64,000 nt of DNA, from the NCBI GenBank assembly GCA_023898525.1, contig CP060227.1, positions 429,634 to 493,633 of the forward strand, in the 5' to 3' direction. Origin of the DNA: Candidatus Nomurabacteria bacterium. Lineage in GTDB: Bacteria; Patescibacteriota; Minisyncoccia; Phycocordibacterales; UBA918. Numbering within the stretch: position 1 is the stretch's first letter; each line of letters starts with the position of its first letter. A program made the translations under genes and the position numbers. Shown piece after piece: positions 1 to 64,000 of this stretch. The notes under the pieces are model-generated. The model was not told where the DNA came from, made no database searches, and was given only the letters and a program-made list of their open reading frames with translations.

Positions 1-118
1 CTGCAGGTAGGCGGCATCTTTACCGCCATTGTATTTTCACCGAGCAGGTCCTCGAGACAGTTTCCCACTCGTTACGCCATTCGTGCACGTCGGAACTTAC
101 CCGACAAGGAAATACGCT

Positions 119-390
119 CTATATCTCCTTCTCCTACAAAATAAATTGTAGACATTTCACTATAGGACTCTATCTTCACCCTTCTGATATTTTGGTATAA
201 CTCCTTAGTTGAATAAGTATTTCATTCAACTAATTTGATATCCCATATCAAATTAGGGTGTGCAACATTTGGTCTCTTGTTGGTTGCATTTGGACAATCT
301 TACATTTCTGTAAGTAAGGTAACTATGGCTAGGCTGCTTAACCTACAATCGTTCTAGTCCGTTTGATGCACGTATTTCTACACGCACCAA
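119..390 (-). other. Intervening sequence 1 in 23S rRNA (~270 nt, no ORF) at the E. coli L1931-equivalent site; candidate small group I intron
   Basis: The conserved 23S sequence CCTAAGGT|AGCGAAATTCCTTGTCGGG is continuous in E. coli. Here CCTTAGAACG ends at 391-400, and cccgacaaggaaatacgctct ends at 120. The ~270 nt between them has no 23S counterpart and contains internal hairpins, for example ccctaatttgatatgggatatcaaattag. Confidence 0.55.
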
Positions 391-1147
391 ACCTTAGAAC
401 GATTATAGTTATCGCTGACATTTACTGGGGCTTATACAGTCCAGCAATACAATCCGAAGATCATATCACCCCCCGTATTTAACCTTCCAGCATAGGTCAG
501 GCGTCACCCTCTATACATGGACTTACGTCTTCGCAGAGAGCTGTGTTTTTGTTAAACAGTCGGCAGGAAATCTTTCGCTGCGGCCCTTACCCCGAAGGGT
601 TTGGGCGGACCTTATCCCTAAGTTACGGTCGCTTTTTTGCCGAGTTCCTTGAGGACCTCTCACTCGTTCGCCTTAGTCTTCTCGACTCTACCACCTGTGT
701 CGGTTTGCGGTACGGAACCACTATGTTTAACCCAAACGAAGTTTTTCTCGGAAGCGTGCTCCTCAAATCGGTTTGACGAATCTCCCCTTCAGACTCACCT
801 TGGAGTATTGCCATGCGGATTTGCCTACATGACCTCCTCAGTGCTCCAGCACCAATCCAATAAGATGCTTTGAGTACAACACTCCGTCCCTCCATAGGAA
901 CATAGCAGTGTGCAGGAATATTAACCTGCTATCCATCGAGTCCCCCTTTCGGGATTCCCTTAGGACCGACTAACCCTTCGCTGATCACCATCGCAAAGGA
1001 AACCTCGGTATTTCGGCGGACGGGGGTCTCACCCGTCTTGCGGTTACTTGTGCCGGCATTCTCACTCCTCCTCGCTCCATCTTGGCTCCCGCCTTGAGTT
1101 CATCGCAGAGAAGGACGCTCTCCTACCACTTGTAGGCTTCATTGAGG

Positions 1148-1425
1148 ATCCGAGGACGAATCCTCGGAAAATTATTTTAACGAAATGTTTTTCTCATACT
1201 TCAAATTTTGAGACAGAATATGGTATTTTTTTGATACTTCTTTCAATACTTCCTTTGCTTTATTAACCGCTTCATCATGTCCAAAAGCTTTTATTGGGGC
1301 CTTTTCACGTTTAATAGAATTCGTAAAGCCTACCATCCTTGAAAAGAAACTATCGTTTATATAAGAATAATATAAAAAATACCCTTCCTCTTCTTTACTC
1401 ATTTTTTCCTCCTGTTATTTTACTT
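1148..1425 (-). other. Intervening sequence 2 in 23S rRNA helix 45 (~278 nt), flanked by a 19-bp perfect inverted repeat, carrying a protein-coding ORF
   Basis: tgtaggcttcattgagg (1131-1147) and cctcaatgaagcctaca (1426-1442) form an extended helix-45 stem. Everything between is absent from E. coli 23S, whose corresponding hairpin is GCAGCGACGCUUAUGCGUUGUUG. Helix 45 is a classical site for RNase III-excised IVS. Confidence 0.65.
1172..1402 (-). CDS. 76-aa protein encoded inside 23S IVS2; N-terminus resembles small GIY-YIG nucleases (YhbQ/UPF0213-like: FLY...G.T......R)
   Basis: The ORF lies fully within the insertion. A strong SD, AGGAGGAAAAAATG, sits upstream (revcomp of 1403-1416). The motif GYFLYYSYINDSFFSRMVGFTNSIKRE parallels the [24 protein letters not shown] of GIY-YIG family members. 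Confidence 0.45.
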   Translation of the reverse strand: MSKEEEGYFLYYSYINDSFFSRMVGFTNSIKREKAPIKAFGHDEAVNKAKEVLKEVSKKYHILSQNLKYEKNISLK

Positions 1426-1526
1426 CCTCAATGAAGCCTACAAATCCGCAGTTTCGGTAATATGCTTGAGCCCCGATCATCTTCGGCGCAAGGACTCTCG
1501 ACCAGTGAGCTGTTACGCTTTCTTTA

Positions 1527-1561
<35 letters not shown>

Positions 1562-2128
1562 TAGAGAATCCTCACCTCCTCACTTTGCACTGAGCATATA
1601 TTTAGGGACCTTAACTGGCGATCTGGGCTGTTTCCCTTTCGACCAATGGAGCTTCTCCCCCATAGTCTAACTGCCGCGCTGTAACCTACTGGTATTCGGA
1701 GTTTGATAAGAAAAGCGAGATTTCTCCCTGTCTTTTCTTTCCAGTGCTCTACCCCCAGAGGGATCACGCGACGCCAACCCTAAAGCTGTTTCGGAGAGAA
1801 CCAGCTATTACGGAATTCGATAAGCTTTTCACTCCTTACCACAAGTCATCCGATGGTTTTGTACGGCCAACCGGTTCGGGCCTCCACGACCTTTTACAGT
1901 CGCTTCACCCTGCTCATGGCAAGCTCATCCCGCTTCGGGTCGTACCCCTGCCCTATATTCGCGCTATTAACGCTCGCTTTCACTGTGCCTACGTGGGATT
2001 ACCACTTAAACAAAGGACAAAGGTACACTCGCCGGCTCATTCTTCAATAGGCACGCCGTCACCCAAGTAAACTTGAGCTCCGACTCCTTGTAGGTGTATG
2101 GTTTCAGATCTATTTCACTCCCCTCTCC

Positions 2129-2174
<46 letters not shown>

Positions 2175-3473
2175 TTCAAGAATATTTAGCCTTACCAGTT
2201 AGTACTGGTGGATTCACCCGAGCTATTCATGTCTCGGGCTACTCAGGAACAAAAACCAAAGAGATGTATATATTTCGAATACAGGACTATTACCTTCTAG
2301 GGTCGTACTTTCCAGTACATTTTCCTATATATACATTTTGTAACTCTTCGCAACTAAATGCCGTTTTTGCCCTACAACCCCATACATATAAATACGTATG
2401 GTTTGGGCTCTTCCCGTTTCGCTCGCCGCTACTAAGAGAATCGCAAGAACCTTCTTCCTAAACGTAATGGCGCTCTCGCACCACAGTTCAGGAATTTCTC
2501 CCTGAACTGGATGCTAAAGCATCCGTTCAGAAAGAAAGTTCCACTATTGCTTTCTATTCCTACAGGTACTGAGATGTTTCACTTCCCTGCGTACGCCTCC
2601 TCATACAAGGATCACTGCCGATGACAGCGGGGTTTCCCCATTCAGACATTTCCGGGTCAAAGGTTGATTGGCACCTCACCGAAACTTATCGCAGCCATTC
2701 CACGTCTTTCTTCGCTTCTTGAAGCCTAGGCATCCACCATACACCCTTACATTCCTGTAAGGAACGCTATACACCGTTTGGCTTTACGTTCGCTTACCTT
2801 CATGCTGTGCACCGCTGCACAATTTTTGAGTGTGTGTCTCTGCTTGAAAAAATACAGTAATTCAAACAGAGACGTGTCTCATCTAAAAGATGAGACGTTG
2901 TGTTTGATTTGTCGTGGACGAAAAGACCCTGTCCGAAGACATAAAATCTTTACACGACAAATCGGTTTACCTACAGTGTGAAAATCACGAAGTGATTTTC
3001 ACACTATTGCCACGCGCGCGTCGAACACGCGTGGACTTTTCGGAACAGACCTTATCAATCTGTTCCTTTTAGAATATGCGATTGCGTGGTCTTTGCCACA
3101 CAACCCCCAATCACTTGATCAGGCGACAGAAAGTATGAACATGAATCATATTCGCACTTTCTGTCGCTCGACTTCAGTTCTTGAGAATTGTCAACGATCG
3201 CGTACCTCCGTAAGTTTAGTTTAAAAAAACCGCGTGACCGCGGGAAAGACGTAAAAACGAATTTCGCGCGATTAGCTATTTCTTGTTCCTAAACTCATAA
3301 ATACGTGAGCGCCATTGTATACGAATCAAAAATAAAGTCAAGCGTTTATTGTGGTTAAAAGTAGCCTACTTATGTACTTTTTATTCACAGTTTTATGCAC
3401 AATAAAAAATACCTTTGCGGTAGACCCTTTTTCAGCCACACAAACAAAATACAGCGCTTTTATTATTAGTAAA

Positions 3474-3509
3474 TAAAAAACCGCCGGTGTTAAATCCGGC
3501 GGTTTTTTA
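3474..3509. terminator. Rho-independent terminator hairpin (aaaaaaccgccgg...ccggcggtttttt), bidirectional
   Basis: Perfect GC stem flanked by A-run and T-run, immediately 3' of CDS 3524..4195 (minus). Confidence 0.7.
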
Positions 3510-3523
3510 AGAAAGTGTAACTA

Positions 3524-4195
3524 CTACCGTTTTGTAATAGAATCAATCACCCTACTAGCCGCCTCTTTTCCACCAAGACCAAAGGCCAAACCAAGAGCCA
3601 ATGAGATAGCGAAGACAATACCGGTAAATAGAGGTTGGATAAGCTCTGAGGCAATGTTTAGCTGATTTAGAGCTGCTAGTACCGCCATGGTTATGATGGC
3701 AACATAAGCAATCTTACCAAACAAATCCGGACGACTCATACCTGCGCTCTCAGTCGAAGCAACGATAGCTTTCTTAGCTATACGACCCACAACCGCTGCC
3801 ACCATCAAGATAAGAACAGCCACAATTACCCGTGGCAAATAGTCTACCACCACCTCACGCAAGAAAGTAGTAACTTCATCTAGCCTCAATATATCTAACG
3901 CCACAATAAAGAAGACTAGGAGAACAAACCACTTAACTAAAACAGCGATAAAAGCTCCCGCTCCTTCTTCAAAACCCATTCGTTTCGTGACTTCACTGAC
4001 ACCGGCAGCATCAAGCGCGGTATCAATACCAGTACGACTAAACAATTTCTCTACCACCTTCTTTATACCAGAAGCCACCATAACACCGACCGCGATGACT
4101 ATTATAGCCACCACAATGGTCGGTAGAAACTGAATCAGACTAGCCCACATATCCATAAAGGCTGATTGCAGTGAAGAAAAAATACTGTACTCCAT
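3524..4195 (-). CDS. Membrane protein with two TM-helix repeats (CmpX/MscS N-terminal-like)
   Basis: 223-aa ORF with repeated hydrophobic segments of similar pattern (LPTIVVAIIVIAVGVMVASGIKK / LPRVIVAVLILMVAAVVGRIAKK). Confidence 0.5.
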   Translation of the reverse strand: MEYSIFSSLQSAFMDMWASLIQFLPTIVVAIIVIAVGVMVASGIKKVVEKLFSRTGIDTALDAAGVSEVTKRMGFEEGAGAFIAVLVKWFVLLVFFIVALDILRLDEVTTFLREVVVDYLPRVIVAVLILMVAAVVGRIAKKAIVASTESAGMSRPDLFGKIAYVAIITMAVLAALNQLNIASELIQPLFTGIVFAISLALGLAFGLGGKEAASRVIDSITKR

Positions 4196-4264
4196 AAATG
4201 TAAGAATTAAATTATTAACAATTTAATTATACCATGAAAATGCAGTGTAAATAGGCAAATTGCC

Positions 4265-4304
4265 GATCAAAAGAGCCGCGTCCGAAGGACGCGGCTCTTT
4301 TGAT
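4265..4304. terminator. 19-bp perfect hairpin terminator (gatcaaaagagccgcgtcc gaa ggacgcggctcttttgatc)
   Basis: Perfect palindrome directly 3' of CDS 4305..4940 (minus). Confidence 0.6.
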
Positions 4305-4940
4305 CTACCCCCGATACGATCCGACATGCAACTCATCACGTACACCAATCCTATCTACCAGTATCTGATGCTTATAATCAAAAATGTCACGAGTTAATTT
4401 GTCATACATCCCTACTCGATACAAAAGGTCTTCTGATGTCATTGCAGCAAATCTTATCTCGATACCAATCTCTGCTTCAAGTGAACGGATAGCGCTTTCT
4501 ACTTTAGACTGAGACAGCTTTTTCATAGCGAGCAGAACATCCAATCGTTGCTCAAACTCCCGTACAAAAACCCCCGCCACCACCACAAAGTCCACCGGAC
4601 CAGCTTTACGCAAGTGCCGCAAAAGATTCTTTCCGTCTATCGGTGCTGTTTCAAATAAGAAAGTCTGAAGGGCTTGTAGTTCTGGGAATTTTTTATTTAG
4701 AGCGTAGCTTAAGACCTTTGTTTTTTTCGTTTTGCCCGGCAAAAGCGTCTGCGACATGCGAGAAGTTATGACTCCTGCTTTTTCTAAGGCCGAAATCTCA
4801 GTGCGCGCCGTTCGACGCACTAAACGCGCCCGCCGACACATATCATCAAAAGTAAATTCCTTAGACGGATTAAATAGAAAAAAACGTAGGAGTTTTACGC
4901 GAGCCGTACTACCAAACAGAATAGAAAGTGGGTCTGACAT
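4305..4940 (-). CDS. Hypothetical protein with N-terminal winged-HTH-like region
   Basis: 211-aa ORF with the N-terminal pattern ARVKLLRFFLFNP...ISALEKAGVITSR. No confident family assignment. Confidence 0.45.
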   Translation of the reverse strand: MSDPLSILFGSTARVKLLRFFLFNPSKEFTFDDMCRRARLVRRTARTEISALEKAGVITSRMSQTLLPGKTKKTKVLSYALNKKFPELQALQTFLFETAPIDGKNLLRHLRKAGPVDFVVVAGVFVREFEQRLDVLLAMKKLSQSKVESAIRSLEAEIGIEIRFAAMTSEDLLYRVGMYDKLTRDIFDYKHQILVDRIGVRDELHVGSYRG

Positions 4941-5015
4941 ATAGTGAAGTGGCGTGATTATAGCATAAATAACCTATAGTGAATCTGGACAAAAATGCGG
5001 GTGTGTTTCTAAGAA

Positions 5016-5046
5016 AATCAGCCATTAAAGCGCGCGCCTTCGGCGC
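5016..5046. terminator. Hairpin terminator (ttaaagcgcgcgcc ttcg gcgcgcgctttaa)
   Basis: 14-bp GC stem with TTCG loop, 3' of CDS 5061..6260 (minus). Confidence 0.6.
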
Positions 5047-5060
5047 GCGCTTTAATGCTT

Positions 5061-6260
5061 TTATAGAATATCCAACTGATTTAATATATCAATATGATCT
5101 TGATTAGTAGGATCATATTTACCAACCAAAAATCTTTCAACCTCTGGATCAGGACTCTCTATCAGATCTTTAACTCCCAAATAACCTGAAAAATAAATCA
5201 AATCACGAGTAAATGCCTCACCGGCACTTTGCCCAGTAGTCCCCCTGAAAGTTCTCATGCAACGTTTCCACGATTCATCTAGTATACGCTCTTTAGAAAC
5301 ACCTAGCATTTCATAATATTCTTTGGACAGATTAAATATCTGCCTGAAGTTAAACTTTTGCTTAGGATAAAGACCCATAATTAAACAGGTGTTAAAATAA
5401 TTTATAGTCCCCGGCATACTTTTATCTATGAATGACTGTCTGTAGGTAGCCAACCCCTCCTCTCCTTTTAAGTACTGACCCAACCCAACCGATAACAACA
5501 AAAGTGGGCTTTTAAGACCATTATAGTGTCTTGCTAAATGGACATTAATCTCATGCTCTACCAAAGCCCCAGCTTCTGTCTTTGTCACCTTCCTTGTTTC
5601 CGGTATCAACACAGACTTTCTACCGTAACTTAAGGTTATAACCAAAACAGTCGAATCAACCTGCACCTGCCACGGTATATTTTTTTCGACTAAAGCTTTT
5701 TTAAAAAACTCAACCAACTCATCAATTGTTAAATAATTTTGAACATCACTTGGTTTATATTCTATGTCAGAACCATCAGCCTCTACCTCAAAATAATCAG
5801 CTAAGTCGTTCCACTTTTCACTTAAAGCAAAGTTATGCCTTTCTGCCACATAAAGAGTAGCTGCTAAAGCCCGTCGCATGATTTCCTCGTCAGGAGCGCC
5901 GTAGATCTGTTTTGAAGCCTCTGTCACCGTTTTGTCCCCCTGCCTGACAATCGCCTCTAGCAAAGATACCTTATGTAGCTGACTCTCAATTTTTAGAGCA
6001 TAGGCTTTTTTAACCGCCAGGTGAGCAGAATTATCACTACTTACTATTTCTTGTAGTTCTAGCAGCTTGGTTTTATGATGTGATACTGCCTGTATATCAA
6101 CATTATATTTGAGAGTTGGCTCGTCGATAAGTCCGGCCAAAAATAACTCCTTTTGTCTAGCCATCTTAGCCTGATCAAACTTGATGTAGTCGATATCGTC
6201 AAAGGCACAGCCGTCTTTGTATATCTCAAACCAGTCTTTATCTAAAGCTTCCCTTTGCAT
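5061..6260 (-). CDS. DUF1704-like protein (QEGLA-motif family; HEINVH motif)
   Basis: 399-aa ORF containing ALVEHEINVHLARH and KGEEGLATY, reminiscent of the flavohemoglobin-expression-modulating QEGLA family. Confidence 0.5.
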   Translation of the reverse strand: MQREALDKDWFEIYKDGCAFDDIDYIKFDQAKMARQKELFLAGLIDEPTLKYNVDIQAVSHHKTKLLELQEIVSSDNSAHLAVKKAYALKIESQLHKVSLLEAIVRQGDKTVTEASKQIYGAPDEEIMRRALAATLYVAERHNFALSEKWNDLADYFEVEADGSDIEYKPSDVQNYLTIDELVEFFKKALVEKNIPWQVQVDSTVLVITLSYGRKSVLIPETRKVTKTEAGALVEHEINVHLARHYNGLKSPLLLLSVGLGQYLKGEEGLATYRQSFIDKSMPGTINYFNTCLIMGLYPKQKFNFRQIFNLSKEYYEMLGVSKERILDESWKRCMRTFRGTTGQSAGEAFTRDLIYFSGYLGVKDLIESPDPEVERFLVGKYDPTNQDHIDILNQLDIL

Positions 6261-6429
6261 ACGGTGATTGTATCACTTTTTTAATAACCCCATATTATCC
6301 TCATTTTCATTTTTTCTTTACATTTTTCGAAAACATGTTTTAATCTATCCAGGTTTTTTGATTAACTGTTTTTTATAGTTCGGAGGAACTTGAAAATGGA
6401 AGAAACATCCAAAAATTGGTATGAAAATG

Positions 6430-6985
6430 AACTACCCCGATGACAAGCATACGGGGTATCGGCGTTGGACTAGGTAGTAAACAGTGAAGTCTGAACCGGT
6501 GCGGAGTGTAGCTGTTGGTATTCGGGATAACCTTGGTTTTTAACGTAATTGGTAATAATATCCATACTGGCATTACCCACTGTATTTGCATAATAACCTT
6601 CAGTCCAGAACTTTCCTCCCCAGAGTTTTATTTTTAGTTCAGGGTGGATTTTAAAGAGATGATTGGAGGTGATGCTTTTTATTTTCTTTACCGTATCAGA
6701 GAAACGTATGTTTGGAATTGTTTGTATTAAAAAGTGTACATGATCTTCGTCTATTCCTATTTCAAGAAAGTATATCTCGTAAGCTGGACCAAATTCCAAA
6801 CATAAGTTTTTAAATGTTTTTGATATTGGTGGTGTAAATACATCTCTTCTGTATTTTACTGGGCATACCAGATGATAGATGAACAGAGTTTTGTTGTGTG
6901 GTTTTTTGATATGTTGTGGTTTACCTTTCATTACTGTTTAGTATGACAGTGTTTCCCCCGATGACAAGCATGCGGGGTAAAGATG
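6430..6985 (-). mobile_element. Minimal IS200/IS605-family insertion sequence (tnpA only) with matching subterminal hairpins
   Basis: Near-identical hairpin motifs ccccgatgacaagcatacgggg (6435-6456) and cccccgatgacaagcatgcgggg (6955-6977) flank a Y1 transposase gene. Confidence 0.7.
6470..6931 (-). CDS. tnpA: IS200-like Y1 (HuH) transposase TnpA
   Basis: 153 aa with LFIYHLVCPVKYRR..., an HxH motif (DHVHFLIQ) and a C-terminal GYYAN tyrosine region, typical of IS200 TnpA. Confidence 0.8.
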   Translation of the reverse strand: MKGKPQHIKKPHNKTLFIYHLVCPVKYRRDVFTPPISKTFKNLCLEFGPAYEIYFLEIGIDEDHVHFLIQTIPNIRFSDTVKKIKSITSNHLFKIHPELKIKLWGGKFWTEGYYANTVGNASMDIITNYVKNQGYPEYQQLHSAPVQTSLFTT

Positions 6986-6998
6986 GAATTTAAAAGTA

Positions 6999-7355
6999 TT
7001 GTTGATACAAACTATTCCTATCATGACTCGTCATACAACAGGAGGATTGGTATCTCTTGGCGTTAACATAGCCAATATTACTAGCGTAGACAATATAAAA
7101 AACGCTTTGGCTTTCATGCGAGAAAATCGGTGCGACCTGATAATTGTTGATACTAAAATTGTTGAGGATTTAAGCAACAACAGGATTTCAGACATCAGCT
7201 CTTCAGGTCAAAAAATTATTCTGATAATCGGCAATTACGATAAAAATAATCTGGCCAATGCAAAAAACAACGGTGTTTCTAAGTGCATTGTAAAACCATT
7301 CCAACCAGTAACACTGGGAGAAGTAATCGATAGTGTGTTTAACAAGACCACTTAA
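6999..7355 (+). CDS. Stand-alone CheY-like receiver-domain protein (atypical N-terminus; start possibly at 7023)
   Basis: DLIIVDTKI and a conserved KPF near the C-terminus suggest a REC fold, but the N-terminal acidic pocket residues are not evident. Confidence 0.45.
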   Translation: MLIQTIPIMTRHTTGGLVSLGVNIANITSVDNIKNALAFMRENRCDLIIVDTKIVEDLSNNRISDISSSGQKIILIIGNYDKNNLANAKNNGVSKCIVKPFQPVTLGEVIDSVFNKTT

Positions 7356-7363
7356 TAGACACA

Positions 7364-7426
7364 AAAAGCGCAGGATATGTGATGCCTGCGCTTTTTTTCA
7401 AAAAACCCCCCTTACGGGGTGTTTTT
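7364..7426. terminator. Two back-to-back hairpin terminators (agcgcagg...cctgcgcttttttt; aaaacccccc ttac ggggtgtttttt)
   Basis: GC stems with flanking T/A runs between a convergent gene pair (7355 + / 7450 -). Confidence 0.7.
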
Positions 7427-7449
7427 TGTCCTTATTTAGTCTAAGAAAC

Positions 7450-7968
7450 TTATTTCAAAGTCACTTTTGCGCCAGCCTCTTCAAGCTTAGCTTTCAAAGC
7501 TTCAGCGTCTTCCTTCTTCATTCCTTCCTTTACTACTGCTGGAGCGCCGTCTACCATCTCCTTAGCCTCTTTTAGACCAAGAGCTAGTACTTCCTTAACT
7601 GCCTTAATAACAGCAATCTTCTGTGCACCAGCATCAGTTAGCTCAACAGTGAACTCTGACTGTTCTTCAGCACCACCAGCTGCACCACCAGCTCCCGGAG
7701 CCGCTACCGCTACTGCAGCAGCTGATACACCAAAGCGCTTCTCTAACACCTTAACAAGCTCGTTAAGCTCTAGTACGCTCATTTTTTCTACCTTTTCAAC
7801 CAAGTCCTTGAACTCAGCCGGTACTTCAACTGATTCATCTACACCACTGTCAGTAGCTGTATCAGCTGCCGGAGTAGCTTCTTCTTTAGTTTCCTCAACT
7901 GGAGCAGCTTCTGCTGGAGTAGTAGTTTCTTCTACTGCCACGTCGTCTTTCTTTGTTTCTTCTGACAT
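7450..7968 (-). CDS. rplL: Ribosomal protein L7/L12; long ORF includes a 62-aa acidic N-terminal extension, alternative start at 7782
   Basis: C-terminal 110 aa ([19 protein letters not shown]...AGAKVTLK) is canonical bL12. The upstream in-frame 62 aa are E/T/A/P-rich low complexity. Confidence 0.85.
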
Positions 7969-8179
7969 ATTGTATTTAGTTACTTTACTGATTGATGTGT
8001 TCCAGGAATTTGCTCTAGGAAATGAGCAAATTCGGAACTAAATTCAGAATAGTCGCTTACGCTCCTTTCTTTATTTATTTTCATCACTCATATTAAATTC
8101 TATTAGTTTTGAATATTTAGTAATTTTAAATAAAAAATAATTAATTTCACTTTATATACTTTGTTAAATTAATTATTTC

Positions 8180-8665
8180 TTATGTTTTCTTCTCCGCAAT
8201 AGCGTTTAAAGATATAACCAAACCTTGAATTGGAGAGTTGATTACATTAACAAACATACCACGTAGTACTTGGAGAGGTGGGATTGAAGCAATTTCAATC
8301 ATCTCATCCTGGCTCTTATAAACTCCTTGGAATACTCCACCAACGATAGAGATATTCTTCTTGAATTTATCTGAAAAGTCTTTGATATTTTGGGCTGGCG
8401 CAATCGCATCAGTACTGTATGCTACCGCAATTTCTCCCTCAAGAGTCGGCATTTCACCAGTAAAGGTGTCACCGAAAGCTCGCTTCATCAGAGTCTTTTT
8501 GGCTACAAAATAACCAACTCCATTTTCACGCAACTCCTTTCTCATTGCGGTTGTATCTGCAACAGTTAATCCATTGTAGTGGACAAAAACAATTGACTCA
8601 GAATTGTCACGAACCTCCTCTAGTTTGGCCAGAATATCTTGCTTCTTGGCTTTTGAAATGGCCAT
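8180..8665 (-). CDS. rplJ: Ribosomal protein L10
   Basis: 161 aa, typical uL10 pattern, directly upstream of rplL. Confidence 0.9.
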   Translation of the reverse strand: MAISKAKKQDILAKLEEVRDNSESIVFVHYNGLTVADTTAMRKELRENGVGYFVAKKTLMKRAFGDTFTGEMPTLEGEIAVAYSTDAIAPAQNIKDFSDKFKKNISIVGGVFQGVYKSQDEMIEIASIPPLQVLRGMFVNVINSPIQGLVISLNAIAEKKT

Positions 8666-8993
8666 GATTTTCTATAAATAACTACACTAATAATTCTCAG
8701 GCCACGGATATTAAAAAGCTAATATCTATAGGCTTCGACCCCAAACTTTAAAATAGATTGGACCTCGGTCGGCTGATGTTAAGACATCAATTACCGCACT
8801 ACAGTGCGACCAACTGTCATGAGCCTGACGGGGTTCAATATAACAAATATATAAAAATAGTAAAGGTCCGGACTGCCTTGCATACAGCCGGACCCTTGGG
8901 CACCCACTAACCAGGAATGAAAGTGGTACTTTTATCCTATATGAAATGAAAATATAGTCAATACCTCCCCGCTTTAGTACAATAATGAAGTTT

Positions 8994-9067
8994 CGGGGTG
9001 TAGCATAGTGGTAGTGTGCACGCATGGGGTGCGTGTGGCCCGAGTTCGATTCTCGGCATCCCGACCA
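8994..9067 (+). tRNA. tRNA-Pro (anticodon GGG)
   Basis: Manual fold of the 74-nt sequence cggggtgtag...catcccgacca. The acceptor stem is CGGGGTG/CATCCCG with the C1:G72 pair typical of bacterial tRNA-Pro. The anticodon stem is CACGC/GCGTG with loop ATGGGGT. The T-arm is CCGAG TTCGATT CTCGG, followed by discriminator A plus encoded CCA. Confidence 0.8.
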
Positions 9068-9118
9068 CAAATAAGTAAATGAGGTGCGGCCTACGGCCGC
9101 ACCTCATTTACTTATTTG
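9068..9118. terminator. 24-bp perfect hairpin (caaataagtaaatgaggtgcggcc tac ggccgcacctcatttacttatttg)
   Basis: Perfect inverted repeat between tRNA-Pro (+) and the DoxX gene (-); candidate bidirectional terminator. Confidence 0.6.
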
Positions 9119-9128
9119 TGGTCACTCA

Positions 9129-9593
9129 TTAAACACTAGGCATAGTCACTGTTTCTCCTCTGTTTTTCAACTTTGCAGAAAGTGAGACCGCTCCCGGACC
9201 GGCAATCAGTAAAGCTATAGTCAGACCGAGCGCCAATACATCCAAATCACCCGCGGCCCCAATATTGAATGACTTAATTGTCCACCACGCCACAAAAGCA
9301 ATGATCGCTAACCACAAAGACCAAAAACGTGTCATTACCCCTAGTATCAAAGCGATACCACCAAAGAGCTCAGCAAAGGCTACCAAGAAAGCAAAAATAT
9401 CAACTATTGGAAAGCCGTGATTGGCCAGCATTCCAGCAAAGCCAGCCAAACCCGCTTCACCAAAGAATTTGCTATAACCATGCACAGTAAAAAATACACC
9501 AGTCGCAATTCTGGCTACCAATAAAGCGTAGTCTACGTCGCAAGCGGCAGGACGCACATCATCAAAAAATGTAAAAACTTTTTTAAACATCAT
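9129..9593 (-). CDS. DoxX-family membrane protein
   Basis: 154 aa with four TM segments and the DoxX-like pattern (GVFFTVHGYSKFFG...). Confidence 0.65.
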   Translation of the reverse strand: MMFKKVFTFFDDVRPAACDVDYALLVARIATGVFFTVHGYSKFFGEAGLAGFAGMLANHGFPIVDIFAFLVAFAELFGGIALILGVMTRFWSLWLAIIAFVAWWTIKSFNIGAAGDLDVLALGLTIALLIAGPGAVSLSAKLKNRGETVTMPSV

Positions 9594-9673
9594 AATATTT
9601 ATATTATTAGCAAACGATTAACCTCTATAAACATCTTATCAGTCAAAACAAGGTATGCCCAGCCACTAACTGT

Positions 9674-10162
9674 CTATTCTTTGTTCTTTTTATCTAAATA
9701 TTCTGCACTATTACCAACTAAAGTACCGACATTCTGCAAAAAAGTTGCCACTGCTGACACAGCCAGAATCACAACTGGTATCACCGCATATGATGTAAGC
9801 AGATAGAAGAACACAACCGTGGCCCCCATCCAGATACCCAAACAAGCTGGACAACCAAGCAAATCTGCCAGCGTACGTCTAGGGCCAGTGGTAGGTTTTA
9901 CCAACTCAAAACCTCTACCCACCTTCTTCAAATCCCAGAACTGTTCGCGAAAAAAACGCATGATTATGTCATAAGCAAAGAGCCGGATTAGTCGCCAAGT
10001 TGCTAATGTCATTAAAACATAATCAATCGGCTTAAGTTCCTCCTCCAAAAAACGTGACTCCGTTTGGAGTATAATTATCCCCATCACCACCAGTGCTAAA
10101 AAGAAAATGGAGAAAACAAAATTCCAAAAGTACTGATCAGTAATACGTATCATATACACCAA
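9674..10162 (-). CDS. Hypothetical membrane protein (DUF1360-like; CPAC motif)
   Basis: 162 aa with TM segments and LGCPACLGIWMG. Confidence 0.4.
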   Translation of the reverse strand: MVYMIRITDQYFWNFVFSIFFLALVVMGIIILQTESRFLEEELKPIDYVLMTLATWRLIRLFAYDIIMRFFREQFWDLKKVGRGFELVKPTTGPRRTLADLLGCPACLGIWMGATVVFFYLLTSYAVIPVVILAVSAVATFLQNVGTLVGNSAEYLDKKNKE

Positions 10163-10322
10163 TATTATACACTAGCCCCAACTACCATGATAAAAAATAA
10201 AGTCCCAGCAATCACTACCGCAAAACTGATCAGGAATTTATAAAATGTTTTATTGAACATTTGTTTATTATACACCACTCATACACAACCACGTTACAAC
10301 AAACACTCAGTCAAGTAATAAA

Positions 10323-10364
10323 CCAAGGGTAACCCTAGGCAAGTCTGCCTAGGGTTACCCTTGG
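10323..10364. repeat. REP-like perfect palindrome (ccaagggtaaccctaggca agtc tgcctagggttacccttgg)
   Basis: 19-bp perfect arms, 20 bp 3' of the RAYT-like transposase gene. A near-identical element occurs at 14054-14110. Confidence 0.7.
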
Positions 10365-10382
10365 TAAGTAATTTAATTACCC

Positions 10383-11135
10383 TTAAAATGCAAATAGATT
10401 GTCTTTGTAATTCAACCACTCAAACAACTCTTCCTTTATATTATCTTTTGTTTCAAAGTATTCCGGAAAAGAATCAGGATTTAAGATCATTTTTTCCGGT
10501 CTAGTGCTTCCTAAATAATCCTGCAAACTAGAATACTGAAAAGACGCACAAAAATCATATGATTTTTGTGCGTCTTTTATCCCCTCCTCTTTCCAAGTTG
10601 AGTCTATCAACTTTACCGGATTTAAATGGATATAAGCATATAGATATTTTAAATATTCATCTGTATCAGTATGTTCTGCTTTAAAAGTACCCTGAAATAA
10701 TGATCCGCTTCGATTATTTTTCTTATTGAAATACATTGAGTAACCAGTTGCTAACTTTTTCATAAAAGCAGTTACCCCACCATCAACCATTGGTGTTATC
10801 AAAATATGAAAATGATTAGGCATAAGACAATAAGCTCCGATGGATACAAGTTTGTTTTTACGATCAAATTCGTACACAGAAGCAAATCGTTCGCGAATGT
10901 CCCTGACACTAATATGAAGTGCTGAGTTTGAAAGAAACATAAGTTCTGTAAATCTGTTGTAATCTTGTGAGTCTAAGAAAATTGTACGCTTATCTACTCC
11001 TCGGTTGTAAACATGATAAAATTCATTTTCAACAAAACCTATAGTTCTTGTACTCATTACTAAATAATATAGCATGTCATCAAACCTACCCCGAGGAAAG
11101 ACCTCGGGGTAGGTTTGGTTGGTTTGGTTAAACAC
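10383..11135 (-). CDS. REP-associated tyrosine transposase (RAYT) / IS200-like Y1 transposase, long form
   Basis: 250 aa with YHVYNRGVDKRTIF and YCLMPNHFHILI (HuH motif), the classic COG1943 pattern. Confidence 0.8.
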   Translation of the reverse strand: MFNQTNQTYPEVFPRGRFDDMLYYLVMSTRTIGFVENEFYHVYNRGVDKRTIFLDSQDYNRFTELMFLSNSALHISVRDIRERFASVYEFDRKNKLVSIGAYCLMPNHFHILITPMVDGGVTAFMKKLATGYSMYFNKKNNRSGSLFQGTFKAEHTDTDEYLKYLYAYIHLNPVKLIDSTWKEEGIKDAQKSYDFCASFQYSSLQDYLGSTRPEKMILNPDSFPEYFETKDNIKEELFEWLNYKDNLFAF

Positions 11136-11219
11136 ACAACAAAACCCCGCTTATTAAGCGGGGTTTTGTCTGGTTTAGACTGAACTTTTACATTCACCTT
11201 TACCTATCTAGTCAATTAA

Positions 11220-13307
11220 CTAGTTAGTGATTAGGTATGTATTAGTTTCAAAGTCTTCCTCTGGCAGAGTTGAATCTGTCTGAGTAGGTGTTGCAGCAGA
11301 AGTGTCGTTAAATCCAACTGAAAGGATTTGTGCACGGAACTGTCCGCTAGCTACTGGGTCGTAGGTAACTGTCAACTTAAGTTTTGCAGTATCACCTTCT
11401 GAGATGTGTACATAGTTTCCTTCAATAGTACCACCGCTTACGCGCTGTACAGATTGAGTAACTGTACCAGTTGCAACAGAGGCACCAGTATCATCTTCAA
11501 TTTCGTAAGCAATACCTACTGTAGATGAAGCATTTCGGGTTGCTGTAAGAGGAACCCAAGCATCCTCACCAAAAGCAGTGACCTCTAACTCTACTACGTA
11601 ACTACCGTAATTCTTAGTAGAGTCATTAGCATCAACTGTTTGTGTTGATGGTGACTTGTCGTCTGACATAATGGTATCAATTCCAGATGTTCGTAGTGTA
11701 TGAGTATCACCAGCAGCTGATCCTCGTAACTGATCTGGAGCTGTGTTGTCAAGATCATCTCCACCTTCTGCTACGTTAGCATCAGCGTTAGCTGAAGTAA
11801 CTTCAGCCATAACTGTAGTACCTTCTAGAGCTACAGCTAGAGAGTTGAACTTAAGCTTAAGCGCTGCTTCAACACGATCACCAGCATCAATAGTAACATC
11901 CTTATCAACATTGAAGTTCAATGTTGCTGTCGCTGTACCACCGTTGGTAACAGTAACATCATCGATAGTTGTACCGTCAATAACAAGTTCTGCATCGTCA
12001 ACGATAGTGTTGTAAGTTGTTGAACTAACAGCAACAGTTACGTAGATGTTATCAAGTGCAATATCATTTACAGAATCATCTGTGTCGAGGTCGAAGATAA
12101 ATACTTCGTACCAGTCTGAATCAGCATCATCCTCTACTTCAAAAGTAGTGCTTGTTGGATCATTAGCTGAAGTCTTTACGATAAGCTCGTCATCATTTCC
12201 AGCTTCCTCTAGTGTAAAGTTCTCATTAACACCAAAGTCTTGTCCTGAGTTCTCAGTTGTTGAAACATCGTCAGCATCGAAGAAGCGAAGTGCTTCCATT
12301 GAAACATTCCATGTAGTCAATTCAGCTGCATCAAGGTTGTTTTGAACTGATCCAGCTAGTACAACATCGAACCGATCGTCCTCTGCACCGAAGATATCAA
12401 GACCGCTGAAACGGAATGTTCCAAGATCCTCATCTAGGTAATCATCTTCATTATCAGCATCCTCCTCAGCCACTTTCTCACCATCTACCCATAGAGATAG
12501 AGTATCAAAAGCGTCCCAAGGCTTAACTGTGTTTGTGTTTGATTGACCATCAGCTAAAAGCTGTACATCAATACGACTGATCAAAGCGTCACCGTCTGTG
12601 AATTCTAACTCAAATTCAGCTAGCTCAGCATCCTCTGAACCCTCTTCGATAGTATCATCAGCAGCGCTGTTGATGTTGAAGGTGTCAAGTGAAGCCTCTC
12701 CTGAAAGAGTTGTATCCTCTTCCTCCTCCTCATCCATGTCTTCGTCTTCATCCATGTCTTCGTCTTCGTCATCCGCTACTGGAGGAACAACTACTGTGTT
12801 AAGAGCGTTAGCCTTATTGCGAGTAGATGGACCAAAGTATCCAGTTGGATTAACTAGACCAGCTGGAGAAAGAATCTCTGAGCGGTACTTAACTTGGAAC
12901 TTAGATACTGCAGCTGCTGTAGCAGGACCGTAGTATTCAGTTTCCATTCCAGCAGATCCTACAGAACCAGCTGCTGCTACGCGAGTATCAGGGTCAGCGT
13001 TTAGGAACTTCTGTAGCTCCATTACATCTGCACCTGTTGAACCTGTTGAAAGGTCACGAGTCCAAGTGAAACCACTAGCTGTAGTAGAACCACCTTGACC
13101 AACTTGTGCTTGCAAAGAAGCAATCTGTGCTAGTAAATCATTAATCATCTTTTGCAAGTCTTCAGCTGACTGTGCCTGCGCAGCAGGAGCGTAAGCTGAG
13201 AAGATCATTGCGAGTGCCACAAGAGCCACACCGGCCTTTGCAGCGATATCTTTTACAATAGTCATAAATATAATTAAATAATATTTTTGCGTGGGGTTAG
13301 CACGCAC
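11220..13307 (-). CDS. Large acidic secreted protein with N-terminal peptidoglycan-binding-like domain (start uncertain; possibly 13265)
   Basis: Signal-peptide-like AKAGVALVALAMIFSAYAPAAQA; a PG_binding_1-like segment (GADVMELQKFLNADPD...YGPATAAAVSKFQ); then a long D/E/T-rich region. Confidence 0.6.
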   Translation of the reverse strand: MRANPTQKYYLIIFMTIVKDIAAKAGVALVALAMIFSAYAPAAQAQSAEDLQKMINDLLAQIASLQAQVGQGGSTTASGFTWTRDLSTGSTGADVMELQKFLNADPDTRVAAAGSVGSAGMETEYYGPATAAAVSKFQVKYRSEILSPAGLVNPTGYFGPSTRNKANALNTVVVPPVADDEDEDMDEDEDMDEEEEEDTTLSGEASLDTFNINSAADDTIEEGSEDAELAEFELEFTDGDALISRIDVQLLADGQSNTNTVKPWDAFDTLSLWVDGEKVAEEDADNEDDYLDEDLGTFRFSGLDIFGAEDDRFDVVLAGSVQNNLDAAELTTWNVSMEALRFFDADDVSTTENSGQDFGVNENFTLEEAGNDDELIVKTSANDPTSTTFEVEDDADSDWYEVFIFDLDTDDSVNDIALDNIYVTVAVSSTTYNTIVDDAELVIDGTTIDDVTVTNGGTATATLNFNVDKDVTIDAGDRVEAALKLKFNSLAVALEGTTVMAEVTSANADANVAEGGDDLDNTAPDQLRGSAAGDTHTLRTSGIDTIMSDDKSPSTQTVDANDSTKNYGSYVVELEVTAFGEDAWVPLTATRNASSTVGIAYEIEDDTGASVATGTVTQSVQRVSGGTIEGNYVHISEGDTAKLKLTVTYDPVASGQFRAQILSVGFNDTSAATPTQTDSTLPEEDFETNTYLITN

Positions 13308-14053
13308 GCACTCAATTTAATGAGCAGTTAATTTGATAACGACTGATAATATGAATTAATTCATATTTCGTAGACGGTTTATCACGTCATCTACGCAATA
13401 TCACTAACTCCAGACTAACGGATATTTTATTTATCCCTCAGGCCAGAGGTTAGCTGCAATACAAGTCTGAGTTTCAATCATTAGCCACCAATACGGAATC
13501 AAGTTAGTCAGAAACGTGTGTACTTGAATATTATAAGGAATAATAATGTACGTGACACACAAACGTTTTGTAAGATTAGATATATAAAAATTATGCAGCC
13601 TCCTACACAACCCTGCTTAACTAAAAACTATCAAAATTCAAGACTCTGAAATTTAGTCAGCACGTCTCTCAAAGAACATTCATACCTTATGTACTATTTC
13701 AAAAAAATGCTTGGTAAATTGTAGTCTATACAATACCCGAATGACACTTCCAGAAAAAGCGCACATAAGCGCATAAGAAATAGTATATCAGTTTCTTATA
13801 CATTTACTGTAAGGTTTAAACATTCCCATGTGGATTATTTGCAGAAACTATTAAAAGAAAGTTTATGCATATAAAAAATCTGTTTAAACTATTGACTTAC
13901 AGCTGACACGATACGTCAAAGTATAAAAAACGTCAACGAAAACTACTCTTCCTGTCTGCGTATGATGACGACCAATACTACCTCATCTTACCAAAGAAAA
14001 AACACTAAAAAACAAAAAAAGCTAAGTGACAAGACCTTCTTCATGTGGAGTCA

Positions 14054-14110
14054 AAAACGGTCAAGGGTAACCCTAGGCAAGCTTACCTAGGGTTACCCTT
14101 GACCGTTTTT
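14054..14110. repeat. REP-like palindrome, second copy (aaaaacggtcaagggtaaccctagg ... cctagggttacccttgaccgttttt)
   Basis: Shares the caagggtaaccctagg core with the element at 10323-10364. Confidence 0.7.
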
Positions 14111-14209
14111 ATTGTCCTAAAGAAGTTATCTAAATAAGTCCAGCCTATAGGATATAGTTAAGTGTGTATTGGAGTAAGCTGTCCTTATTATCGCGTGACT
14201 TTTTGTCCG

Positions 14210-14938
14210 TTATTTAATAACTGAATATTTAGACCATCTCCTCTCTCCTTGTCTTATTACTTGTCCTTTGTCTATTAAAGAATTGAGTTCGCGCTGAATG
14301 GTCTTCTCACTCACGTCTGTTATTACTTCTGCTATGTCTTTTATTGTCGCTTCAGGCTTTGCCTCTAAGACTGTCTTTATGCGCGTAGCCCGGTCAACCA
14401 ATTGACTGTAAACCATATGAGCATCTGAACTTATATCACCCTTGGGTATAGACACTCGAGAGGGTCTAGCAACTGAAGCGGAACGCATCGTCATAGATCG
14501 TTCGGTTGCCACCGGGGGAGTCTTAGGTCCATCCTCCTGTAGAGAAAGTGGGGTCTTATTGACGTAGTGATTCTTAATGTAACGCTGTACCAGATCAAGC
14601 TCAGTCAGTAGCATAGTGAGAACATCGTCAGTTATTATTCGGGCAGCGTTGGCAATTCTAAGGACACCTTCTAGAGACACTAGAGTTTGCTGAAAGATAA
14701 AGACCCTATCCTTGGCTTCGTACTCATAAAAAGACAGCGTGGTCAGCGACTCTTCATATACGTTCATAGCTCTGTCACTTAGTGTCTTTATATGAAAGTC
14801 TGACCTTTCGTCTTTTTCTATATGAGACAGTATGTAGAAAATGACTGACACGATTTTTTCTGTCCTTTTAAAAACATTACCATAGTAATCATTATCTGCA
14901 GCTAGTCTTTTTGTTGCATAAAGTTTGTCTTTGTCCAT
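14210..14938 (-). CDS. Hypothetical protein with C-terminal winged-HTH (DeoR-like)
   Basis: 242 aa ending in IKDIAEVITDVSEKTIQRELNSLIDKGQVIRQGERRWSKYSV. Confidence 0.45.
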   Translation of the reverse strand: MDKDKLYATKRLAADNDYYGNVFKRTEKIVSVIFYILSHIEKDERSDFHIKTLSDRAMNVYEESLTTLSFYEYEAKDRVFIFQQTLVSLEGVLRIANAARIITDDVLTMLLTELDLVQRYIKNHYVNKTPLSLQEDGPKTPPVATERSMTMRSASVARPSRVSIPKGDISSDAHMVYSQLVDRATRIKTVLEAKPEATIKDIAEVITDVSEKTIQRELNSLIDKGQVIRQGERRWSKYSVIK

Positions 14939-15181
14939 AACGTCTTTTTTCTATTTGTGTCTGTTAACCATCTGTCTTTTGTGTCTGTTATCTTCTGTTT
15001 AGGACACCTTCTTCGTCCTTACTACTATAAAGACATTTTGTTCTTTGGCAAGGTTTTTTTGTCTTGTCTTTAAGGAATTTTATTGCCTGTTTTTTCTCTT
15101 TTTTGCCGATTAAAACCAAAAGATATTCGTGGTTTCATGTTATTATTGGCGTATTCAAAGTTTAGAGTTTTTATTTTTGTT

Positions 15182-17392
15182 ATGTCTAGGAAAAAGAAAA
15201 ATACTGTCGAAAAAACACCAATGTTTGATGATTTGTCGCCACAGACAAAACAGGCAATTGGAGCTGTAGTAATTGGAATTCTGGGAATCTTTTTTCTCCT
15301 TTCTTTACTTGGTTTCGCTGGTCGAGTTGGCGGTTTCAGTGAATTAGCTTTGACCAAACTATTTGGTACCGGGGCCTGGCTGGCACCCATCGCTTGTGGC
15401 TTTTACATGTTTGCCATGATGCGTCCACGAGAGGATGAGCGGGTCAGTACTTCTAAAATTCTTGGCATCTCACTTATGTTCCTTTCCCTACTAGCCTTAC
15501 TCGAGCTCTATCAAGAAAATTTAGGCGGCTTGGCCGGCTTGGCCCTCAGTTACCCCCTATCTTTTCTGGTTGGCAATGTAGTAACTGGAATCCTCCTAGC
15601 TGGTTTTGTTTTGATTGGCATCTTCCTTACTTTCAACACTGGTCTCTCAATGCCAAAATTTGGTAAAAAAGACACCACTGGTCTTGAGGATATAGACGAA
15701 GATTTTGATCTAGAAGAACTCGACATACCAGAAGTTGAAGAAGCTAACGCCAGAAACGAAGAGTCTGGTAGCGGTGAAGACGACGATGAGACTGCTACTA
15801 AGAAAGGTCTACAATCCCTGACCAACAAAGTCAAAGAGACCCTAACCAAAGACGGAGACATGATGGTAAAGCACTTTAGTGGTCCTTATATCCCCCCTTC
15901 GCTGTCCCTCTTAAACAAAGACAAGGGTAAGGCGGTAGCTGGCGACGTGAAGGCCAACTCTCTCACGATAAAACGTACCCTTAAGGAATTCGGTATCAAT
16001 GTCGAAATGGATGCAGTCGAAAGTGGACCTGCCATCACCCGCTACTCCTTAAAGCCAGCTCAAGGTGTGCGAATCTCGCGTATCGTAGCTTTGCAACAAG
16101 AGCTACAGCTAGCACTTAAGGCCAGCACCATTCGTATAGAAGCTCCAATACCAGGTAAGTCATTGGTCGGTATTGAAGTACCTAATTCTGTTCGCTCAAC
16201 CGTTGGTCTAGCCTCTATCTTGCGTAACCCAGAATACACCGACTCACCACGACCATTGCTTGTAGCACTCGGTAAAGACGTGGCCGGAGGGGTTCACTTC
16301 GCCAACATCGCTCGTATGCCCCACGCCCTAATCGCCGGTACAACCGGATCAGGTAAGTCGGTCACGATACATAATATTATTGTGTCGCTACTGTTTAGAA
16401 ATTCACCAGACCAGCTTCGCTTTATTCTGGTAGACCCAAAGCGAGTGGAACTTACTCTATATAACGGAATCCCTCACCTCCTAACTCCGGTTATCACTGA
16501 ACCGAAAAAGGCACTAAAATCTCTAAGTTGGGCAGTGAAAGAAATGGCTAGACGTTATGACATCTTGCAAGCCGAAGGTATACAAGGTCTTGATCTCTAT
16601 CACAGCCAAGTCTATCAGCCGGCCAAGGAAGAATGGGAAGCTAACGGCAGTCCAGAGGAAGAGCGTGACAACCTACCTGAACCGCTACCTTATATTGTGA
16701 TCATTCTTGATGAGCTCAACGACCTAATGCAAGCCTACCCACGCGAGCTAGAAGCTCTGATTGTACGACTAGCGCAAATGAGCCGCGCAGTTGGTATACA
16801 CTTACTTTTGGCTACCCAAAGACCATCGGTGAACGTAATTACCGGTACCATTAAGGCCAATATTCCAACCCGTATTGCCCTCAATGTAGCTTCTCAAATT
16901 GACTCTCGCACTATTATTGATCAAATGGGAGCTGAAAAACTGCTCGGACAAGGTGACATGCTCTATCTATCCTCCGACAGTCCAAGACTAATCCGTATTC
17001 AGTCTGCTTTTATTTCGGGTGATGAAATCAAAAAGGTTGTCTCCTACCTAAAAGCTCAAGATGCGGACACTCTCGATACCATCGACTTTGAAGAAACAAA
17101 AGATGGTAACGCTAACTCCTTTATGGCTTCAATCGACGGAGAAAGCGACGACGAGGAAGACGAGCTGTTTGATGACGCTAAGCAAGCGGTTCTAGAGGCT
17201 GGAAAGGCTTCTACCTCATACCTACAAAGAAAGCTCCGCATTGGCTACTCTAGAGCAGCGCGGCTAATTGATATTCTTGAAGAAAGAGGAATTATCGGTC
17301 CAGCTGACGGTTCCAGACCGCGCGAAATACTTCTTGGTAAAGAAGAGGAGGCTGACGATGAAGAGAAAGAGGATCACTCGACCCACCAATAA
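15182..17392 (+). CDS. ftsK: DNA translocase FtsK/SpoIIIE (start chosen at MSRKKK; ORF opens at 15083)
   Basis: Has N-terminal TM helices, Walker A (GTTGSGKSV), a motor domain, and a C-terminal gamma wHTH (YLQRKLRIGYSRAARLIDILEERGIIG). Confidence 0.9.
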   Translation: MSRKKKNTVEKTPMFDDLSPQTKQAIGAVVIGILGIFFLLSLLGFAGRVGGFSELALTKLFGTGAWLAPIACGFYMFAMMRPREDERVSTSKILGISLMFLSLLALLELYQENLGGLAGLALSYPLSFLVGNVVTGILLAGFVLIGIFLTFNTGLSMPKFGKKDTTGLEDIDEDFDLEELDIPEVEEANARNEESGSGEDDDETATKKGLQSLTNKVKETLTKDGDMMVKHFSGPYIPPSLSLLNKDKGKAVAGDVKANSLTIKRTLKEFGINVEMDAVESGPAITRYSLKPAQGVRISRIVALQQELQLALKASTIRIEAPIPGKSLVGIEVPNSVRSTVGLASILRNPEYTDSPRPLLVALGKDVAGGVHFANIARMPHALIAGTTGSGKSVTIHNIIVSLLFRNSPDQLRFILVDPKRVELTLYNGIPHLLTPVITEPKKALKSLSWAVKEMARRYDILQAEGIQGLDLYHSQVYQPAKEEWEANGSPEEERDNLPEPLPYIVIILDELNDLMQAYPRELEALIVRLAQMSRAVGIHLLLATQRPSVNVITGTIKANIPTRIALNVASQIDSRTIIDQMGAEKLLGQGDMLYLSSDSPRLIRIQSAFISGDEIKKVVSYLKAQDADTLDTIDFEETKDGNANSFMASIDGESDDEEDELFDDAKQAVLEAGKASTSYLQRKLRIGYSRAARLIDILEERGIIGPADGSRPREILLGKEEEADDEEKEDHSTHQ

Positions 17393-17412
17393 TAGTTTGG
17401 AATAATACAACT

Positions 17413-17790
17413 ATGCCAGATTTTCCCCAGACGCTAGCACTAAGAAGTATTCTCAAGGTGTTAATAGTAGTTTTTTTTACCACTGTATTTGCGTCTTATG
17501 TTTTGTTCCAGGCCAGATTTGTTATTGCCGGACCGCAAATAACCCTGACTGAAGAACCAACTACTCAACATAACACCAGAGTGGTAGAATTAGTCGGTAC
17601 AACTAAGAATATTACCCATCTCTGGCTCAATGATCGACCTATTTTCACTGACGAAACAGGTAGATTTGACGAGACATTGGTACTAGAAAACGGATACACT
17701 ATAGCCACCCTGCGTGCCAAAGACAGATACGGAAGAGAAACAGAGTTGGTCAGATCATTTGTTTATACACCCGTTTCATTTATTCAATAA
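17413..17790 (+). CDS. Hypothetical membrane-anchored protein
   Basis: 125 aa with a single N-terminal TM. Confidence 0.4.
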   Translation: MPDFPQTLALRSILKVLIVVFFTTVFASYVLFQARFVIAGPQITLTEEPTTQHNTRVVELVGTTKNITHLWLNDRPIFTDETGRFDETLVLENGYTIATLRAKDRYGRETELVRSFVYTPVSFIQ

Positions 17791-17808
17791 TAATTAATAA
17801 TTAACATT

Positions 17809-18882
17809 ATGGTAAAGAAAAAGACGACAAAGAAAGTAAAGGAGGTAGCCACTGCTGAAACGGAAGAGCGAGGAGTTTCAAGTATTGCTGAAACCCTACG
17901 AGCCATTAAAACAAAGTTTGGTGACGAAGCCATCATGACACTGGACGAAAGCAAGAAAGTAGATATTGATGCAGTCCCAACCGGATCAATCGGCTTAGAT
18001 GATGCCCTTGGTATCGGCGGTTTTCCACGCGGCCGAATTATTGAAATCTTTGGCCCTGAATCATCTGGTAAAACTACCCTATCTCTGCATGCAGTAGCCG
18101 AAGCACAGAAAATGAACGGTATCTGCGCCTTCATTGATGCTGAACACGCCATGGATCCGGAATATGCAAGAAATATCGGTGTAAAACTGGATGAACTTCT
18201 TATTTCACAACCAGATAACGGTGAACAAGCCTTGGAGATCGTAGAGTCGTTGGTTCGCTCTGGTAAGATAGACGTTATTGTAATTGACTCAGTCGCTGCC
18301 CTAACCCCCCGTGATGAAATAGAAGGAGAAATGGGAGCACACCATGTTGGTAAGCAGGCTCGTCTGATGAGTCAGGCCCTGCGTAAACTTACCGGTATCG
18401 TAGCCAAAAGTAAGACAGTAGTAATCTTTATTAACCAAATTCGCATGCAGGTAGGAGTGATGTTTGGTAACCCAGAAACCACTCCCGGTGGAAAAGCTCT
18501 TAAATTCTACACTTCCGTCCGTCTAGACATAAGGCGTATAGCCCAAATCAAAAAAGGTGAAGAAGTGGTTGGTGGTAGACACCGCGTAAAAGTGGTCAAA
18601 AATAAGGTCGCTTCCCCTTTCCGCACCACTGAATTTGACTTAATTTACGGTGAAGGTATTTCTCGTGAAGGTGAACTATTGGCTCTGGGAGAAAAATACA
18701 AGCTAATCAAAAAAGCTGGAGCATCATATACTTATATACCACCAGGTGGCGACGAAAGCGCAGAAGTGAAACTAGGTCGCGGCTATGATGCAGCCAGAAC
18801 CAGCTTGCGTGAAGACAAAAAAGTACAAAAAGAACTACTTGGCCATATTAGAAAAGCACTGAAAGAAGAAGCGGCGGCTTAA
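17809..18882 (+). CDS. recA: Recombinase RecA
   Basis: 357 aa with GPESSGKTT Walker A and canonical RecA motifs throughout. Confidence 0.95.
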
Positions 18883-18883
18883 A

Positions 18884-18947
18884 GTGGTGGGTTTTTAAAT
18901 GGCCGGGCCGTGGCCGCGACCGGCCTTTTATAAACCACCACTTTACC
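18884..18947. terminator. Nested long palindrome (aagtggtggg...ggccgggccgtggccgcgaccggcc...aaaccaccactt)
   Basis: Sits between convergent recA (+) and the oxidoreductase gene (-). Confidence 0.6.
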
Positions 18948-18950
18948 CTC

Positions 18951-19664
18951 TTAATACCCTGAAAACTCCTCAAACCTTATAGAATCTGGGTCAACCTTAG
19001 CTTCTAAAAGCATTGACCGCATAGCCTGCACCATGCCCTGCGGCCCCGCCATATAATAAATAGCCTTATCAGTATCTGGTACATGACGCTTGACCATCGG
19101 CCAGTCAATATAACCCCGCTCGCCTGACCAGTCATCAGACTCGTCCAACTTAGTCATGGTGGGTATAAAATTTAGATTTAGAGCTTTTGAATTAGAAAGG
19201 TCGCTAAGCTCGGACAAAAAAGGGGCATCCTTGGGTTCGTTATTAGAATAGAATAAATATAGTTTGTGCGGTTTCTGGTTACTTTTAGCCTCTTTAATCA
19301 TGCTCATAAAGGGAGTGATTCCAATTCCGCCAACTAAAAAAACGGCTGATTTTTGTTCGTTTTGATGTAAAGCGAAAGAACCATAAGGCCCTTCTATCTC
19401 AACCAGATCGTCTGGAAGTAAATCATTTAAGGTATTTTTATAATCTGATCCGCGCATCCTAGTCGCTATCGCCAGGTCAGACTCAACCGGCTCTGTCACC
19501 AAAGAAAAAGTGTGAGCGTTGGATCCAGTTAACTTTGGTAAAATCAAGTCTATAGTTTGACCAGCTTGGTATTGAAAATTTTCCGGTTTTTCAAAACGAA
19601 ATAGTCTGGTACCCGCAGCGACTTCTTCTGCGCCTTTGAATTTAACCTGGTATTTAGCTGCCAT
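18951..19664 (-). CDS. FNR-family FAD/NAD(P)-binding oxidoreductase (ferredoxin-NADP reductase-like); start at MAAKYQ
   Basis: GGIGITPFMSM NAD-binding motif and an N-terminal FAD-binding beta-barrel pattern. Confidence 0.65.
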   Translation of the reverse strand: MAAKYQVKFKGAEEVAAGTRLFRFEKPENFQYQAGQTIDLILPKLTGSNAHTFSLVTEPVESDLAIATRMRGSDYKNTLNDLLPDDLVEIEGPYGSFALHQNEQKSAVFLVGGIGITPFMSMIKEAKSNQKPHKLYLFYSNNEPKDAPFLSELSDLSNSKALNLNFIPTMTKLDESDDWSGERGYIDWPMVKRHVPDTDKAIYYMAGPQGMVQAMRSMLLEAKVDPDSIRFEEFSGY

Positions 19665-19714
19665 AACGTAATTAATGTCGTAATTAAAAAATAGTGTTAT
19701 TAGCAACACGTTTG

Positions 19715-20050
19715 TTAAGCGTATTGCATTGGACTGGGACTGATTTTACCACGAAAGCGCAGACTGAGTAAGGAGAAGATTATCAGGCCAAGGGTTAGAA
19801 GTGTCAAAAATTCACCATGCTCTACAGCTTGAATAAAAGTCTGCCAAATATAAGCTGGTAGCAATCCTAATTGTACGCTAAGTAAATTGGTCCAGATATC
19901 AGGCAAAGACACCAGACTGACAAATAAAGCGCTGCTGACCCCAAAAATAAAGCCCAACGAAGTATAAAAATTAGTAGAAATACTGACCAAGTAACTATAC
20001 CAAACCCGTTTCATAACTACACTTCTTATTTTTGTATTGGTGTTTTCCAT
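19715..20050 (-). CDS. Small membrane protein downstream of the ECF sigma factor gene (candidate anti-sigma factor)
   Basis: 111 aa, 2-3 TM segments; operon position only. Confidence 0.35.
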   Translation of the reverse strand: MENTNTKIRSVVMKRVWYSYLVSISTNFYTSLGFIFGVSSALFVSLVSLPDIWTNLLSVQLGLLPAYIWQTFIQAVEHGEFLTLLTLGLIIFSLLSLRFRGKISPSPMQYA

Positions 20051-20099
20051 AGATTATTACTTTATTTATACTATATAACTAAACAATAAGCCCCTTAGG

Positions 20100-20690
20100 T
20101 TACATCAACCCCTCTATCTCCTCCTCTCGACTTTCCCTTCGAAACGCAATCTTAGCGCGATAAATTCGTACCTTGATAGTACCTACACTTTCTTTGGTGT
20201 GCTTGGCAATGTCCGCATGAGACCACCGCTCCAAATAATGCAAGCGCAAAACCTGAGCAAAGTGACCAGGTAACCTGGATAATATGCGCTCTACCCCGTC
20301 TTTTTTTTCGGACAAAGCACCATGCTCCTTCTGTTCGCTAATAAATTGCTCAAATTCTGGATCTAAAGAAGTGAAACGCTGCCCCTCTTTCAATAATTTT
20401 TGGTATCGCGTAAAAGCTGTATTCATCAAAATCTTGTACGCCCAAGAGGAAAACTTGGCCCCGTCCTGGGGTGAAAAAGATGCAGCATTAACATATATCT
20501 TAGTAAAAGTGTCCTGCACTACCTCTTCGGCATCACTTTTGTTAAAAATAATGCTCTGCGCTTTACGCAAAAAAGGTGTCTCATAGCGGTCAAGCAAGAT
20601 AGCAAACAGCCAAGGCTCATTAATTGACCGACGTAGCACCTCTTCATCGGTTAGCGAATGTCCTTTGTTGGTAGTTGTCAGTCCTAACAT
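20100..20690 (-). CDS. ECF-type RNA polymerase sigma-70 factor
   Basis: 196 aa with region 2 (DTFTKIY...) and a region 4 HTH (ADIAKHTKESVGTIKVRIYRAK). Confidence 0.8.
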   Translation of the reverse strand: MLGLTTTNKGHSLTDEEVLRRSINEPWLFAILLDRYETPFLRKAQSIIFNKSDAEEVVQDTFTKIYVNAASFSPQDGAKFSSWAYKILMNTAFTRYQKLLKEGQRFTSLDPEFEQFISEQKEHGALSEKKDGVERILSRLPGHFAQVLRLHYLERWSHADIAKHTKESVGTIKVRIYRAKIAFRRESREEEIEGLM

Positions 20691-20736
20691 ATATGGTAGT
20701 ATCTTCTTGCCTTTACTATAGCATTTTTAAATATTT

Positions 20737-21312
20737 ATGGCAGTCTTATCTTATAACGAAATTACCCCGAAAAAGGTTATCATTTTTAATGATGAGCCTT
20801 ATTTAGTGCTCTCTTACCACGTTTTTCGCAAACAACAACGTAAACCAGTAAACATCACTAAGCTTAAAAGCTTAAAATCAGGACGGGTGGTTGAAAATAC
20901 TTTTCATGTAAATGAAACCGCTGAAGAAGCTGATCTAGAGAATCGTAAAATTGTTTTTATCTACCGCAAAGGTGATGAATATTGGTTCCATAACTCAGGC
21001 CGACCCAGTGAACGCTTTGCTTTAACAGCTGATTTAATCGGTGATGCCGGCAAGTTTATCAAGGACCGTTCAGAACTTGAGGCTTTAGTTTACGAAGATG
21101 AAGTGATCGGCGTAAAAATACCGATCAAGATTGAACTAAAAGTCAAAGAAGCTATGGACGCTGTCAAAGGTAACACCTCCTCTGGTGCTCAGAAGGAAGT
21201 GACTCTAGAGACCGGGGCGACTTTGATGGTGCCAATGTTTATTGGTGAGGGTGATATGATTGCAATCAATACCGAGACCGGGGAGTATTCAGAGCGAGTA
21301 GAAAAGGCGTAA
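20737..21312 (+). CDS. efp: Elongation factor P
   Basis: 191 aa with typical EF-P three-domain pattern (KKVIIFNDEPYLVL..., GATLMVPMFIGEGD). Confidence 0.9.
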   Translation: MAVLSYNEITPKKVIIFNDEPYLVLSYHVFRKQQRKPVNITKLKSLKSGRVVENTFHVNETAEEADLENRKIVFIYRKGDEYWFHNSGRPSERFALTADLIGDAGKFIKDRSELEALVYEDEVIGVKIPIKIELKVKEAMDAVKGNTSSGAQKEVTLETGATLMVPMFIGEGDMIAINTETGEYSERVEKA

Positions 21313-21316
21313 ATAT

Positions 21317-21346
21317 GAAAAGCTCTCATAATTTGAGAGCTTTTTT
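21317..21346 (+). terminator. Rho-independent terminator (aaaagctctca taatt tgagagcttttttg)
   Basis: Hairpin plus T-run just after the efp stop. Confidence 0.7.
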
Positions 21347-21363
21347 GTTTTTTACAAGAGAAA

Positions 21364-21525
21364 TTACAGCCTCCAGGGCTCTTTTTTTCTTAATTCATTA
21401 TCTATTTCTCCATATCTAGGATCATCTGTAATAGTGCTATCTAAGAAACGTCTCCCCCAAGAAGTCCGAGACAGAATAGCAACTATAACCACAAACGCCA
21501 AAGCTGCACAAAGAAATATATTCAT
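21364..21525 (-). CDS. Small membrane protein (53 aa)
   Basis: ORF MNIFLCAALAFVVIVAILSR... with RBS aaaggaaaagaaaATG. Lies between two terminators and is not in the provided ORF track (<60 aa). Confidence 0.35.
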   Translation of the reverse strand: MNIFLCAALAFVVIVAILSRTSWGRRFLDSTITDDPRYGEIDNELRKKEPWRL

Positions 21526-21586
21526 TTTCTTTTCCTTTTGTTTAAAAAATTACTTATCTTGCCCACAACTTTATACTCTATAAAAA

Positions 21587-21626
21587 CAAAAAGGGCAAGA
21601 ACTGCGTTCTTGCCCTTTTTGTTTTT
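21587..21626. terminator. Hairpin terminator (aaaaagggcaagaactgcgttcttgccctttttgtttttt)
   Basis: Perfect stem plus T-run, 3' of rpsR. Confidence 0.7.
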
Positions 21627-21635
21627 TCTCTAAAC

Positions 21636-21839
21636 TTAGTGCTGAATATACGGCAGCAAAGCCATAAACCGTGCTCGTTTGATAGCGCGAGCAAAATCAC
21701 GCTGTGATTTAGCTGAAAAACCAGTTCGCTTGCGACCAAACATACGAGAGTGCGGATTTACATAAGCTCCAAGGCTAGTTATATCCTTGTAGTCAATGTG
21801 CTCCAAAGCAGCTTTTTTGTGTAGATTATGCTGTTCCAT
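21636..21839 (-). CDS. rpsR: Ribosomal protein S18
   Basis: 67 aa, conserved bS18 core. Confidence 0.9.
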   Translation of the reverse strand: MEQHNLHKKAALEHIDYKDITSLGAYVNPHSRMFGRKRTGFSAKSQRDFARAIKRARFMALLPYIQH

Positions 21840-21882
21840 AGTTGCTTTCTTAATTTTACTTATAAATTTCTTATTGTTTTAA

Positions 21883-22320
21883 TTAAAACGGAATGTCTTC
21901 AGGATTGATTTCTTCTTCTGGGTAATCTGGAAGAGCGGACTTTTGACTATCATCATCTGATTTACCACTTCCACCAGCTGAAACTGACGAACCTCCACCC
22001 TTAGGACCAAACTGTACTCGCTCTGCAATCACCTCTGTACGATACTGTTTTTGTCCATCCTTATCCCAAGACCGAGTTTGCATCCTACCTTCAACAAAAG
22101 CACTATTGCCTTTACTTAGATACTTGGCGCAATTTTCTGCCTGCTTACCAAATACCACAATATTGTGATAATCAGCCGCTTCTTGTCTCTTACCATCACG
22201 ATCATTAAAAACACGGTTGGTAGCAAGTGAAAATGAACACACTTGCATACCGCTAGGCAAAGATTTTAACTCTGGATCACGAGTCAAGTTGCCGTAGACC
22301 ATTGCTTTGTTGATATACAT
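21883..22320 (-). CDS. ssb: Single-stranded DNA-binding protein
   Basis: OB fold, glycine-rich linker, acidic C-terminal tail ending DIPF. Confidence 0.9.
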   Translation of the reverse strand: MYINKAMVYGNLTRDPELKSLPSGMQVCSFSLATNRVFNDRDGKRQEAADYHNIVVFGKQAENCAKYLSKGNSAFVEGRMQTRSWDKDGQKQYRTEVIAERVQFGPKGGGSSVSAGGSGKSDDDSQKSALPDYPEEEINPEDIPF

Positions 22321-22354
22321 AGAATTTTTATATAATTAGCTTATTATGAGCTCA

Positions 22355-22891
22355 TTATACCGTTTCTTCAGCCTCTTTGCTATTGTTGTCGTCTTTTGTT
22401 TCTCCTTCAGATTCCACCTCTTCTTCATTGATAGATTCTTCATCTTCCTCCAAATCCTCATCGTCTATAACCTGAACCTTCTTTTCAACAATCGCATCAT
22501 GGAAGCGAAATGGATTTTGCTCCTCAACTTTCGTTAACTTTATAAGCAAGAAGCGCAGTAATTCTTTACTCCCCTCAAAGGCTTCGGTCAACTTAGCAAT
22601 CTTAGCCGGCTCAAGACGAAAACGAACCCAGCCAAAATAGGCGCTGTTGAATTTTCGATTCTTACCTTCAAGGTACTTAAAGATGTCGTACGCTAAATCA
22701 AAGCGTTTTGGTGACTCTTCATCTATGAGCTCACCCCCGACTTTAGTAATATGGTTTTTGAGTTGATCAAAAACACTGGCTACTTCCCCTTCAGCAACTG
22801 TTGGAAGTACGTGGAAAGCAAATTCGTAGCTAACAAGCTCACGCTCATCGCCGGTCTTTGCTTCAGTCGCTGGCATTTTTGTGTCTGACAT
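22355..22891 (-). CDS. rpsF: Ribosomal protein S6 with acidic C-terminal tail
   Basis: YEFAFHVLP...RFDLAYDI core of bS6; lies in the conserved rpsF-ssb-rpsR arrangement. Confidence 0.8.
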   Translation of the reverse strand: MSDTKMPATEAKTGDERELVSYEFAFHVLPTVAEGEVASVFDQLKNHITKVGGELIDEESPKRFDLAYDIFKYLEGKNRKFNSAYFGWVRFRLEPAKIAKLTEAFEGSKELLRFLLIKLTKVEEQNPFRFHDAIVEKKVQVIDDEDLEEDEESINEEEVESEGETKDDNNSKEAEETV

Positions 22892-22976
22892 TTATACAGA
22901 ACTTAACCTAATAACTCGGCTACACTACCACAGATATCATCTGTGTTCAAGACCGCGACCATGCTAGAATTAGCTG

Positions 22977-23909
22977 ATGTCACAAGAGCCAAAAACAAAA
23001 TCAATTAAAATCGTAGTGTTAATACTGATTGTCATTCTAGTTGCCCTAACAGGATATTTATTCCTAGAGAACAGCAAAAAGACTGACCAAATATTGGCTC
23101 TAAATACTGAGCGAGACGAGCTCCAGATATCGTTGGAAAAACTTGGTTTTGAGAAAACTCAAATCGAAAACACTGCCGAAGAGCTCACAAAAGAGTTGAC
23201 TCTGACCAAAGAAACGCTGCAAGAAACCGAAGACGATCTGAGACACGAAAAAAACAAAAATGATGATTTTGAAGATCAGATTCGCTCTATTTCCGGTACG
23301 GTAAAAGATTTGGATAAGCTTTCTAAGACCGATGAGGAACTACTACAAAAATATTCTCGTACTTATTTCTTGAATGAAAACTTCATCCCACTCAAATTAA
23401 AGCAAATTGACGATAAATACATATTGCCGGGTAAGAAGGACCAATATTTTCACGGTGATGCAATTGGGTTTTTAGAAGACTTGCTTGATGCCGCTAAAAG
23501 GGCCGGTCACGACATAAAAATAGTTTCAGCTTATCGGTCTTTTGACGAGCAACAGGATCTGAAGGGCCAATATACACAAGTCTACGGTAGCGGCTCAAAC
23601 GCTTTCTCAGCTGATCAAGGCTACTCGGAACACCAGCTCGGTACTACAGTAGATTTGACCGACGAATCTACCAACGGCACCTATCAGTCTTTTGGCGAAA
23701 CTGAAGCTTATAAATGGTTGGTGGACAACGCCTATCGCTACGGATTCATTCTCTCCTACCCTGAGAATAATGAGTTTTATATTTATGAACCATGGCATTG
23801 GCGCTTTGTCGGTACTGACCTAGCTGGCGACCTTCATCGCAAAAATGCCCAATTTTACGAATGGGACCAAAGAAAGATTGACGAGTATTTAATTAAGATT
23901 TTTGATTAA
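22977..23909 (+). CDS. Membrane-anchored D-alanyl-D-alanine carboxypeptidase (VanY / peptidase M15B-like) with coiled-coil linker
   Basis: SAYRSFDEQ, SEHQLGTTVDL and EPWHWRF motifs of the LAS metallopeptidase family; N-terminal TM. Confidence 0.75.
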   Translation: MSQEPKTKSIKIVVLILIVILVALTGYLFLENSKKTDQILALNTERDELQISLEKLGFEKTQIENTAEELTKELTLTKETLQETEDDLRHEKNKNDDFEDQIRSISGTVKDLDKLSKTDEELLQKYSRTYFLNENFIPLKLKQIDDKYILPGKKDQYFHGDAIGFLEDLLDAAKRAGHDIKIVSAYRSFDEQQDLKGQYTQVYGSGSNAFSADQGYSEHQLGTTVDLTDESTNGTYQSFGETEAYKWLVDNAYRYGFILSYPENNEFYIYEPWHWRFVGTDLAGDLHRKNAQFYEWDQRKIDEYLIKIFD

Positions 23910-23937
23910 GATTTAAAAAATGATCGGTCAGATAATG

Positions 23938-23972
23938 AAAGGCCGGTCGCTTCGCGACCGGCCTTTCTTTTC
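23938..23972 (+). terminator. Hairpin terminator (aaaggccggtcgc ttcg gcgaccggccttt)
   Basis: Perfect stem plus T-rich tail. Confidence 0.7.
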
Positions 23973-24079
23973 TTTCTAAAACCAACTTTGTCGCCCACAA
24001 ACTTGTACGCTATACTGCACCCAACCTGCAGCTCGGTACTGCATGTTCTTTTACAACTTACATACATAAAGGAGTAATT

Positions 24080-27000
24080 ATGACAACTCTTACTGTAATC
24101 CCTGATGGTACCATCAGAGAAGGACAGAGCGCTATTTTTACGATCGTTCTCTCTGAACCTTTAACCGAAAGTGTTTTCTTTAGAGCCTCAACCATTACCA
24201 GTGGCGGAGCCTCCACAGCCGACGGTGATTATGAAGGATTTACCGACCGTATCTATGAAATACCAGCTGGTAAAACTAGTCTACAAATTGCCGTGTCGAC
24301 CTACCAAGCCGGAACTATCAATGAAGGAGTCGAAGCGATTGGTTTATGGGTAGACGATGTCTCTCCATCAAACATCAGTATTACTGATAGCGGTGTTGGT
24401 AGCGGTCGAGCTTTCGTCACTATTTTGGACCCCGTAGAAATACGAGTTAAGAATACCAACGGCTACGAAGGTGGCCAGGTGGGATTTATCGTAGAAGCGG
24501 AAAGTCCAGTACCTCACGACACTACCGTGTACCTACAGGTACAAGGCACAACTACCGCTGGCATAGCTAGTAATTCATGGTGGGTACAGGGTGTAATCAA
24601 AGCTGGTCAGACAGCAACCACCGTCAACATTAATACTGTGGAAGATGGTCAAACTTATGACACCCGCATTAATGTCAAATTATTCTCGTACCACGAAGAC
24701 GTTATGATCTTGGATGATACCGCCTATGGTACGGTATACAATACGACACAAGTACAAACCATACCCATTCTTGATATTTTCGCTGGGGGCGATGTAAACG
24801 AAGGTGATACAACAGTCTCGTACGCGAGATTGTCGACAGCCACCGACCATGATGTGACTTTTAGGGTCTCAACTTGGCTCGGCGATATGTCAGGTGACGC
24901 CAACCGAAATCCAGATAGTCCTGACTACGTTTCGTTTGTGAATCGTTCATTCACTATCAGAGCGGGCCAAACTACGGTACCAATACCGGTACAAACACTG
25001 CAAAATGACGACCCGACCGACTGGGCACAAGAAGTGTTTAGTATTCGAGTCGAACCAAACAGTGTTTCAGGTGCTACCTTAGGCCAAAGTCGCGCGGACA
25101 TCGTAATACATGATGTAGCAATCACGACAACACCGGATAACCAAAATTTAGAAGATTTGAGTATCTATAAAAATCTAATAAATACTCTTGTCGCTAAAGA
25201 AGGTATCTCAAAAACGGCTGACATAATCGCCGCTAGCAACACACTTAAGAGCGCCGCCCAATCACTTGAAGCCAGAGAATTGTTGGCAGCCGGTGTTTGG
25301 GATGCAACTGGCTTGGGTGCCATTGGTGGGATAGAAACTTATCTTGACTACCTTAGCCTATTCCCTAGCACACTAGCATTCTTGATTCGGCCGGCTTACA
25401 AAGCCGCAACCGGCCTAGATTTGTTTGATTCCATAAATTACAGTGAACTGGTTAATATTCCAGGAGCAGTTGCTCCCAGTGGCATTATATTTACCGGAAA
25501 CCAAGTATTATATGAAGGCAAACAAATCATTACCGATAACGATAGAGTAAACTGGACAGCTGACCAAGCCCTAGCGATAGCGAATGGAGAGCTGACTGAG
25601 ATACTTAAGGCTGGAGATTATGTTGATGGGAGGTTGGTGATACATCAGCCTGTAATAGCTTTCGATAGCTCTGGAAATTTGGTTAAACATACGAGTTATC
25701 AAGGTCGCTATGATCCTGAAAGAACCTCTGTTATGTCTGGCTCAAAGACCGATAACGTTTCACATTATGATGAAAATGCACAAAGTTTTGATTGGAGTGG
25801 AAATGTAGCTGATACAGTTTATATAGTAGCTCCATTTGATGGTTATGTAGTTTATTCCACTGATACGTACGCTTCTAAAGAAGTGAGTAACGGTGGATTA
25901 GGCAACGTAATTACTTTGCGAGCTGAACAAAAAACCACAGACGGCAAGGATGTGTTTGTAACCTTTGCTCACATAAAGCAAGGTAGTATAACAAGCAACC
26001 TTATCACAACACCTAAGAACCCTCCCGAAACAGATACTTCAATACCAGTAAAAGCCGGTCAAGTGTTGGGTATCGTTGGTGACACCGGTGGTAATTGGCC
26101 AGTGCATCTGCATATGTTGGCAGGTAACAACACATCAACCTATGGCACTATGACGGCTAAAGCTGGGCTGCGTGAAGGTCAAGTCGACACCCCTCCAGTC
26201 TTCATGCTTTTTGAAGGGGCAAAAATAGCTACCCGTAGTGAATTAAACTCGGGTATACGCGAGCGAGGAGGCGACTTTAAGCAAGACATTGGTTTCCCTA
26301 TAGGTGACACAGATACTTCTAGTGGAGCCTACAGCGAAATCGGATTATCTAGTGATGAACCATTGGTAGCAAAAAATATAAGCTCTACTTTTACCAAAGG
26401 TGAATTCTACGAAATAAACCCTACCTTTTCTTCAACAGACTCAGGAGGCCAAGGCGGCGACTTTCCCACCCCAGACCCAATCTGGAACGGAACGGACACC
26501 GCCGAAACCAACGAGTACTGGCAGGACAAAGTTTCAGCCGTCAATGAATTTATCTACGCCGGTGGCGGTTATGATTTCATTCTCGCCTCTGGTGGAGATG
26601 ATGTAATTGACGGACAAGGTGATGGTGGACAAGTCAACCTCTTTGGTCCGGGAGCTATTCGCGCCAACTTCTCCGTCACTACTACAGGTGATGGTGGATA
26701 CCGAGTACATAGTATCGATGGTTCTTTTGGTACTGATAAGTACTACAATATCGACGGTATGTGGTTTGGTGGTTACGGCAATATCCCTGGAGCTTGGCAT
26801 AATATGAATGACTTAGTCATAAACACCTTTAATGATGGTGACGGTACTTTACCTTCAGTAGCCGATCCTTACGATGAGTTATTTGCCGGTACTTCAGGCG
26901 ATGATCTCATAATAGGTGGTACTGGTATTGATTGGTTTACCGCTACACCGGGGAATGACATTCTCTATGGTGGAGACGGAAAGAACGTCGACCAAAGCTG

Positions 27001-27205
27001 GAACCAGGTTAATTTCACCACCGCTCCCTTCTATGAAATGCAGTGGGGTTATGACATCGCCAGCGACTTGTTATTTTCTCGTCACCCTAACCTCGATCTT
27101 GATTCATACAACCGTGACATCACCGACTTCTGGTTTCAAGATGGTGGCTGGCACGGTCGAGCTGAACTTATTGGTCTAGCGTCTCCTGACTTTGTATTTG
27201 TGTAG
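24080..27205 (+). CDS. 1041-aa multidomain protein: three Calx-beta-like repeats, an M23 (LytM-type) peptidase domain, and C-terminal RTX-like Ca-binding repeats; no N-terminal signal peptide
   Basis: Calx-beta-like repeats span ~24080-25115 (ADGDYEGF, ATDHDVTF). The M23 domain spans ~25750-26150 (HYDEN ... GDTGGNWPVHLHM). GGxGxD-type repeats span ~26550-26960 (GGTGIDWFTATPGNDILYGGDGKN). Confidence 0.8.
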   Translation: MTTLTVIPDGTIREGQSAIFTIVLSEPLTESVFFRASTITSGGASTADGDYEGFTDRIYEIPAGKTSLQIAVSTYQAGTINEGVEAIGLWVDDVSPSNISITDSGVGSGRAFVTILDPVEIRVKNTNGYEGGQVGFIVEAESPVPHDTTVYLQVQGTTTAGIASNSWWVQGVIKAGQTATTVNINTVEDGQTYDTRINVKLFSYHEDVMILDDTAYGTVYNTTQVQTIPILDIFAGGDVNEGDTTVSYARLSTATDHDVTFRVSTWLGDMSGDANRNPDSPDYVSFVNRSFTIRAGQTTVPIPVQTLQNDDPTDWAQEVFSIRVEPNSVSGATLGQSRADIVIHDVAITTTPDNQNLEDLSIYKNLINTLVAKEGISKTADIIAASNTLKSAAQSLEARELLAAGVWDATGLGAIGGIETYLDYLSLFPSTLAFLIRPAYKAATGLDLFDSINYSELVNIPGAVAPSGIIFTGNQVLYEGKQIITDNDRVNWTADQALAIANGELTEILKAGDYVDGRLVIHQPVIAFDSSGNLVKHTSYQGRYDPERTSVMSGSKTDNVSHYDENAQSFDWSGNVADTVYIVAPFDGYVVYSTDTYASKEVSNGGLGNVITLRAEQKTTDGKDVFVTFAHIKQGSITSNLITTPKNPPETDTSIPVKAGQVLGIVGDTGGNWPVHLHMLAGNNTSTYGTMTAKAGLREGQVDTPPVFMLFEGAKIATRSELNSGIRERGGDFKQDIGFPIGDTDTSSGAYSEIGLSSDEPLVAKNISSTFTKGEFYEINPTFSSTDSGGQGGDFPTPDPIWNGTDTAETNEYWQDKVSAVNEFIYAGGGYDFILASGGDDVIDGQGDGGQVNLFGPGAIRANFSVTTTGDGGYRVHSIDGSFGTDKYYNIDGMWFGGYGNIPGAWHNMNDLVINTFNDGDGTLPSVADPYDELFAGTSGDDLIIGGTGIDWFTATPGNDILYGGDGKNVDQSWNQVNFTTAPFYEMQWGYDIASDLLFSRHPNLDLDSYNRDITDFWFQDGGWHGRAELIGLASPDFVFV

Positions 27206-27296
27206 TATTTGTTCTTTTTAACAGATCGCCTAGAAATTAGGCGATCTTTTCTTTTACCTAAGGCTGTGGTACGGTACGAACATGAAAAAGATTATA
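27008..27296 (+). repeat. Repeat copy 1 (~290 bp): last ~65 codons of the giant gene, its terminator hairpin, and the RBS/start of the next gene
   Basis: ~99% identical to 27953-28243 (3 mismatches seen by eye). Confidence 0.85.
27223..27255 (+). terminator. Terminator hairpin inside the repeat unit (agatcgcct agaaatt aggcgatct tttctttt)
   Basis: Perfect 9-bp stem plus T-run, 15 nt after the giant-gene stop. Identical copy at 28168-28200. Confidence 0.65.
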
Positions 27297-27953
27297 ATGA
27301 TAACTTTAGTAGCGGTTTTAGCGATAGCTGTATCAGCTTTTATAATATCAGATAATAATCAAGAGACTGAAGTAAATACTGTTGTATCAAACCCTGTTGA
27401 GGAGACTAAGTCTTCACAAAAGTCTACTTATACCAGCAATGAAATAGGTATTACTTTTACTTACGATAAAAGGTTTGGGCAGCCGAAATTTTTAGATTTT
27501 TCTAAATATTGTACAGAAATAAAAGCATCTGATGATAGAATTTGCCAAAATTTTCAAATTTTGTTTGGGGGAGATAATTCAAATCTAGCAGATGTAGCAA
27601 TTTTTGCTGTCAATAAAGTTCGCCTTGAAAGCAATGAGTTGAGTCAAATTGGGAAAGAGGGAGTGGCATTCCCTTGGCCACCAACAGAATCAATGTCAAT
27701 GGATGATGAATGTTTTGTTCCGGGAGTACCTAATTACTCCAATGGTAAATGTGAGTATGTTACAAAAAATAATATCCTTATGCGACACACTTATTTAGAT
27801 GTGCAAAACACAATAAATGATTTTCCTCGTTATGAATATAGTTTTTATGTACCAGATAAAGACTTAGGAGTTGTTATTTACACAAAGGAACATGACTCTG
27901 AAAACCATATTGACTTTATAGAAAGAATAACAGAAAGTCTGAGTTTGAATTAG
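27282..27953 (+). CDS. Cassette gene A: signal-anchored, Cys-containing secreted protein (candidate immunity protein)
   Basis: 223 aa starting MKKIIMITLVAVLAIAVSAF. Preceded by repeat copy 1; its stop is followed immediately by repeat copy 2. Confidence 0.6.
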   Translation: MKKIIMITLVAVLAIAVSAFIISDNNQETEVNTVVSNPVEETKSSQKSTYTSNEIGITFTYDKRFGQPKFLDFSKYCTEIKASDDRICQNFQILFGGDNSNLADVAIFAVNKVRLESNELSQIGKEGVAFPWPPTESMSMDDECFVPGVPNYSNGKCEYVTKNNILMRHTYLDVQNTINDFPRYEYSFYVPDKDLGVVIYTKEHDSENHIDFIERITESLSLN

Positions 27954-28243
27954 ATTTCACCACCGCTCCCTTCTCTGAAATACAGTGGGGTTATGACATC
28001 GCCAGCGACTTGTTATTTTCTCGTCACCCTAACCTCGATCTTGATTCATACAACCGTGACATCACCGACTTCTGGTTTCAAGATGGTGGGTGGCACGGTC
28101 GAGCTGAACTTATTGGTCTAGCGTCTCCTGACTTTGTGTTTGTGTAGTATTTGTTCTTTTTAACAGATCGCCTAGAAATTAGGCGATCTTTTCTTTTACC
28201 TAAGGCTGTGGTACGGTACGAACATGAAAAAGTTAATACTTAT
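27953..28243 (+). repeat. Repeat copy 2 (~290 bp); encodes an orphan start-less C-terminal fragment (...DFTTAPFSEIQWGYD...GLASPDFVFV*) in a frame different from gene A
   Basis: Near-identical to 27008-27296. Confidence 0.85.
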
Positions 28244-28907
28244 AATCTTAGGTATAGTTATGTTAGTGACGGCAGGACTTTTGCTAAACAACACGCAATA
28301 TCAGATACAAGACGACCTTGATTTATCAGAATCAACTTCTACTATTGGTGTACTCGGTATACCAAAACCACTGACCTTAGCTTCGTTGGAAGCTAGAGAG
28401 GACTGGAACCCAACCATGGAAATAGAAGGTATGGTTAGGGTGGAAGATGGAGTGGCGGAATTGTCGGATAAAGAGAAAAAAATTAAAAAGCATAATATTC
28501 ATTTTTCACAATTAAACGATAGTTTTGTTACCGTTCTCCACTACGACGATGATTTTGAAAGTGAGTTTTGTGCCAAAGAAATGATGAGTGACCTACCAAA
28601 CGTACCGCTCAAGTGTCCACGATATAAACCATCTGAATACAATGAATTTATTATTCTTTCCAAAGATACCGGTGAGGTACTACATAAGTATAGGCTTAGA
28701 GAGGGGTATTCGATGACTACAACTGCCGCTGTATTACTTGGCAGTACAATATCACCCGGTTTTGGTAGCGACGAAAACCTATATTTTCATATAGGCCGAA
28801 TAGACATGGTAGAGAGAGAAGAGACCATTACTTCATCATTTAGCTACACTCTTAACGTTGTTACCGGTGAAATAACATTGGGTTATGATAGTAAAAGTGT
28901 GCGGTAA
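28224..28907 (+). CDS. Cassette gene B: signal-anchored secreted protein (candidate immunity protein), unrelated in sequence to gene A
   Basis: 227 aa starting MKKLILIILGIVMLVTAGLLL. Same upstream repeat, RBS and start context as gene A. Confidence 0.6.
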   Translation: MKKLILIILGIVMLVTAGLLLNNTQYQIQDDLDLSESTSTIGVLGIPKPLTLASLEAREDWNPTMEIEGMVRVEDGVAELSDKEKKIKKHNIHFSQLNDSFVTVLHYDDDFESEFCAKEMMSDLPNVPLKCPRYKPSEYNEFIILSKDTGEVLHKYRLREGYSMTTTAAVLLGSTISPGFGSDENLYFHIGRIDMVEREETITSSFSYTLNVVTGEITLGYDSKSVR

Positions 28908-28984
28908 CTTTTTTGATAGAGTCGTTTGTTTTTCCTAAAAATGTGATGTGTTGCTGGGTATAAAAAGTGAAATGACACAGATGT

Positions 28985-29082
28985 CTACAACCGTGACATC
29001 ACCGACTTCTGGTTTCAGGATGGTGGCTGGCACGGTCGGGCTGATTTGATTGGTTTAGCTGATAGCACCTTTTTTGTGTAGT
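28985..29082 (+). repeat. Repeat copy 3 (degraded, ~100 bp, ~85% identity): orphan fragment ...YNRDITDFWFQDGGWHGRADLIGLADSTFFV*
   Basis: Aligned by eye to 27110-27205. Confidence 0.7.
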
Positions 29083-29156
29083 TTTGGTTATTTGTTGTGG
29101 TTCTTTAGCTGTCACTTTCGAGCAACAGATGATGACACTTTGCTAACAGATAATAA

Positions 29157-30011
29157 TTATTTAATACCATACAACTTCTCTGCATTCTTCAGCAACTGCT
29201 CTCTTACCTCCTCTACCGGCAAATTCTTGATATCCGCAATCTTTTCTACCACCTCTTTCACATACATCGGCTCACAGCGCTTACCCCTATGCGGCACTGG
29301 TGCCACATACGGACTATCGGTCTCAGCATGCATTAGGTCTAGCGGTACCGCTCGTACTACCTCCTCATAAACCTTGGCAAAAGTAATTACTCCAGTGAAA
29401 GACACGGTAAACCCAAGTTCAAAAAGTTTCTTAGCCTGCTCATAGGTACCGGCATAAAAATGCACATTACCCGGCACTTTGGCGTATTTTTTCAATGTTT
29501 CGTACACATCTTCGTAGACACTACGCCCGGTCGGACTGACGCCACCCGGTTTTGGATCGCGAGTATGGATCATGAGCGGCAAACCAAGCTCATTGGCCAG
29601 TTCAATCTGCTTTATAAATGCTCGCTCCTGGATCTCATAAGTCTCCGGCCCACAATGGAAATAATCAAACCCGCATTCCCCAATCCCAACCACCTTATCA
29701 CTCTTGGCTAGCTCACAGTAGAACTCAGTATCGAACTCTTCACCTTTAGCGGTAAAAGGTTGACCATTTTCACCTACCGTTTCCTCATCGTGATGTCCGG
29801 GAGTAGTCTGGATTGGATGAAGACCAACAATCGCCCAAGCTCCGTCATTAGCTTCTGCTATCTCCACCGCTTTTTTACTAGTAGTGTCTTTGGTACCGAC
29901 ATTGATATGCGCCACCCCAGCCTCGCGAGTACGCTTCAAAACTTCCTCCAAGTCTTCCTTAAAAGCTGAGAGGTTGAGATGGGTATGGGTGTCAATGTGA
30001 GTGTATTTCAT
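29157..30011 (-). CDS. tatD: TatD-family metal-dependent deoxyribonuclease/hydrolase (start at MKYTHIDTHTHL)
   Basis: HxH N-terminal motif and TatD family pattern throughout. Confidence 0.8.
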   Translation of the reverse strand: MKYTHIDTHTHLNLSAFKEDLEEVLKRTREAGVAHINVGTKDTTSKKAVEIAEANDGAWAIVGLHPIQTTPGHHDEETVGENGQPFTAKGEEFDTEFYCELAKSDKVVGIGECGFDYFHCGPETYEIQERAFIKQIELANELGLPLMIHTRDPKPGGVSPTGRSVYEDVYETLKKYAKVPGNVHFYAGTYEQAKKLFELGFTVSFTGVITFAKVYEEVVRAVPLDLMHAETDSPYVAPVPHRGKRCEPMYVKEVVEKIADIKNLPVEEVREQLLKNAEKLYGIK

Positions 30012-30075
30012 AATTAAAGTAGAATACCACAATATCAATACCCTGAAAGTATCAAACTACCAGTTTAGATATTTA

Positions 30076-30708
30076 TCAAATAATCTTTTCTTCCTCCAAC
30101 ACCTCTTTTACTCTCTCATAAACAAGCCTATGCCCCTCAGCATTTGGGTGGATACCATCGGTAAAATAATCTTTAAAAGAGTCTACAAGTACATTAGATA
30201 CGTCTATTACTTTCACCGACTGTTTTTCTGCTACTAATTTAATAACCTCGTTATACTTATCTATATAATCCTGACTATAAGCATGAGTTGGTTTCCAGGG
30301 CATTGGCGATAATAACTCCTCATTTACTGGCAGTATAGTGAGTAGGAAAATTTTAGCCGTATATTTCTTGGCTTCTTCAATACAAAATATAAGGTTTTTC
30401 TCAAAATCCTCTGTAGACACTCGGTTTTTATTTGTTTTTATCTCATACTGACTATCATTTACTCCAATAGCCAACAAAACTGCTCCGTCTTGATCTGTCA
30501 ATCGGGCTTTTAACTCCACCTCGATTCTCTCGCGTAGGTCTTGAGAATTATCCCCTGAAATACCTAAGTTAAAAACAGAAGTACTATATTCATAATCTGA
30601 ATCTACAATCTTTTTATGTGCCAAAAGAGACAAACGGTTACACCACCCCCCAGCTTCACCATCATGATATCCAAAAGTATTACTATCACCAAAAACTAAG
30701 ATTCTCAT
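30076..30708 (-). CDS. SGNH/GDSL-family hydrolase
   Basis: FGDSNT, GVND and DGIHPN blocks. Confidence 0.75.
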   Translation of the reverse strand: MRILVFGDSNTFGYHDGEAGGWCNRLSLLAHKKIVDSDYEYSTSVFNLGISGDNSQDLRERIEVELKARLTDQDGAVLLAIGVNDSQYEIKTNKNRVSTEDFEKNLIFCIEEAKKYTAKIFLLTILPVNEELLSPMPWKPTHAYSQDYIDKYNEVIKLVAEKQSVKVIDVSNVLVDSFKDYFTDGIHPNAEGHRLVYERVKEVLEEEKII

Positions 30709-30723
30709 ATGTTTATTTGTATT

Positions 30724-30990
30724 TTAATCTAATATATTAACTGACTTATCTATATAGTTTTTAACCCACCACTTTTTTATCAGCGGCATAGACAACGTTG
30801 AAAGTAAATAACCACCGGTTGGCACAAAAGCGTTTATGAAAGGTGCGTTATTGTCAATAATAAACAGAAAGATACTGGCGGTGAAGTAAGTTATAAGGGC
30901 AATAATCACCTTTCTAGTCTTGCTAGTTTCCCAAGCTTTATCAAGCTCAACTCGACTATTTCTTTTTAAGATTTCTTCAACGCTTTGCAT
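30724..30990 (-). CDS. Small membrane protein, hypothetical
   Basis: 88 aa, two TM segments. Confidence 0.4.
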   Translation of the reverse strand: MQSVEEILKRNSRVELDKAWETSKTRKVIIALITYFTASIFLFIIDNNAPFINAFVPTGGYLLSTLSMPLIKKWWVKNYIDKSVNILD

Positions 30991-30992
30991 GT

Positions 30993-32438
30993 TTATTTTT
31001 CTAGTCGACCAAACAAATTCTCAGGTTTTTTGTTTGCCAAAACAGCTTCTTTAATTATTTTACTAGTTTCAGGCATAATAGGATTTAATAATCGGCCAAC
31101 TTTATATAATTCACTTACCAAATATTTTACCATTTCTATTCCCTTCTCTTTATCAGTCTTTATTACTTTAAACGGCTCGTTAATTGCTATATATTCATCT
31201 AGTTCACCAACTTTCTTCCAAACAAAGTCGCCAACAGCCTGAAAATTAAAATTTACAAAAGCTTCTTCATATTCAGTATCAAAGCCCACTGCTTCTGGTC
31301 TTTTTACAGGTTCTTCTAGATGCGTCTCCGCCATTTTCATCACCCGAGCCACCAAGTTACCAAGGCCATTTACCAAGTTGGCGGTATACCATTCGTCCAT
31401 TTTTTCCCAAGTTACGTCTGAATCATCAAATGGATGTACGTGACGAAGTAGAATATAACGAGTAGCGTCTACACCGTAACGCTCAATCATTTCATACGGA
31501 CTAATCACATTCCCTAGCGACTTACTCATTTTTTGTCCACCGCTATTGATAAAGCCATGATAAACCACTTTATCAGTCGCTTTTACTCCCGCGCTCCTCA
31601 GCATTGCTTGCCACATTATCGACTGAAAACGTACCTGGTCTTTTCCAGCTAGCTGCAACACCTCACCCTCTGTCCAGAATTTCTTGAAATCCCCTTCTTC
31701 ATCTGGCCAACCGAGCGTAGAAATATAGTTGGTCAAAGCATCAAACCACACGTACATAACCTGGTCTTCGTCATCCGGTACCGGTACTCCCCAATTCAAA
31801 CGCTTCTTTTCGCGCGAGATACTAAAGTCTTCTAGACCATTTTTTACAAAATTAAGCGCTTCTTGGCGTCGCCACTCCGGTAGCACCACTCCCTCTTTAG
31901 ACAAATATTCTTCCAAATATTCTTGGTAGTTAGATAGTTTGAAAAAATAGTTCTCCTCCTCTATTAGTTCAGGTTCTTGGTTGTGATCAGGACATTTTCC
32001 ATCCACCAAGTCTGACTCCACCTTAAAAGACTCACATCCCACACAATAAAGTCCCGAATACTTCTTCTTATAGATATCACCTTTCTCAGCACAACGTCGC
32101 CAGATCTCTTCTGTTGCTTTTTTGTGCCCTTCATCAGTGGTACGGATAAAATTATCAAAAGAAAGATTGAGACCAGTCTCAGGGTCGGCTAATTTCCTAA
32201 ACTCATTGGCATAGTGGTCAACATAAGCCTGCCTATCCTCCCCTTTTTCATCAGCCTTTTGAGCAATCTTTTGTCCATGTTCATCGGTACCAGTATTAAA
32301 AAACACCTCATGACCAAGCAAGCGATAATATCGCGCTAGAGCATCAGCTTGTACCACTTCAAGCCCAAAACCAATATGTGGATCGGAGTTTACATACGGT
32401 AAAGTGGTGGTGATATATTTAGCTTTTTTGTCTGACAT
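30993..32438 (-). CDS. metG: Methionyl-tRNA synthetase (short form without C-terminal tRNA-binding domain)
   Basis: PYVNSDPHIGF (HIGH-type), KMSKSLGN, and a Zn knuckle (CVGCESF...CPDHN). Confidence 0.9.
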   Translation of the reverse strand: MSDKKAKYITTTLPYVNSDPHIGFGLEVVQADALARYYRLLGHEVFFNTGTDEHGQKIAQKADEKGEDRQAYVDHYANEFRKLADPETGLNLSFDNFIRTTDEGHKKATEEIWRRCAEKGDIYKKKYSGLYCVGCESFKVESDLVDGKCPDHNQEPELIEEENYFFKLSNYQEYLEEYLSKEGVVLPEWRRQEALNFVKNGLEDFSISREKKRLNWGVPVPDDEDQVMYVWFDALTNYISTLGWPDEEGDFKKFWTEGEVLQLAGKDQVRFQSIMWQAMLRSAGVKATDKVVYHGFINSGGQKMSKSLGNVISPYEMIERYGVDATRYILLRHVHPFDDSDVTWEKMDEWYTANLVNGLGNLVARVMKMAETHLEEPVKRPEAVGFDTEYEEAFVNFNFQAVGDFVWKKVGELDEYIAINEPFKVIKTDKEKGIEMVKYLVSELYKVGRLLNPIMPETSKIIKEAVLANKKPENLFGRLEK

Positions 32439-32470
32439 AGTATGGTTACTTTAGCATAGGTTTCGGTGGT

Positions 32471-32509
32471 AAAAAAGCGGACGGCGCCTGTGGCGCCGTC
32501 CGCTTTTTT
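32471..32509. terminator. Hairpin terminator (aaaaaagcggacggcgcc tgt ggcgccgtccgctttttt)
   Basis: Perfect 15-bp stem flanked by A6/T6, between glyQS and metG. Confidence 0.7.
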
Positions 32510-32528
32510 AATACAACCTATACATCTA

Positions 32529-33920
32529 TTATTTATTTAGATACTCCACCAACTCGTCGATCTTCACCCTTGTCTGCTCGCCAGTATCACGGTCGCGTAC
32601 TGTCACAGTATCCTTTAGCTCTGGTTTTTCTTCTCCTAGAGTTTCGAAGTCAATCACCACACAAGCTGGTGTGCCGATTTCATCTTGCCTACGGTAACGC
32701 TTGCCAATATTACCGTTGTCATCAAAGGCAACGTTACCGAAGCTCTTTTTTAGGTGTTTAAATACTTCTCTAGCCTTCTCAACCAACTGAGGTTTATTTT
32801 TCAAAAGCGGTGAAACCGCTACCCGATATGGTGCCAGATCTTTATGTAGTTTTAAGACCGTTCGTACATTACCATCAATTTCATCTTCATAATACGCATC
32901 TGAAATAACAGCCATAAACATTCTACCCATACCAACAGATGTTTCTAGAATCCACGGAATATACTTCTCACCTGTCTCAGGGTCAGTATAGCGAAGATCA
33001 ACTCCGGAAAACTTCATATGTTGTGTAAGATCATAATCAGTACGATCGTGAATACCTTCAAGTTCATCAAAACCAAGACCTGGAAAATTATATTCTATAT
33101 CCCAAGCATCAGACGCATAAAAAACAAGGTTGTCATGTTGTTTAAAGCGAAGATTTTCTGGCTTTATACCGATAGAAAGATACCAATCCCAACGATCTTT
33201 TTTTACTTGCTCGTAGGCTTCTTTGTTTTCATGTGGTCTAACAAACAGTTGTGTGTCTGCTTGCTCCATTTCACGAGTACGAAAAAGAAAGTTGCGTGGT
33301 GAAATTTCGTTACGAAATGCCTTACCAATTTGCACAATACCAAACGGTAGCTTTGGTGACATGGTATCGAGAATGTTTTTGTAATTTAGATAAATACCTT
33401 GACAAGCTTCCCCTGGCAAATACACGGGATTATCTCCTTTTGAAGTAAAATCTCCAAGATTTGATTTTACAAGCAAATTGAACGCACGAGCTGGTGTAAA
33501 ATTTTTCTTACCACACTTAGGACACTGGATGTTATCACGGTTAGCATCAAAAAGTTGATTGATTTCCTCTTCCGACATTTTCTCATCTGCCGTTACACCA
33601 ATGGCTCCCAGTTCTTTGTCGACTCGAATCCGTGTATTACACTCACGGCACTCAGCTAAAGGATCAGAAAAACCTGACGTATGTCCGCTAGCATCCCATA
33701 CTTTTGGATGTTTAAACATTCCTGAATCAACCCCAAAATAATTTTCTTTATCGTAGACATTTGCCTTCCACCAAGCTCGCTTCAAATTATTCAGAAGTTC
33801 AACTCCATTTGGACCATAATCAAAAACCCCAGCCAACCCCCCATAAATCTCACTTCCTTGGAATACAAACCCTCGTCGCTTTGAAAGCGCTACTATCTTC
33901 TCCATTTTGTCGTTTTTCAT
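32529..33920 (-). CDS. glyQS: Glycyl-tRNA synthetase (alpha2 dimeric class II type)
   Basis: 463 aa with class II motifs and the typical GlyRS insertion domain with Cys cluster (CRECNTR...CPKCG). Confidence 0.85.
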   Translation of the reverse strand: MKNDKMEKIVALSKRRGFVFQGSEIYGGLAGVFDYGPNGVELLNNLKRAWWKANVYDKENYFGVDSGMFKHPKVWDASGHTSGFSDPLAECRECNTRIRVDKELGAIGVTADEKMSEEEINQLFDANRDNIQCPKCGKKNFTPARAFNLLVKSNLGDFTSKGDNPVYLPGEACQGIYLNYKNILDTMSPKLPFGIVQIGKAFRNEISPRNFLFRTREMEQADTQLFVRPHENKEAYEQVKKDRWDWYLSIGIKPENLRFKQHDNLVFYASDAWDIEYNFPGLGFDELEGIHDRTDYDLTQHMKFSGVDLRYTDPETGEKYIPWILETSVGMGRMFMAVISDAYYEDEIDGNVRTVLKLHKDLAPYRVAVSPLLKNKPQLVEKAREVFKHLKKSFGNVAFDDNGNIGKRYRRQDEIGTPACVVIDFETLGEEKPELKDTVTVRDRDTGEQTRVKIDELVEYLNK

Positions 33921-33938
33921 AATCTTCAGAAATTAACA

Positions 33939-35948
33939 CTACTCTGCCTGTACTCGACCGTTACCCTCAGAAAAACCTAGTTCTTCCGAAAGATTATTGT
34001 CCAACTTAATAGCCCTAGCTTTGAGACCGACTTCGGTAAACCGATCAGTGGCCCGAAAGTCCTGAGCTTCCAGCAGTGTCAATGTTTTACCAATATGTGT
34101 CACACTTGGCAAGAGCTTGATTTGCATCTTGATTTGCTTTTGCTGATGAGCTGACATATTCCCAACCCTCCAGCTAATTTGTTTAGAAACTGGATTAAAT
34201 TCAATTTCACCATCACCACTAGTTCTCTCTGCCCAGCTTACATACTGAGGTAAAGCAGTAGTCACCACTCCGCCTGATATATCGTTAACCCCAGCAGTCG
34301 CGACTAGTGTAATAGTGTAGTCAGTTGTCTGCCCAGCCACTGGTGGGACGGGTCCACCGTCACCAAACGGACTACTAGTATGGTTTATTTCTCCGGCAAT
34401 TTGTATTTCTGAAGAATACTTAGCTTCAGCCACCGCTGTTCCAACTAGATTTTCATTGGCATTAGCTTCATTTACCCGCCTGGCAAAGACCTTCACCGAC
34501 AAATCAAACGAGCCAGTGCTCTGTCCCTTGTCCGGCTTCACGGTAAATGAAAACTTACGACTTTCTCCAGGTGGTACTTCTGTCAAAGATTTCATTCCAG
34601 CAATTTCCCAATTGATTTTTTTGGTCACTGAATCATAAAATCCGCTGGAAATATCCAAATTGTCATCGCGGATTAAGTTCCCTCGTGGCACCAACTCTAC
34701 CCGCATATCATACAAAGTCTCGTTCATAGTATTGGCTACAAGAACTTCAACATTAGCATCTGCACCAGCCGCCAACACAGCCGCTCCATCGCGATCACCA
34801 CCAATACCAACGGTCACATCTATGAAAGGATTCTCAATTGTGTACCCTACTTTAGTCTGCGTCAAAACAGAACTTAATTCAGTTTGATTATCTGATTTTG
34901 GCGTACCAGCTTTAAGCTGTATCTCAGCCGCCTCGCTAGCTAGTCCGGTGACTAAACCTTTAAAAGTAATTGTATAGACAGTGTCAGGAAGAACTTCATC
35001 TAGAAGCCAACTATTTTGACCATAGGTTGTCTGTGGTACCGCATTCAAAAAGGAGAAGCTGTTGGGATAGTCAGCGGTTATCAATACATCATGCATTGGA
35101 TTTATAGCGTTAGATAAAAGAGTCAAAGTTACTTCAAGCTCCTGTCCGGAAGAAATTTTCTCAACCGCTTCAGTCCGAATCACAATGGGAGAAGAGTTTA
35201 TTTTAACCATAACCGGTTCTGCGTTCTTGTAGAAAGTACCGTTGGAATTTTTTACCCGATATTCAATTGTTGCCTTTATTTCCTTGTCTTCATTTTCTTC
35301 ACCAAACATTATGACCTTGATTGGTTTATTAACCACTCCACCCGCTTCAATATCTTCAAGCGGCAAACGATCTTCATACAAGTCGCGATTACCTTCCTCA
35401 ACCGACTTTGTTCCTGGCGGATAATTTAGAATCAAGGTAGCTGATTCAATCGGAATGGAGTTTTGGTTGGTAATACCCACCTGAATCGGAACTGTATCGC
35501 CACCCGCCACTGAAAATGGCGCTTCAATAGAAATGCTGATATTGTTGGCTGATATTTGATTACCACCCAACAATATATAAATAGCGGAACCGATAACCGA
35601 CAGCAGCAAAACTCCCAAACTAAAAAGAAGAATGATGGTTCGGTAAGTTCGGTTTTTCTTAGGAGGAGGAACGACAACATCTTTATCATTTTGAATAATT
35701 GTATCGGAGATTTGTGAAACTATACTCTCAGACTCATTTGGTGGCAGTTGGGTCACTGGTGGATTGTCGTGTGTACTTATATTTTCTTTAGCCGGAATTT
35801 GACTTGCGACTTCACTTCCCCAACCCCGCTTAACATCGATTGATGTTTTAGTAAGATCATGCCTTTTTACACTTTTATCTTGCCAACCACGATCGTAAAG
35901 ACGCTTTCGTAGCTCGTCGATATTTTCCTGATCTTTAATTCCCGACAT
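33939..35948 (-). CDS. Large hypothetical membrane protein (cytoplasmic N-terminus, one TM, ~540-aa beta-rich extracellular region)
   Basis: 669 aa; TM TIILLFSLGVLLLSVIGSAIYILLGG. Confidence 0.5.
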   Translation of the reverse strand: MSGIKDQENIDELRKRLYDRGWQDKSVKRHDLTKTSIDVKRGWGSEVASQIPAKENISTHDNPPVTQLPPNESESIVSQISDTIIQNDKDVVVPPPKKNRTYRTIILLFSLGVLLLSVIGSAIYILLGGNQISANNISISIEAPFSVAGGDTVPIQVGITNQNSIPIESATLILNYPPGTKSVEEGNRDLYEDRLPLEDIEAGGVVNKPIKVIMFGEENEDKEIKATIEYRVKNSNGTFYKNAEPVMVKINSSPIVIRTEAVEKISSGQELEVTLTLLSNAINPMHDVLITADYPNSFSFLNAVPQTTYGQNSWLLDEVLPDTVYTITFKGLVTGLASEAAEIQLKAGTPKSDNQTELSSVLTQTKVGYTIENPFIDVTVGIGGDRDGAAVLAAGADANVEVLVANTMNETLYDMRVELVPRGNLIRDDNLDISSGFYDSVTKKINWEIAGMKSLTEVPPGESRKFSFTVKPDKGQSTGSFDLSVKVFARRVNEANANENLVGTAVAEAKYSSEIQIAGEINHTSSPFGDGGPVPPVAGQTTDYTITLVATAGVNDISGGVVTTALPQYVSWAERTSGDGEIEFNPVSKQISWRVGNMSAHQQKQIKMQIKLLPSVTHIGKTLTLLEAQDFRATDRFTEVGLKARAIKLDNNLSEELGFSEGNGRVQAE

Positions 35949-35982
35949 GGTTACCAGCCATTATATCATTATCAAACAGTAA

Positions 35983-36561
35983 TTAGAGGTGGCTATTCGC
36001 AACTGCGTTGTCTATTAGTTTCTTCATTTTTTCAGCTGACAACTCAGATTCATATTCAGCCAAGGTACTGGCCGGGGCCACCTTGAAGTTTTTGGGAATA
36101 TCTTTTGAATCAACATAGCCAAGCTCGTCCAAAATCCTTAATTGCACCGCCAATTCCAGAAAGCTGCGCTTTTGACACTCACTAATCAAAAGACGCGAGG
36201 CACCAACACAGAAGTCAAAAAGTAAAGAGTGCGCCTCCTCACCATGGACAAACCGCCTTAAGGTCTTCATAAGCATGACCACACTACCACGAGCCTCACG
36301 ACTCTTAGCTGTAGCAAAATAGTTTGGCCCTGGAACAACACTACCGATTCGCCAACCTTGCTTACCTTTCACTAAAGAGACTCTGATTTGAGAAAACTCT
36401 TGCAAGGCCGGCCGCTGCTTCGACCGCTCTTCGCGCACACTACGGGCAGTAGCATAGAGCATGCCTGCCTCACGGGTAAAAAGCACAAATACCTTATCAG
36501 CGGTATTGTGCAAAAAACTACCGCAAACTATCGCCTCTGTGATGTAGGTTTGGTATGACAT
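35983..36561 (-). CDS. recO: DNA repair protein RecO-like
   Basis: N-terminal OB-fold pattern (TEAIVCGSF...VFVLFTREAGMLYATARSVRE), 192 aa; abuts ileS. Confidence 0.5.
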   Translation of the reverse strand: MSYQTYITEAIVCGSFLHNTADKVFVLFTREAGMLYATARSVREERSKQRPALQEFSQIRVSLVKGKQGWRIGSVVPGPNYFATAKSREARGSVVMLMKTLRRFVHGEEAHSLLFDFCVGASRLLISECQKRSFLELAVQLRILDELGYVDSKDIPKNFKVAPASTLAEYESELSAEKMKKLIDNAVANSHL

Positions 36562-39500
36562 TAAACCTTAACAATAGAAATTAGGTATGAATTATCACCA
36601 ATTTGGATTTCTTTTCCTTTGGTTGTGGTAAATGTGATTTCTTTCGCTCCAACCACTTTCTTGATTATATCTAGCTGTGCTTTTACCATCTCCTCACCAG
36701 CTGGTGATGTGGCTATGGTCAGAGTAATTACGTCCTGGGGCTTGAGACCAGACTCTTTACGCATATCCTGTATAACCCTAATCAATTCACGCGCCTCTCC
36801 CTCCTGTTTCAATTCGGTAGTAATATTAGTGTCGAGTACCACTACTTCAGACTGAGTTTCGTTGACTGTAACCGTCTTTACATTAACCTCGTCTGCAATC
36901 ACACTTAATAACTCTGAATCAACCGGTTTAGAGACCGACAAAGACGACAGTGGTTGTCGTACCTTTATTCCAGATCGTGTGCGCTGCTCCAAAGCCAAGG
37001 TCACTAATTCACGGGTAGTCCTCATACAATCAAGTAAAACTTCATTAACAGACCCGGTCTCTGGCCACTTAGCCAAGTGCACGCTCTCTGCCTCACTTTC
37101 ATCTCGCACTGCTCGGTATAGATATTCAGCGTAGAAAGGCATGGCCGGTGCCATTACCTTGGCTAATTCACGAAGGACATAGCGCAAGGTACCAAGCGCT
37201 AGCTTCTTGTCTTCCACATCCTCACCCTTGAGACGGTCACGTGAGCGGCGGAGATACCACACGGACAAATCATCAATAAAATCAGTAATTGGTCGCACGG
37301 CTTTATCGAGCTCATAAGCTTTGTAACCAGCAGTTGATTCGGCGATCAGTTGATTGAGGCGCGCCACGATCCAGCGATCTAAAACATTATTGGAATCGTG
37401 GCGCGGTTCGGAAGCCCCCCGGGCTTCCTCACCACCATCCGCAAACATTTCATACATCGCCAGTACATTATGAAGTCGTCCGATATTCTTCCGTTGTATT
37501 TCAAGCACGTCTTTTTCGGCGAAGCTCAAATCTTCACTATGCACTACCGGCGAAGACAAAAGATAATACCGCATCGAGTCTGCCCCCAAGCGACCCACGA
37601 GCTCCATCGGATCAGGATAGTTCTGCAATGACTTACTCATTTTCTTTCCATCCTCCGCCAAAACCAATCCGTTTACAATCACATTCTCATACGGCGACTT
37701 ACCAAAAAGCGCCACCCCTAAGACGAGCATGGAGTAAAACCACCCCCGAGTCTGATCTAGACCCTCAGCAATAAACTGCGCCGGGAAACGCTCTGCCTCG
37801 AACTTTTCCTTATTTTCAAACGGATAATGAAGCTGCCCATACGGCACCGACCCACTCTCAAACCAACAGTCAAAGACATCCGGCACTCGCTTTAATTCCT
37901 CCCCGTCTTCATACAACTTAATATCGTCGATATATGGTCGATGATAATCGAGTTCGTAGCTGTCGTTATGAGGAAATGGCACAAACGGCAAAGCTCTGAG
38001 CTCTGCGTTATTTAAGTCGTAGGTATTTTCCTCAATAATCTTTCCTAAAGTTTCAAAATCATCACCTTTGGCGACCGCTTGCAACATCTGCAAAGTCCCG
38101 TTATGAGAAACAAACAAAACATTCTTATCCTTATGCTTTGTTTCAATTTCATTCAACAATTCACCCGCTCGTCTTTTCACATCCGTCCAGTTTTCTCCTC
38201 CTTCTGGAGTTTTGGTCAAACGATCAGTTCCAGTCGTAAAAAAAGCGTGATATTCACTTACAGTCTTGCCATCAAATTCACCAAACCGTACTTCAAGCAA
38301 ACGTTCGTCCGCCACTAAAACCTCCTTAGACAAACCTAGTCCTTCCGCTACTTTCTCTGCCGTTTCTTTCGTGCGTTGTAGTGGAGAATAATAAATAAGA
38401 TCAATCTTTTCGGCTTTTAGTTTTTCTACCAACTCACTTACCTGCTCTTTACCTTTATCAGTAATACCATTCTCAACCGCCACATCCACATTTAAAGTCT
38501 CTTTGGTATTCAAAGCTGATTCAGCGTGACGGGTAATAAAGTATTTATTGCCACTTTTGGGCACAAATTCCTGCATCTCAGCCATGCTACCGAACACCTT
38601 ATATTCACCAGTCTTTTCATTTTTCCAGATCGGCAGTGGCGCACCCCAATAACGCTGCCTAGACACCGCCCAGTCGCGTGCCCCTTCCAGCCACTTGCCA
38701 AAGCGGTTTTGTCCGACATAATCCGGCACCCACTTCACTTTATTATTGGCGGCCACCAACTCATCTCTCATGTCAGTTACTTTCACAAACCACGATGTAG
38801 TCGCGTAATTTAAAAGCGGTGTGCTGTCGCGCCAACAATGCGGGTAACTGTGAGTGATATTTTCTTTCTTGAAAATCTTTCCAGCTGTTTGTAGGTGACG
38901 CAAGACTTCAATATCCGCATCCAAGTGCGACACCCGAGCTTCATCGTCATCTTTTGGCTTCACTAATTGCCCAGCAAAGTCAGTCACAAAATCCATAAAC
39001 CGCCCACCATAATCAACATGGTGTGCGATAGGAATATTATTTTCCTTAGCTACATTCATATCGTCCTCACCATAAGCCGGCGCCAAATGCACGACCCCAG
39101 TCCCCTCCTCACCAATTTCGACAAAATCCGCGTGGTAAATCTTCCAAGCTTTTTTTTCTTTTTCTTTCTCCTCATTAAAATCATCTATTCTTTTTGGGCC
39201 TCTAGGTGTTGCCCATAAATTTTCAAAGTAATTGAACGGTGGCTCGTATGACAGATCTAGCAAGTCTGAACCTTTCATTTCCTCTACCACCTCATAAGGC
39301 AAATCACCCAATTGAGCCAATCGACCTTTGGCTAAAATTACATTCTCGTATTTAATTTCCTTTTTTATTTCTCCATCAGCACCCACTCTGTCAGGAATAG
39401 TTGAGTTTAGAACAGAAACCTTCACATAATCCAACTCTTGATTGACCGCAATTGCCATATTACCTGGCAAAGTCCACGGGGTCGTCGTCCAAATCAAGAT

Positions 39501-40226
39501 ACTGGTATCAGTCTTATTACCGTTTTCATCCAGTAGTGGCATTTTGACCGTCACCGCGATATCCTTCACATCCTTATAACCTTGATTCACCTCAAAGTTA
39601 GACAAAGTCGTCCCACAGCGTGGACAAAGATGCATACTCTTAAATCCTTCATACACCAGCCCCTTTTCATGGAGTTGCTTAAATACCCACCACACACTTT
39701 CGGTGTAGTTTGAGTCCATGGTCTTGTAATCATTTTCCATGTCGACAAACCGACCAAGGCGCGGGATAATCTGTCGCCAATCATCCGCATACTCCAAGAC
39801 CGCCTCCCTAGCGGCTTCATTAAAATTCTTGATACCGTAGTCCTCGATATCTTTTTTGTTGGCTAGGCCAAGTTTTTTCTCAATCAAGTTCTCCAGGGGC
39901 AAACCATGACAATCCCAACCCCACTGCCGCCTTACGCGGTAGCCATTCATCGTCCAAAAACGCGGGATTGCATCTTTTATAGTGCCCGGCACTATATGAC
40001 CATAATGTGGCAAGCCAGTTGCAAACGGCGGTCCATCATAAAAAATATAATCTCCTTTAGGACTCTCTCCCGCCGGCTTCTCTACACTTTTATTAAAAAT
40101 ATCATTCTCCTCCCAAAAAGCCTGTACCTCTTCCTCCCGCAAAGCTACCTCAGACTTCTCTACTTCTTTCACCACCTCAACTGAATCGTTCTCACGACCG
40201 TGTACTTTTTTATCTTTCATATTCAA
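36561..40226 (-). CDS. ileS: Isoleucyl-tRNA synthetase with an embedded histidine-phosphatase (PGAM-like) domain (~170 aa insertion at 38037-38555)
   Basis: HYGH (LPHYGHIVPG) and KMSKSLQN class I motifs. Between the PIW block and HRPYIDD lies ITRHAES...SPLQRTKETA...VSHNGTL, matching histidine phosphatase signatures. Confidence 0.85.
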   Translation of the reverse strand: MNMKDKKVHGRENDSVEVVKEVEKSEVALREEEVQAFWEENDIFNKSVEKPAGESPKGDYIFYDGPPFATGLPHYGHIVPGTIKDAIPRFWTMNGYRVRRQWGWDCHGLPLENLIEKKLGLANKKDIEDYGIKNFNEAAREAVLEYADDWRQIIPRLGRFVDMENDYKTMDSNYTESVWWVFKQLHEKGLVYEGFKSMHLCPRCGTTLSNFEVNQGYKDVKDIAVTVKMPLLDENGNKTDTSILIWTTTPWTLPGNMAIAVNQELDYVKVSVLNSTIPDRVGADGEIKKEIKYENVILAKGRLAQLGDLPYEVVEEMKGSDLLDLSYEPPFNYFENLWATPRGPKRIDDFNEEKEKEKKAWKIYHADFVEIGEEGTGVVHLAPAYGEDDMNVAKENNIPIAHHVDYGGRFMDFVTDFAGQLVKPKDDDEARVSHLDADIEVLRHLQTAGKIFKKENITHSYPHCWRDSTPLLNYATTSWFVKVTDMRDELVAANNKVKWVPDYVGQNRFGKWLEGARDWAVSRQRYWGAPLPIWKNEKTGEYKVFGSMAEMQEFVPKSGNKYFITRHAESALNTKETLNVDVAVENGITDKGKEQVSELVEKLKAEKIDLIYYSPLQRTKETAEKVAEGLGLSKEVLVADERLLEVRFGEFDGKTVSEYHAFFTTGTDRLTKTPEGGENWTDVKRRAGELLNEIETKHKDKNVLFVSHNGTLQMLQAVAKGDDFETLGKIIEENTYDLNNAELRALPFVPFPHNDSYELDYHRPYIDDIKLYEDGEELKRVPDVFDCWFESGSVPYGQLHYPFENKEKFEAERFPAQFIAEGLDQTRGWFYSMLVLGVALFGKSPYENVIVNGLVLAEDGKKMSKSLQNYPDPMELVGRLGADSMRYYLLSSPVVHSEDLSFAEKDVLEIQRKNIGRLHNVLAMYEMFADGGEEARGASEPRHDSNNVLDRWIVARLNQLIAESTAGYKAYELDKAVRPITDFIDDLSVWYLRRSRDRLKGEDVEDKKLALGTLRYVLRELAKVMAPAMPFYAEYLYRAVRDESEAESVHLAKWPETGSVNEVLLDCMRTTRELVTLALEQRTRSGIKVRQPLSSLSVSKPVDSELLSVIADEVNVKTVTVNETQSEVVVLDTNITTELKQEGEARELIRVIQDMRKESGLKPQDVITLTIATSPAGEEMVKAQLDIIKKVVGAKEITFTTTKGKEIQIGDNSYLISIVKV

Positions 40227-40273
40227 ATTAGTTTTTATGTATATCAGACATATTACTTATTGAAGATTAAACC

Positions 40274-40358
40274 AAAGTAAAGAAAATAAAGGAGGTGCGA
40301 CCTTAAAGAGGAGCGATGAGCGACGAGAAAGGTCGTTCCTCAGTTATTTTCTTTACAA
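40274..40358. repeat. Long imperfect palindrome with conserved loop ttaaagaggagcgatgagcgacgagaaa; flanked by 18-bp direct repeats atgtATATCAGACATatt (40237-40255) and atgtGTATCAGACATgtt (40396-40413)
   Basis: Arms gtaaagaaaataaaggaggtgcgacc and ggtcgttcctcagttattttctttac. The loop is near-identical to the loop of the element at 50149-50218. Confidence 0.6.
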
Positions 40359-40547
40359 ATTAATAAGCTCAAATTTCAATAAATACTTAATAAACATGTG
40401 TATCAGACATGTTTTTACATACTATCATGAGTGGTGATTTTGGCTAGCCAAAAATATTGACATAAAAATATTTCTATTATATAAAAAAGGAGAAGTGTAC
40501 TTAAACAAAAACTTTCTAACACATTAAATCTATGTAAGGGAGAAAAA

Positions 40548-41126
40548 ATGGACATAGTAAATGATTGGTTTGATGCAAAAAATATCTTAACCTTAACAGG
40601 AGCAATAACCTCAGAAAAAACTAGCAACTTAGCCAGCAAAATGCTGGAGTTTCAAATTAAATCTGAATTAAAAGAAACTACAACAGAACCATTAGTATTA
40701 CTTATAAACAGTGGTGGTGGCGATATCATTTCAGCTTTAAAACTTTGTGACGTAATTAAATATGTTATTAAAAAACCTGTCAAAGGTATCGTAGTTGGCA
40801 GTTGTCATTCTGCAGCTACTTTGATTTTGCTGAGCTGTGAAATCAAAGTATGTCTACCTTATTCAGATTTTTTACTTCATTCCAACAGCGTAGCAAGAGT
40901 TACCGCCAGTACAGAAGAAGAATTAAGTCAACTACGAGAAGATTTGATTCTTACACGCAAAACCATTCTTTCGTATTACGAAAAAACCCTGAAGCTTAAT
41001 GTTGTTGAAATTGAAAAGTTGATGAATAAAGGAGATCAGACCTTTAATCGCTATATTTCACCCACAGAGGCGCTAAGTATAGGATTTATTGATGTAATTC
41101 AGCATGAAAACATCAATATATTTTGA
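40548..41126 (+). CDS. ClpP-family serine peptidase-like protein (orphan, divergent)
   Basis: INSGGGD (oxyanion region) and GSCHSAATLIL resemble ClpP/TepA-like folds; 192 aa, no adjacent clpX. Confidence 0.55.
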   Translation: MDIVNDWFDAKNILTLTGAITSEKTSNLASKMLEFQIKSELKETTTEPLVLLINSGGGDIISALKLCDVIKYVIKKPVKGIVVGSCHSAATLILLSCEIKVCLPYSDFLLHSNSVARVTASTEEELSQLREDLILTRKTILSYYEKTLKLNVVEIEKLMNKGDQTFNRYISPTEALSIGFIDVIQHENINIF

Positions 41127-41478
41127 TCAAGGTTATAAAAATATAACACCCCACCAAAACATCGGTGGGGTTGTTTTTATTTTAAGACAAGTAAACAAAG
41201 TGGTTATGCTCAGAAAATTTTTTGGGAATAAAATTGGTATTTTAGATTTACTTGGCGACTACATATTCATTTTCTCCCTTGTAGGTCGAAAATTTCATTG
41301 TGTCTGCCTAAGTAAAACATAGTGGTTGTGCTCCGAAAAATTCCGAAGGAAAGGAATTTTTTCGGAGAAAATTCGCAATAGTTAAGTAAAATTAAGGAGT
41401 GTAACGACTATAATTTACTTATGTCAGAATTTGTTCTGCCCTTGGGCAAATTCTGACCGCTATGCTCGTTTGCTCATT

Positions 41479-43181
41479 TTACATTCTCTCCGGGGCTTTG
41501 ATACCCAAGACCCAAAGACCGTTTTTGAGAGTAGTTTTTACCGCTTTAGCTAAAGCGATCTTGTACGGAGCATGCTCGTCGGTCGTGTCAGCAATTTTTT
41601 CTTTGCCGTAGAAAGAGTTGAATTCACCAGCTAGTTCGGTCAAATACCCCACTACTTTATGCGGCGCTCGCTCTTGTAGCGCTATCTCAATCACTTCTGG
41701 GAATTGGTAAATAATTCGCTCAACTTGATACGGAGTATCAGGTGCATTAGCGATATTTTCTGCCAAGCCAGCCGTTTCAGCTTTTTCCAAGACACTTGCA
41801 ATACGCGCGTGTGTGTATTGCAAGTACGGACCAGAATCCCCTTCAAAAGACAGAGCTTTTTCTTTATCAAAAATTGAGTCCTGCAAAATACTTCCTCGCA
41901 AAGTACTGTATTTAATAGCCGCGATAGCAACGTCTTTAGCTAGCTCTCCATTTGGCTCAGTTTTTCCTTCGGCTATTTTTGCCAAAGCAGTTTCTGTTAC
42001 ATCATCAATAAAATCATTGGCCGCTATCACATCTCCAGTCCGAGAAGACATTTTTCCAGTCGTTAGGCGTACCATCCCATGCCCTATATGCTCAGTCTTT
42101 TCAGCTAAGTCTGGATAAATAAAACTTAGAGCTTTTTTCAAAACCTTGAAATATTCATTTATCTCATTGGCAGTACTAACCACCGATAGATCATATTCAC
42201 CTAGTCGATCTTCCTTAAGTTTTGCTAAGGCCAATTCTTTGGCTTCATAAGTCGGCAAACCTTCTTTATTTAAAAACACCCGAGTGTGAAGACCGTGATC
42301 TTCACCTCTAAAGATTCTCGCCCCATCACTTTCGGGAAATATTTCAGGGTGAGATACTACAATCTCCTTCCCTAACGGACCGGTTTCGCTTTCAAAAAAA
42401 TAACTATCGAACTTAGTACCTAAAGTCTGGTAAATAGTTTCAAAATACTCTAGAGACACACGTCGTCCAGCGTCATATAACTTATTTATTTCTTCATCAG
42501 ACCGTTCGTAGACTTTTTTATTGATATCACGAATTTCTGCTTGAGCTGTCTCATCTTCCTTATATGCGGTTGCCCCGAGAGCATAAGCCTGACCAAGCTC
42601 GCGAGCCGAAAATTCTTGATCTCTATCAATACCAATTTTCTTCATTCCCCAGATGGCGTTGGCTACATGAAGTCCAACATCCCCTTGGTAGTTCACACAC
42701 TTGGTGTCAGCCCCGTTCATCATAAATAAACGAGCAATACTTTCACCTACCGCATTGGTAAACATATGTCCAATATGAAATTCTTTAAAAGGGTTGGGGT
42801 CAGTGTATTCCACTAGCACCTTCTTACCAGCCCATGAATCACTCTTCCCCCACTCTTCCGGTGAGTTATTGATACGAGCGATTTCCGCTGTGAAAAAATC
42901 GCGACTTAAATAGAAGTTTAGAAAACCAGGACCAGCGATCTCGATTCGGTCGACGTACTCGATTTGACCTTCGAGCGCCGCGGGGAAATGGGCCCCCAAA
43001 TTCCGCGCGGCGCTTTCCCCACCTGCTTCGCCACCACCATCGCCACATTACAAGCATAGTCACCATGGGTCATATCAGCCGGATGCTCCACCACAAAATC
43101 AGCTGAGTCCAACCCCAGCCCATTTAAAACATCATCAATAGCCACTTCAATTACTCCTTTCATAAACCACAGAATACCCAA
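41479..43181 (-). CDS. argS: Arginyl-tRNA synthetase, interrupted by a 1-nt frameshift in a T-run near 42999-43005
   Basis: N-terminal domain is in ORF 42918..43181 (MKGVIEVAIDDVLNGLG...HGDYACNVAMVVAKQ). Catalytic and anticodon-binding domains are in ORF 41479..42999 (IEIAGPGFLNF, HIGH-type FHIGHMF, C-terminal LGIKAPERM). The two frames join if tttt replaces ttt in ggaatttggggg. Confidence 0.8.
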
Positions 43182-43188
43182 TTATTTG

Positions 43189-44295
43189 TCATTCTACAAC
43201 TGTCACTAATCCTTGCGGTGACTTTGTACTATCAATCACGAAAGTTTTCTTACCCAACACTTGTCCCCGCTTATTCTCCACTATACAGCGCCACTTGCCA
43301 TCATGAACCGAAGTCACGGTTGTATAGCCACGATAGCCGTTCTTATTCTCTCCGGTTATTTTGTACGACCGACTAAAATGCTCCTGCCAGTCTCCATTTT
43401 TATCTACGTATTCCCAACGATGTACAATCTCAGTTGTCAACTTTGTCGGCGCATAGACCCGAGCAAAACAAGTCGCCCCCTGCCCTGCAACCGGATGAAA
43501 ATAATCGGGCACAAATGGTAGATACTCAAACCAAGACTGCTTCTCCTTGGTGATGCGATAATCACCCAGACTGCTTCTATCTACCGATTGATAAATATTA
43601 AGTTCGGTCAGCGACAACGGAATCGGTGGAATGATGTTTAAAAAATAAAATCCATTAAATACCGCATACAAACTGGCAATAGTGAAGACCAACAATCTTT
43701 TTTGAAGGTTTATAAAATTTGGAATAATCCTTGACAGAGTGTGTATGGTTAAACTTACATCCAACAGAGCCAACAACCCACTACCAAAAAAGATTAAATT
43801 ACTCATCTCACCAACCAAGACTGGCACTACCAAAACAAAATAAGAAAAAACTCCAACAAAGTAGACAGCCAGATTATAAACAAGTCGTTCTGATTGTTTC
43901 TTTACCAACTCATTAACAGCAATTACTCCAATAATCAAAGCAAAGAAAGGAGCACTGGAAATAAAGTCACCGCTTCGACCGTAGAAGATCAACATACCAG
44001 ACAAAAGTCCACCAAAGGAATATTGCATCAACATCGGCATGTAGTGCCTAAGCTTTGCGGTCCACCAGTCACCAAGACGCCCGGCTACACCAAGATAAAA
44101 AAGCAAGAGTGAAGCCGTGGCCAACACCACATAAGTTAGTAGAATAAAATTATCCAACTTATCATCAATCCGATTTAGAAGTAGATAATCGGTTACAAAA
44201 CCAAAAAGAAAGACCACTGTTAACCAGTGCGATTTTGCAAAACGCGCAAGGCGGCCAGTTTTTGGCTCAATTAATTTCTCATCAAAATTCTCCAT
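43189..44295 (-). CDS. Hypothetical polytopic membrane protein with C-terminal soluble domain
   Basis: 368 aa, ~6 TM segments then a ~110-aa C-terminal domain. Confidence 0.45.
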   Translation of the reverse strand: MENFDEKLIEPKTGRLARFAKSHWLTVVFLFGFVTDYLLLNRIDDKLDNFILLTYVVLATASLLLFYLGVAGRLGDWWTAKLRHYMPMLMQYSFGGLLSGMLIFYGRSGDFISSAPFFALIIGVIAVNELVKKQSERLVYNLAVYFVGVFSYFVLVVPVLVGEMSNLIFFGSGLLALLDVSLTIHTLSRIIPNFINLQKRLLVFTIASLYAVFNGFYFLNIIPPIPLSLTELNIYQSVDRSSLGDYRITKEKQSWFEYLPFVPDYFHPVAGQGATCFARVYAPTKLTTEIVHRWEYVDKNGDWQEHFSRSYKITGENKNGYRGYTTVTSVHDGKWRCIVENKRGQVLGKKTFVIDSTKSPQGLVTVVE

Positions 44296-44773
44296 TGTTA
44301 AATCTATTGTGCCATATTATAAAAAAGAGAACCTACACAGTTATAGTCAAATAAAGCAAGACCATAACCGCGTAGGTTGTAAAAAGAGAAGTAGTTCGAC
44401 GCACCATGCGTCAATTTTAATGATGACACACGGCCAAAAAGTTGTAAATGTGTCAAAGTTTAATAAAGAACCTCTTGCCCCAGTAAGTTTGGGGCAAGAG
44501 GAAAAATACTTCCGCAACAACATGACGGTCCTAGGGTCATGTTTAATAATCAGAATACCACAAATATCTAAAAAAGAAACAAAAACCTGCACATTGCGTC
44601 TTACACAAAGGCAGGGATAGAGTGGCTACTTCTCACGAATAAACCTATCAGAACAAGAAAAATGAAGCAACCACTCCAGAAGACGGTGTTTATTTCGATA
44701 AATCTTTATAATTAAAAGATGTCACCACCTCCGCCACAAAAGTAGCATACAGCACCGAATAAAGCAACGGTTT

Positions 44774-46042
44774 CTAAACAAACCGCTCTGGCACCGGAAA
44801 GGCTTCACATATTTCTTCCACCTCTTGCCTGAATTCAACCTTTTTCTTCTTATCATCTTTAGCATGCAAAACTTCAACCATTATCTCAGCCAGTCTAGTC
44901 GCTTCCCTTTCTTTCATAAGACGCGTGGTCATAGCCGGTGTACCAAAGCGAATACCAGACGGATCAAGAGCGGTACGGGACTCATCTGCAATCATATTTT
45001 TATTTAAAGTGATACCCACTTCATCAAGAGCTGTCTCCGCTTCTTGTCCGGTCACTCCAAGGGAGTCGTAAACATCAGCCAGAAGCAAGTGGTTGTCTGT
45101 ACCACCACCCAAAAGCCTAATACCAGCCGACTTAAACACCAACTCCATCGCCTTGGCATTTTTTAAGATCTGCTTACTGTATTCTTGAAACGCGGGAGTG
45201 AGAGCTTCACCAAAAGCCACCGCCTTGGCTGCTATGATGTGCATATGTGGCCCACCTTGCATCCCTGGAAAGACTGACCGGTTGATCTTCTTGGCAATTT
45301 CTTCATCTTCCCTCACCAATATCATTCCGCCTCGTGGCCCGCGCAGCGTCTTGTGCGTAGTAGTGGTAATAACATCAAAGCCGACATCAAACGGATTTTT
45401 AGCTACCCCACCAGCGATTAGTCCCGCAATGTGCGCCATGTCAGCCACCGTATAAGCACCCACTTCTTTAGCAATATCTACAAACTTAGCGTAGTCAAGC
45501 TCACGACTATAAGCGGAAAAACCGGCCAAAATAATCTTCGGTTTTTCTCTAAGCGCCACTTCACGAAGCTCGTCATAATCAATCTCGCCGGTATCGACAT
45601 TTTTCATCTTGTAGCGTACGAAGTTGAAGACTTTATTAATGGTAGTAGTTGGATGACCGTGGGTAAGATGTCCGCCGTGACCCAGATCCATACCCAAAAC
45701 CGTATCCCCCGGCTCCATTAGAGCAAAGTACATCGCTACGTTAGCATTAGCTCCGCCCAAAGGTTGTACGTTGGCAAACTTGGCGTTAAATAATTTTTTA
45801 GCTCGCTCAATGGCAATCGTCTCGACGATGTCAGTAAATTCCTGACCGCCGTAGTAACGACGTCCCGGGTACCCTTCTGAGTATTTGTTGGTAAAAATAG
45901 AACCAGCCGCTTCGCGCACAGCTCGTGAAGCATAATTTTCGCTTGGGATCATTTCTACCCCCTTACGTTCTCGCTCCTCCTCACCCTCTAGCGCACGATA
46001 GACTTCTTCGTCTTGGTCTTTGATAAATTTGTATTCGTTCAT
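44774..46042 (-). CDS. glyA: Serine hydroxymethyltransferase (start at MNEYKF; upstream in-frame TTG is less likely)
   Basis: PLP-lysine region (TTTTHKTLRGPRGG) and overall SHMT pattern. Confidence 0.9.
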   Translation of the reverse strand: MNEYKFIKDQDEEVYRALEGEEERERKGVEMIPSENYASRAVREAAGSIFTNKYSEGYPGRRYYGGQEFTDIVETIAIERAKKLFNAKFANVQPLGGANANVAMYFALMEPGDTVLGMDLGHGGHLTHGHPTTTINKVFNFVRYKMKNVDTGEIDYDELREVALREKPKIILAGFSAYSRELDYAKFVDIAKEVGAYTVADMAHIAGLIAGGVAKNPFDVGFDVITTTTHKTLRGPRGGMILVREDEEIAKKINRSVFPGMQGGPHMHIIAAKAVAFGEALTPAFQEYSKQILKNAKAMELVFKSAGIRLLGGGTDNHLLLADVYDSLGVTGQEAETALDEVGITLNKNMIADESRTALDPSGIRFGTPAMTTRLMKEREATRLAEIMVEVLHAKDDKKKKVEFRQEVEEICEAFPVPERFV

Positions 46043-46145
46043 GATAAATAGCTTAAAAGTAATAATCTGCCTCAACTGAATTTTTTGAACGAGTTAATTT
46101 AGATCATGGTAATTTAGCTTATTGGTAAAAATTATAGCATAGAGA

Positions 46146-46199
46146 GAGGTAAAAGGTCGCCCAGCCCTCGCAAGCGAGGGCTGGGCGACCTTTTACCTC
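46146..46199. terminator. 26-bp perfect GC-rich hairpin (gaggtaaaaggtcgcccagccctcgc aa gcgagggctgggcgaccttttacctc)
   Basis: Perfect inverted repeat in the glyA upstream region; candidate bidirectional terminator or REP. Confidence 0.5.
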
Positions 46200-46262
46200 T
46201 ATACAAGATCCCTTTTTCATACTATAATAAACACTTTCTAAATACGTTCTTTGAGGAGAAAT

Positions 46263-46421
46263 ATGAAAACAATCGTCGCCGCACTAAGCGCAATAGTCAT
46301 GGTAGTGACAGTAGCATTTTTAGCTGGCACTCCCGAACCGGTAAATTTGTTGGCTGTAATAGCTGCTGTAAGTTCATTTTTTATTGGTTTAGCAGCTCTA
46401 TCGCGGTCATTACCTGGATAA
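46263..46421 (+). CDS. Small membrane protein (52 aa)
   Basis: MKTIVAALSAIVMVVTVAFLAG... with SD gaggagaaatATG; not in the ORF track (<60 aa). Confidence 0.4.
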   Translation: MKTIVAALSAIVMVVTVAFLAGTPEPVNLLAVIAAVSSFFIGLAALSRSLPG

Positions 46422-46457
46422 GTAATTTGTTTTTTAAATCTTTAGGGGAGAATTGCA

Positions 46458-46784
46458 ATGAAAATAGACGATATCATTGTTGATAATATACTTAACAACA
46501 ACAACTGCTTATCATTGTTACTATTTTCAATCTTTTTTGTGGGAGTAAGTATGCTTATTTGGCTACTTGCCCACAAAAAAGAAAGTTCTACTATGTTGGA
46601 TTTTTCTTGGTTCTTTCTGCTATTATCGGTAATGTCCCTTGTGGTCTTACTTACAGAAATTGGACTAAATCCAGTTTCTTTGGCTCTTATTTTGTTTGCG
46701 ATCTTAGGCGGTACAACAATTTATCTAGCACATTTAGAATACCCAGACCCGGTTCGGCACGAAGAAGAAACCGTGGAAATCTAA
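46458..46784 (+). CDS. Small membrane protein (108 aa)
   Basis: Three predicted TM segments; SD aggggagaattgcaATG. Confidence 0.5.
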   Translation: MKIDDIIVDNILNNNNCLSLLLFSIFFVGVSMLIWLLAHKKESSTMLDFSWFFLLLSVMSLVVLLTEIGLNPVSLALILFAILGGTTIYLAHLEYPDPVRHEEETVEI

Positions 46785-46800
46785 CATTAACTAATAGTGT

Positions 46801-46843
46801 AACAACCTCGCTGGTATTAATACCTACGAGGTTGTGTTTTTAT
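46801..46843 (+). terminator. Hairpin terminator (aacctcgctggtattaatacctacgaggtt + T-run)
   Basis: Stem-loop followed by tgtgtttttat after the stop at 46784. Confidence 0.65.
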
Positions 46844-46862
46844 AAATTTTATAGCTTCAATT

Positions 46863-47828
46863 TTAATCCCCCTCAATCTTATGATCTACTCCCCCTACCA
46901 CTGCCATTTGAGCTTTTATCGGAGGATGTGACTCATAATTATTTAGTGTCACATGTTCTGGTCTGAAATCATCTAAAGAAGTCATCTCATCACTAAGGAT
47001 AACAGTTGGGAATTTCATCGGCTCACGAGACATTTGTTCTTTAGCCTGTTCTTTGTGATTTTCATAAATGTGCACATCACCAAAAGTATGAATAAACTCC
47101 CCTGGTTCATAACCAGTAATCTTCGCTAAAAGCATAGTCAAAAGTGAGTAACTAGCGATATTAAAAGGCACTCCAAGGAAGATGTCGGCTGAACGCTGGT
47201 AAAGCTGCAGACAAAGTCGACCGTTTTTTATATTCACCTGATACATATTGTGACAAATCGGAAACTGACTAGCCTCGCTTGGCTTAGCCATGCTATACAA
47301 ATATTCAGGATTCCAACTATTTACCAAGGTATTGTGAGCATGTGGATCTTTCTTGATTTCGTCTACCACCCACTGCAATTGATCAATTCCTCGACCGTCT
47401 TTGGTTGGCCATTTGCGCCACATTTCACCGTATATGCGCGGTAGCTCCCCATGCTTGGTCGCATACTCATCATCAGTCGCAATCTTTTCAATAAATTCTT
47501 CTTTAGTCATTTCCGGCCAACCTTCTTTTTCACGCTTGTTGTTGTAGATACGGAAAGGATAATCGTCCCAAATATGCACGTTATTATCTACCAAATACTT
47601 TATATTGGTCTGCCCAGACATAAACCAATACAGTTCATGCAACACTCCTTTCCAGTAAACTTTCTTAGTGGTCAAAAGTGGTAAACCTTCGCTGAGGTCG
47701 AAGCGCAGCTGCCGACCAAACAAACTATGAGTTACATCTCCTGTCATTAAATCTTCTTGCCGATCACCTTTTTCTAAAAGCTCCTGCATTAAATCTAAGT
47801 ATTGGTATTCTGGATGTTTGTTTGACAT
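46863..47828 (-). CDS. thyA: Thymidylate synthase (ThyA, long form with insertion)
   Basis: PICHNMYQVNIKNGRLCLQLYQRSADIFLGVPFNIASYSLL matches the ThyA active-site region. Confidence 0.9.
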   Translation of the reverse strand: MSNKHPEYQYLDLMQELLEKGDRQEDLMTGDVTHSLFGRQLRFDLSEGLPLLTTKKVYWKGVLHELYWFMSGQTNIKYLVDNNVHIWDDYPFRIYNNKREKEGWPEMTKEEFIEKIATDDEYATKHGELPRIYGEMWRKWPTKDGRGIDQLQWVVDEIKKDPHAHNTLVNSWNPEYLYSMAKPSEASQFPICHNMYQVNIKNGRLCLQLYQRSADIFLGVPFNIASYSLLTMLLAKITGYEPGEFIHTFGDVHIYENHKEQAKEQMSREPMKFPTVILSDEMTSLDDFRPEHVTLNNYESHPPIKAQMAVVGGVDHKIEGD

Positions 47829-47834
47829 GATTTT

Positions 47835-48308
47835 TTAATTATTATTGTTAAAGTAATCCTTCAATTTAGTAGCGAACTCTGCTCTAGAAACTGGGTCTGA
47901 CGAAAAGCTTTGTTTATGTAGTGAATACAAATCATCTCCTTCATATCTTGGAAAGACATGTAGATGATAGTGCCACACCTCTTGGTTTCCAGCTGGTTCG
48001 TTATGCTGCCGAATACTAACACCGTCACATTTATAAAGTTCCTTCATAGCAATAGCTACCTTTTTGGAAAAAATATGAATTTTAGCTAATAGATTATCTG
48101 GTATATCGTAAATATTCTCATAATCTGTGTTTGGAATAATAATTACATTACCAGGATTGTTTGGCCATTGCTTAGAAGAAATAAAAGCTGAAATATCGTT
48201 ATCTTGATAAAAAATGTCCTCCTTATTGGTATGGATGCTATCAAAATTTCCGTTATCTATAATAGCTTGAAAAGGATTTTTGTATTCTGCGGATTTATGG
48301 CTGTACAT
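47835..48308 (-). CDS. HIT-family nucleotide hydrolase (start at MYSHKS)
   Basis: Histidine triad HYHLHVFPR. The longer ORF upstream of MYSHKS lacks homology and would overlap dcd. Confidence 0.75.
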   Translation of the reverse strand: MYSHKSAEYKNPFQAIIDNGNFDSIHTNKEDIFYQDNDISAFISSKQWPNNPGNVIIIPNTDYENIYDIPDNLLAKIHIFSKKVAIAMKELYKCDGVSIRQHNEPAGNQEVWHYHLHVFPRYEGDDLYSLHKQSFSSDPVSRAEFATKLKDYFNNNN

Positions 48309-48318
48309 TTTTTTATAA

Positions 48319-48864
48319 TTACTTCTTCGGCTCTGCGAAGTGGTTTGAATTCTCGCTGTCATAGCGCCCAACATCTTCGTAAGACTTGCTAGTTGGAGAG
48401 GAAAGCTTGGCAAACAATAACTGCGCGATCTGCATCCCCGGACGAAGAATGATCGGAATATTGCTGGCATTCACGAGCTCAAAGGTCGGGTAGAATTTGT
48501 GTCCCGGATTAAAAAGCATAGCGGTGTTGTGCACCACCAGCCCAATCCGTGCCAAGCTACTTTTACCGGAAAGCAAGATCAAGTGCTCATTGTCGACCCC
48601 AATAAACTCCCGTTGCTTCCCTAGCACATTCTCTCCCGGATGAAGTACAAACTCATCATCATCCTCGATACGAAACTTACGGGTAGAAGGATAAACCTTC
48701 CTGGCCGGATCAGACGCTTGTACCAAATGTCTATCGACTACTTCAAACTCATTACCTAAAGTCACATCGTAGCTAGCGAGCTGCAACTGTTCTTCACGAA
48801 AAGGCTCGATAATAAGCGCCCCCCTTTTTACCCCATTCATGATGTCGACGTCAGACAAAAACAT
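48319..48864 (-). CDS. dcd: dCTP deaminase
   Basis: 181 aa, dUTPase-fold Dcd pattern (MFLSDVDIMNGVKRGALIIEPF..., LSGKSSLARIGL). Confidence 0.85.
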   Translation of the reverse strand: MFLSDVDIMNGVKRGALIIEPFREEQLQLASYDVTLGNEFEVVDRHLVQASDPARKVYPSTRKFRIEDDDEFVLHPGENVLGKQREFIGVDNEHLILLSGKSSLARIGLVVHNTAMLFNPGHKFYPTFELVNASNIPIILRPGMQIAQLLFAKLSSPTSKSYEDVGRYDSENSNHFAEPKK

Positions 48865-48867
48865 ATT

Positions 48868-49542
48868 TTATTTAACAACAAAAGTCTTATCGGTGCCGTA
48901 ATAATCCGTCCAGTTTTCATTATAAAAAGCAAACATACGCGCCAGACGATCCTGCGATAATTCTTCTACTTCTAATTCGGCCATCAATTTCTCCAGATTA
49001 GCTCGTACCTGATCAAGACCAGACTCATCGTCGGTGACCGTTTCAAATTCAGCCAAGTAACCATAACCAGCGTTTTTATCTAAACAAACATTGATATCTT
49101 TATAAGCATACTCTACCCGCTCCCTAGACCACTTGGCCTCATATTCATAGCCAACCGAAAGAATCAGAGCATCGAGTTCAAGTAGCGACAAAGCCACCGT
49201 TTCTTCAAATTCCAACCTGGAGACAGTGTTGCTACTACTACCACCGTCAACAGCAGCCTTCACAACCAAAAGTACCTGATCATCTTTTTGTCTAGTACGA
49301 ACCGAAAAGTCAGTACCCCGCTCGGCAATCATTTTGAACTTATCGTGTTGATCATCAATAAAAAGATGCTCTACTTTGTCATAGAGGTCATGAATGTCCC
49401 CGCCGATAAAATAATGATTGAGCTGTTTATTTTCGCCAATTACCTTCAAATCCGGATCTAGCTTTCGCATTTTTTCGACTAAATTATCAGCTTGCTCTTT
49501 TTCTCCCAAGAGACTTTTAATTTCAATTTCAAAGTTGGCCAT
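48868..49542 (-). CDS. CYTH-domain protein (triphosphate tunnel metalloenzyme)
   Basis: N-terminal EIEIK motif and alternating acidic beta-strand pattern typical of CYTH. Confidence 0.65.
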   Translation of the reverse strand: MANFEIEIKSLLGEKEQADNLVEKMRKLDPDLKVIGENKQLNHYFIGGDIHDLYDKVEHLFIDDQHDKFKMIAERGTDFSVRTRQKDDQVLLVVKAAVDGGSSSNTVSRLEFEETVALSLLELDALILSVGYEYEAKWSRERVEYAYKDINVCLDKNAGYGYLAEFETVTDDESGLDQVRANLEKLMAELEVEELSQDRLARMFAFYNENWTDYYGTDKTFVVK

Positions 49543-49619
49543 AGTCTAAGCATTATAGCAGACTGATTTTGCTAAAAAATCACGACAGTATTTGAAATCT
49601 ATGCCATAATCAGTGCACT

Positions 49620-50135
49620 ATGAAAAAACCAAACGTACCGGTAGTAATAGTAGCCGCCATGAGCCGAAAAAACCGAGTGGTTGGTAAGGAAAATAAGCTA
49701 CTTTGGCACGTACCGGAAGATCTAAAACACTTTAAATCCCTTACCCTTGGTCACCCCGTTATTATGGGTCGCAAGACCTTTGAATCGATTGTTCAGATAC
49801 TTGGTAAGCCTCTACCCGGTCGCACCAACATAATAGTCACCAGAAATTCTGACTATCAGCATGAAGGTGTAAAAACTGCGACATCTTTAGAAAAAGCTTT
49901 TACCATTGCCCAAGAAGAAAACCCGACCGAAATCCACATCGGTGGCGGTGAAGAAATTTGGCGACTATCTTTTCCTTACGTAGACCGACTTCACTTAACT
50001 TTTTTTGATGATGAACCGGAAGGCGACGCCTACTTCCCCGACTTTACCCAAGATTTTGTTGAAATAAAGAAACACCCTCCGCAAGAATACGGAGAGCTTA
50101 GATACCAGTGGGTAGATTTTAAGAGAAAACCTTAA
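49620..50135 (+). CDS. folA: Dihydrofolate reductase
   Basis: VVIVAAMSRKNRVVGKENKLLWHVPEDLKHFKSLTLGHPVIMGRKTFESI is the canonical DHFR N-terminal region. Confidence 0.9.
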   Translation: MKKPNVPVVIVAAMSRKNRVVGKENKLLWHVPEDLKHFKSLTLGHPVIMGRKTFESIVQILGKPLPGRTNIIVTRNSDYQHEGVKTATSLEKAFTIAQEENPTEIHIGGGEEIWRLSFPYVDRLHLTFFDDEPEGDAYFPDFTQDFVEIKKHPPQEYGELRYQWVDFKRKP

Positions 50136-50148
50136 CTAATTTGTATAG

Positions 50149-50218
50149 AAAACAACCAAGGGTAGACCTTAAAGAGGAGCGACTAGCGACGGGAAAGGTC
50201 TACCCTTGGTTGTTTTTT
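50149..50218. repeat. Long palindrome with conserved loop (aaaacaaccaagggtagacc ttaaagaggagcgactagcgacgggaaa ggtctacccttggttgtttttt); also acts as the folA terminator
   Basis: 16-20 bp perfect arms. The loop is ~90% identical to that of the element at 40274-40358, and the arm core aaccaagggta is shared with the REPs at 10323 and 14054. Confidence 0.65.
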
Positions 50219-50248
50219 GTTTTGGTTAACTTTAATTAGCACAGATGC

Positions 50249-51294
50249 CCCTATCTTGAATCACCACCCTAATTGCACAGACCATCACTTCCAAAATATC
50301 TGATGTGGAGACTTGAAATTATGTCTCTTTCTAGGACGATGATTTATACGACGAACCGCTTCAGAAAGTTCTTGTGGAGTAATGGTGTTGAAATCCAAGT
50401 CTTTCGGAAAATATTGTCGAAGTAGCCCGTTAGTATTTTCATTGGTACCACGCTCCCAAGAGTGGTATGGATAAGCAAAGTACACAGTCATACTCGTTTG
50501 TTTCTCAAACCGTTCCCAGTCACTGAACTCGGTACCGTTATCAAAGGTAGCGGTCTTTCGTTTGTTTTTGGGTATACGCCTGAATTTTTCCACCGCCAGT
50601 TTAGTGAGTAAAGTAGCATTTAATTTTGGCAGAAGATACGCAATTAGATACCCGCTTCTGCGATCAACGAAGGTGACAATACGTACTCGTTTGTCTCTTC
50701 CCAGCATAGTATCTCCCTCCCAATCTCCCAAACGGGAGCGACGTTCAATAATGGGCGGTCGTTCATCAATACGACGTTTCTTGGCTCTTTCACGAACTTT
50801 TTCACGTATTTTGGTGCCTCGTTTGCGCCGATACTTGCCTTTCTGAGAACGAAGAAATTGTTTAAGGTGTGGAGCTCGTTCGTTAATGTATCGGTAGATA
50901 GTGCTCGCAGAGATGTCATCACGTACTCCGACTATCTGTTCCGGTGAGTAGTGTTGTTTTAATAATCGTTTCACTTCTCGTAATAATACTCCTTTGAGTA
51001 TTCTAGTACCTTCCATAGCAATGATACGTGCCTGTTTTTTCTTTCTGCGAACCTCGCGAGCATCGTATCTATCCCGACCACCATACGCTTTAATATGTCT
51101 ATTAACCGCACTTGGATCTTTGTTGATAATGTGCGCAATCTCCACTCCTGAGTATCCCGCTTTGAGCATACGTGAAATAACCGGCCAGTCTTCCGGTCCT
51201 ATTTGTTTGTGTGACATACAAAAGCAGTATGTATGTCATCTTGACCTGTGCAATTAGGGTGCAAAGGATTGTGCAATTAGGGTGAGAATTCAGG
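50249..51294 (-). mobile_element. IS30-family insertion sequence (~1.05 kb)
   Basis: Terminal inverted repeats are cctatcttgaatcaccaccctaattgcacagacc (left) and the revcomp of ggattgtgcaattagggtgagaattcagg (right). The right end has an extra tandem copy of tgtgcaattagggtg. Confidence 0.7.
50285..51217 (-). CDS. IS30-family DDE transposase
   Basis: RSRLGDWEGDTMLG, NGTEF and ENTNGLLRQYFPK signature blocks, plus an N-terminal HTH. Confidence 0.85.
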   Translation of the reverse strand: MSHKQIGPEDWPVISRMLKAGYSGVEIAHIINKDPSAVNRHIKAYGGRDRYDAREVRRKKKQARIIAMEGTRILKGVLLREVKRLLKQHYSPEQIVGVRDDISASTIYRYINERAPHLKQFLRSQKGKYRRKRGTKIREKVRERAKKRRIDERPPIIERRSRLGDWEGDTMLGRDKRVRIVTFVDRRSGYLIAYLLPKLNATLLTKLAVEKFRRIPKNKRKTATFDNGTEFSDWERFEKQTSMTVYFAYPYHSWERGTNENTNGLLRQYFPKDLDFNTITPQELSEAVRRINHRPRKRHNFKSPHQIFWK

Positions 51295-51317
51295 TAAATA
51301 TTTTGCACCTTGTCAAA

Positions 51318-51362
51318 AATATGTTATAAACATTCATTCAAATTAATTAAATATTAATTTGA
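51318..51362. promoter_or_regulatory. 45-bp perfect palindrome (aaacattcattcaaattaat taaat attaatttgaatgaatgttt) between IS30 and the lipoprotein gene
   Basis: 20-bp perfect arms; AT-rich; 45 bp upstream of the lipoprotein RBS. Confidence 0.4.
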
Positions 51363-51406
51363 ATGAATGTTTGTTTGTCATTTCTACTTTACAAAAGGAG
51401 AAGAAA

Positions 51407-51832
51407 GTGAGAAGTTTTTTGATCTTCATCTTGATACTTACAATTTTGTTTACCGCTTCATGCGCCTCTGTATCTGACAGAAAAAATGCGCTGGTAGAAC
51501 CCTTTAAGTCCGAAAGAGCTCTAGCTGTTTTGGGTACAGAAAACTTACGGGAAATAGGACTGAAAAAGGACGACGGTATCGCCCTTGAAACTTTTATCCA
51601 AAACCATCTATCTATAGGTGAACAAGGTGGATTTGTAACAAAGAGTTTTAATGTAAGCAACAACAAAGATCCGTTAACCTTGTTCTTACTTACAAAGAGA
51701 ATGGATCGAGAGACAAGCTGCATACCATTAGTACTGGGAATAAACTTAGGTAACGGAGACTCTTTCCAAGGGGAAGGTACGGTATGCCCTAAACTCACCA
51801 AACAAGGTGTGATCTGGAAAAGATCGGTGTAA
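51407..51832 (+). CDS. Putative lipoprotein (GTG start; lipobox FTASC)
   Basis: SD aaaaggagaagaaaGTG; signal peptide VRSFLIFILILTILFTASC. Confidence 0.55.
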   Translation: MRSFLIFILILTILFTASCASVSDRKNALVEPFKSERALAVLGTENLREIGLKKDDGIALETFIQNHLSIGEQGGFVTKSFNVSNNKDPLTLFLLTKRMDRETSCIPLVLGINLGNGDSFQGEGTVCPKLTKQGVIWKRSV

Positions 51833-51872
51833 AAAAACACAGGCTGGTAAAATTATTTACCAGCCTATTTGT
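51830..51872 (+). terminator. Hairpin terminator (caggctggtaaa atta tttaccagcctatttgtt)
   Basis: Immediately after the lipoprotein gene stop. Confidence 0.6.
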
Positions 51873-52311
51873 TATTATCTTTAAACTCAGGGTTAATTAT
51901 GCAAAATGCTAAATGAGTAATAAGAAGACCCCTTTCTTTGACCACTATCTCTTGACGGACTAAGTAAGAATAAGTCATTAGAAACGTAAGAAAATCTTAA
52001 AAGAATATTCCTTTTAATACATTTTACTATAAAAACACCCTTTTCATAATCGACAAGACATAAGACCCACACGTCTGGAGAAACCTTGTCCTCGTCACGG
52101 CACAAACCTAGTCTTGTGCCAACAGATAAACCTGGTACATAAGTCGTTTACTATCTCTCCCCCTATATAAATAATGAATTAAATTAACCTACAACAAGCA
52201 CTTCTCTAAGCGATGATTCTGCCACATTTATATCAAAATAGCAACACCAAAAGACCAGCGCGAAGCGCCGGCCTTTTGGTGTTTTTATTTCGTTTCTTAT
52301 TCTAGACAAGA

Positions 52312-52737
52312 TTACCCCTCAATCTTTACCCCCATAGAATAAGCAGTTCCCTCTACAATCTTCATTGCGGCTTCGATTGAAGCAGCATTTAGATCAGGCA
52401 TTTTTTCTTCCGCAATTTCTTTAACCTGAGCTTTGGTTAGAGAACCGGCTCTTGATACTTTGTTTTTGCTTGAGCCTTTTGGTTTACCAAGTTTCTTTAG
52501 AATCAAGCGAGACATTGGTGACACTTTGGTAATAAAAGTAAAAGAACGATCATCATAAACAGAAAGTTCTACCGGTACCACCTCACCCATCCTCTCTCGA
52601 GTCTGTTCATTAAACTGGTTTACAAACTCTCCGATATTGATACCAGCCTGTCCCAGTACCGGACCCAAAGGTGGAGCCGGAGTAGCTTTACCACCCACGG
52701 CTTGCACCTTGATCTTTTTTACTAATTTCTTTGCCAT
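52312..52737 (-). CDS. rplK: Ribosomal protein L11
   Basis: 141 aa; KVQAVGGKATPAPPLGPVLGQAGINIGEFVNQFN is canonical uL11. Confidence 0.95.
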   Translation of the reverse strand: MAKKLVKKIKVQAVGGKATPAPPLGPVLGQAGINIGEFVNQFNEQTRERMGEVVPVELSVYDDRSFTFITKVSPMSRLILKKLGKPKGSSKNKVSRAGSLTKAQVKEIAEEKMPDLNAASIEAAMKIVEGTAYSMGVKIEG

Positions 52738-52896
52738 GTTTTTATTAAAATTAAGAATTTATTGTTATTTTGAGCAGCCTGTTCCATATCCAGACTTCTC
52801 AGTAGAAGCTCGCGTATCGTACAAGAAAAACCAGCTTTTTGCAAGAAAAAGAGGCCAAAAATATTCTGGCCCCATATTTTTAAATCATTTCTTCTG

Positions 52897-52986
52897 TCAG
52901 CCATGAATAGCTGACCCAATAGGCAACAATGCCGAGATTACAATGAAAACTACAAAGGCTAGTACTATAACTGGTTTTGGGATCAT
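52897..52986 (-). CDS. Micro-ORF (29 aa, hydrophobic) with strong SD
   Basis: aaggagacaggaaATG then MIPKPVIVLAFVVFIVISALLPIGSAIHG; speculative. Confidence 0.25.
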   Translation of the reverse strand: MIPKPVIVLAFVVFIVISALLPIGSAIHG

Positions 52987-53060
52987 TTCCTGTCTCCTTT
53001 TTTGAGTGAAATGTCCTTACACATTAAATAATTTTTTTGAGCTTGTAAACATCCGCGTAT

Positions 53061-53090
53061 GAAAAGCGCCGAGCGAAGCTCGGCGCTGAT
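53061..53090 (-). terminator. Hairpin terminator (agcgccgagc gaa gctcggcgct + T-run on minus strand)
   Basis: 3' of CDS 53164..53676. Confidence 0.6.
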
Positions 53091-53163
53091 TTACTGTATA
53101 AGACTAAAGGTTGCTCTTGGTTATTTTGCTTGATTTTAATTAGCGTAGGTGCCGTTAACACTG

Positions 53164-53676
53164 TTATGGTTTAGTGTTGTCTACATCACCATGATTCAAA
53201 TTACACAATTTCAGACACTTATCTCTAAAGTAGATTGCACCAATTCTTCTAATTGTTTCCATATTCATCCCTTTCGAAAAAGCATAGTCCTTAAACTTCT
53301 TATCTGTATCTTTATCAAACTCTATGCCATCAAACATATCAAATACATTTTCTTGTATCTCGTAGGCTGAAATATCGCAGTTATGACCACACTTATTATG
53401 TAACTCACTTTCATGTGAATCAATATATTCTTTCATCCCGCTAGCCTCTAGCACCCTCTCGCCCTCCGGCTTCAATCTTAGCGGAGATGCGTTGCCTATC
53501 AAATTTAATCTTTTATTATCTTTGGCAATACTTTGATTATTAGCAATATCCTTAACTGTTTCTTTCAACCAATCAATATTTGTTTCAATCGTTCCTATTC
53601 TTTCACCTCCTTTCCAAACAATAGCCATTATCGCTAGAAAATTCCCCAAACCAATTACTGTAAGTAGTGTTTCCAT
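53164..53676 (-). CDS. Hypothetical N-terminally anchored protein inserted between nusG and rplK
   Basis: 170 aa; no recognisable family. Confidence 0.5.
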   Translation of the reverse strand: METLLTVIGLGNFLAIMAIVWKGGERIGTIETNIDWLKETVKDIANNQSIAKDNKRLNLIGNASPLRLKPEGERVLEASGMKEYIDSHESELHNKCGHNCDISAYEIQENVFDMFDGIEFDKDTDKKFKDYAFSKGMNMETIRRIGAIYFRDKCLKLCNLNHGDVDNTKP

Positions 53677-53810
53677 ATCTATATGATACAGGTGATGTCA
53701 AATTAAAACAGTTTTTATCGACGATGGTTATCGTGTTATCATTGAATTATATACATGTAAGACCAAGGTCTGCCCTTGGTCTTATTAGTCTTAATAGTTA
53801 GTTTTACTCA

Positions 53811-54356
53811 CTAAACTTTCTTAACCTGCAAGAAGTCTAGCTCGACTGGAGTTTCGCGACCAAACATCGGCACCAAGACCTTAACCTTACCGCTCTTTTC
53901 ATCAATCTCACCCACTCTACCCTCTAGGTCTTTGAATGGTCCGTCAACAATTCCCACAATGTCGCCGGTTGATAGATCAACTTTGTGTTTGATGGTATCG
54001 GTAGACATCTGCTTCATGAGGGCATTGTACTCTTCTTCAGTCAGTGGTACCGGCTGAGTTCCACTACCCACAAAACCGGTCACTCGTGGGGTATTTCGCA
54101 CCACATACCAAGACTCATCGTCCACGATCATCTCTACCAATACATATCCTGGGTAGATACGCTCCTCTTCCATGACTCGCTTGCCACCTTTCACGCGAAT
54201 CTTTTTTTCGGTTGGAACAACAACATTGAATATCTTGTCATTCATACCAAGAGAATCAATACGCTGTTTTAGGTTACGGGTTACCGCATTTTCATATCCG
54301 GAATAGGTATGAATAGCGTACCAGTGCCTCTCACCTGTATTTGCTTGTTTGGCCAT
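53811..54356 (-). CDS. nusG: Transcription antitermination factor NusG
   Basis: NGN domain (RHWYAIHTYSGYENAV) and a C-terminal KOW. Confidence 0.9.
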   Translation of the reverse strand: MAKQANTGERHWYAIHTYSGYENAVTRNLKQRIDSLGMNDKIFNVVVPTEKKIRVKGGKRVMEEERIYPGYVLVEMIVDDESWYVVRNTPRVTGFVGSGTQPVPLTEEEYNALMKQMSTDTIKHKVDLSTGDIVGIVDGPFKDLEGRVGEIDEKSGKVKVLVPMFGRETPVELDFLQVKKV

Positions 54357-54383
54357 ATAAATTTAAATAATTAAAACGATGGT

Positions 54384-54572
54384 TTATATGCGGTTAATAA
54401 TTGTGTCGATGCCGAGTTGGAAGACGTAGTCAAAAGCTCCCAAAAACAGCGAAACAAGAGCCGAAATAACGATAACCAGAATAGTATACAAAAACGCTTG
54501 TTTTTGTGTCGGCCAACTCACCTGCTTCATTTCAGCGGCCGTATCTCGTAAGTAGTTCCCAAAATTGCTCAT
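54384..54572 (-). CDS. secE: Preprotein translocase subunit SecE
   Basis: 62 aa with a single TM, immediately upstream of nusG. Confidence 0.8.
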   Translation of the reverse strand: MSNFGNYLRDTAAEMKQVSWPTQKQAFLYTILVIVISALVSLFLGAFDYVFQLGIDTIINRI

Positions 54573-54643
54573 AATAATAAGTTTACCAAAATAAAAACGC
54601 CTCTGCGGCGACTTGCTGACATTATACGCTTAATTGAAATAAT

Positions 54644-54685
54644 GTCAAAGGCCGGCGCTTCGCGCCGGCCTTTGACACAAAAAAC
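54644..54685. terminator. Perfect hairpin terminator (tgtcaaaggccggcgc ttcg gcgccggcctttgaca + A-run)
   Basis: 3' of the SIMPL gene on the minus strand. Confidence 0.7.
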
Positions 54686-54698
54686 TCTAGAGAGCCAA

Positions 54699-55499
54699 CT
54701 ACCGTACTTGGTAAGTAATAGTCACGCGACTGGAAATGGTATTTTCTCCGGTTGGTAACTCTGGTGCCTCAAAAGACTTAGCGGCCGATTCTATAGCCAT
54801 ATCACCACCGATTCCATAGTACGGCCGTGGACCACTTTCGTCTTCATAGTAACCAACCATCTTAACTACTCTAACTCCGAGTTCGTTAGCCAAAACTCTA
54901 GCCTTAGCCTTAGCATCAGCAATTGCTTGAGCTCTGGCTTCTATCTTTAAGTTATCAGTGTCATCAATCTTAAACTGAAGTCCACTTATATTGGTTGCCC
55001 CTAGGTCACCCACCCCAGCTATCAGACTGCCCGCCGTATCAATATCCCGCACCTTTACTGTAATCATCTGACTAACTTCGTAACCATCAGGTACCCGCTT
55101 CTGTGGACAAAGACTTCCTTCCGGACACACTTCTGCTTCATAGCGGTATTTTTGATACAGGTTGTAATTTTCGGTTTTGATGTCTTTTTCCTCTACCCCA
55201 CTATCTTTCAAATAAGCTATGATACTGTTTATCTTAGAACCAGACGCTTCTTGAGCCGCCGCCGCATCATCTCCTTTAGCGGTTACAGAAAAATTAAACC
55301 AACCCAGATCCGGCACCGCTGCTACCTCACCTACTCCAGAGACTGAAATTGTGACCGGACCGGTATAAAGATATTTAGATTGTTTCAGAGTGTAGGTAGC
55401 GTAAGAAGCTAAAGCAATGACCAAAGCAACCAAAGCAACCGTACCCAAAAAACGATTACCTTTTGAACTAAAAAATGAATTATTTATATTGTTCTCCAT
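54699..55499 (-). CDS. SIMPL-domain (DUF541/YggE-like) periplasmic protein
   Basis: N-terminal TM plus SIMPL-family pattern (AAVPDLGWFNFSV...). Confidence 0.7.
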   Translation of the reverse strand: MENNINNSFFSSKGNRFLGTVALVALVIALASYATYTLKQSKYLYTGPVTISVSGVGEVAAVPDLGWFNFSVTAKGDDAAAAQEASGSKINSIIAYLKDSGVEEKDIKTENYNLYQKYRYEAEVCPEGSLCPQKRVPDGYEVSQMITVKVRDIDTAGSLIAGVGDLGATNISGLQFKIDDTDNLKIEARAQAIADAKAKARVLANELGVRVVKMVGYYEDESGPRPYYGIGGDMAIESAAKSFEAPELPTGENTISSRVTITYQVR

Positions 55500-55511
55500 A
55501 TTAATTTGTTA

Positions 55512-56456
55512 TTAAAAGTAAGCTAATAAACCACGAATCATTTGTCTTGTTCTTTGAGAGACCTCCGTCCCTTCCCCACAAGTTTCCACCAAAGCTTCTT
55601 TATCTTCATCCGTTAAAACAACCAAACCAGACTGTTCTTTAGTTAAATAATACATTACTGAAGTTTCACCTTCAACATGATTAATACCAAGAGCGTGGCC
55701 AAACTCGTGCGCTAATACTTTTTTTAATTCTTCATTATTCGAGAATTTGTATATATTTATGCGTTCACGCTTAAAATCACCCTGCGTGAAAGTATCTGAT
55801 CGGCCAAAGATTTCATTATAACGAAGTACATTAGCATTGTACCGCTCAATTATCTCACTACTTTCTTCTCCCAAAGCGTTTATTCTGTTGGCCGTATCAT
55901 TTAAATCTTTTTCGGCCTCAAGTAATTTCTTTAATAATCCAGACAAGTACTCTTGTTCTTTTTTTAACTCGGTAAAGATTTCGCTCGGCGCCCCTCCTTC
56001 AGCGTTATATCTTTCAACTTGTTGGTTGTACTTATTAAGACGATCCTCATAAGTATCACGTTGTTTTAAGTAATCTGCCTCTAGGTTCTTGTATTCACTC
56101 CTTAATTGATCAACCCGGTCTGACACTTCTTGACTCTCTCTTTCCTGCTGATCTAAATCTTGACGCCATTCTTCCTCTGTTCGAGCCAACTGTTGTCGCT
56201 CATCATAAATAAAATTAACCGTAAAAGTCGTATCTTCATCATAGACAAATAGCTCGCGCTCTCCAGCCGCTTCCCACACATCTTCCGCTTCTAGAAGGAC
56301 GGCTTTTGCTTGTTCCGCCGAAAAATTAAATCGTGGGTCTATGTCCCCCAACTTATACTTGATCGGTACGGGGCAGATATGAGCGGAGCTGGTGTACCAA
56401 TAGCTGCCGCCAAATACAAGCACAAACAACAAACTGATAATAAGAAAAAAGCGCAT
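55512..56456 (-). CDS. Secreted metzincin-type zinc metalloprotease with coiled-coil insertion
   Basis: HEFGHALGINH extended zinc-binding motif; signal/TM at the N-terminus. Confidence 0.75.
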   Translation of the reverse strand: MRFFLIISLLFVLVFGGSYWYTSSAHICPVPIKYKLGDIDPRFNFSAEQAKAVLLEAEDVWEAAGERELFVYDEDTTFTVNFIYDERQQLARTEEEWRQDLDQQERESQEVSDRVDQLRSEYKNLEADYLKQRDTYEDRLNKYNQQVERYNAEGGAPSEIFTELKKEQEYLSGLLKKLLEAEKDLNDTANRINALGEESSEIIERYNANVLRYNEIFGRSDTFTQGDFKRERINIYKFSNNEELKKVLAHEFGHALGINHVEGETSVMYYLTKEQSGLVVLTDEDKEALVETCGEGTEVSQRTRQMIRGLLAYF

Positions 56457-56679
56457 ACTGATTTTATATCATAGCAATTTTTAATCGCCGATACTAATAA
56501 AGGCAGATAGCGGGGACTGCGTTGTCGCGAAACGTAGTCCCTGCCATCTGCCCTTTAAGAATCTTGGCTGGTACGTATACATAATACACTGTCCGTGAAA
56601 GTAAAAGGTTGAGCTTTCAACAGGAATAATTAAAAGCCGTGGTTAATAATCACGGCCCCCTTTATAATAAGTGTGAGTT

Positions 56680-56808
56680 TCAAGAATGAACTTTCAGCTC
56701 ACCAGTCGGTTTAAATTTGAGCTTTTTCCAGCCCACTGGTATCATGCGAGCAATCTTATTAAGTCTCAATATTCTTTGATTAGCGTTTGTATTTTTTTTA
56801 AGCTTCAT
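56680..56808 (-). CDS. Small basic protein (42 aa) with own SD and terminator
   Basis: aaaaggggagaggacATG; MKLKKNTNANQRILRLNKIARMIPVGWKKLKFKPTGELKVHS; hairpin ccgtgattattaaccacgg + T-run 3'. Confidence 0.4.
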   Translation of the reverse strand: MKLKKNTNANQRILRLNKIARMIPVGWKKLKFKPTGELKVHS

Positions 56809-56920
56809 GTCCTCTCCCCTTTTAATTTTTCGAGTTAGAAAATAAACGCTTTTGTACAACAGACCCTAAAATAACGAAATCACTCTAATATGTCAATGAA
56901 GATTGAACACAGTTCGAACA

Positions 56921-56959
56921 AAAAAATAACCACCGGTTTTTAGGCCGGTGGTTTTTATG
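56921..56959. terminator. Hairpin terminator (aaaaaaataaccaccggttttt aggccggtggtttttat)
   Basis: Perfect stem with flanking A/T runs. Confidence 0.65.
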
Positions 56960-56971
56960 TACGATAATTAA

Positions 56972-57139
56972 TCATGAACGACGCAATCTAGAACGTCGCT
57001 TATTAGTCTTAGGTCTTGTATAGCATTTTGGTTTAAGTTTCAATACGCTTTGAAGACTTGACCAAAAATGATATAAAAATGATGTTGCTGAAATGGCCAG
57101 GATTTCCATTCTTTCTATTTGTGGTTCTCTTTTTCTCAT
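56972..57139 (-). CDS. Small protein (55 aa), basic C-terminus
   Basis: SD aaaaaggggatgcaaATG; MRKREPQIERMEILAISATSFLYHFW...KRRSRLRRS; terminator directly 3'. Confidence 0.35.
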   Translation of the reverse strand: MRKREPQIERMEILAISATSFLYHFWSSLQSVLKLKPKCYTRPKTNKRRSRLRRS

Positions 57140-57160
57140 TTGCATCCCCTTTTTCTAAGA

Positions 57161-57346
57161 TTAATCAGAATCTTCGTTTACAGCTTTCTTTTCATCATCA
57201 ACATTATGTATATGACCATTAAGATAATAAGGATTACAAATTTTATCCTCAGGATCAACATACTCTTGACAGGTAACCCTTGTACCAACCAGTCTAGGAT
57301 CAGCATTCGCTAGTTCCGTCTCAGACGGTCCATCTCTATCATCCAT
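57161..57346 (-). CDS. Small acidic protein (61 aa; internal start of an 83-aa ORF)
   Basis: SD gaaaggggaaagttcattATG; MDDRDGPSETELANADPRLVGTRVTCQEYVDPEDKICNPYY... Confidence 0.35.
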   Translation of the reverse strand: MDDRDGPSETELANADPRLVGTRVTCQEYVDPEDKICNPYYLNGHIHNVDDEKKAVNEDSD

Positions 57347-57484
57347 AATGAACTTTCCCCTTTCGTGTACAAAAACAGATGAAACTGTAACAATATTCTT
57401 TAGTGATGTCAAATTTAAAAATAAAACACCCTCCTCGCCATAATGGCTCGGAGGGCAAATACTTATTTTATCCTGATATCATTA

Positions 57485-59452
57485 TTAAACGTTTTCTGAA
57501 AACAGGTCAATATCTTTTGCTAATTCATCTATTTCACCAGTTCCTATGCCTTCAGTTATTTTTCTGGTGCTTCTATCGATATTAAGCGATATTAGACCAC
57601 TCCGCTCAAGGCGTTTAACTAGTTCAGTTATTTGTGTAGAAAAAACAACTGAACAACCGCTGTCGGCGAGTGTTTTTAGTACTTTGTCGGAAAGCTCTAT
57701 TCCTTGTGCTTCTTGAGTACCACCCCCCAACTCGTCAATGATGGTTATACATTGTGAAGGCTTACTCTCTTTTGCTTTATCGAGTAATGCCTTAAGCTTT
57801 CTGAGCAGTAACTCAGCAGTTGAGCCAGATCCTCGTTCAATGAATACTAGCCCCATGGCTTGTTTGGCGTTGAATTTTACATTTGTTCCAAATACAGGTA
57901 GTCCGCATTGAGCCAAATATAAGGAAGTTGCTATTGTCTCCAAAACCACAGTTTTACCGCCAGCATTGTGTCCTGTTATACTGATTATGTTATCAGCAAT
58001 ATCAGGTAATTTTCCAACAGGAATAATATTTGACGGATCGACGTCTACAGCTAAGTGAAAAGGAAAAAGATTGTCCGAAGAAAATACGTGATTATTGTCA
58101 TCAAGTATCTCTGGAAAAGACAGTGTAGTCTTCCAGTCCTTTGACTTGATATCAAGTGACCGGATTATCTTTGTCATATCAATCAACTGGTTAAACAAGC
58201 CGCTGATGTACTGACGACAGGCATTGGCTTCATTAAACATATCGCCTACACCTTTTTCAACTTGACCTGAGCATAATGCAGTAATTGAGTTGTAAGCGAA
58301 TCGGCTAGAAAGATCATCTGAAGAAACTTCAACCCCGCTCTTTGAGAAAAAGTGTTTAGTTTTTTCATCAGAAAACAGATTTGCCAATAACTTAGCTTTT
58401 TTTACGTTTGCCAGGTGATCCCTTGTAGAGGCTTCTTTTAGTGCTTCAACTTCTCTCAAAAAACGTTGTGTGTTTTTTTGAGAATAACCAGGAAAGTCTC
58501 TATCACATTTGATCTGTAGTGATTGACTTTCATATTCGTCTTTCTGGTCTTTGTGTTTAATACCACTCAGTTGAAGTTGTATGTCTACAATCTTAACAAA
58601 AAGCCTTCCATACTCATATGTTAAACCTAGTTTTACATCCCAGGTGTGATTTGATTCATTGCGTACGTTTTTAAATAGCTCACCTACCACATCAGCCACA
58701 ATTTTTTTAAGAGACTCTGGAGTCTCGTCAATGACTTGTGGTCCGTATGCACTCTGATCATTGCTTTTGTTTAATCGTTCAACTACCCACTGCTTCCATT
58801 TGCGAGGGAGTGGAATTTTTGGAAAAAAACCACTGTCAATTGTCCATGGTTTGTAATCCAGGGGAGCGTATCCATATAGATGATACCCAAGAGTGTTATC
58901 TTCAAGTAACTTTACATCCCTTTTGTCTACAGTCAAAGATATAATGCTATTAAAGGAGACGGTAGTCCTTGATAGGTCAACCACCTGCTTTGAGAAGTTT
59001 TTCTCTAGCTCACTTATAGTTCCAAAATTTTCATTCAGAAATTTTATAAGTTTTTTAACTTCAGGTGGTACGTCTCCTTCTGCGGTACGCTGCAATGCAG
59101 TGTGGTACTCATGCAAGATTTCCAAGAATAAGGACGGCTGTTCTCTATCTGGATGAAAATCGTGCAAAAAAAGCTTGTCCTTAGTAGGTATGTCTGAAGG
59201 TAGGTTGAGTTCCAGTAATTTGTCCATAAAATCTGGATTTTGTTGTAACCATCTGAATATAGACTGCCTTGATAAAATTTCATTGCGATCACTGGTTGCA
59301 ATGAGGTCTACCAACCCAGTCTTCTCAATACCCAAAATTTTCAGTACAGGTTTAAGTCGAAGGTCACCTTCGTTGATAACTTCTAATGGAGGCACTTCTT
59401 TATTCCAGAAGGTTATTACAGGATAATTATTTGTTGTACATGCATCGGTCAT
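57485..59452 (-). CDS. MutS-family ATPase-domain (domain V) protein with large unrelated N-terminal region; lacks mismatch-binding and Smr domains
   Basis: ITGHNAGGKTVVLETIATSLYLAQCG parallels the MutS motif [26 protein letters not shown]. Walker B IIDELGGGT parallels MutS DEIGRGT. Confidence 0.7.
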   Translation of the reverse strand: MTDACTTNNYPVITFWNKEVPPLEVINEGDLRLKPVLKILGIEKTGLVDLIATSDRNEILSRQSIFRWLQQNPDFMDKLLELNLPSDIPTKDKLFLHDFHPDREQPSLFLEILHEYHTALQRTAEGDVPPEVKKLIKFLNENFGTISELEKNFSKQVVDLSRTTVSFNSIISLTVDKRDVKLLEDNTLGYHLYGYAPLDYKPWTIDSGFFPKIPLPRKWKQWVVERLNKSNDQSAYGPQVIDETPESLKKIVADVVGELFKNVRNESNHTWDVKLGLTYEYGRLFVKIVDIQLQLSGIKHKDQKDEYESQSLQIKCDRDFPGYSQKNTQRFLREVEALKEASTRDHLANVKKAKLLANLFSDEKTKHFFSKSGVEVSSDDLSSRFAYNSITALCSGQVEKGVGDMFNEANACRQYISGLFNQLIDMTKIIRSLDIKSKDWKTTLSFPEILDDNNHVFSSDNLFPFHLAVDVDPSNIIPVGKLPDIADNIISITGHNAGGKTVVLETIATSLYLAQCGLPVFGTNVKFNAKQAMGLVFIERGSGSTAELLLRKLKALLDKAKESKPSQCITIIDELGGGTQEAQGIELSDKVLKTLADSGCSVVFSTQITELVKRLERSGLISLNIDRSTRKITEGIGTGEIDELAKDIDLFSENV

Positions 59453-59601
59453 AAGACCTCCTCTTATACGTAACGTTAAAGAAACAGAATGATATTAATA
59501 AGTAAAATATCATGTCTGTTGGTATTAAAACAGAAATATTTTAAAAGTCAAGCCATGAAAAAAGCGGAACGGCTTTCGGCCGCCCTGCTTTTCCCCTCTT
59601 T

Positions 59602-61278
59602 CTACTTCTTCTCCGTCAACTTCTTCCTTACCATCTGCTGCGCGGCGTTCATACTATGCTGGTAATAGAGAGATTTAATTCCCTGCTTCCAAGCTTGGAT
59701 GTAAAGCTGGTTGATATCTTTGACGGGTGTGTCCGGCGCCACCATTACATTAAGTGACTGTCCTTGGTCGATGTGTTTTTGTCGATCAGCCGCTTGCTTA
59801 ATAATGGCAGATTGATCAATCTCGGCGAAAGTACGGTAAACTTCTTTTTCTTCGGCTGTTAAGAAGTCCAAGTGCTGTACCGAACCATCGTGATCACGGA
59901 TACTGTCCCAAGTCTCTTTACTATCCTTACCCTTCTCTTCCAACAAGGTCTTTAGGTTGGGGTTTTTAATCGTAACTTTCATTTTGGCTACATCCTTGAT
60001 GTAGCAATTAGACCAAATTGGCTCAATACCCTGTGATACTTGACCAAGAATAAAGGCTGAAGAAGTATTAGGGGCAATCGCTAAAAGAGTGGTGTTGCGA
60101 CGTCCGTAACCCTTCAATATTTCTGGCTCACCTAATTCTTTAGCTAATTCTTTAGTTGCCACGACAGCTCGTTCATTTATGTGTTTAAAAACTTCAACAT
60201 TAATCTTTTGTGCTTCTTCACTTTCAAAAGAAAGTTTTTTGGCTTGCAAAAGCGAGTGCCAACCTAAAGCTCCAAGACCCAGCGCTCGGTTGGCTTTAGC
60301 AAAGTTATAAGCTCGTTCCATAAAAGTAAACGCTAGACGTTTTTCTTTTTCTTTGCTATCTCGCATCTCCTCCAACTTTTGAATAAAATCTTCCATTACG
60401 GCGTCTAAAAAGGCAACCATTACCTCAACCAAATCTGTATCTTTCCAGTCGTCATAATGCCTAAGATTAATTGAAGAAAGACAACATACAAACGACCAAT
60501 CGTCGTGTGACGGTAGCATAATCTCACTACACATATTACTAGCGTAAATCCTTAGTTTTTTATCTTTGTAGACATCGACCGTGTTGTTGTTGGCGGCATC
60601 CTGAAACATGATGTACGGATATCCCATCTCCCCCCGACGCTGAATCACTCTGGCCCAAATGGCTCGTTTCTCTTCGTCCCCTTCAATCATTGATTCCATC
60701 CACTTGTCTGTCACGGTTACACCGTGAGTTAGTTTTTGGATTGGATTGCCCTCGGTTCCAATATCGAGAAACTCTAGAATATCAGGGTGTTCAATTGGTA
60801 AATATGGAGACAGGTGCCCGCGACGAACCGAACCCTGGCTCACCACATCAACCAAAGTTTCAAACAGCTGCATAAAATGAACCGCTCCTGATGAATGTCC
60901 ATTGTCACCAGAAATACGAGCTCCTCGTTCTCGCAAATCTCCAAAATATCCAGAGCATCCTCCACCAAACTTACTCATCATTCCCACTTCAGCATTAGTG
61001 TAAAGAATACTACCCATATTGTCGGCCACATAAGAACCAAAACAGCTGATTGGCAATCCTTTATCAATCCCAAAGTTAGACCAAACCGGCGAAGCTAGAG
61101 AAATCCACCCCTTACTCATGTAATCTACGAATTTATCAGCAAAACCAGGACGCTTCAAAAATTTCTCAGCTGCTTTAGCTATAACTTCTATTCTCTCTTC
61201 CGCTGTCTGTCCTTCTGCCAAATAACCTCTGGCCAAAAAACCGCGACTGTTTTCGTTCAACCAATACCATGACTCCAT
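59602..61278 (-). CDS. nrdA: Class I ribonucleotide reductase alpha subunit, short form without ATP-cone
   Basis: SNMCSEI thiyl-radical motif; C-terminal SLYY. At 558 aa it starts directly with the catalytic barrel. Confidence 0.85.
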   Translation of the reverse strand: MESWYWLNENSRGFLARGYLAEGQTAEERIEVIAKAAEKFLKRPGFADKFVDYMSKGWISLASPVWSNFGIDKGLPISCFGSYVADNMGSILYTNAEVGMMSKFGGGCSGYFGDLRERGARISGDNGHSSGAVHFMQLFETLVDVVSQGSVRRGHLSPYLPIEHPDILEFLDIGTEGNPIQKLTHGVTVTDKWMESMIEGDEEKRAIWARVIQRRGEMGYPYIMFQDAANNNTVDVYKDKKLRIYASNMCSEIMLPSHDDWSFVCCLSSINLRHYDDWKDTDLVEVMVAFLDAVMEDFIQKLEEMRDSKEKEKRLAFTFMERAYNFAKANRALGLGALGWHSLLQAKKLSFESEEAQKINVEVFKHINERAVVATKELAKELGEPEILKGYGRRNTTLLAIAPNTSSAFILGQVSQGIEPIWSNCYIKDVAKMKVTIKNPNLKTLLEEKGKDSKETWDSIRDHDGSVQHLDFLTAEEKEVYRTFAEIDQSAIIKQAADRQKHIDQGQSLNVMVAPDTPVKDINQLYIQAWKQGIKSLYYQHSMNAAQQMVRKKLTEKK

Positions 61279-61307
61279 ATGCGTTGTATCTTTAATTAGT
61301 ATATTAA

Positions 61308-62621
61308 TCAGAATAAATCATCACTAGTCACACTAGCACTGCGCTTATTATAGTTGATAGAGCGCTTATTGAAAAAGTCCACATGCTTAGTCGCAATCAC
61401 CTCGTTGTCAAACCAGTCAGTTTCTTCAAGCAAGGCTTCGCTCACTTCAAAGATGCGTGGTAGACCAATCGAAGCCAAAGAATTATTAAGACGATTTTTA
61501 ACAAACTCTTTCACGTTTGCTGCTGGTAAAAAGTCCAACTCACCCGCTTCATAGATCCAGTCAATTATTTCACTCTCAGCCTCGTAGGCTTCTTCGCAAG
61601 CCCTAATAATCATTGCCTTGCAGTCTTCATCAAACCATTCTGGGTGTTCTTTTTTTATGGTATTAATCACATCAATACCAAACATACCGTGAATCTGCTC
61701 CTCTTTTGAGGTGGCTTCTACGGCGTTACTGATTCCTTTCAACAAATTTCTATGTTTATTGAAAGACATGATAATTAGAAATTGTGAGAACAGTGACACG
61801 TGCTCAATAAACAAAGAAAATAGCAAAACAGAATGCATGTACTGACGATTTTCGTCTGTCTTTGACAGGGTGATTGTTTTTTCCAAATAAGCAATTCTTT
61901 TTTTGATAACCGGTACACTGGTGATTTTTTCAAACTCAGCATTTAGTCCCAAAATTTCCAACAAGTGAGAGTAGGCGTCCATGTGCCTCGCTTCACTCTC
62001 GGCAAAAGTCACACCAACCGCACTGATTTCTGGTTTTGGCATTTTTTTGTAAATATCTCCCCAGAAGGTTTTTACCGCCACCTCTATTTGAGCAATTGCC
62101 AACATAGCATTTTTAATTGCATTTCGTTCTGACGGGGTAACGTTAACGTGGAAATCGTTGATATCACTGGTGTAATTGAACTCGGTGTGAATCCAGTATG
62201 AGTGACGAATAGAATTAACGTATTCATACAACTCTGGATATTCGTAAGGTTTTAGGTTGGTACGCTTTTGGAATATGTCACGCTCACGGAGTTTTTTGCG
62301 GGCATTACGGTAGATAATGTAGGCTTTGGCTGTATCGAAATAATCAAGCTCCATCAGAGATTGCTCCACCAGGTCTTGAATCTCCTCTACCGCCGGGTAA
62401 CCATCAATACACTTCTTGGATTTGCTGCTCTCAGGGTCAGCGGTAGCCGCCTGGACACACATATCGATAGTTTTTTTATGAACCAACTCGGCTACTTTTT
62501 TGGCATCTACCACTTCTCCCTCTTCAGTCTCAAAAAGTGCTTTTAAGATAGCGCTTTCAACCTTAGCAATATCAAAAGACTGTACTGAACCGTCTCTTTT
62601 ACGAATCTGCTTAATCTCCAT
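61308..62621 (-). CDS. nrdB: Ribonucleotide reductase beta (R2) subunit with N-terminal ATP-cone fusion
   Basis: N-terminal ~100 aa are an ATP-cone (IKQIRKRDGSVQSFDIAKVESAILKA...). The rest is a ferritin-like R2 with the di-iron/tyrosyl signatures ExxHxxxY (EARHMDAY) and EEQIH. Confidence 0.8.
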   Translation of the reverse strand: MEIKQIRKRDGSVQSFDIAKVESAILKALFETEEGEVVDAKKVAELVHKKTIDMCVQAATADPESSKSKKCIDGYPAVEEIQDLVEQSLMELDYFDTAKAYIIYRNARKKLRERDIFQKRTNLKPYEYPELYEYVNSIRHSYWIHTEFNYTSDINDFHVNVTPSERNAIKNAMLAIAQIEVAVKTFWGDIYKKMPKPEISAVGVTFAESEARHMDAYSHLLEILGLNAEFEKITSVPVIKKRIAYLEKTITLSKTDENRQYMHSVLLFSLFIEHVSLFSQFLIIMSFNKHRNLLKGISNAVEATSKEEQIHGMFGIDVINTIKKEHPEWFDEDCKAMIIRACEEAYEAESEIIDWIYEAGELDFLPAANVKEFVKNRLNNSLASIGLPRIFEVSEALLEETDWFDNEVIATKHVDFFNKRSINYNKRSASVTSDDLF

Positions 62622-62979
62622 AAAATTATCTGAAATAAATAATACTTAATAAACCTAAATATCTCTCACAAACTTAATTGCTGGTGTTGTATACAATTAA
62701 GTCTAAGAAAGATCGTCGCTACAAACCGCGTGTGTTATAAGCCTTGGATGTCAAAACACACGGTGGAGAATTCGTGCGTACCCACATGATACCATTTTTT
62801 GAAAACGCCCATTTTTCGTACTAATGGCTAAAATAAAGGCTATTAATAAGCAAAAAAATCAAAAGTGTTTATAAAAATGTGGATAACTTAAGACCCTTAG
62901 ACAGTTATGATAAGGAATTCTTGTTTTGTGTAGTTTGCAAAGTGCGAAAATGTTCTGTGGTTGGAGAGGGTGAAAAATT

Positions 62980-63018
62980 AATTAAAGGGGTGGCCACGAA
63001 GTGACCACCCCTTTAATT
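62980..63018 (-). terminator. Hairpin terminator (aaagggg tggccac gaa gtgaccac ccctttaatt)
   Basis: 3' of mscL on the minus strand, followed by a T-rich stretch. Confidence 0.6.
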
Positions 63019-63030
63019 AATTTTTCACCC

Positions 63031-63414
63031 CTACTTCTGCAAAGAATCCCTGATTTCCCGAAGCAACTTTATATCTTCAGGTATCTCTTTGGGCTTTTCT
63101 TCTTTTTTCTCCTCCTCCTTTCGCTGCATCTTCTTCAGAGTCTTAACTGCGATAAAAATAGCAAAAGCGATAATGATAAAGTCAAAAACACTTTGCACAA
63201 ACACTCCATACTTGATTTCAGCATCACCAATAGCCACTGATAGGCCGGTAAAATCCACCCCTCCCATCAGCATACCTATGAGTGGAGTTACTATGTTTTC
63301 TACAAGTGATGAGACGATTTTCCCAAAAGCGGCTCCGATAACTACCGCTACCGCTAAATCGATAACATTACCCTTCATGGCAAAGGCTTTAAATTCTTTA
63401 ACGAAGTCTTTCAT
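63031..63414 (-). CDS. mscL: Large-conductance mechanosensitive channel MscL
   Basis: 127 aa; [31 protein letters not shown] is canonical MscL TM1. Confidence 0.9.
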
Positions 63415-63462
63415 ACATTATATTTAATATTAACCAACTAATTATAACACTTTTTTTGTTAA

Positions 63463-64000
63463 TTAATGTGAATGTTGGTGGTGATCAGCGCAAGTGTGTA
63501 AACCATCTTCATCAATACATTTATCTTTAAAATACCAAGCCGCTAAAGTAGTGGTCAACGGTACAGCTAGTACCAGGCCAATACTACCAACCACGATGCG
63601 TAATATTTCAGCTGCTATCACTTCTTGATTAAGAGTAATGAGAATTGATGATTCGGACAGTGAGTAAAGCAGTATGAGAGGCAGTGCCGCTCCCACATAG
63701 GCAAAAGCCAATGTATTAACAAGTGAACCAACATGATCTCGACCGACCTTTATCGCACTTGAATACAACTCCTTAAATCCAAGATTGTGATTGGCACCCT
63801 TTAATTGTTGCACCACAGAAGCTTGGGTAATAGAAACGTCATCCAGTACACCGAGTAGTCCAATAATAATACTACCGAGTAAAAGTCCAGTTAGATCCAG
63901 CGTACCATCGGTGGCAAAATTCAAATACACCGCCGCGTCATCACTAAAGCCGGTAAAACGCATCCACTCCACCCAAATCCACGCCATCAAACAAGTCACC
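63463..64000 (-). CDS. YibE/F-like membrane protein, C-terminal part (N-terminus beyond window end); His-rich tail
   Basis: Polytopic membrane ORF open at the window edge; ends HHQHSH. Confidence 0.45.
   Translation of the reverse strand, partial: VTCLMAWIWVEWMRFTGFSDDAAVYLNFATDGTLDLTGLLLGSIIIGLLGVLDDVSITQASVVQQLKGANHNLGFKELYSSAIKVGRDHVGSLVNTLAFAYVGAALPLILLYSLSESSILITLNQEVIAAEILRIVVGSIGLVLAVPLTTTLAAWYFKDKCIDEDGLHTCADHHQHSH

Follow-up and report, generated by a model that had tools for sequence, protein, structure and literature searches.

The first 2760 bases of the window, by which we mean the whole stretch of 64,000 nucleotides analysed here, are taken up by a minus-strand 23S rRNA gene of bacterial type. 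The gene matches the Rfam LSU_rRNA_bacteria model with 1530 bits, is truncated by the window start, and is 94–97% identical to that of MAG L082 and 89–92% identical to that of an uncultured Saccharibacteria MAG. Inside it lies an insert of 272 nucleotides without an open reading frame (minus strand, window 390..119); in local alignment, ∼275 bases between ...CGUUCUA and AGCGUAUUUCCUUGUCGG are left unaligned to the LSU rRNA model. In the orientation of the gene, the last base of the 5′ exon is window position 391 (...AAUCGUUCUAAGGU), the insert runs from UUGGUGCG to GAGAUAUAG, and the 3′ exon begins at position 118 (AGCGUAUUUCCUUGUCGGGUAAGUUCCGAC). The junction reads …UCUAAGGU / intron …AUAUAG / AGCGUAUUUCC…. 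A preliminary description of this DNA had set the limits of the insert at 119 and 390, which is exact. It had also quoted the flanking exon words at the right site but in the letters of the E. coli consensus: UCUAAGGU is found here in place of CCUAAGGU, and AGCGUAUUUCC in place of AGCGAAAUUCC. The minus-strand orientation of the gene did not feature in that description. A classical helix-45 IVS with a perfect 19-bp terminal stem is also present in the gene, at window 1130–1443.

The ligated exons align to E. coli 23S rRNA without a gap, and the junction falls 3′ of the U in CCUAAGGU. This is nucleotide 1930 of the annotated E. coli rrl copy (2903 nt), which we take to be U1931 in the standard 2904-nt numbering, given the one-base offset and the landmark m5U1939. 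The insertion therefore lies directly after 23S U1931, as had been proposed, at the same junction as endonuclease-bearing introns and between H69 and H71; H69 takes part in bridge B2a. Other features first noticed by eye were borne out as well: the upstream exon ends in U and the insert in G, the longest stop-to-stop ORF is at most 46 codons on either strand, and there are 12-bp hairpins, perfect or near-perfect. The insert is strongly folded (MFE −73.1 kcal/mol, z = −5.5 against 200 shuffles) and has a G+C content of 36%, compared with 49% in the flanking rRNA. The preliminary description held that it must be excised from the 23S rRNA, which is probable, although an unspliced L1931 intron is recorded for Simkania.

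At least 55 distinct introns, 193–306 nt in length, make up the family of the insert; all occupy the same L1931 junction in Saccharibacteria/CPR 23S genes. The 55 family sequences were drawn from independent MAGs and metagenomes. The metagenome members (n = 42) were retrieved by a pattern in which CATAGYTACCTT and AGAGACCAAATG were fixed; because of this, guide variants with G would escape. Invariance of the core words was judged in subsets whose search word excluded them, comprising 13 or 42 members. Judged in this way, element R (AGAGACCAAAUG) and the guide GYUACCUU are each kept in 13/13 members, and AAGAUAGAGUCCU in 42/42. The first nucleotides of the intron differ among members (UUGG, AGAG, CGAG…).

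Under the proposed structure (Table 1), 93.1% of cells in the family alignment A1 are paired, and sliding the partners by 1–3 columns lowers this value to 40–45%. The covariation score of A1 is 0.379 versus 0.159 in shuffles, a value reached by none of 500 shuffles, and 38 pairs have changed on both sides. Covariation backs P3, P8, P9.0, P9, the P2 hairpin and the 5′ hairpin, and an independent run of RNAalifold recovered H1, P2, P3, P8 and both exon clamps. Covariation is silent on P1, P10 and P7, for or against, because all three never vary. In ∼1.2 Mb of fetched loci, the P3-local architecture was seen in L1931 members only; viral contigs scanned for the intron gave zero matches, and neither the intron nor its P8 insertion has a further copy in the window.

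Table 1. Elements of the insert and its flanking exons (all on the minus strand)
Element	Window	Intron or exon position	Sequence	Pairing, role and evidence
5′ exon, clamp strand	395..407	exon −17..−5	UAUAAUCGUUCUA	Loop and 3′ strand of H69; supplies the exon side of helix G, the 13-bp 5′ clamp; partner intron 47..35
5′ exon, P1 strand	391..394	exon −4..−1	AGGU	Complements intron 74..71 (ACCU) of the internal guide; 5′ splice site after U at 391
H1	363..390	from intron nt 1		12-bp hairpin, GAAA loop; two-sided changes in 12/12 pairs, 90% of cells paired
HX, 5′ strand	357..360	31–34	GGAC	Partner window 292–295 (GUCC)
5′ clamp, guide strand	344..356	35–47	UAGAACGAUUGUA	Helix G (evidence in text)
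Linker	324..343	48–67	GGUUAAGCAGCCUAGCCAUA	Conserved, single-stranded; optional hairpin insertion site at 5′ end
Internal guide	316..323	68–75	GUUACCUU	ACCU(U) with exon (A)AGGU as P1; GUU with 3′ exon AGC as P10
P2	299..314	77–92	CUUACA GAAA UGUAAG	Hairpin, GNRA-type loop; two-sided changes in 6/6 pairs
HX, 3′ strand	292..295	96–99	GUCC	Would close a four-way junction of helix G, P1, P2 and HX
P3, 5′ strand	283..288	103–108	UGCAAC	Partner window 261–266
J3/7	277..282		CAACAA	Sits where J3/4-P4-P5-P6-J6/7 would be
P7, 5′ strand	272..276	115–119	G-A(bulge)-G-A-C	Within R (AGAGACCAAAUG), aligned to R of RF00028; putative guanosine-binding helix
P3, 3′ strand	261..266	125–130	GUUGCA	Covariation in A1
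P8	177..260	131–214	closing stem CACCCU/AGGGUG	Covaries at 131:214, 133:212 and 135:210
J8/7	169..176	215–222	AAGAUAGA	Invariant in 42 metagenome members found without this word; agrees with RF00028 consensus AAGAUAUAG
P7, 3′ strand	165..168	223–226	GUCC	Invariant; 100% paired with P7 5′ strand
P9.0, 5′ strand	161..164	227–230	UAUA	Partner window 120–123; two-sided changes in 3/4 pairs
P9	134..151	240–257		Hairpin; covaries
3′ clamp, tail strand	124..130	261–267	AAGGAGA	Partner 3′ exon +13..+7
P9.0, 3′ strand, and ωG	119..123		UAUA (123..120), G (119)	Terminal G in 55/55 members
3′ exon, P10 strand	116..118	exon +1..+3	AGC	Complements intron 70..68
3′ exon, clamp strand	106..112	exon +7..+13	UUUCCUU	Exon strand of 7-bp 3′ clamp; A1 and RNAalifold

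At the centre of the structure is a P3–P7 pseudoknot with P8 between the 3′ strands of P3 and P7. P3 shows two-sided changes in 5/6 pairs, with 99.7% of cells paired. P7 contains the expected bulge (G115-A116-G117-A118-C119 / G223-U224-C225-C226) and, together with J8/7, would form a putative guanosine-binding site; its 5′ strand is invariant, also in the 13 members found without this word. The terminal ωG would be positioned by P9.0, with covarying pairs at 228:270 and 229:269, and a P10 of AGC/GUU is possible in every member. P9 is missing from 5/55 members, and the interior of P8, which is variable throughout the family, is ∼50 nt longer in the window copy than in most members and contains two perfect hairpins. 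Beyond the core, exon and intron have changed in compensation at the clamp pair 267:+7, where 40 sequences have A-U and 12 have U-A. As read from the sequence, the conserved elements amount to a group I catalytic core; the preliminary description would have counted the lack of a P3–P7 core and G-binding site against a group I intron, and the core and a putative G-binding site were both found.

What the structure does not contain is P4-P5-P6. P3 encloses just 6 nt and the 5′ strand of P7 in 55/55 members, with J3/7 exactly 6 nt long in every one, and the unpaired segments of the family hold no additional conserved helix or P4-P6 substitute. Group I ribozymes have been described as having two helical domains that are universally conserved, P4-P6 being one of them and the scaffold for folding of the catalytic P3-P7 domain (PMC6257700). 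The Rfam Intron_gpI model (RF00028), by which the group I assignment was to have been checked, gives 23.6 bits (E = 4.8e-4 when 391 nt are searched and 0.079 for the full 64 kb) and thus misses the gathering threshold of 50. Its alignment covers R, P3, P8 and J8/7-P7, and the 81 model positions deleted correspond to the P4-P6 part. Three other family members (L008, L044 and L021) are likewise below the gathering score, whereas canonical short L1931 introns without an ORF pass it with 68–93 bits. The earlier assignment to group I therefore stands as regards the L1931 site, the covariation of P3, P8 and P9.0, and the invariance of P7, J8/7 and the terminal G, but the P1–P9 fold it implied is incomplete, lacking P4-P5-P6 and having A for G opposite the splice-site U.

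The 5′ domain is organised around pairings with the exon. In helix G, the 11 pairs inside A1 are 100% paired (n = 55), and four intron positions, each facing an exon U, change between A and G only. At the HX pair 34:96, 27 sequences have C-G, 22 have U-A and 5 have U·U. Between helix G and the internal guide lies the linker, in which the word GCCAUA is present in 54/55 sequences; the family alignment reveals no conserved partner for linker positions 48–67, and hairpins of 20–180 nt are inserted there in several members (L081, L105, L124, L125 and others). The internal guide complements the ligated junction AAGGU|AGC. Among the 13 members found without this word, it reads GUUACCUU in 12 and GCUACCUU in one, the latter a U-to-C change (U69C) opposite G+2. 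Both P1 and P10 are thus probable from complementarity to exon partners that are themselves invariant; P1 escapes a covariation test because its exon strand AGGU never changes. A P1 of 4–5 bp is possible. At the splice site, U(−1) faces A71, which is present in 13/13 members found without this word, and the G·U wobble typical of group I P1 is absent; relatives have G at this position. A Watson-Crick U-A pair instead of G·U at the cleavage site reduces the activity of model ribozymes. Read off the list of pairs, helix G, P1, P2 and HX would form a four-way junction.

Several other foldings were considered and rejected. The first hairpin in the Rfam alignment, pairing intron 45–53 (GUAGGUUAA) with 69–77, has a poorly conserved 5′ strand, carries an inserted hairpin in several members and does not keep its pairing. 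A guide at GCCUAG (58–63), in which one A would be bulged and a U·G wobble formed, would require a word that in fact varies freely (GCCCGAG, GACCCAG, GCCGAG, UUAAGUG) opposite a constant exon. P1 drawn as an extension of H1 (U(−1)-A29, G(−2)-C30) would involve a linker that is variable, 1–2 nt long, and a single A in two of the longer relatives described below (L007 and L115). A U(−1)·G31 pair closing a 3 × 3 internal loop on a 10-bp exon helix conflicts with the covariation of GGAC with GUCC 96–99, and the alternative S pairing of GGAC 31–34 with GUCC 223–226, found in the single-sequence MFE, has no covariation support.

The longer relatives are three CPR L1931 introns of 745–750 nt from Falkowbacteria-like MAGs (L007, L029 and L115), of a type whose site is 23IS7 in a published survey (Tsurumaki et al., 2024, PMC11270868). 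Their layout is homologous with that of the short introns: H1 at nt 1, GGAC, the clamp guide, the internal guide, a GNRA hairpin, GUCC/GUCA and the P3 5′ strand follow in the same order, and the core is the same. The covariance model of the short family matches the 5′ domains of L007 and L029 with 45 bits (E ∼3e-11). In helix G, their exon change U-8→C is answered by a guide change A→G. Unlike the short introns, all three have a J3/4-P4-P5-P6 block of 112–114 nt after the P3 5′ strand, which aligns to P4-P5-P6 of RF00028, and a LAGLIDADG_1 gene within P8 (E = 1.2e-27 in L007). Their canonical guide GUUGCCU, in the matching position, provides a G·U wobble, and they lack the 3′ tail and 3′ exon clamp. 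Because they share the 5′ domain yet keep P4-P6 and the wobble, the short family is best read as a natural deletion of P4-P6. The idea that HX is left over from P4, and that the 5′ domain is P4-P6 in permuted form, was rejected, since the three longer introns combine the same 5′ domain with a normal P4-P6.

The family can be set beside other known systems. Small bacterial group I introns of ∼200–250 nt, such as that of the Azoarcus pre-tRNA-Ile, resemble the insert in size, in the lack of an ORF and in a P2 hairpin with a GNRA loop, and differ from it in having P4-P5-P6 and a G·U wobble. The LAGLIDADG L1931 introns of Thermotoga, Simkania, Synechococcus and green-algal plastids (Haugen et al., 2007, PMC1995217), with further examples of 620–750 nt from MAGs, share the identical insertion site, the 5′ exon U, the terminal G, P10 via GUU, and R/S-type core words (…CAGAGACU…, GAAGAUAKAGUCC). 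They differ in their length of 613–750 nt, in a homing endonuclease gene, of which the insert, with no ORF above 46 codons, has no single-motif LAGLIDADG version, in a full P4-P6 with a complex P5, and in a guide at the extreme 5′ end with a G·U wobble, and they score above the Rfam gathering threshold. Similarity to the short family is limited to the R–S region (nhmmer, best E = 2e-6). The domain content of the insert, P3-P7-P8-P9, is that reported in published accounts of engineered P4-P6-less ribozymes (the ‘minimal catalytic domain’; Ikawa, Shiraishi and Inoue, 2000; PMC2879505, PMC6257700), in which a T4 td ribozyme is still active at a ∼1000-fold lower level than its parent; these are man-made and, in those accounts, without exon clamps, whereas the present family is natural and conserved. 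Group II introns are a poor match, given a length of 272 nt (against >400), variable first nucleotides in place of 5′ GUGYG, and zero Rfam group II matches.

Taken together, these observations lead us to the reading, to which we assign a probability of about 0.7, that the insert is a group I intron in reduced form, sited at 23S L1931, and that the CPR/Saccharibacteria family to which it belongs has shed the endonuclease gene and the entire P4-P5-P6; it would be spliced out of the pre-23S rRNA by the usual group I chemistry. An exogenous guanosine would dock in P7 (G117-C225, beside the bulged A116) and attack 3′ of U(−1), which would be held on the guide GUUACCUU through P1 (AGGU/ACCU). The terminal G272, placed by P9.0, would then take the place of the guanosine in P7, and the 5′ exon would attack the 3′ splice site, with the 3′ exon held by P10 (AGC/GUU). 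Joining of the exons would restore the H69–H71 region. Two family-specific clamps hold the exons, one of 13 bp (intron 35–47 with exon −17..−5) and one of 7 bp (3′ tail with exon +7..+13), and we suggest that the four-way junction of 5′ clamp, P1, P2 and HX may replace the missing P4-P6 scaffold. Conservation across the family suggests that its introns are spliced, and CPR rRNA insertions have been reported to be excised from transcripts (Brown et al., 2015, as cited in PMC11270868). A further-reaching proposal is that the family represents a naturally occurring and widely conserved class of group I ribozymes that splices without P4-P6 and without the G·U pair, using a four-way-junction P1–P2 domain and two long exon clamps as a stand-in for scaffold and wobble receptor; we advance this tentatively, at a little short of even odds.

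The intron may instead be of group I ancestry and yet insufficient by itself, requiring a helper such as a CYT-18-like host protein, a maturase, a ribosomal protein, an assembly factor or a P4-P6-like RNA in trans. The scaffold is absent, the engineered deletions are severely impaired, proteins such as CYT-18 can stand in for lost peripheral group I scaffolds (PMC6257700), and the 20-nt linker 48–67 is highly conserved without an RNA partner, as might be expected of a site of protein or tertiary contact. Against a helper, the intron encodes no protein, the 64-kb window, itself a small part of the genome, holds neither a P4-P6-like RNA nor another Intron_gpI-like piece, and the two gained exon clamps with the closed four-way junction could themselves be the scaffold. 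We regard dependence on a helper as a serious contender, on balance rather doubtful.

Explanations in which group I chemistry plays no part fare less well. That the insert remains in the mature rRNA and forms an expansion segment of the 23S has a precedent at the same site, since the Simkania L1931 intron is recorded as unspliced (Everett et al., 1999), and by the usual standards the core is badly impaired. A passive segment would have no reason, however, to keep catalytic elements, a terminal G and P9.0 invariant or covarying across 55 diverged members; the clamp guide has the H69 loop and 3′ strand as its partners and, if retained, would compete with formation of that helix; and CPR rRNA insertions, as already mentioned, have been described as missing from transcripts (PMC11270868). 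Retention is accordingly unlikely. Excision as a bacterial IVS, cut by RNase III or other nucleases and leaving a fragmented 23S rRNA, might be suggested by the helix-45 IVS in the same gene, and the survey did not take the short unclassified Saccharibacteria rRNA insertions for introns (PMC11270868). The RNase III-processed IVSs of helices 25 and 45 are likewise short and ORF-poor elements in 23S genes, but they have a long stem formed by their own two ends, lie at helix tips and are excised without ligation, none of which is seen here: the 5′ end of the insert lies in its own hairpin, H1, and the 3′ end pairs with J7/9 through P9.0 and, through the tail, with the 3′ exon. L1931 is moreover a group I site and not an IVS site, and group I core features play no part in RNase III processing, which makes this origin very improbable. 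Least credible of all is a functionless, decaying relic in a non-functional rRNA gene, or an assembly artefact. One member (L189) does lack the stretch from the 3′ half of H1 up to and including the guide, and the rRNA gene lies at the end of a contig or window; the existence of 55 different sequences, which come from many separate assemblies and show compensatory substitutions, speaks against it, as does a flanking 23S gene that scores 1530 bits and is 91–97% identical to other Saccharibacteria-type genes.

A natural family without P4-P6 but with strictly conserved catalytic elements turns the minimal natural group I ribozyme into a testable question. It raises the issue of what replaces the scaffold, whether exon clamps, a new junction or a protein, and of whether the G·U wobble is important solely because P4-P6 reads it. 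If a helper is needed, the family would be a clean system in which to find a bacterial group I splicing factor. If a P4-P6-less splicing class exists, the engineered ‘minimal catalytic domain’ would have its equivalent in nature, and the ‘unclassified short insertions’ in Saccharibacteria rRNA genes would be re-classed as ribozymes. In the published survey, 64 of 66 Saccharibacteria rRNA insertions were short and without group I or group II introns (PMC11270868). The short insertions at L1931, at least, are group I derivatives overlooked by the Rfam model, and counts of introns in CPR rRNA genes are therefore too low.

A bacterial 23S rRNA gene fills the window's first 2760 bases on the minus strand (1530 bits with the Rfam model LSU_rRNA_bacteria) and is cut off by the window start at model position 2075. 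In a local search its rRNA alignment is broken by ~275 unaligned bases, and the exon ends read from the sequence bear out to the base the ORF-less insert of the preliminary description (Table); no ORF longer than 46 codons was found in it. The joined exons align to E. coli 23S rRNA without gaps, with the junction after the U of CCUAAGGU, nucleotide 1930 of the annotated 2903-nt copy, which we take to be U1931 in the usual 2904-nt numbering (a one-base offset). The insert is single-copy within the 64-kb window, has a G+C content of 36% versus 49% in the exons, and folds at -73.1 kcal/mol (z = -5.5), far better than its shuffled versions.

The same gene carries other additions. A second insertion, ~308 nt long, occupies the classical IVS site in helix 45 (window 1130-1443, minus). 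Its ends form an inverted repeat of 19 bp without a mismatch (1130-1148 / 1425-1443), and it is missing from all related 23S genes. It holds a 76-aa ORF (1172-1402, minus) preceded by AGGAGG and without a match in Pfam or NCBIfam. A 102-nt expansion near the 23S 5′ end (2445-2546, minus; Rfam model positions ~228/229) folds as an extended stem that includes a three-way junction (-56.7 kcal/mol, z = -9.5). No 16S rRNA gene was found upstream in window 2761-64000, and the rRNA genes therefore appear to be unlinked or widely spaced; the only other RNA gene found in the window is a tRNA-Pro (GGG) at 8994-9067. Among the protein genes, a 1221-aa isoleucyl-tRNA synthetase ORF (36561-40226, minus) has a histidine-phosphatase / phosphoglycerate-mutase-like domain inserted at residues ~560-731, and an IS200/Y1-type transposase ORF (10383-11135, minus) is adjacent to a protein of 695 aa that contains a peptidoglycan-binding domain.

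By the standard Rfam test the insert is not recognised as the compact group I intron suggested. A standard search of the window gave no Intron_gpI match to the insert at the gathering score, and relaxed thresholds returned one at window 153-350 (minus) with 23.6 bits (E = 4.8e-4 in 391 nt, 0.079 over the window). This alignment is nonetheless instructive: it correctly locates the core word R (AGAGACCAAAUG) and P3, along with a long P8 and J8/7-P7 (GAAGAUAGAGUCC), and drops 81 consecutive model positions corresponding to the P4-P5-P6 part.

Relatives were collected from one genome per species by searching for GATANAGTC followed, 30-60 nt on, by the 3′ exon. More than 120 loci have introns at exactly the window junction, and these fall into three groups. 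Endonuclease-size introns (613-750 nt) match the literature on L1931 (PMC1995217). Canonical ORF-less introns (218-322 nt) have the usual UAUAUGCGGGAA / AAUCCGCAGG words and lie above the Rfam threshold (L097, 92.6 bits; L003, 72.9; L094, 71.8; L009, 68.1). The third group, nearest to the window, comes from Saccharibacteria, Nomurabacteria, Paceibacteria and Kaiserbacteria MAGs, with CPR-type exons and introns below the Rfam threshold. A family-specific metagenome scan added 75 loci, and both scans together gave 55 different sequences at full length (193-306 nt; alignment A1, the mini family). All 55 have a 5′ exon ending in ...AAUCGUUCUAAGGU, the 3′ exon AGCG(U/C)A(U/A)UUCC and G as last nucleotide. 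The window 23S is 94-97% identical to that of MAG L082 and 89-92% to that of the uncultured Saccharibacteria MAG L008. The 23S of the Nomurabacteria MAG L021 has a second intron above the Rfam group I threshold (57 bits) and also a tRNA-model match.

Mutual-information screening, an explicit pair count and RNAalifold agree on the structure of this alignment (Table). Across the full structure, pairing holds in 93.1% of cells, versus 40-45% with slid partners, and the covariation score of 0.379 (0.159 for shuffles) was reached by 0 of 500 shuffles. The group I core sought in the insert is thus present, with P3 and P8 covarying and P7 and J8/7 invariant. The invariance comes with a caveat: part of the guide and R was preset in the metagenome search pattern, as was part of S, the other core word, and the 3′ exon in the genome pattern; each preset block is nonetheless invariant in the subset where it was left free. 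The exons take part in two more helices. In the 5′ clamp, exon -17..-5, which comprises the H69 loop and 3′ strand, has its complement in intron 35-47; it is 100% paired, and the intron changes only between A and G where U stands opposite in the exon. In the 3′ clamp, exon +13..+7 is the partner of the 3′ tail 261-267, with a compensatory exon/intron change at 267:+7 (A-U in 40, U-A in 12).

Table. Coordinates of the insert, its structural elements (intron numbering) and features of a related gene.
Feature	Position	Strand	Sequence or evidence
5′ exon end	window 391	minus	...GCGAUAACUAUAAUCGUUCUAAGGU; read from sequence
Insert	window 390-119, 272 nt	minus	UUGGUGCGUG...GGAGAUAUAG; read from sequence
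3′ exon start	window 118	minus	AGCGUAUUUCCUUGUCGGGUAAGUUCC; read from sequence
H1	1-12 / 17-28		covaries
HX	31-34 / 96-99		34:96 is C-G x27, U-A x22, U·U x5
P2 hairpin, GNRA loop	77-82 / 87-92		covaries
P3	103-108 / 125-130		99.7% paired; double changes in 5/6 pairs
P8 closing stem	131-136 / 209-214		covaries
P7	G115, bulged A116, G117-A118-C119 / G223-U224-C225-C226		invariant
J8/7			AAGAUAGA; invariant
P9.0	227-230 / 268-271		covaries
P9	240-245 / 252-257		covaries; missing from 5/55 members
Omega-G	272		G last in 55/55
L021 second intron and tRNA-model match within 23S span	5021-5266 and 6988-7060

P9 is missing altogether in L126, L134, L145, L171 and L192, which would be in keeping with its usual P5 docking partner having been lost. 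L189, in which everything from the H1 3′ half up to and including the guide is missing, may be degenerate. Hairpin insertions of 20-180 nt are tolerated at one fixed point, where the exon-complementary guide meets the conserved linker (L125 and L148, both 415-nt introns; L081, L105, L124, L134, L161 and L172).

In the mini family P3 is a local hairpin, with exactly 6 nt between the 5′ strands of P3 and P7 in all 55 members, and no other conserved complementarity turned up when the unpaired segments were searched. Decisive here are three longer CPR introns that share this site: L007, L029 and L115 (745-750 nt, with a LAGLIDADG_1 gene in P8). They have 112-114 nt after the P3 5′ strand, a block that Rfam aligns in L115 to J3/4-P4-P5-P6-J6/7. 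In their 5′ 106-111 nt the elements follow one another as in the mini family: a hairpin at nt 1, then A, GGAC, exon-complementary guide, linker, internal guide, GNRA hairpin, GUCC (GUCA in L007 and L029), an AAAU-like element and the P3 5′ strand. The family covariance model, which scores members at 217-257 bits (window 236), matches L007 and L029 in their 5′ domains with 45 bits (E ~3e-11). Because these introns combine the same 5′ layout with a P4-P6 block, the mini-family 5′ domain is best read as an elaborated P1-P2 domain and not a disguised P4-P6, and the family as this layout without either the endonuclease gene or P4-P6. At position -8 the longer introns have exon C and guide G, whereas the mini family has exon U and guide A or G, a compensatory change across hosts. 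The L029 contig (CAZFUP010000012.1) is labelled 'uncultured Gammaproteobacteria'; its CPR-type 23S exon and L007-type intron, near-identical to that of a Falkowbacteria MAG, suggest that it is mis-binned.

The guide differs as well. The three longer introns have GUUGCCU, the ordinary L1931 guide, directly before the GNRA hairpin, pairing as AGGU/GCCU with a U·G and a P10 of AGC/GUU; canonical relatives have GUUGCCU at the 5′ end. The homologous place in the mini family is taken by GUUACCUU, complementary to the ligated junction AAGGU|AGC, so that A71 faces the splice-site U, as it does in all 13 members retrieved independently of that word. The sole guide variation is U69C, facing G+2. With P1 formed on this guide, the 5′ clamp helix, P1, P2 and the helix HX would form a closed four-way junction whose linkers measure 0-3 nt. 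J4/5 of P4-P6 recognises the G·U wobble in model ribozymes, and the joint loss of wobble and P4-P6 is therefore coherent.

The catalytic half (P3, P7, P8, J8/7, P9.0 and omega-G) is intact and strictly conserved across a diverged family, which we regard as evidence for continued use of group I chemistry, activity being judged throughout from sequence. Guanosine would bind in P7 and attack after U(-1), G272 would then enter the guanosine site, and the exons would be ligated while GUUACCUU and the two clamps keep them next to each other. That such an intron could work without P4-P6 is chemically plausible, since engineered td ribozymes lacking the domain retain activity at a rate about 1000-fold lower (Ikawa et al. 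2000, as cited in PMC2879505). An intron that depends on a helper is a serious possibility, though less likely than not.

Other fates of the insert are considerably less probable than splicing, alone or helped. It might be retained in the mature rRNA, as in Simkania, which we consider unlikely; CPR rRNA insertions in general are reported to be absent from transcripts (PMC11270868). Removal in the manner of an IVS, leaving the exons unligated, is more doubtful still. That the insert is a dead relic seems very improbable.

Group I introns at L1931 are known (PMC1995217) and abundant in CPR 23S genes (site 23IS7; PMC11270868), the latter survey describing 64 of 66 Saccharibacteria rRNA insertions as short and without group I or II introns. 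P4-P6 has been described as universally conserved (PMC6257700), and a full-text literature search for natural group I introns without it returned the engineered case only. The insert in the window is thus a genuine derivative of group I introns, located at a known site, and it belongs to a mini family whose core architecture is, as far as the literature searched shows, previously undescribed.

What the first reader, a model, noticed from the sequence alone, without database searches (positions are those of the whole stretch)
1148..1425. Protein-coding intervening sequence in 23S rRNA helix 45, bounded by a 19-bp perfect stem
A 278-nt insertion sits exactly in the helix-45 loop, the classical RNase III-processed IVS site of Salmonella, Yersinia and Leptospira 23S. 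It is closed by the perfect inverted repeats tgtaggcttcattgagg / cctcaatgaagcctaca. It carries a 76-aa ORF with a consensus SD (AGGAGG-N6-ATG), and the ORF N-terminus resembles small GIY-YIG nucleases. Protein genes inside rRNA insertions are a hallmark of CPR bacteria. A GIY-YIG-like mini-protein in a fragmentation-type IVS rather than a self-splicing intron is unusual.
Basis: partly seen in the sequence, partly recalled or inferred. Interest (0 to 1): 0.7.

Follow-up and report, generated by a model that had tools for sequence, protein, structure and literature searches.

The report
Mini-gene cassette inside 23S rRNA helix 45
A roughly 290-base insertion in the tip of helix 45 of a candidate-phyla-radiation (CPR) bacterium's 23S rRNA gene belongs to a family of stem-closed cassettes with interchangeable cargo; here the cargo is a real 76-amino-acid gene of a new family found only at this site, and it is not a GIY-YIG nuclease.

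Summary
The 23S rRNA is on the minus strand (window 1-2760). Its helix 45 carries about 290 extra nt closed by a 19-bp perfect stem (21 bp with U·G and A-U) and containing AGGAGG-N5-ATG plus a 76-codon ORF.

Comparison with 30 distinct elements from Patescibacteria 23S genes shows a conserved scaffold:
- a covarying closing stem (12 of 21 pairs changed on both sides);
- an A-rich leader with SD;
- variable cargo;
- a stable hairpin abutting the 3' arm in 29 of 30.

Cargo is a small soluble protein, a one-helix hydrophobic peptide, ORF-less RNA, or in one case tRNA-Cys. A relative with 98-99% identical flanks and identical arms has unrelated cargo.

The window ORF has only two detectable homologues, both inside helix-45 insertions. 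They show coding-type conservation and a predicted beta-beta-alpha-beta fold.

Best reading: a fragmentation-type, probably RNase III-excised IVS that acts as an rRNA-driven mini-mRNA cassette. Excision and translation are inferred, not shown. I rate it a new variant of a known kind, of moderate interest.

The parts
1..2760 (-). 23S rRNA gene, 5' two-thirds (Rfam model positions 1-2075). Its 3' end is cut by the window edge.
   Evidence: Rfam LSU_rRNA_bacteria, 1530 bits.
1425..1445 (-). 5' arm of the closing stem (RNA: AUUUGUAGGCUUCAUUGAGGA). The basal ~9 nt are the native helix-45 stem. The distal CUUCAUUGAGGA is the insertion-specific arm.
   Evidence: 19-bp perfect inverted repeat. 21-bp stem in 30 elements. 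99% of cells paired, 12 of 21 pairs changed on both sides, 0 of 500 shuffles as high.
1403..1424 (-). Unstructured A-rich leader with the Shine-Dalgarno AGGAGG at 1408-1413, 5 nt before the ATG.
   Evidence: Read directly from the sequence. The region is unpaired in both the MFE and centroid folds. The leader start GAAGUAAA recurs in 8 other loci, 6 distinct elements. An SD within 1 mismatch of AGGAGG occurs in 14 of 20 ORF-bearing elements.
1172..1402 (-). 76-aa ORF (stop codon included). It belongs to a new mini-protein family known only from helix-45 insertions, with a predicted beta-beta-alpha-beta fold.
   Evidence: Homologues in L036 and L046/P0001, phmmer E 1e-9 to 1e-23. pN 0.30-0.36 against pS 0.64-0.71; codon-position identity runs 2>1>3. 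AF2 pLDDT 77.7, pTM 0.58.
1149..1168 (-). 3' hairpin (U CCGAGGA UUCG UCCUCGG A: 8 bp with a UUCG loop). It starts 3 nt after the stop codon and abuts the 3' arm with no gap.
   Evidence: An equivalent hairpin, with many unrelated sequences, ends 0-1 nt from the arm in 29 of 30 elements and is the most stable 36-nt window in 22 of 30. It is identical in L046 although the proteins are only 40% identical.
1128..1148 (-). 3' arm of the closing stem (RNA: UCCUCAAUGAAGCCUACAAGU).

Best explanation
This is a helix-45 intervening sequence (IVS) of the fragmentation type. It belongs to a family, not previously characterised, that is spread patchily through 23S genes of Patescibacteria (CPR).

The family is a modular cassette with these parts, 5' to 3':
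- a ~21-bp closing stem that extends native helix 45;
- an A-rich single-stranded leader with a strong Shine-Dalgarno;
- interchangeable cargo;
- a stable hairpin stacked directly on the 3' arm.

Proposed mechanism:
1. The element is transcribed as part of pre-23S rRNA from the rRNA promoter.
2. A double-strand-specific RNase, most likely RNase III, cuts both strands of the closing stem. This leaves a two-piece but functional 23S and releases a ~290-nt RNA.
3. The ends of that RNA remain paired and its 3' side is capped by the hairpin, so it can persist as a protected mini-mRNA.
4. Ribosomes load at the exposed SD and make a 76-aa beta-beta-alpha-beta protein of unknown activity. It is not a nuclease.

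The cassette needs no mobility enzyme. Cargo is exchanged between genomes by homologous recombination through the near-invariant rRNA flanks and arms.

Shown here: the site, the stem with its covariation, the conserved scaffold, cargo replacement between near-identical 23S genes, protein-level conservation of the ORF, and the absence of GIY-YIG, S23p and intron features.

Inferred: excision, the enzyme responsible, stability of the released RNA, translation, and the recombination route.
For: Site and stem.

Family and scaffold:
- 11 of 40 informative 23S loci retrieved by an rRNA-flank pattern alone carry 183-394-nt helix-45 inserts with related arms; 29 have an 18-30-nt hairpin.
- 28 further metagenome loci were retrieved.
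- All 30 distinct elements fold into the same stem-plus-abutting-hairpin shape.
- Stem covariation: 99% of cells paired, 12 of 21 pairs changed on both sides, 0 of 500 shuffles as high.

Cargo exchange: window and L007 have flanks 99% and 98% identical, identical arms and leader start, but unrelated ORF and hairpin.

Real gene:
- The only relative among 1.84 billion representative proteins is P0001, and it lies in a helix-45 insertion. L036 is a third member.
- pN is lower than pS, codon-position identity runs 2>1>3, and the chance of 76 open codons at this composition is about 5e-4.

Strong RBS: a perfect AGGAGG-N5-ATG in an unpaired leader. Only 2 of 23 long host ORFs have an SD before their first ATG.

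Foreign-looking cargo: ORF GC 29% against 41.1 +/- 3.5% for host genes.

Precedent:
- Helix-45 IVSs with long terminal stems are excised by RNase III in Salmonella, Leptospira and Coxiella, with cleavage mid-stem (PMC4990558).
Against: - No RNA data, so excision and fragmentation are inferred only by analogy.
- No RNase III gene was seen in this 64-kb window. That is uninformative for a whole genome, but it leaves the enzyme unverified.
- In the best-studied precedent, Coxiella, the IVS RNA decays quickly and its ORF is apparently not translated (PMC4990558).
- Only three demonstrable homologues exist, and pS is saturated, so the dN/dS estimate is rough.
- The link to the other soluble ORFs is weak: hhalign probability 70% over 30 columns, and profile E-values of 0.007-1.4.
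- The AF2 model rests on a two-sequence alignment.
- The metagenome set was selected with the conserved 3' arm, which inflates apparent arm conservation.
- Some elements have no ORF at all, so a protein product cannot be what maintains the scaffold in general.
Confidence: 0.62

Rival explanations
1. Retained expansion segment. The insertion is not cut out but stays in the mature ribosome as a surface-exposed extension of helix 45, and the conserved stem and hairpin are structural.
For: The same 23S has another highly structured, ORF-less expansion (2445-2546, z = -8.2). Helix 45 is a surface helix that tolerates insertions. No RNA data exist for this organism.
Against: A single-stranded A-rich leader, an SD and a protein-conserved ORF are not expected of a structural expansion segment. 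Cargo is unrelated between near-identical rRNAs and includes a tRNA, which argues for a released product. Every experimentally studied helix-45 insert with a long terminal stem is excised (PMC4990558).
Confidence: 0.13
2. Excised IVS whose ORF is a non-translated relic, as proposed for Coxiella S23p. The element would be a neutral or selfish passenger, and the ORF's conservation would reflect recent common ancestry or RNA-level constraint.
For: Coxiella precedent (PMC4990558). About a quarter of the elements lack any ORF. The family is tiny.
Against: The three ORFs are only 39-49% identical in protein yet all remain open. They keep an SD, and their variation is concentrated at third codon positions. 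Coxiella's SD is poor, whereas this one is perfect in a genome that rarely uses SD.
Confidence: 0.15
3. Mobile element driven by a GIY-YIG homing nuclease encoded by the ORF.
For: A superficial 'GYF ... GFT' spacing at the N-terminus. The predicted beta-beta-alpha-beta order loosely recalls the GIY-YIG core. GIY-YIG ORFs do occur in some CPR rRNA insertions (PMC11270868).
Confidence: 0.02
4. Site-specific cassette system. The conserved arms (CUUCAUUGAGGA / UCCUCAAUGAAG) would be recognition sites for a trans-acting recombinase or RNA-level integrase, analogous to integron attC sites, rather than mere RNase substrates.
For: The distal arm is more conserved in sequence than pairing alone requires. 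Cargo classes are strikingly diverse between constant arms.
Against: In the flank-only (unbiased) sample the distal arm does vary, with compensation (CACAGAGGA, CAUUUAGGA, CUUUUGUGG, CAUCAAGGA). No recombinase is linked to the element. The motif occurs once in the window, and viral-contig hits are chance matches inside long ORFs. Homologous recombination through rRNA flanks is sufficient.
Confidence: 0.08

Closest known systems
Helix-45 intervening sequences of Coxiella burnetii and Leptospira (RNase III-excised, ORF-bearing; PMC4990558)
   Same: Same rRNA site, the helix-45 tip. Closed by long complementary termini (28 bp in Coxiella, 21 bp here). Similar size (428 nt against about 290 nt). 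Carries one small ORF on the rRNA strand. Sporadic distribution among relatives. Single-copy rRNA hosts with reduced genomes.
   Different: The ORF is not the S23p / 23S_rRNA_IVP four-helix-bundle family (no Pfam hit; predicted beta-beta-alpha-beta). The SD is perfect here and poor in Coxiella. A conserved hairpin abuts the 3' arm. The cargo is interchangeable: soluble proteins, membrane peptides, ncRNA or a tRNA. Excision has not been demonstrated here.
Short non-intron insertions at sites 23IS2/23IS4 of CPR 23S rRNA genes (Tsurumaki et al. 2024, PMC11270868)
   Same: Same clade. If 23IS4 is the helix-45 site, this is the same class. [quoted passage not shown]
   Different: That survey reported only ORFs with Pfam domains. 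It did not describe the conserved stem/leader/hairpin scaffold, the Pfam-less mini-protein ORFs, cargo swapping, or a tRNA cargo. I could not confirm from the text which numbered site corresponds to helix 45.
Salmonella/Yersinia/Campylobacter helix-45 IVSs (ORF-less, ~100-150 nt)
   Same: Same site, a stem-loop closed by inverted repeats, and patchy distribution attributed to horizontal transfer with recombination between rrl genes (as summarised in PMC4990558 and PMC11270868).
   Different: Those are short and non-coding. This one is a translation-ready cassette.
Phage T7 early-mRNA RNase III sites (own knowledge)
   Same: Works like: RNase III processing of a long transcript that leaves a stable 3' hairpin protecting the upstream message.
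   Different: An analogy of mechanism only. There is no sequence relationship, the context here is rRNA, and nothing was tested.

Membership tests
Fragmentation-type 23S rRNA helix-45 IVS | Inserted in the apical part of helix 45 (E. coli ~1164-1185) | tested here: met
   Rfam alignment. E. coli comparison: the same flanks bracket the hairpin at nt ~1163-1183.
Fragmentation-type 23S rRNA helix-45 IVS | Complementary termini forming a long (about 20 bp or more) double-stranded stem | tested here: met
   19 perfect bp, 21 bp in total. Covariation in 12 of 21 pairs.
Fragmentation-type 23S rRNA helix-45 IVS | Not a self-splicing intron | tested here: met
   No Rfam family reaches significance inside window 1125-1448. 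The best E is 0.14, from an unrelated family.
Fragmentation-type 23S rRNA helix-45 IVS | Sporadic presence or absence among close relatives | tested here: met
   29 short against 11 long helix-45 segments among 40 related 23S loci, mixed within Kaiserbacteria, Nomurabacteria and Paceibacteria.
Fragmentation-type 23S rRNA helix-45 IVS | Excised by RNase III without re-ligation, giving a fragmented 23S | not testable with these tools
   No RNA data. No RNase III motif in the 64-kb window, which is uninformative for the whole genome.
GIY-YIG nuclease superfamily (PF01541) | Match to the family profile | tested here: not met
   0 hits at E<=10 for the window ORF, and none for any of 13 insertion ORFs. 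NCBIfam also 0.
GIY-YIG nuclease superfamily (PF01541) | Conserved catalytic residues (Tyr of GIY, Tyr of YIG, Arg, Glu, Asn) | tested here: not met
   Invariant columns of the 3-member alignment are M1 G7 Y8 F9 L10 Y12 G25 F26 T27 I37 E44 A45 K50 Y60 L63 S64 L67 I73. There is no invariant Arg, Asn or His, and the second motif is GFT, not YIG.
GIY-YIG nuclease superfamily (PF01541) | Structural similarity to solved GIY-YIG domains | tested here: not met
23S_rRNA_IVP / S23p four-helix-bundle protein (PF05635) | Match to the family profile and a four-helix-bundle fold | tested here: not met
   No Pfam or NCBIfam hit. The predicted fold is beta-beta-alpha-beta.
YhzD-like small proteins (PF14120) | Match to the family profile above the Pfam threshold | tested here: inconclusive
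   2 of 13 insertion ORFs match weakly (best E 0.0028). The window ORF does not match.

The most novel reading that the evidence does not exclude
Helix 45 of Paceibacterota 23S rRNA serves as a dedicated, exchangeable expression slot. Whatever sits between the conserved arms is transcribed at rRNA-promoter strength, released by double-strand RNase processing, and protected by paired ends and a 3' hairpin. The cargo can be a mini-protein gene, a membrane peptide, a structured RNA or a tRNA. Small proteins would then be made in step with ribosome synthesis from what is formally an rRNA gene. The beta-beta-alpha-beta proteins, known only from this slot, would be a new class of rRNA-encoded proteins, possibly acting on the ribosome or on the host of these epibiotic bacteria.
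Probability: 0.25. Interest if true: 0.8.

Novelty: new variant of a known kind. Interest (0 to 1): 0.55.

Why it matters
Helix-45 IVSs have been known since 1990, but their purpose remains unclear, and the one well-studied IVS ORF (Coxiella S23p) seems not to be translated. This family offers a cleaner test case:
- it has a conserved RNA scaffold;
- it has a perfect ribosome-binding site in a genome that rarely uses one;
- its ORFs are under protein-level constraint and are found nowhere else among billions of proteins;
- its cargo is demonstrably replaced between near-identical rRNA genes, and in one genome the cargo is a tRNA.

If the released RNA is translated, rRNA genes in a major bacterial radiation would double as carriers of protein genes. 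Standard annotation masks rRNA and therefore misses these genes. Practically, such ORFs and tRNAs are invisible to pipelines that skip rRNA loci, and fragmented 23S affects RNA-integrity metrics for CPR-rich samples.

Tried and rejected
2. S23p / 23S_rRNA_IVP family. No match.
3. Intron or other known RNA inside the insertion. Nothing significant.
4. Phage or defence protein. PHROGs gave only E>0.01 noise, and PADLOC gave nothing.
5. Single-sequence AF2 gave an all-helical model (pTM 0.33), discarded in favour of the two-sequence model. The afdb50 library was unavailable.
6. The word-indexed homologue search with the ORF alone found nothing. The 13-member profile returned only the insertion ORFs themselves.
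7. One superfamily for all soluble ORFs. Only suggestive, so not claimed.
9. Cassette outside 23S. The three viral-contig 18-mer hits lie inside 342-972-codon ORFs with no 3' arm, so they are chance matches. There is only one copy of the arm motif in the window.
10. RNase III gene in the window. No ERLEFLGD-like motif, which is uninformative.
11. An exact-match look-up of a window protein to identify the source contig found nothing.

Full report
**1. What is in the sequence**

Rfam places a bacterial 23S rRNA on the minus strand at window 1-2760. It covers model positions 1-2075 and is cut by the window edge. Those 2760 nt span only 2075 model positions because the gene carries three insertions:
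- about 102 nt near model position 228;
- about 295 nt in the loop of the hairpin at model positions 1206-1226, which is the finding under review;
- about 272 nt near model position 1953.

The hairpin in question is helix 45. In E. coli the flanks CCGAAGCUGCGG and GGUAGGGGAGCG bracket a 21-nt hairpin at 23S nt ~1163-1183. The same flanks (CCGAAACUGCGG / GGUAGGAGAGCG) bracket the window's 318-nt segment.

The inverted repeat is 19 nt and perfect, at 1130-1148 / 1425-1443. It extends to 21 bp. The element folds far better than shuffles (-92.8 kcal/mol, z = -6.2). The 76-codon ORF 1172-1402 lies on the rRNA strand behind AGGAGG-N5-ATG.

**2. Which organism**

A 20-nt 23S segment just 5' of helix 45 retrieved 45 genome loci. 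Almost all are Patescibacteria/CPR MAGs: Paceibacteria, Kaiserbacteria, Nomurabacteria and Saccharibacteria. The closest flanks are L007 (99% and 98% identical over 250 nt on each side) and L036, a Candidatus Paceibacterota MAG (98% and 96%). NCBI files that name under phylum Minisyncoccota. No 16S or other rRNA lies in the remaining 61 kb.

**3. It is one member of a family with a conserved RNA scaffold**

Of 40 informative loci from the flank-only search, 29 have a plain 18-30-nt helix 45. Eleven have 183-394 nt there, all opening with GUAnnCUUCAyngAGGA-like arms. A metagenome scan with the 3' arm plus rRNA flank added 28 loci.

The 30 distinct elements share these features:
- **A closing stem of about 21 bp.** On 15 distinct stems, 99% of cells pair, 12 of 21 pairs change on both sides, and no shuffle out of 500 reaches the observed values. 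Sliding the partner strand by 1-3 columns drops pairing to 27-44%.
- **A short A-rich leader.** It often begins GAAGUAAA. An SD within one mismatch of AGGAGG is present in 14 of 20 ORF-bearing elements.
- **Variable cargo** (section 4).
- **A hairpin ending 0-1 nt from the 3' arm in 29 of 30 elements.** It takes many unrelated sequences. Its mean energy is -15.1 kcal/mol against -5.4 for other windows of the cargo, and it is the single most stable window in 22 of 30.

In the window the hairpin is U-CCGAGGA-UUCG-UCCUCGG-A (1149-1168), starting 3 nt after the stop codon. The same 18-nt core is present unchanged in L046, where the encoded protein is only 40% identical. The RNA modules are therefore under tighter constraint than the cargo.

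One caveat applies. The metagenome set was selected using the arm sequence, so arm-sequence conservation should be judged from the flank-only set. There it varies with compensation.

**4. Cargo is interchangeable**

- 13 distinct elements encode small soluble proteins (55-89 aa).
- 7 encode peptides with one 15-24-residue hydrophobic segment.
- About 8 have no convincing ORF.
- L024, a complete Nomurabacteria chromosome, carries a tRNA-Cys(GCA).

The window and L007 are identical through the rRNA flank, the 5' arm and the start of the leader. They are unrelated across the ORF and hairpin: a soluble 76-aa protein against a hydrophobic 69-aa one. They become identical again at the 3' arm. That is direct evidence that the cargo was replaced between nearly identical 23S genes.

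The window's cargo is also compositionally foreign. The ORF has 29% GC, against 41.1 +/- 3.5% for host genes.

**5. The ORF is very probably a real gene, of a family seen only here**

An exhaustive phmmer search of 1.84 billion representative proteins found one relative, P0001 (E = 5e-4). Its only contig is a 23S fragment, with the gene inside a helix-45 insertion of the same architecture. L036 supplies a third member. Within the local set the three link at E = 1e-9 to 1e-23.

The three proteins are 39-49% identical and all three frames remain open. pN is 0.30-0.36 against a (saturated) pS of 0.64-0.71. Identity by codon position runs 2nd > 1st > 3rd. At this AT-rich composition, 76 stop-free codons have a probability of about 5e-4.

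A 13-member profile searched against 5.8 billion proteins returned only the insertion ORFs themselves.

A common pattern (Y-x-phi-x-Y ... phi-EA-x-s-EEA ... A ... W ... phi-x-SLE) suggests a wider superfamily. Support for that is only moderate: hhalign gives 70% probability over 30 columns, and profile E-values are 0.007-1.4.

**6. It is not GIY-YIG**

- Pfam and NCBIfam give no hit at E<=10 for the window ORF.
- None of the 13 ORFs hits PF01541. The weak hits are YhzD-like, DUF4288 and DpnD/PcfM.
- Family profiles against all PDB sequences find no GIY-YIG chain.
- With a two-sequence alignment, AF2 predicts beta(6-16)-beta(31-39)-alpha(42-59)-beta(60-70), with pLDDT 77.7 and pTM 0.58.
- Foldseek finds nothing significant in the PDB. 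In BFVD it finds only fold-level resemblance to tiny uncharacterised phage proteins.
- The three homologues share no invariant Arg, Asn or His.
- The ORF is also not the S23p / 23S_rRNA_IVP family of the classical ORF-bearing IVSs.
- Charge varies widely across the soluble ORFs (pI 4.5-9.3), so a generic RNA-binding role is not indicated.

**7. How it most likely works**

By position, closing stem, non-intron nature and patchy distribution, the element matches the fragmentation-type helix-45 IVS. In Salmonella, Leptospira and Coxiella, RNase III cuts such IVSs mid-stem and the pieces are not re-ligated (PMC4990558). The CPR survey reaches the same inference for short non-intron insertions at the known IVS sites. 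It also cites evidence that CPR rRNA insertions are absent from transcripts (PMC11270868).

The additional features here suggest that the released RNA is built to act as a message:
- a single-stranded leader;
- a perfect SD, in a genome where only 2 of 23 long ORFs have one before their first ATG;
- an ORF under protein-level constraint;
- a 3' hairpin that can stack on the residual stem.

Spread needs no nuclease. The rRNA flanks and arms provide homology for recombination, and natural competence has been shown experimentally in Saccharibacteria, another CPR lineage (abstract of PMC10187176, listed).

Excision, the enzyme, RNA stability and translation are all inferred. The Coxiella precedent, with a labile IVS RNA and an untranslated ORF, is a real counter-example. 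The main rivals are a retained expansion segment and an excised element with a relic ORF.

**8. Novelty and verdict**

Helix-45 IVSs, ORF-bearing IVSs and CPR rRNA insertions are all known. I did not find the following described in the held literature:
- the conserved stem/leader/hairpin cassette;
- mini-protein families confined to it;
- demonstrable cargo replacement;
- a tRNA cargo.

What remains is a new variant of a known kind, of moderate interest.

Noticed in passing
window 119-390 (-): A 272-nt ORF-less insertion directly after the U equivalent to E. coli U1931 (exon ...CUAAGGU | intron ... AUAG | AGCGUAUUUCC). It gives a full-length but sub-threshold Rfam group I intron match (23.6 bits against a gathering score of 50, E = 5e-4). 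It is probably a small, divergent group I intron at the classical L1931 site.
   Followed up: partly
window 2445-2546 (-): A 102-nt insertion near Rfam LSU model position 228. It folds into a very stable three-way junction (-60.7 kcal/mol, z = -8.2) and has no ORF. Relatives have 68-231 nt at the same site. It looks like a lineage-specific expansion segment.
   Followed up: partly
L024:4972-5046 (+) (CP060229.1, Ca. Nomurabacteria HK-STAS-PATE-25): A tRNA-Cys(GCA) gene lies inside the helix-45 insertion of the 23S rRNA, on the rRNA strand, between arms of the same family (GUAGGCUUCAUUUAGGA / UCCUAAAUGAAGCCUAC). A tRNA nested in a 23S IVS would be released by rRNA processing. I did not check whether it is the genome's only tRNA-Cys.
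   Followed up: partly
L015 and L041, helix-45 insertions (183 and 195 nt): Two ORF-less cargos are clearly homologous to each other. They share conserved blocks (GUCCUC.AAA.GGGCC..AAGCUGUC, and UAAGGA..GCAGCGGCGUCA...UGACG.GUCCAAU) and a long internal hairpin with two compensatory pairs. This may be a structured non-coding RNA cargo class.
   Followed up: partly
L007, L027, L035, L060, L062, L066, L070, helix-45 insertions: A second cargo class: SD-led ORFs of 37-69 aa, each with one 15-24-residue hydrophobic segment. L066 and L068 share nearly the same 3' hairpin but have different ORF types.
   Followed up: partly
window 2900-64000: Host genes rarely have a Shine-Dalgarno. Only 2 of 23 ORFs of 250 aa or more show one before their first ATG, and the leaders are AT-rich. 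The anti-SD could not be checked because no 16S rRNA lies in the window.
   Followed up: partly
window 2761-3500: The 23S is not preceded by a 16S rRNA or spacer tRNAs. The only other RNA gene Rfam reports in the 64 kb is a tRNA at 8994-9064. The ~700-nt upstream leader contains several long inverted repeats visible by eye in the sequence (for example around 2970-3005 and 3125-3170), perhaps processing stems. The rRNA genes appear unlinked.
   Followed up: no
L007, L054 and other loci, L1931 site: Relatives carry anything from no insertion (19-nt baseline) to about 2.2-2.8 kb between the anchors flanking the L1931 region. All three insertion sites of this 23S are hypervariable across the clade.
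   Followed up: no

What the first reader, a model, noticed from the sequence alone, without database searches (positions are those of the whole stretch)
24080..29100. Giant Calx/M23/RTX effector followed by a cassette array with a triplicated 3'-end segment
The last ~65 codons of the 1041-aa gene, its terminator hairpin, and the RBS/ATG of the next gene form a ~290-bp unit at 27008-27296. That unit recurs at 27953-28243 at ~99% identity, and again at 28985-29082 in degraded form (~85%). Each full unit precedes a different signal-anchored small gene (A: 27282-27953; B: 28224-28907). Copies 2 and 3 encode start-less orphan C-terminal fragments (...YNRDITDFWFQDGGWHGRAELIGLASPDFVFV). Near-identical flanks around unrelated genes point to ongoing recombination and cassette exchange. 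This is the architecture of polymorphic toxin/immunity loci such as the orphan CT-immunity arrays of CdiA, Rhs and MafB. Here the conserved module is the extreme C-terminus, possibly a T1SS-type secretion signal matching the RTX repeats. The effector would be a peptidoglycan hydrolase. I have not seen this combination described before.
Basis: partly seen in the sequence, partly recalled or inferred. Interest (0 to 1): 0.85.

Follow-up and report, generated by a model that had tools for sequence, protein, structure and literature searches.

The report
Swappable cell-wall toxin locus, tiny bacterium
A small-genome candidate-phyla (Nomurabacteria) bacterium carries a large secreted-type protein with an exchangeable cell-wall-cutting module, followed by an array of small membrane-anchored genes separated by left-over copies of the big gene's tail. 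This is the signature of a recombining toxin/immunity locus, which I found no description of in this group of bacteria.

Summary
Window 27012-27290 recurs at 27954-28232 (275 of 279-280 compared positions identical), and a decayed copy lies at 28986-29093. Each full unit holds the last ~65 codons of the 1041-aa gene, a terminator-like hairpin, and the ATG of the next gene.

Genes A and B show no detectable homology beyond their membrane anchors. The same layout, "big gene, small gene, orphan 3' end, small gene", recurs in independent assemblies of relatives (L001, L002, L009, L010/L011). So it is neither an assembly artefact nor a generic REP.

In L001 the orphan plus its downstream gene is 93.9% identical to the intact 3' end plus gene of L002. 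It is only 85.6% identical to L001's own 3' end. That makes it a relic of a displaced allele.

The big proteins are mosaics:
- The Calx-beta-like N-terminus is 93.8% identical in DNA between genomes whose flanks are about 75% identical.
- An internal M23 peptidase module drops to 26-44% amino-acid identity.
- The RTX C-terminus is mostly constant.

Best reading: a polymorphic effector/immunity-type locus that evolves by sequential displacement and cassette recombination. It has an internal variable toxin module and a constant RTX tail. The immunity function and the export route are inferred, not shown. I rate it a new variant of a known kind.

The parts
24080..27205 (+). Effector gene (1041 aa, NCBI H6779_01990). 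It has no N-terminal signal peptide. Order of domains: Calx-beta-like tandem beta-sandwiches, helical linker, M23 peptidase module, RTX/beta modules.
   Evidence: ORF. Identity to the MAG Candidatus Nomurabacteria protein. Pfam HemolysinCabind scores 35.9 bits, above its cutoff of 23. Mosaic relatives.
24080..25130 (+). Constant N-terminal region (aa 1 to ~350): three beta-sandwich repeats, Calx-beta-like.
   Evidence: Among P0002-P0005 this region is 92-94% identical in amino acids. In DNA it is 93.8% identical between genomes whose flanks are 74-77% identical. Relatives P0037 and P0039 pass the Pfam Calx-beta cutoff, and the profile matches a 16x Calx-beta protein. Foldseek on the low-confidence model gives tandem beta-sandwich arrays, including NCX1 CBD12. 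The window protein itself has no Pfam Calx-beta hit at E<0.1.
25667..26179 (+). M23 (LytM-type) metallopeptidase module (aa ~530-700). It is the core of the polymorphic segment, which spans aa ~500-790.
   Evidence: Pfam Peptidase_M23 gives E=1e-3 at aa 581-679, below the cutoff. Relative P0041 scores 36.4 bits, above the cutoff of 28.7. The module profile hits more than 20 solved M23 structures, with the HxH motif in register with lysostaphin in the printed alignment (DipM 6e-5, lysostaphin 6.6e-5, zoocin A, LytM, ShyA). Invariant residues are D571, H631, H676 and H678, and the S-H of H(x)nD is nearly invariant. In P0002 vs P0003 this segment is 26-44% identical, against 88-98% and 80-98% on either side.
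26537..27202 (+). Constant C-terminal region (aa ~820-1041): two modules of RTX nonapeptide repeats plus a beta unit. The protein ends ...SPDFVFV.
   Evidence: Pfam RTX hit. CyaA and lipase RTX structures match. The same ~200-position module is found in hundreds of unrelated RTX proteins, fused to cellulase, esterase, dehydrogenase or cadherin-like domains. The last module ends within 15 aa of the C-terminus in 63 of 137 proteins.
27012..27290 (+). Repeat unit copy 1: last ~65 codons of the effector, stop codon, terminator-like hairpin, spacer, and ATGAAAAAG of gene A.
27223..27247 (+). Terminator-like hairpin (11-bp stem, GAAAT loop, T-run) inside copy 1.
27282..27953 (+). Gene A (223 aa, H6779_01995). 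It has an N-terminal membrane anchor or signal and is a candidate immunity or accessory protein of the 'A family'.
   Evidence: ORF. It matches only itself in the 5.8-billion-protein word search. It has distant relatives inside other arrays: L012 gene 4 (blastp 1.5e-10) and L004 gene 3. There is no homology to B beyond the anchor. GC is 0.34-0.39, against about 0.45 for the effector.
27954..28232 (+). Repeat unit copy 2: orphan 3' end of the effector (27954-28147), starting directly after A's stop codon, then the hairpin (28165-28189) and ATGAAAAAG of gene B.
   Evidence: It is out of frame with gene A (read directly from the coordinates).
28224..28907 (+). Gene B (227 aa, H6779_02005). It is a membrane-anchored, all-beta extracytoplasmic protein of the 'B family' and a candidate cognate immunity protein.
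   Evidence: There are 26 homologous clusters. Wherever their context could be read, they lie downstream of related effectors, or after an orphan 3' end at a contig start (L009). Two Cys residues are invariant. The AF2 model has pLDDT 74.9. No informative fold or sequence match was found.
28986..29093 (+). Repeat unit copy 3: a decayed orphan 3' end (last ~30 codons plus the stop at 29079-29081). It has no hairpin and no downstream gene.
28881..28888 (+). Possible left junction of copy 3. B ends ...GEITLGYDSKSVR, whereas all other B-family proteins end ...GEIT(L/R)E. GGTTATGA matches the effector's ...WGYD codons at 27047-27054.
   Evidence: This is only suggestive (8 nt plus microhomology).

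Best explanation
This is a polymorphic effector / immunity-type locus of a candidate-phyla-radiation bacterium (Candidatus Nomurabacteria).

**The effector.** It has four parts: a constant Calx-beta-like N-terminal region, a linker, an exchangeable internal M23 metallopeptidase (peptidoglycan endopeptidase) module, and a largely constant RTX C-terminal region. It lacks a Sec signal. It is presumably exported or displayed through its C-terminal RTX part.

**The small genes.** The genes downstream belong to at least five families with little or no detectable similarity to one another. All have an N-terminal membrane anchor and an extracytoplasmic domain. They are most likely immunity proteins. 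One would be cognate to the resident M23 type, and the others would be retained or acquired 'orphans' that protect against relatives' effectors.

**How the locus evolves.** Incoming DNA recombines through the constant parts of the effector gene. It brings a new module and/or a new small gene, and pushes the resident 3' end plus its small gene downstream. Because the tail of the effector is constant, the relics are copies of that constant tail. The copies then act as portable homology for three kinds of event: further insertion, deletion (pop-out), or Campbell-type re-insertion of cassettes.

**In this window.** The order is effector, A, relic, B, older relic. The 98% identity of copies 1 and 2 means A was inserted very recently, or the two copies are kept alike by gene conversion.

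**What is shown.** The repeat, the domain content, the mosaicism, the recurrent orphan architecture, and the foreign origin of the L001 orphan.

**What is inferred.** Toxicity, immunity, the export route, and the exact recombination pathway.
For: 1. The repeat is real and confined to this locus.
2. A and B are unrelated beyond their anchors.
3. The same unit (effector 3' end, intergenic hairpin, first codons of the next gene) is duplicated in relatives. In L010, 8136-8618 vs 9596-10078 is 84.6% identical over 486 nt, and this is reproduced at 99.7% in an independent assembly, L011. L001 has an orphan at 10053-10373. L009 has one at 127-319 followed by a B gene. L002 has one at 12260-12317.
4. 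L001 10112-11407 (orphan plus gene X) is 93.9% identical over 1301 nt to L002 10180-11478 (intact 3' end plus gene X). It is only 85.6% identical to L001's own 3' end. So the orphan is a relic of a different allele.
5. Mosaic effectors: P0002 vs P0003 are 88-98% identical over aa 1-490, 26-44% in the M23 region, and 80-98% in the C-terminus. In DNA, flanks are 74-77% identical, the 5' 1-1.5 kb of the effector is 93.8% identical, and the rest shows no detectable similarity.
6. The first or shared downstream gene family tracks the M23 type. Alpha type (window, L001) goes with B. Beta type (L002) goes with X. Gamma type (L003/L012/L013) goes with B'. Delta type (L004, L005) goes with C.
7. Array length differs between 99%-identical strains: six genes in L012 and three in L013. 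The two alignment blocks overlap in L013, and a 48-nt repeat (96% identical) sits at the corresponding L012 positions.
8. M23 catalytic motifs are conserved in all module types.
9. B has an invariant Cys pair and a membrane anchor. That fits an extracytoplasmic protein placed where a peptidoglycan hydrolase acts.
10. The displacement mechanism, with relic 3' ends of effectors, is established for Vibrio cholerae T6SS clusters and for Rhs (PMC5361080).
Against: - The M23 type to small-gene association rests on only about 7 loci and is not one-to-one. In the window, A and not B is adjacent to the effector. The delta types have different first genes.
- The known immunity factors for the M23 bacteriocins lysostaphin and zoocin A (Lif, Zif) are FemABX-like rather than small anchored proteins (titles in the reference list of PMC9662197). 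That FemABX-like factors act by modifying the wall is my own knowledge.
- The first zinc-ligand His is variably spaced.
- No transporter genes were found.
- Whether the target is a competitor, the host bacterium of an episymbiont, or the cell's own wall is unknown.
- The window's own repeat (98% identical) could be a local event with no horizontal transfer.
Confidence: 0.6

Rival explanations
1. This is a variable surface-interaction locus, not toxin/immunity. The big protein is a Ca-binding adhesin or cell-wall-remodelling enzyme that an episymbiont uses on its host. The small anchored proteins are docking, anchoring or accessory partners, or variable surface antigens. Diversity is driven by host or phage specificity. 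The same recombination machinery would generate the repeats.
For: The effector has adhesin-like parts (Calx-beta-like repeats and RTX). The small proteins resemble no known immunity family. The small genes share conserved 5' anchor-coding ends within arrays, as variable surface gene families do. Patescibacteria are epibionts that attach to host bacteria (PMC13622651).
Against: Retaining several unrelated families in one array, together with relic effector ends, is the pattern of immunity-gene accumulation (PMC5361080). The sharply polymorphic part is the enzymatic M23 module with its catalytic motifs kept. It is not the adhesin-like repeats, which are the most conserved part.
Confidence: 0.25
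2. The window's triplication is a purely local event: a tandem duplication or unequal crossing-over of [3' end + downstream gene] followed by gene conversion of the flank. There would be no cassette import. A and B would be ancient paralogues diverged beyond recognition.
For: Copies 1 and 2 are 98% identical, with zero changes in the non-coding part, as expected for a recent duplication or conversion. A and B have the same length and topology. No close relative of this genome is available to show an A-less allele.
Against: A and B show no homology beyond the anchor (hhalign probability 18.6%). Each has closer relatives in other genomes' arrays than in its own genome: A with L012 gene 4, and B with L001 genes 1 and 4 at 52-54%. 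A has lower GC than its neighbours. In L001 the orphan demonstrably derives from another allele.
Confidence: 0.1
3. Assembly artefact: the repeats arise from mis-joining strain variants in a metagenome-assembled genome.
For: The genome is a MAG. Reads are not available here, and the window's proteins are not on record in other assemblies.
Against: The copies differ at 4 positions and have different, complete genes on either side. The same architecture occurs in at least five other assemblies, at 82-86% identity between copies. One of these junctions is reproduced at 99.7% in two independent assemblies. The contig is 1.09 Mb long.
Confidence: 0.03
4. A generic intergenic repeat (REP or terminator element) that happens to sit here.
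For: The unit contains a terminator-like hairpin.
Against: Two thirds of the unit is coding sequence, homologous at protein level to the C-termini of relatives' effectors. All three copies in 64 kb are in this locus. Only the window was searched; the remaining ~1.02 Mb of the genome was not.
Confidence: 0.02

Closest known systems
Sequential displacement arrays of T6SS effector-immunity modules in Vibrio cholerae (Kirchberger et al. 2017, PMC5361080), and Rhs C-terminal displacement (Jackson et al. 2009, cited there)
   Same: An incoming module recombines through a conserved upstream region. The resident effector end and its immunity gene are shifted downstream. The result is arrays of heterogeneous immunity genes, in places preceded by relic effector 3' ends. 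No integrase is involved. The arrays are mosaic between strains and species.
   Different: There is no T6SS, Rhs, VgrG or PAAR context. The organism is a candidate-phyla-radiation bacterium. The variable toxin module is internal, and the effector's tail is constant. The relics are therefore near-identical constant tails that also carry the terminator, spacer and start codon of the next gene.
CdiA-CT/CdiI, Rhs-CT/RhsI and MafB orphan toxin-immunity cassettes (PMC3150448, PMC4436062; listed, not read; the comparison rests on my own knowledge)
   Same: A conserved N-terminal part with variable toxin-bearing part(s). A small gene lies immediately downstream. Start-less orphan fragments are followed by further small genes. 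Homology at cassette borders allows exchange.
   Different: In those systems the orphan carries a different, complete toxin domain preceded by a short constant motif (VENN, PxxxxDPxGL). Here the orphan is only the constant last 30-107 codons and carries no toxin module, so it cannot serve as a toxin reservoir. The trafficking domains are also different.
Xanthomonas/Stenotrophomonas T4SS effectors (X-Tfe) with a conserved C-terminal XVIPCD secretion domain and adjacent immunity lipoproteins (PMC6536674, PMC6759196; found; details from my own knowledge)
   Same: Variable cell-wall-degrading domains lie upstream of a constant C-terminal recognition domain. The cognate immunity protein is extracytoplasmic and encoded next door.
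   Different: No XVIPCD domain or T4SS genes are seen here. In those systems orphan C-terminal relic arrays are not, to my knowledge, a described feature.
M23 bacteriolysins (lysostaphin, zoocin A) and RTX proteins exported by type I secretion
   Same: The M23 catalytic motifs and the profile match to lysostaphin, zoocin A and LytM. RTX nonapeptide repeats near the C-terminus, and an acidic-then-hydrophobic extreme C-terminus (…DFVFV). The latter resembles the protease/lipase class of T1SS signals (my own knowledge).
   Different: The known immunity to lysostaphin and zoocin A is FemABX-type cell-wall modification, not small anchored proteins. No ABC or membrane-fusion transporter genes were found here. 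An M23 module embedded between Calx-beta-like repeats and RTX modules was found in only about 10 clusters among 1.84 billion representatives.
Integron gene-cassette arrays
   Same: New cassettes are added next to a fixed point and push older ones back. Arrays hold unrelated small genes, each bounded by a repeated element.
   Different: There is no integrase and no attC-like sites. The repeated element is a piece of the effector's coding sequence. The neighbours are housekeeping genes such as RecA, EF-P, SSB, S6, TatD and MetRS.

Membership tests
Polymorphic toxin systems (sensu Zhang/Aravind 2012; Jamet & Nassif 2015) | Close homologues share a conserved N-terminal region but carry divergent toxin-bearing regions. 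| tested here: met
   In DNA the 5' 1-1.5 kb is 93.8% identical and the rest undetectable, while flanks are 74-77% identical. In amino acids, aa 1-490 are 88-98% identical and the M23 region 26-44%. Departure from the family norm: the variable module is internal and the C-terminus is often constant.
Polymorphic toxin systems | A small gene immediately downstream co-varies with the toxin domain (cognate immunity). | tested here: inconclusive
   Different M23 types are followed by different small-gene families. However, only about 7 loci are available, the relation is not strictly one-to-one, and in the window gene A is interposed.
Polymorphic toxin systems | Orphan toxin-end/immunity cassettes lie downstream of the main gene. 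| tested here: met
   Window copies 2 and 3. L001, L002, L009 and L010/L011. The orphans carry the constant tail only, not a toxin domain.
Polymorphic toxin systems | The toxin is toxic to target cells and is neutralised specifically by the cognate immunity protein. | not testable with these tools
   This needs expression and competition assays or binding studies.
Peptidase family M23 (LytM-type) | H(x)nD and HxH zinc/catalytic motifs, plus a His ~30-45 residues before HxH (PMC9662197). | tested here: met
   D571, H631, H676 and H678 are invariant in 6 effectors and in 11 modules. The S-H upstream of the Asp is nearly invariant, with variable spacing. HxH aligns in register with lysostaphin HLH.
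Peptidase family M23 (LytM-type) | Sequence-model membership (Pfam PF01551 gathering score). | tested here: inconclusive
   The window protein scores 19.6 bits, below the cutoff of 28.7. Relative P0041 scores 36.4 bits, above the cutoff. The family profile hits more than 20 solved M23 structures, with E down to 6e-5.
RTX proteins / type I secretion substrates | GGxGxD nonapeptide repeats in the C-terminal part. | tested here: met
   Pfam HemolysinCabind scores 35.9 bits, above the cutoff of 23. CyaA RTX matches at 4.5e-9.
RTX proteins / type I secretion substrates | A dedicated ABC transporter and membrane-fusion protein (with or without an outer-membrane factor). | tested here: inconclusive
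   None among the ten largest ORFs of the window or the genes within ±6 kb. RND plus membrane-fusion genes sit next to the locus in L002, L003 and L012 only. The remaining ~1.02 Mb of the genome could not be searched.
RTX proteins / type I secretion substrates | An uncleaved secretion signal at the extreme C-terminus. | not testable with these tools
   The protein ends …SPDFVFV, acidic then hydrophobic. The ~100-aa module ends 63 of 137 proteins that carry it. This is consistent with a signal but is not a test.
Calx-beta domain | Pfam PF03160 match or Calx-beta fold. | tested here: inconclusive
   The window protein has no hit at E<0.1. Relatives P0037 (35.2 bits) and P0039 (35.8 bits) pass the cutoff of 27. 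The profile N-terminus matches a 16x Calx-beta protein at 7e-74. The model is of low confidence (pLDDT 50) and its matches are tandem beta-sandwiches, including NCX1 CBD12.
Integron cassette array | A tyrosine-recombinase integrase adjacent to the array, and attC sites bounding the cassettes. | tested here: not met
   The neighbours are housekeeping genes. The bounding repeat is effector coding sequence plus a terminator.

The most novel reading that the evidence does not exclude
Candidate-phyla-radiation bacteria (Nomurabacteria, Pacebacteria and relatives) possess their own class of polymorphic antibacterial or host-attacking effector. It is a signal-less protein displayed or exported through an RTX tail, in which an internal M23 peptidoglycan-endopeptidase module is swapped between species. 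It is accompanied by growing arrays of extracytoplasmic immunity proteins. The effector's constant tail, terminator and start codon serve as an integrase-free 'attachment site' that lets whole cassettes be inserted, excised and passed between genomes.
Probability: 0.4. Interest if true: 0.75.

Novelty: new variant of a known kind. Interest (0 to 1): 0.62.

Why it matters
Candidate-phyla-radiation bacteria have tiny genomes, and many live attached to other bacteria. How they compete with kin or breach host walls is largely unknown. A recombining effector/immunity-type locus would give concrete, testable candidates: an M23 module, and small anchored partners such as A and B.

The locus has a constant region that is 94% identical across genomes whose housekeeping flanks are only about 75% identical. 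That shows active inter-species exchange even in these reduced genomes.

It would also extend the displacement model of immunity-array growth in two ways: to a toxin whose variable module is internal, and to relic constant tails that act as portable recombination sites. I found no paper in the held library describing polymorphic toxins encoded by Patescibacteria. That library is incomplete.

Tried and rejected
- **Exact-protein look-ups.** The window's effector, A and B were searched in other assemblies to find alternative junctions. None is on record.
- **Collection scans.** Scans of genome contigs and metagenome contigs with the effector alignment added only a duplicate (L007 = L005) and a truncated locus (L008). 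The family is rare.
- **Gene A.** It matched only itself in the word-indexed 5.8-billion-protein search. Relatives were found only by blastp within arrays fetched through B homologues.
- **Full-length AlphaFold model of the effector.** The 6-sequence alignment gave poor confidence (pLDDT 50, pTM 0.28). It could not be used to inspect the M23 active site, and the Foldseek hits mean little beyond tandem beta-sandwiches.
- **Family searches for the small proteins.** Pfam, NCBIfam and PDB-sequence searches found no family. The only hits were weak PsbP_2 matches for A and its relative.
- **Corrected reading.** I first read L002 and L013, which come from the same assembly, as strain alleles. Their flanks are only 75-80% identical, so they are syntenic loci of related species. 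L012 vs L013 is the true strain-level comparison.
- **Integron-like mechanism.** Considered and rejected. No integrase was found among the ten largest ORFs or the ten neighbouring genes scanned, and the bounding repeat is effector coding sequence rather than an attC-like site.
- **Generic REP.** Considered and rejected.

Full report
**1. Observation**

The window encodes three genes on the + strand: a 1041-aa ORF (24080-27205), gene A (27282-27953, 223 aa) and gene B (28224-28907, 227 aa).

The repeat finder reports 27012-27309 vs 27954-28251 at 97% over 298 nt, and a third copy whose 74-nt core (28986-29059) is 92% identical. Base by base, 27012-27290 and 27954-28232 match at 275 of the 279-280 compared positions. 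There are four mismatches in the 194 coding bases (two non-synonymous). There are none from the stop codon through a hairpin to ATGAAAAAG, after which similarity collapses.

Copy 2 begins on the base after A's stop codon and is out of frame with A. Copy 3 (28986-29093, 82% over 111 nt) keeps the stop codon but has lost the hairpin and has no following gene.

A 32-mer from the unit occurs three times in 64 kb, all here, against zero expected. The hairpins at 27223-27247 and 28165-28189 score as intrinsic-terminator-like.

**2. Whose genome, and what surrounds the locus**

The three proteins are identical to hypothetical proteins H6779_01990, _01995 and _02005 of a MAG of Candidatus Nomurabacteria, on a 1.09-Mb contig.

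The neighbours are housekeeping genes: RecA, a sigma factor, EF-P, SSB, S6 and a VanY carboxypeptidase upstream, and TatD, a GDSL hydrolase, MetRS and other tRNA synthetases downstream. No integrase, transposase, ABC exporter or membrane-fusion protein was found among the ten neighbouring genes scanned or the ten largest ORFs.

**3. The big protein**

- **RTX.** Pfam gives RTX repeats above threshold. A family profile matches the RTX blocks of CyaA and of lipases.
- **M23.** For the window protein alone, the M23 hit is sub-threshold (E=1e-3) and Calx-beta is absent.
- **Family size.** An exhaustive HMMER search of 1.84 billion representatives found about ten clusters with the same N-terminal-plus-M23 architecture. 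Among them, P0041 passes the M23 cutoff, and P0037 and P0039 pass the Calx-beta cutoff.
- **M23 profile.** A profile of eleven M23 modules hits more than 20 solved M23 structures (DipM, lysostaphin, zoocin A, LytM, ShyA). The HxH motif is in register with lysostaphin in the printed alignment.
- **Catalytic residues.** D571, H631, H676 and H678 are invariant, and an upstream Ser-His supplies H(x)nD with variable spacing. These are the family's defining motifs (PMC9662197).
- **N-terminus.** It shows no signal peptide (read directly from the sequence).
- **Model.** The AlphaFold model of the whole protein was too poor to use (pLDDT 50).

**4. The C-terminal module**

The last ~200 residues are two units of RTX repeats followed by a beta segment. 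The same module occurs in hundreds of otherwise unrelated RTX proteins (159 representatives score below 1e-30, most of them through this module). In those proteins it is fused to GH5 cellulase, SASA esterase, glucose/sorbosone dehydrogenase, galactose-oxidase-like or cadherin-like domains.

In 63 of 137 such proteins the last unit ends within 15 residues of the C-terminus. The window protein ends …SPDFVFV.

This fits a generic export or display module. It does not demonstrate type I secretion, and no transporter genes were found.

**5. Relatives show the same architecture**

The six homologous effectors found by the protein search (P0001-P0006, the first being the window's own), together with loci reached through B homologues, give eight distinct loci apart from the window.

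| Locus | Order of elements |
|---|---|
| L001 | effector, B, orphan 3' end, X, B, B' |
| L002 | effector, X, other gene, orphan fragment, truncated small-gene start |
| L009 | orphan 3' end, B, B-like |
| L010 (Pacebacteria MAG) | effector, 345-aa gene, orphan 3' end (79% identical to the last 106 aa), B |
| L012 | effector plus six small genes |
| L013 | the same effector plus three small genes |
| L004, L005/L006 | effector plus two or three small genes |

In L010 the duplicated unit is again the effector 3' end, the intergenic hairpin and the first ~26 codons of the next gene (8136-8618 vs 9596-10078, 84.6% over 486 nt). That junction is reproduced at 99.7% in an independent assembly, L011. 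This rules out an assembly artefact as a general explanation, and it rules out a generic REP.

**6. Evidence for displacement**

L001 10112-11407 (orphan, intergenic region and gene X) aligns to L002 10180-11478 (the intact 3' end of L002's effector, intergenic region and gene X) at 93.9% over 1301 nt. The same orphan is only 85.6% identical to L001's own effector 3' end. At protein level it is 90.7% identical to P0003 and 85.3% to P0002.

So the orphan and X are the remains of an L002-type allele, pushed downstream when the present 3' part and gene B arrived. This is the sequential-displacement model proposed for Vibrio cholerae T6SS clusters and for Rhs (PMC5361080).

**7. Mosaicism**

Sliding-window identity on the protein alignment shows the following:
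- P0002 vs P0003: 88-98% over aa 1-490, 26-44% over aa ~500-750 (the M23 module), and 80-98% thereafter.
- P0004 shares the N-terminus but differs in both the M23 module and the tail.
- P0005 shares only aa 1-350.
- The window protein shares its M23 type with P0002.

At DNA level:

| Comparison | Flanking genes | Effector 5' end | Rest of effector |
|---|---|---|---|
| L002 vs L012 | 74-77% identical | 93.8% over 1.5 kb | undetectable |
| L001 vs L004 | 75% identical | 93.8% over 1.05 kb | undetectable |

A constant region far more similar than the housekeeping flanks, next to a hypervariable region, is the hallmark of polymorphic toxin genes exchanged between species. The unusual point is that the variable enzymatic module is internal and the tail is usually constant.

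**8. The small genes**

All have an N-terminal hydrophobic anchor. They fall into families:
- **B:** the window's B, plus L001, L003, L004, L009, L010, L012 and L013. There are 26 clusters in the database.
- **X:** L001 and L002. This family is distantly related to B (hhalign probability 93.8%).
- **C:** L004 and L005.
- **A:** the window's A, L012 gene 4 (1.5e-10) and L004 gene 3.
- Several singletons.

A and B are not detectably related beyond the anchor (hhalign probability 18.6%). B has an invariant Cys pair and a mostly beta ectodomain (pLDDT 74.9). It has no informative structural or sequence match, and the other families match nothing either.

Small genes within an array often share their 5' anchor-coding ends. 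The strain-level difference between L012 (six genes) and L013 (three genes), whose flanks are 99% identical, is flanked by such a repeat. The two alignment blocks overlap in L013, and a 48-nt repeat (96% identical) sits at the corresponding L012 positions, 11470-11517 and 13823-13870.

The gene family shared by loci with the same M23 type is B for the alpha type (window, L001), X for beta, B' for gamma and C for delta. This association is suggestive but rests on few loci.

**9. Mechanism proposed**

*Shown:* the locus is a recombination hot spot. Constant parts of the effector gene and conserved 5' ends of the small genes flank variable segments, and relic 3' ends mark past insertions.

*Inferred:*
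- The M23 module is a secreted peptidoglycan endopeptidase used against competitors or hosts.
- The anchored small proteins are immunity proteins acting outside the membrane.
- The relics, which carry the terminator, spacer and start codon, act as portable homology. A unit such as [A + repeat] can then be inserted by homologous recombination, lost by repeat-by-repeat deletion, or transferred with a new M23 module.

In the window, B is probably cognate to the alpha-type module, because B also follows the alpha-type effector of L001. A would be a recent insertion, given the 98% identical repeats and A's lower GC. Copy 3 is the oldest relic. B's atypical C-terminus, …GEITLGYDSKSVR against …GEITLE in the other members, may mark the junction with that relic.

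**10. Rivals**

A non-toxin reading cannot be excluded, and I give it about 0.25. In that reading the big protein is an adhesin or wall-remodelling enzyme with variable docking partners or surface antigens.

A purely local duplication with gene conversion could explain the window's copies 1 and 2. It does not explain why A and B are unrelated, nor the L001 evidence.

An assembly artefact and a generic REP are both very unlikely, for the reasons given above.

**11. Comparison and novelty**

In mechanism, the closest known systems are the displacement arrays of V. cholerae T6SS effector-immunity modules and of Rhs. In architecture, the closest are the CdiA, Rhs and MafB orphan cassettes. In the logic of a constant C-terminal recognition domain, the closest are the XVIPCD effectors of Xanthomonas.

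This locus differs in five ways:
- lineage (candidate phyla radiation);
- domain combination (Calx-beta-like, M23, RTX; about ten clusters in 1.84 billion representatives);
- an internal variable module;
- relics that are constant tails rather than alternative toxins;
- candidate immunity families that are new.

I found no description of polymorphic toxins encoded by Patescibacteria in the held literature.

**Verdict:** a real feature and a new variant of a known kind. Interest is about 0.6, limited by the absence of any functional evidence for toxicity, immunity or the export route.

Noticed in passing
window 36561-40226 (-): A 1220-aa class I tRNA synthetase (tRNA-synt_1, Anticodon_1, DUF5915; IleRS-like) carries a histidine-phosphatase (His_Phos_1) domain inserted at aa 562-730, E=1.3e-32. 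This is an unusual insertion or fusion.
   Followed up: no
L002 vs L012, and L001 vs L004 (related loci): The 5' 1-1.5 kb of the effector gene is 93.8% identical in DNA between genomes whose flanking housekeeping genes are only 74-77% identical. The rest of the gene shows no detectable DNA similarity. This implies recent inter-species exchange of the constant region.
   Followed up: yes
L012 9256-13870 vs L013 2670-4942: Two assemblies with 99%-identical flanks differ in array length, six versus three small genes. The two alignment blocks overlap in L013, and a 48-nt repeat (96% identical) lies at L012 11470-11517 and 13823-13870. The repeat derives from the 5' anchor-coding end of a small gene.
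   Followed up: partly
L010 10684-10820: Directly after the B-family gene lies a fragment matching aa 255-300 of the same locus's effector N-terminal (beta-sandwich) region, at 62-92% identity. It could be a relic of a second, tandem effector gene.
   Followed up: no
L010 8646-8771: A perfect-register 63-nt tandem duplication (98% identical) lies inside the 345-aa small gene. It duplicates 21 codons (…NVATTTEGLSFKTGQKMIFVE…).
   Followed up: no
L001 10363-10415 vs L005 9517-9569; L001 9227-9316 vs L004 11160-11249: The intergenic hairpin region after the effector stop codon is 90-92% identical between loci whose effectors are only ~40% identical, or unalignable, in their 3' halves. So the non-coding spacer is more conserved than the adjacent coding sequence.
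   Followed up: partly
window 28868-28907: Gene B ends …GEITLGYDSKSVR, whereas the other full-length B-family proteins aligned end …GEIT(L/R)E. The extra codons begin with GGTTATGA, identical to the effector's …WGYD codons at 27047-27054. This may be the fusion junction with the oldest relic.
   Followed up: partly
window 22977-23909 (+) and 23937-23967: Immediately upstream of the effector lies a membrane-anchored VanY-type D-Ala-D-Ala carboxypeptidase with a long coiled-coil linker (E=6e-33). It is followed by a strong 14-bp-stem terminator. This is another cell-wall enzyme, but it is not conserved next to the effector in relatives.
   Followed up: no
L002 16009-16549; L005 139-712: ParE/ParD toxin-antitoxin pairs lie a few kb from the effector loci in two unrelated genomic contexts.
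   Followed up: no
L002 2659-7300; L003 2294-6941; L012 1298-5945: An RND transporter (ACR_tran) and a membrane-fusion protein (BSH_CzcB/YknX_C) are divergently adjacent to the effector in three loci, but not in the window, L001, L004 or L005. Their relevance to export is unknown.
   Followed up: no
window 33939-35948 (-) and 11220-13307 (-): Two large ORFs have little or no annotation: a 668-aa protein with a DUF11 repeat and a 694-aa protein with no Pfam match.
   Followed up: no
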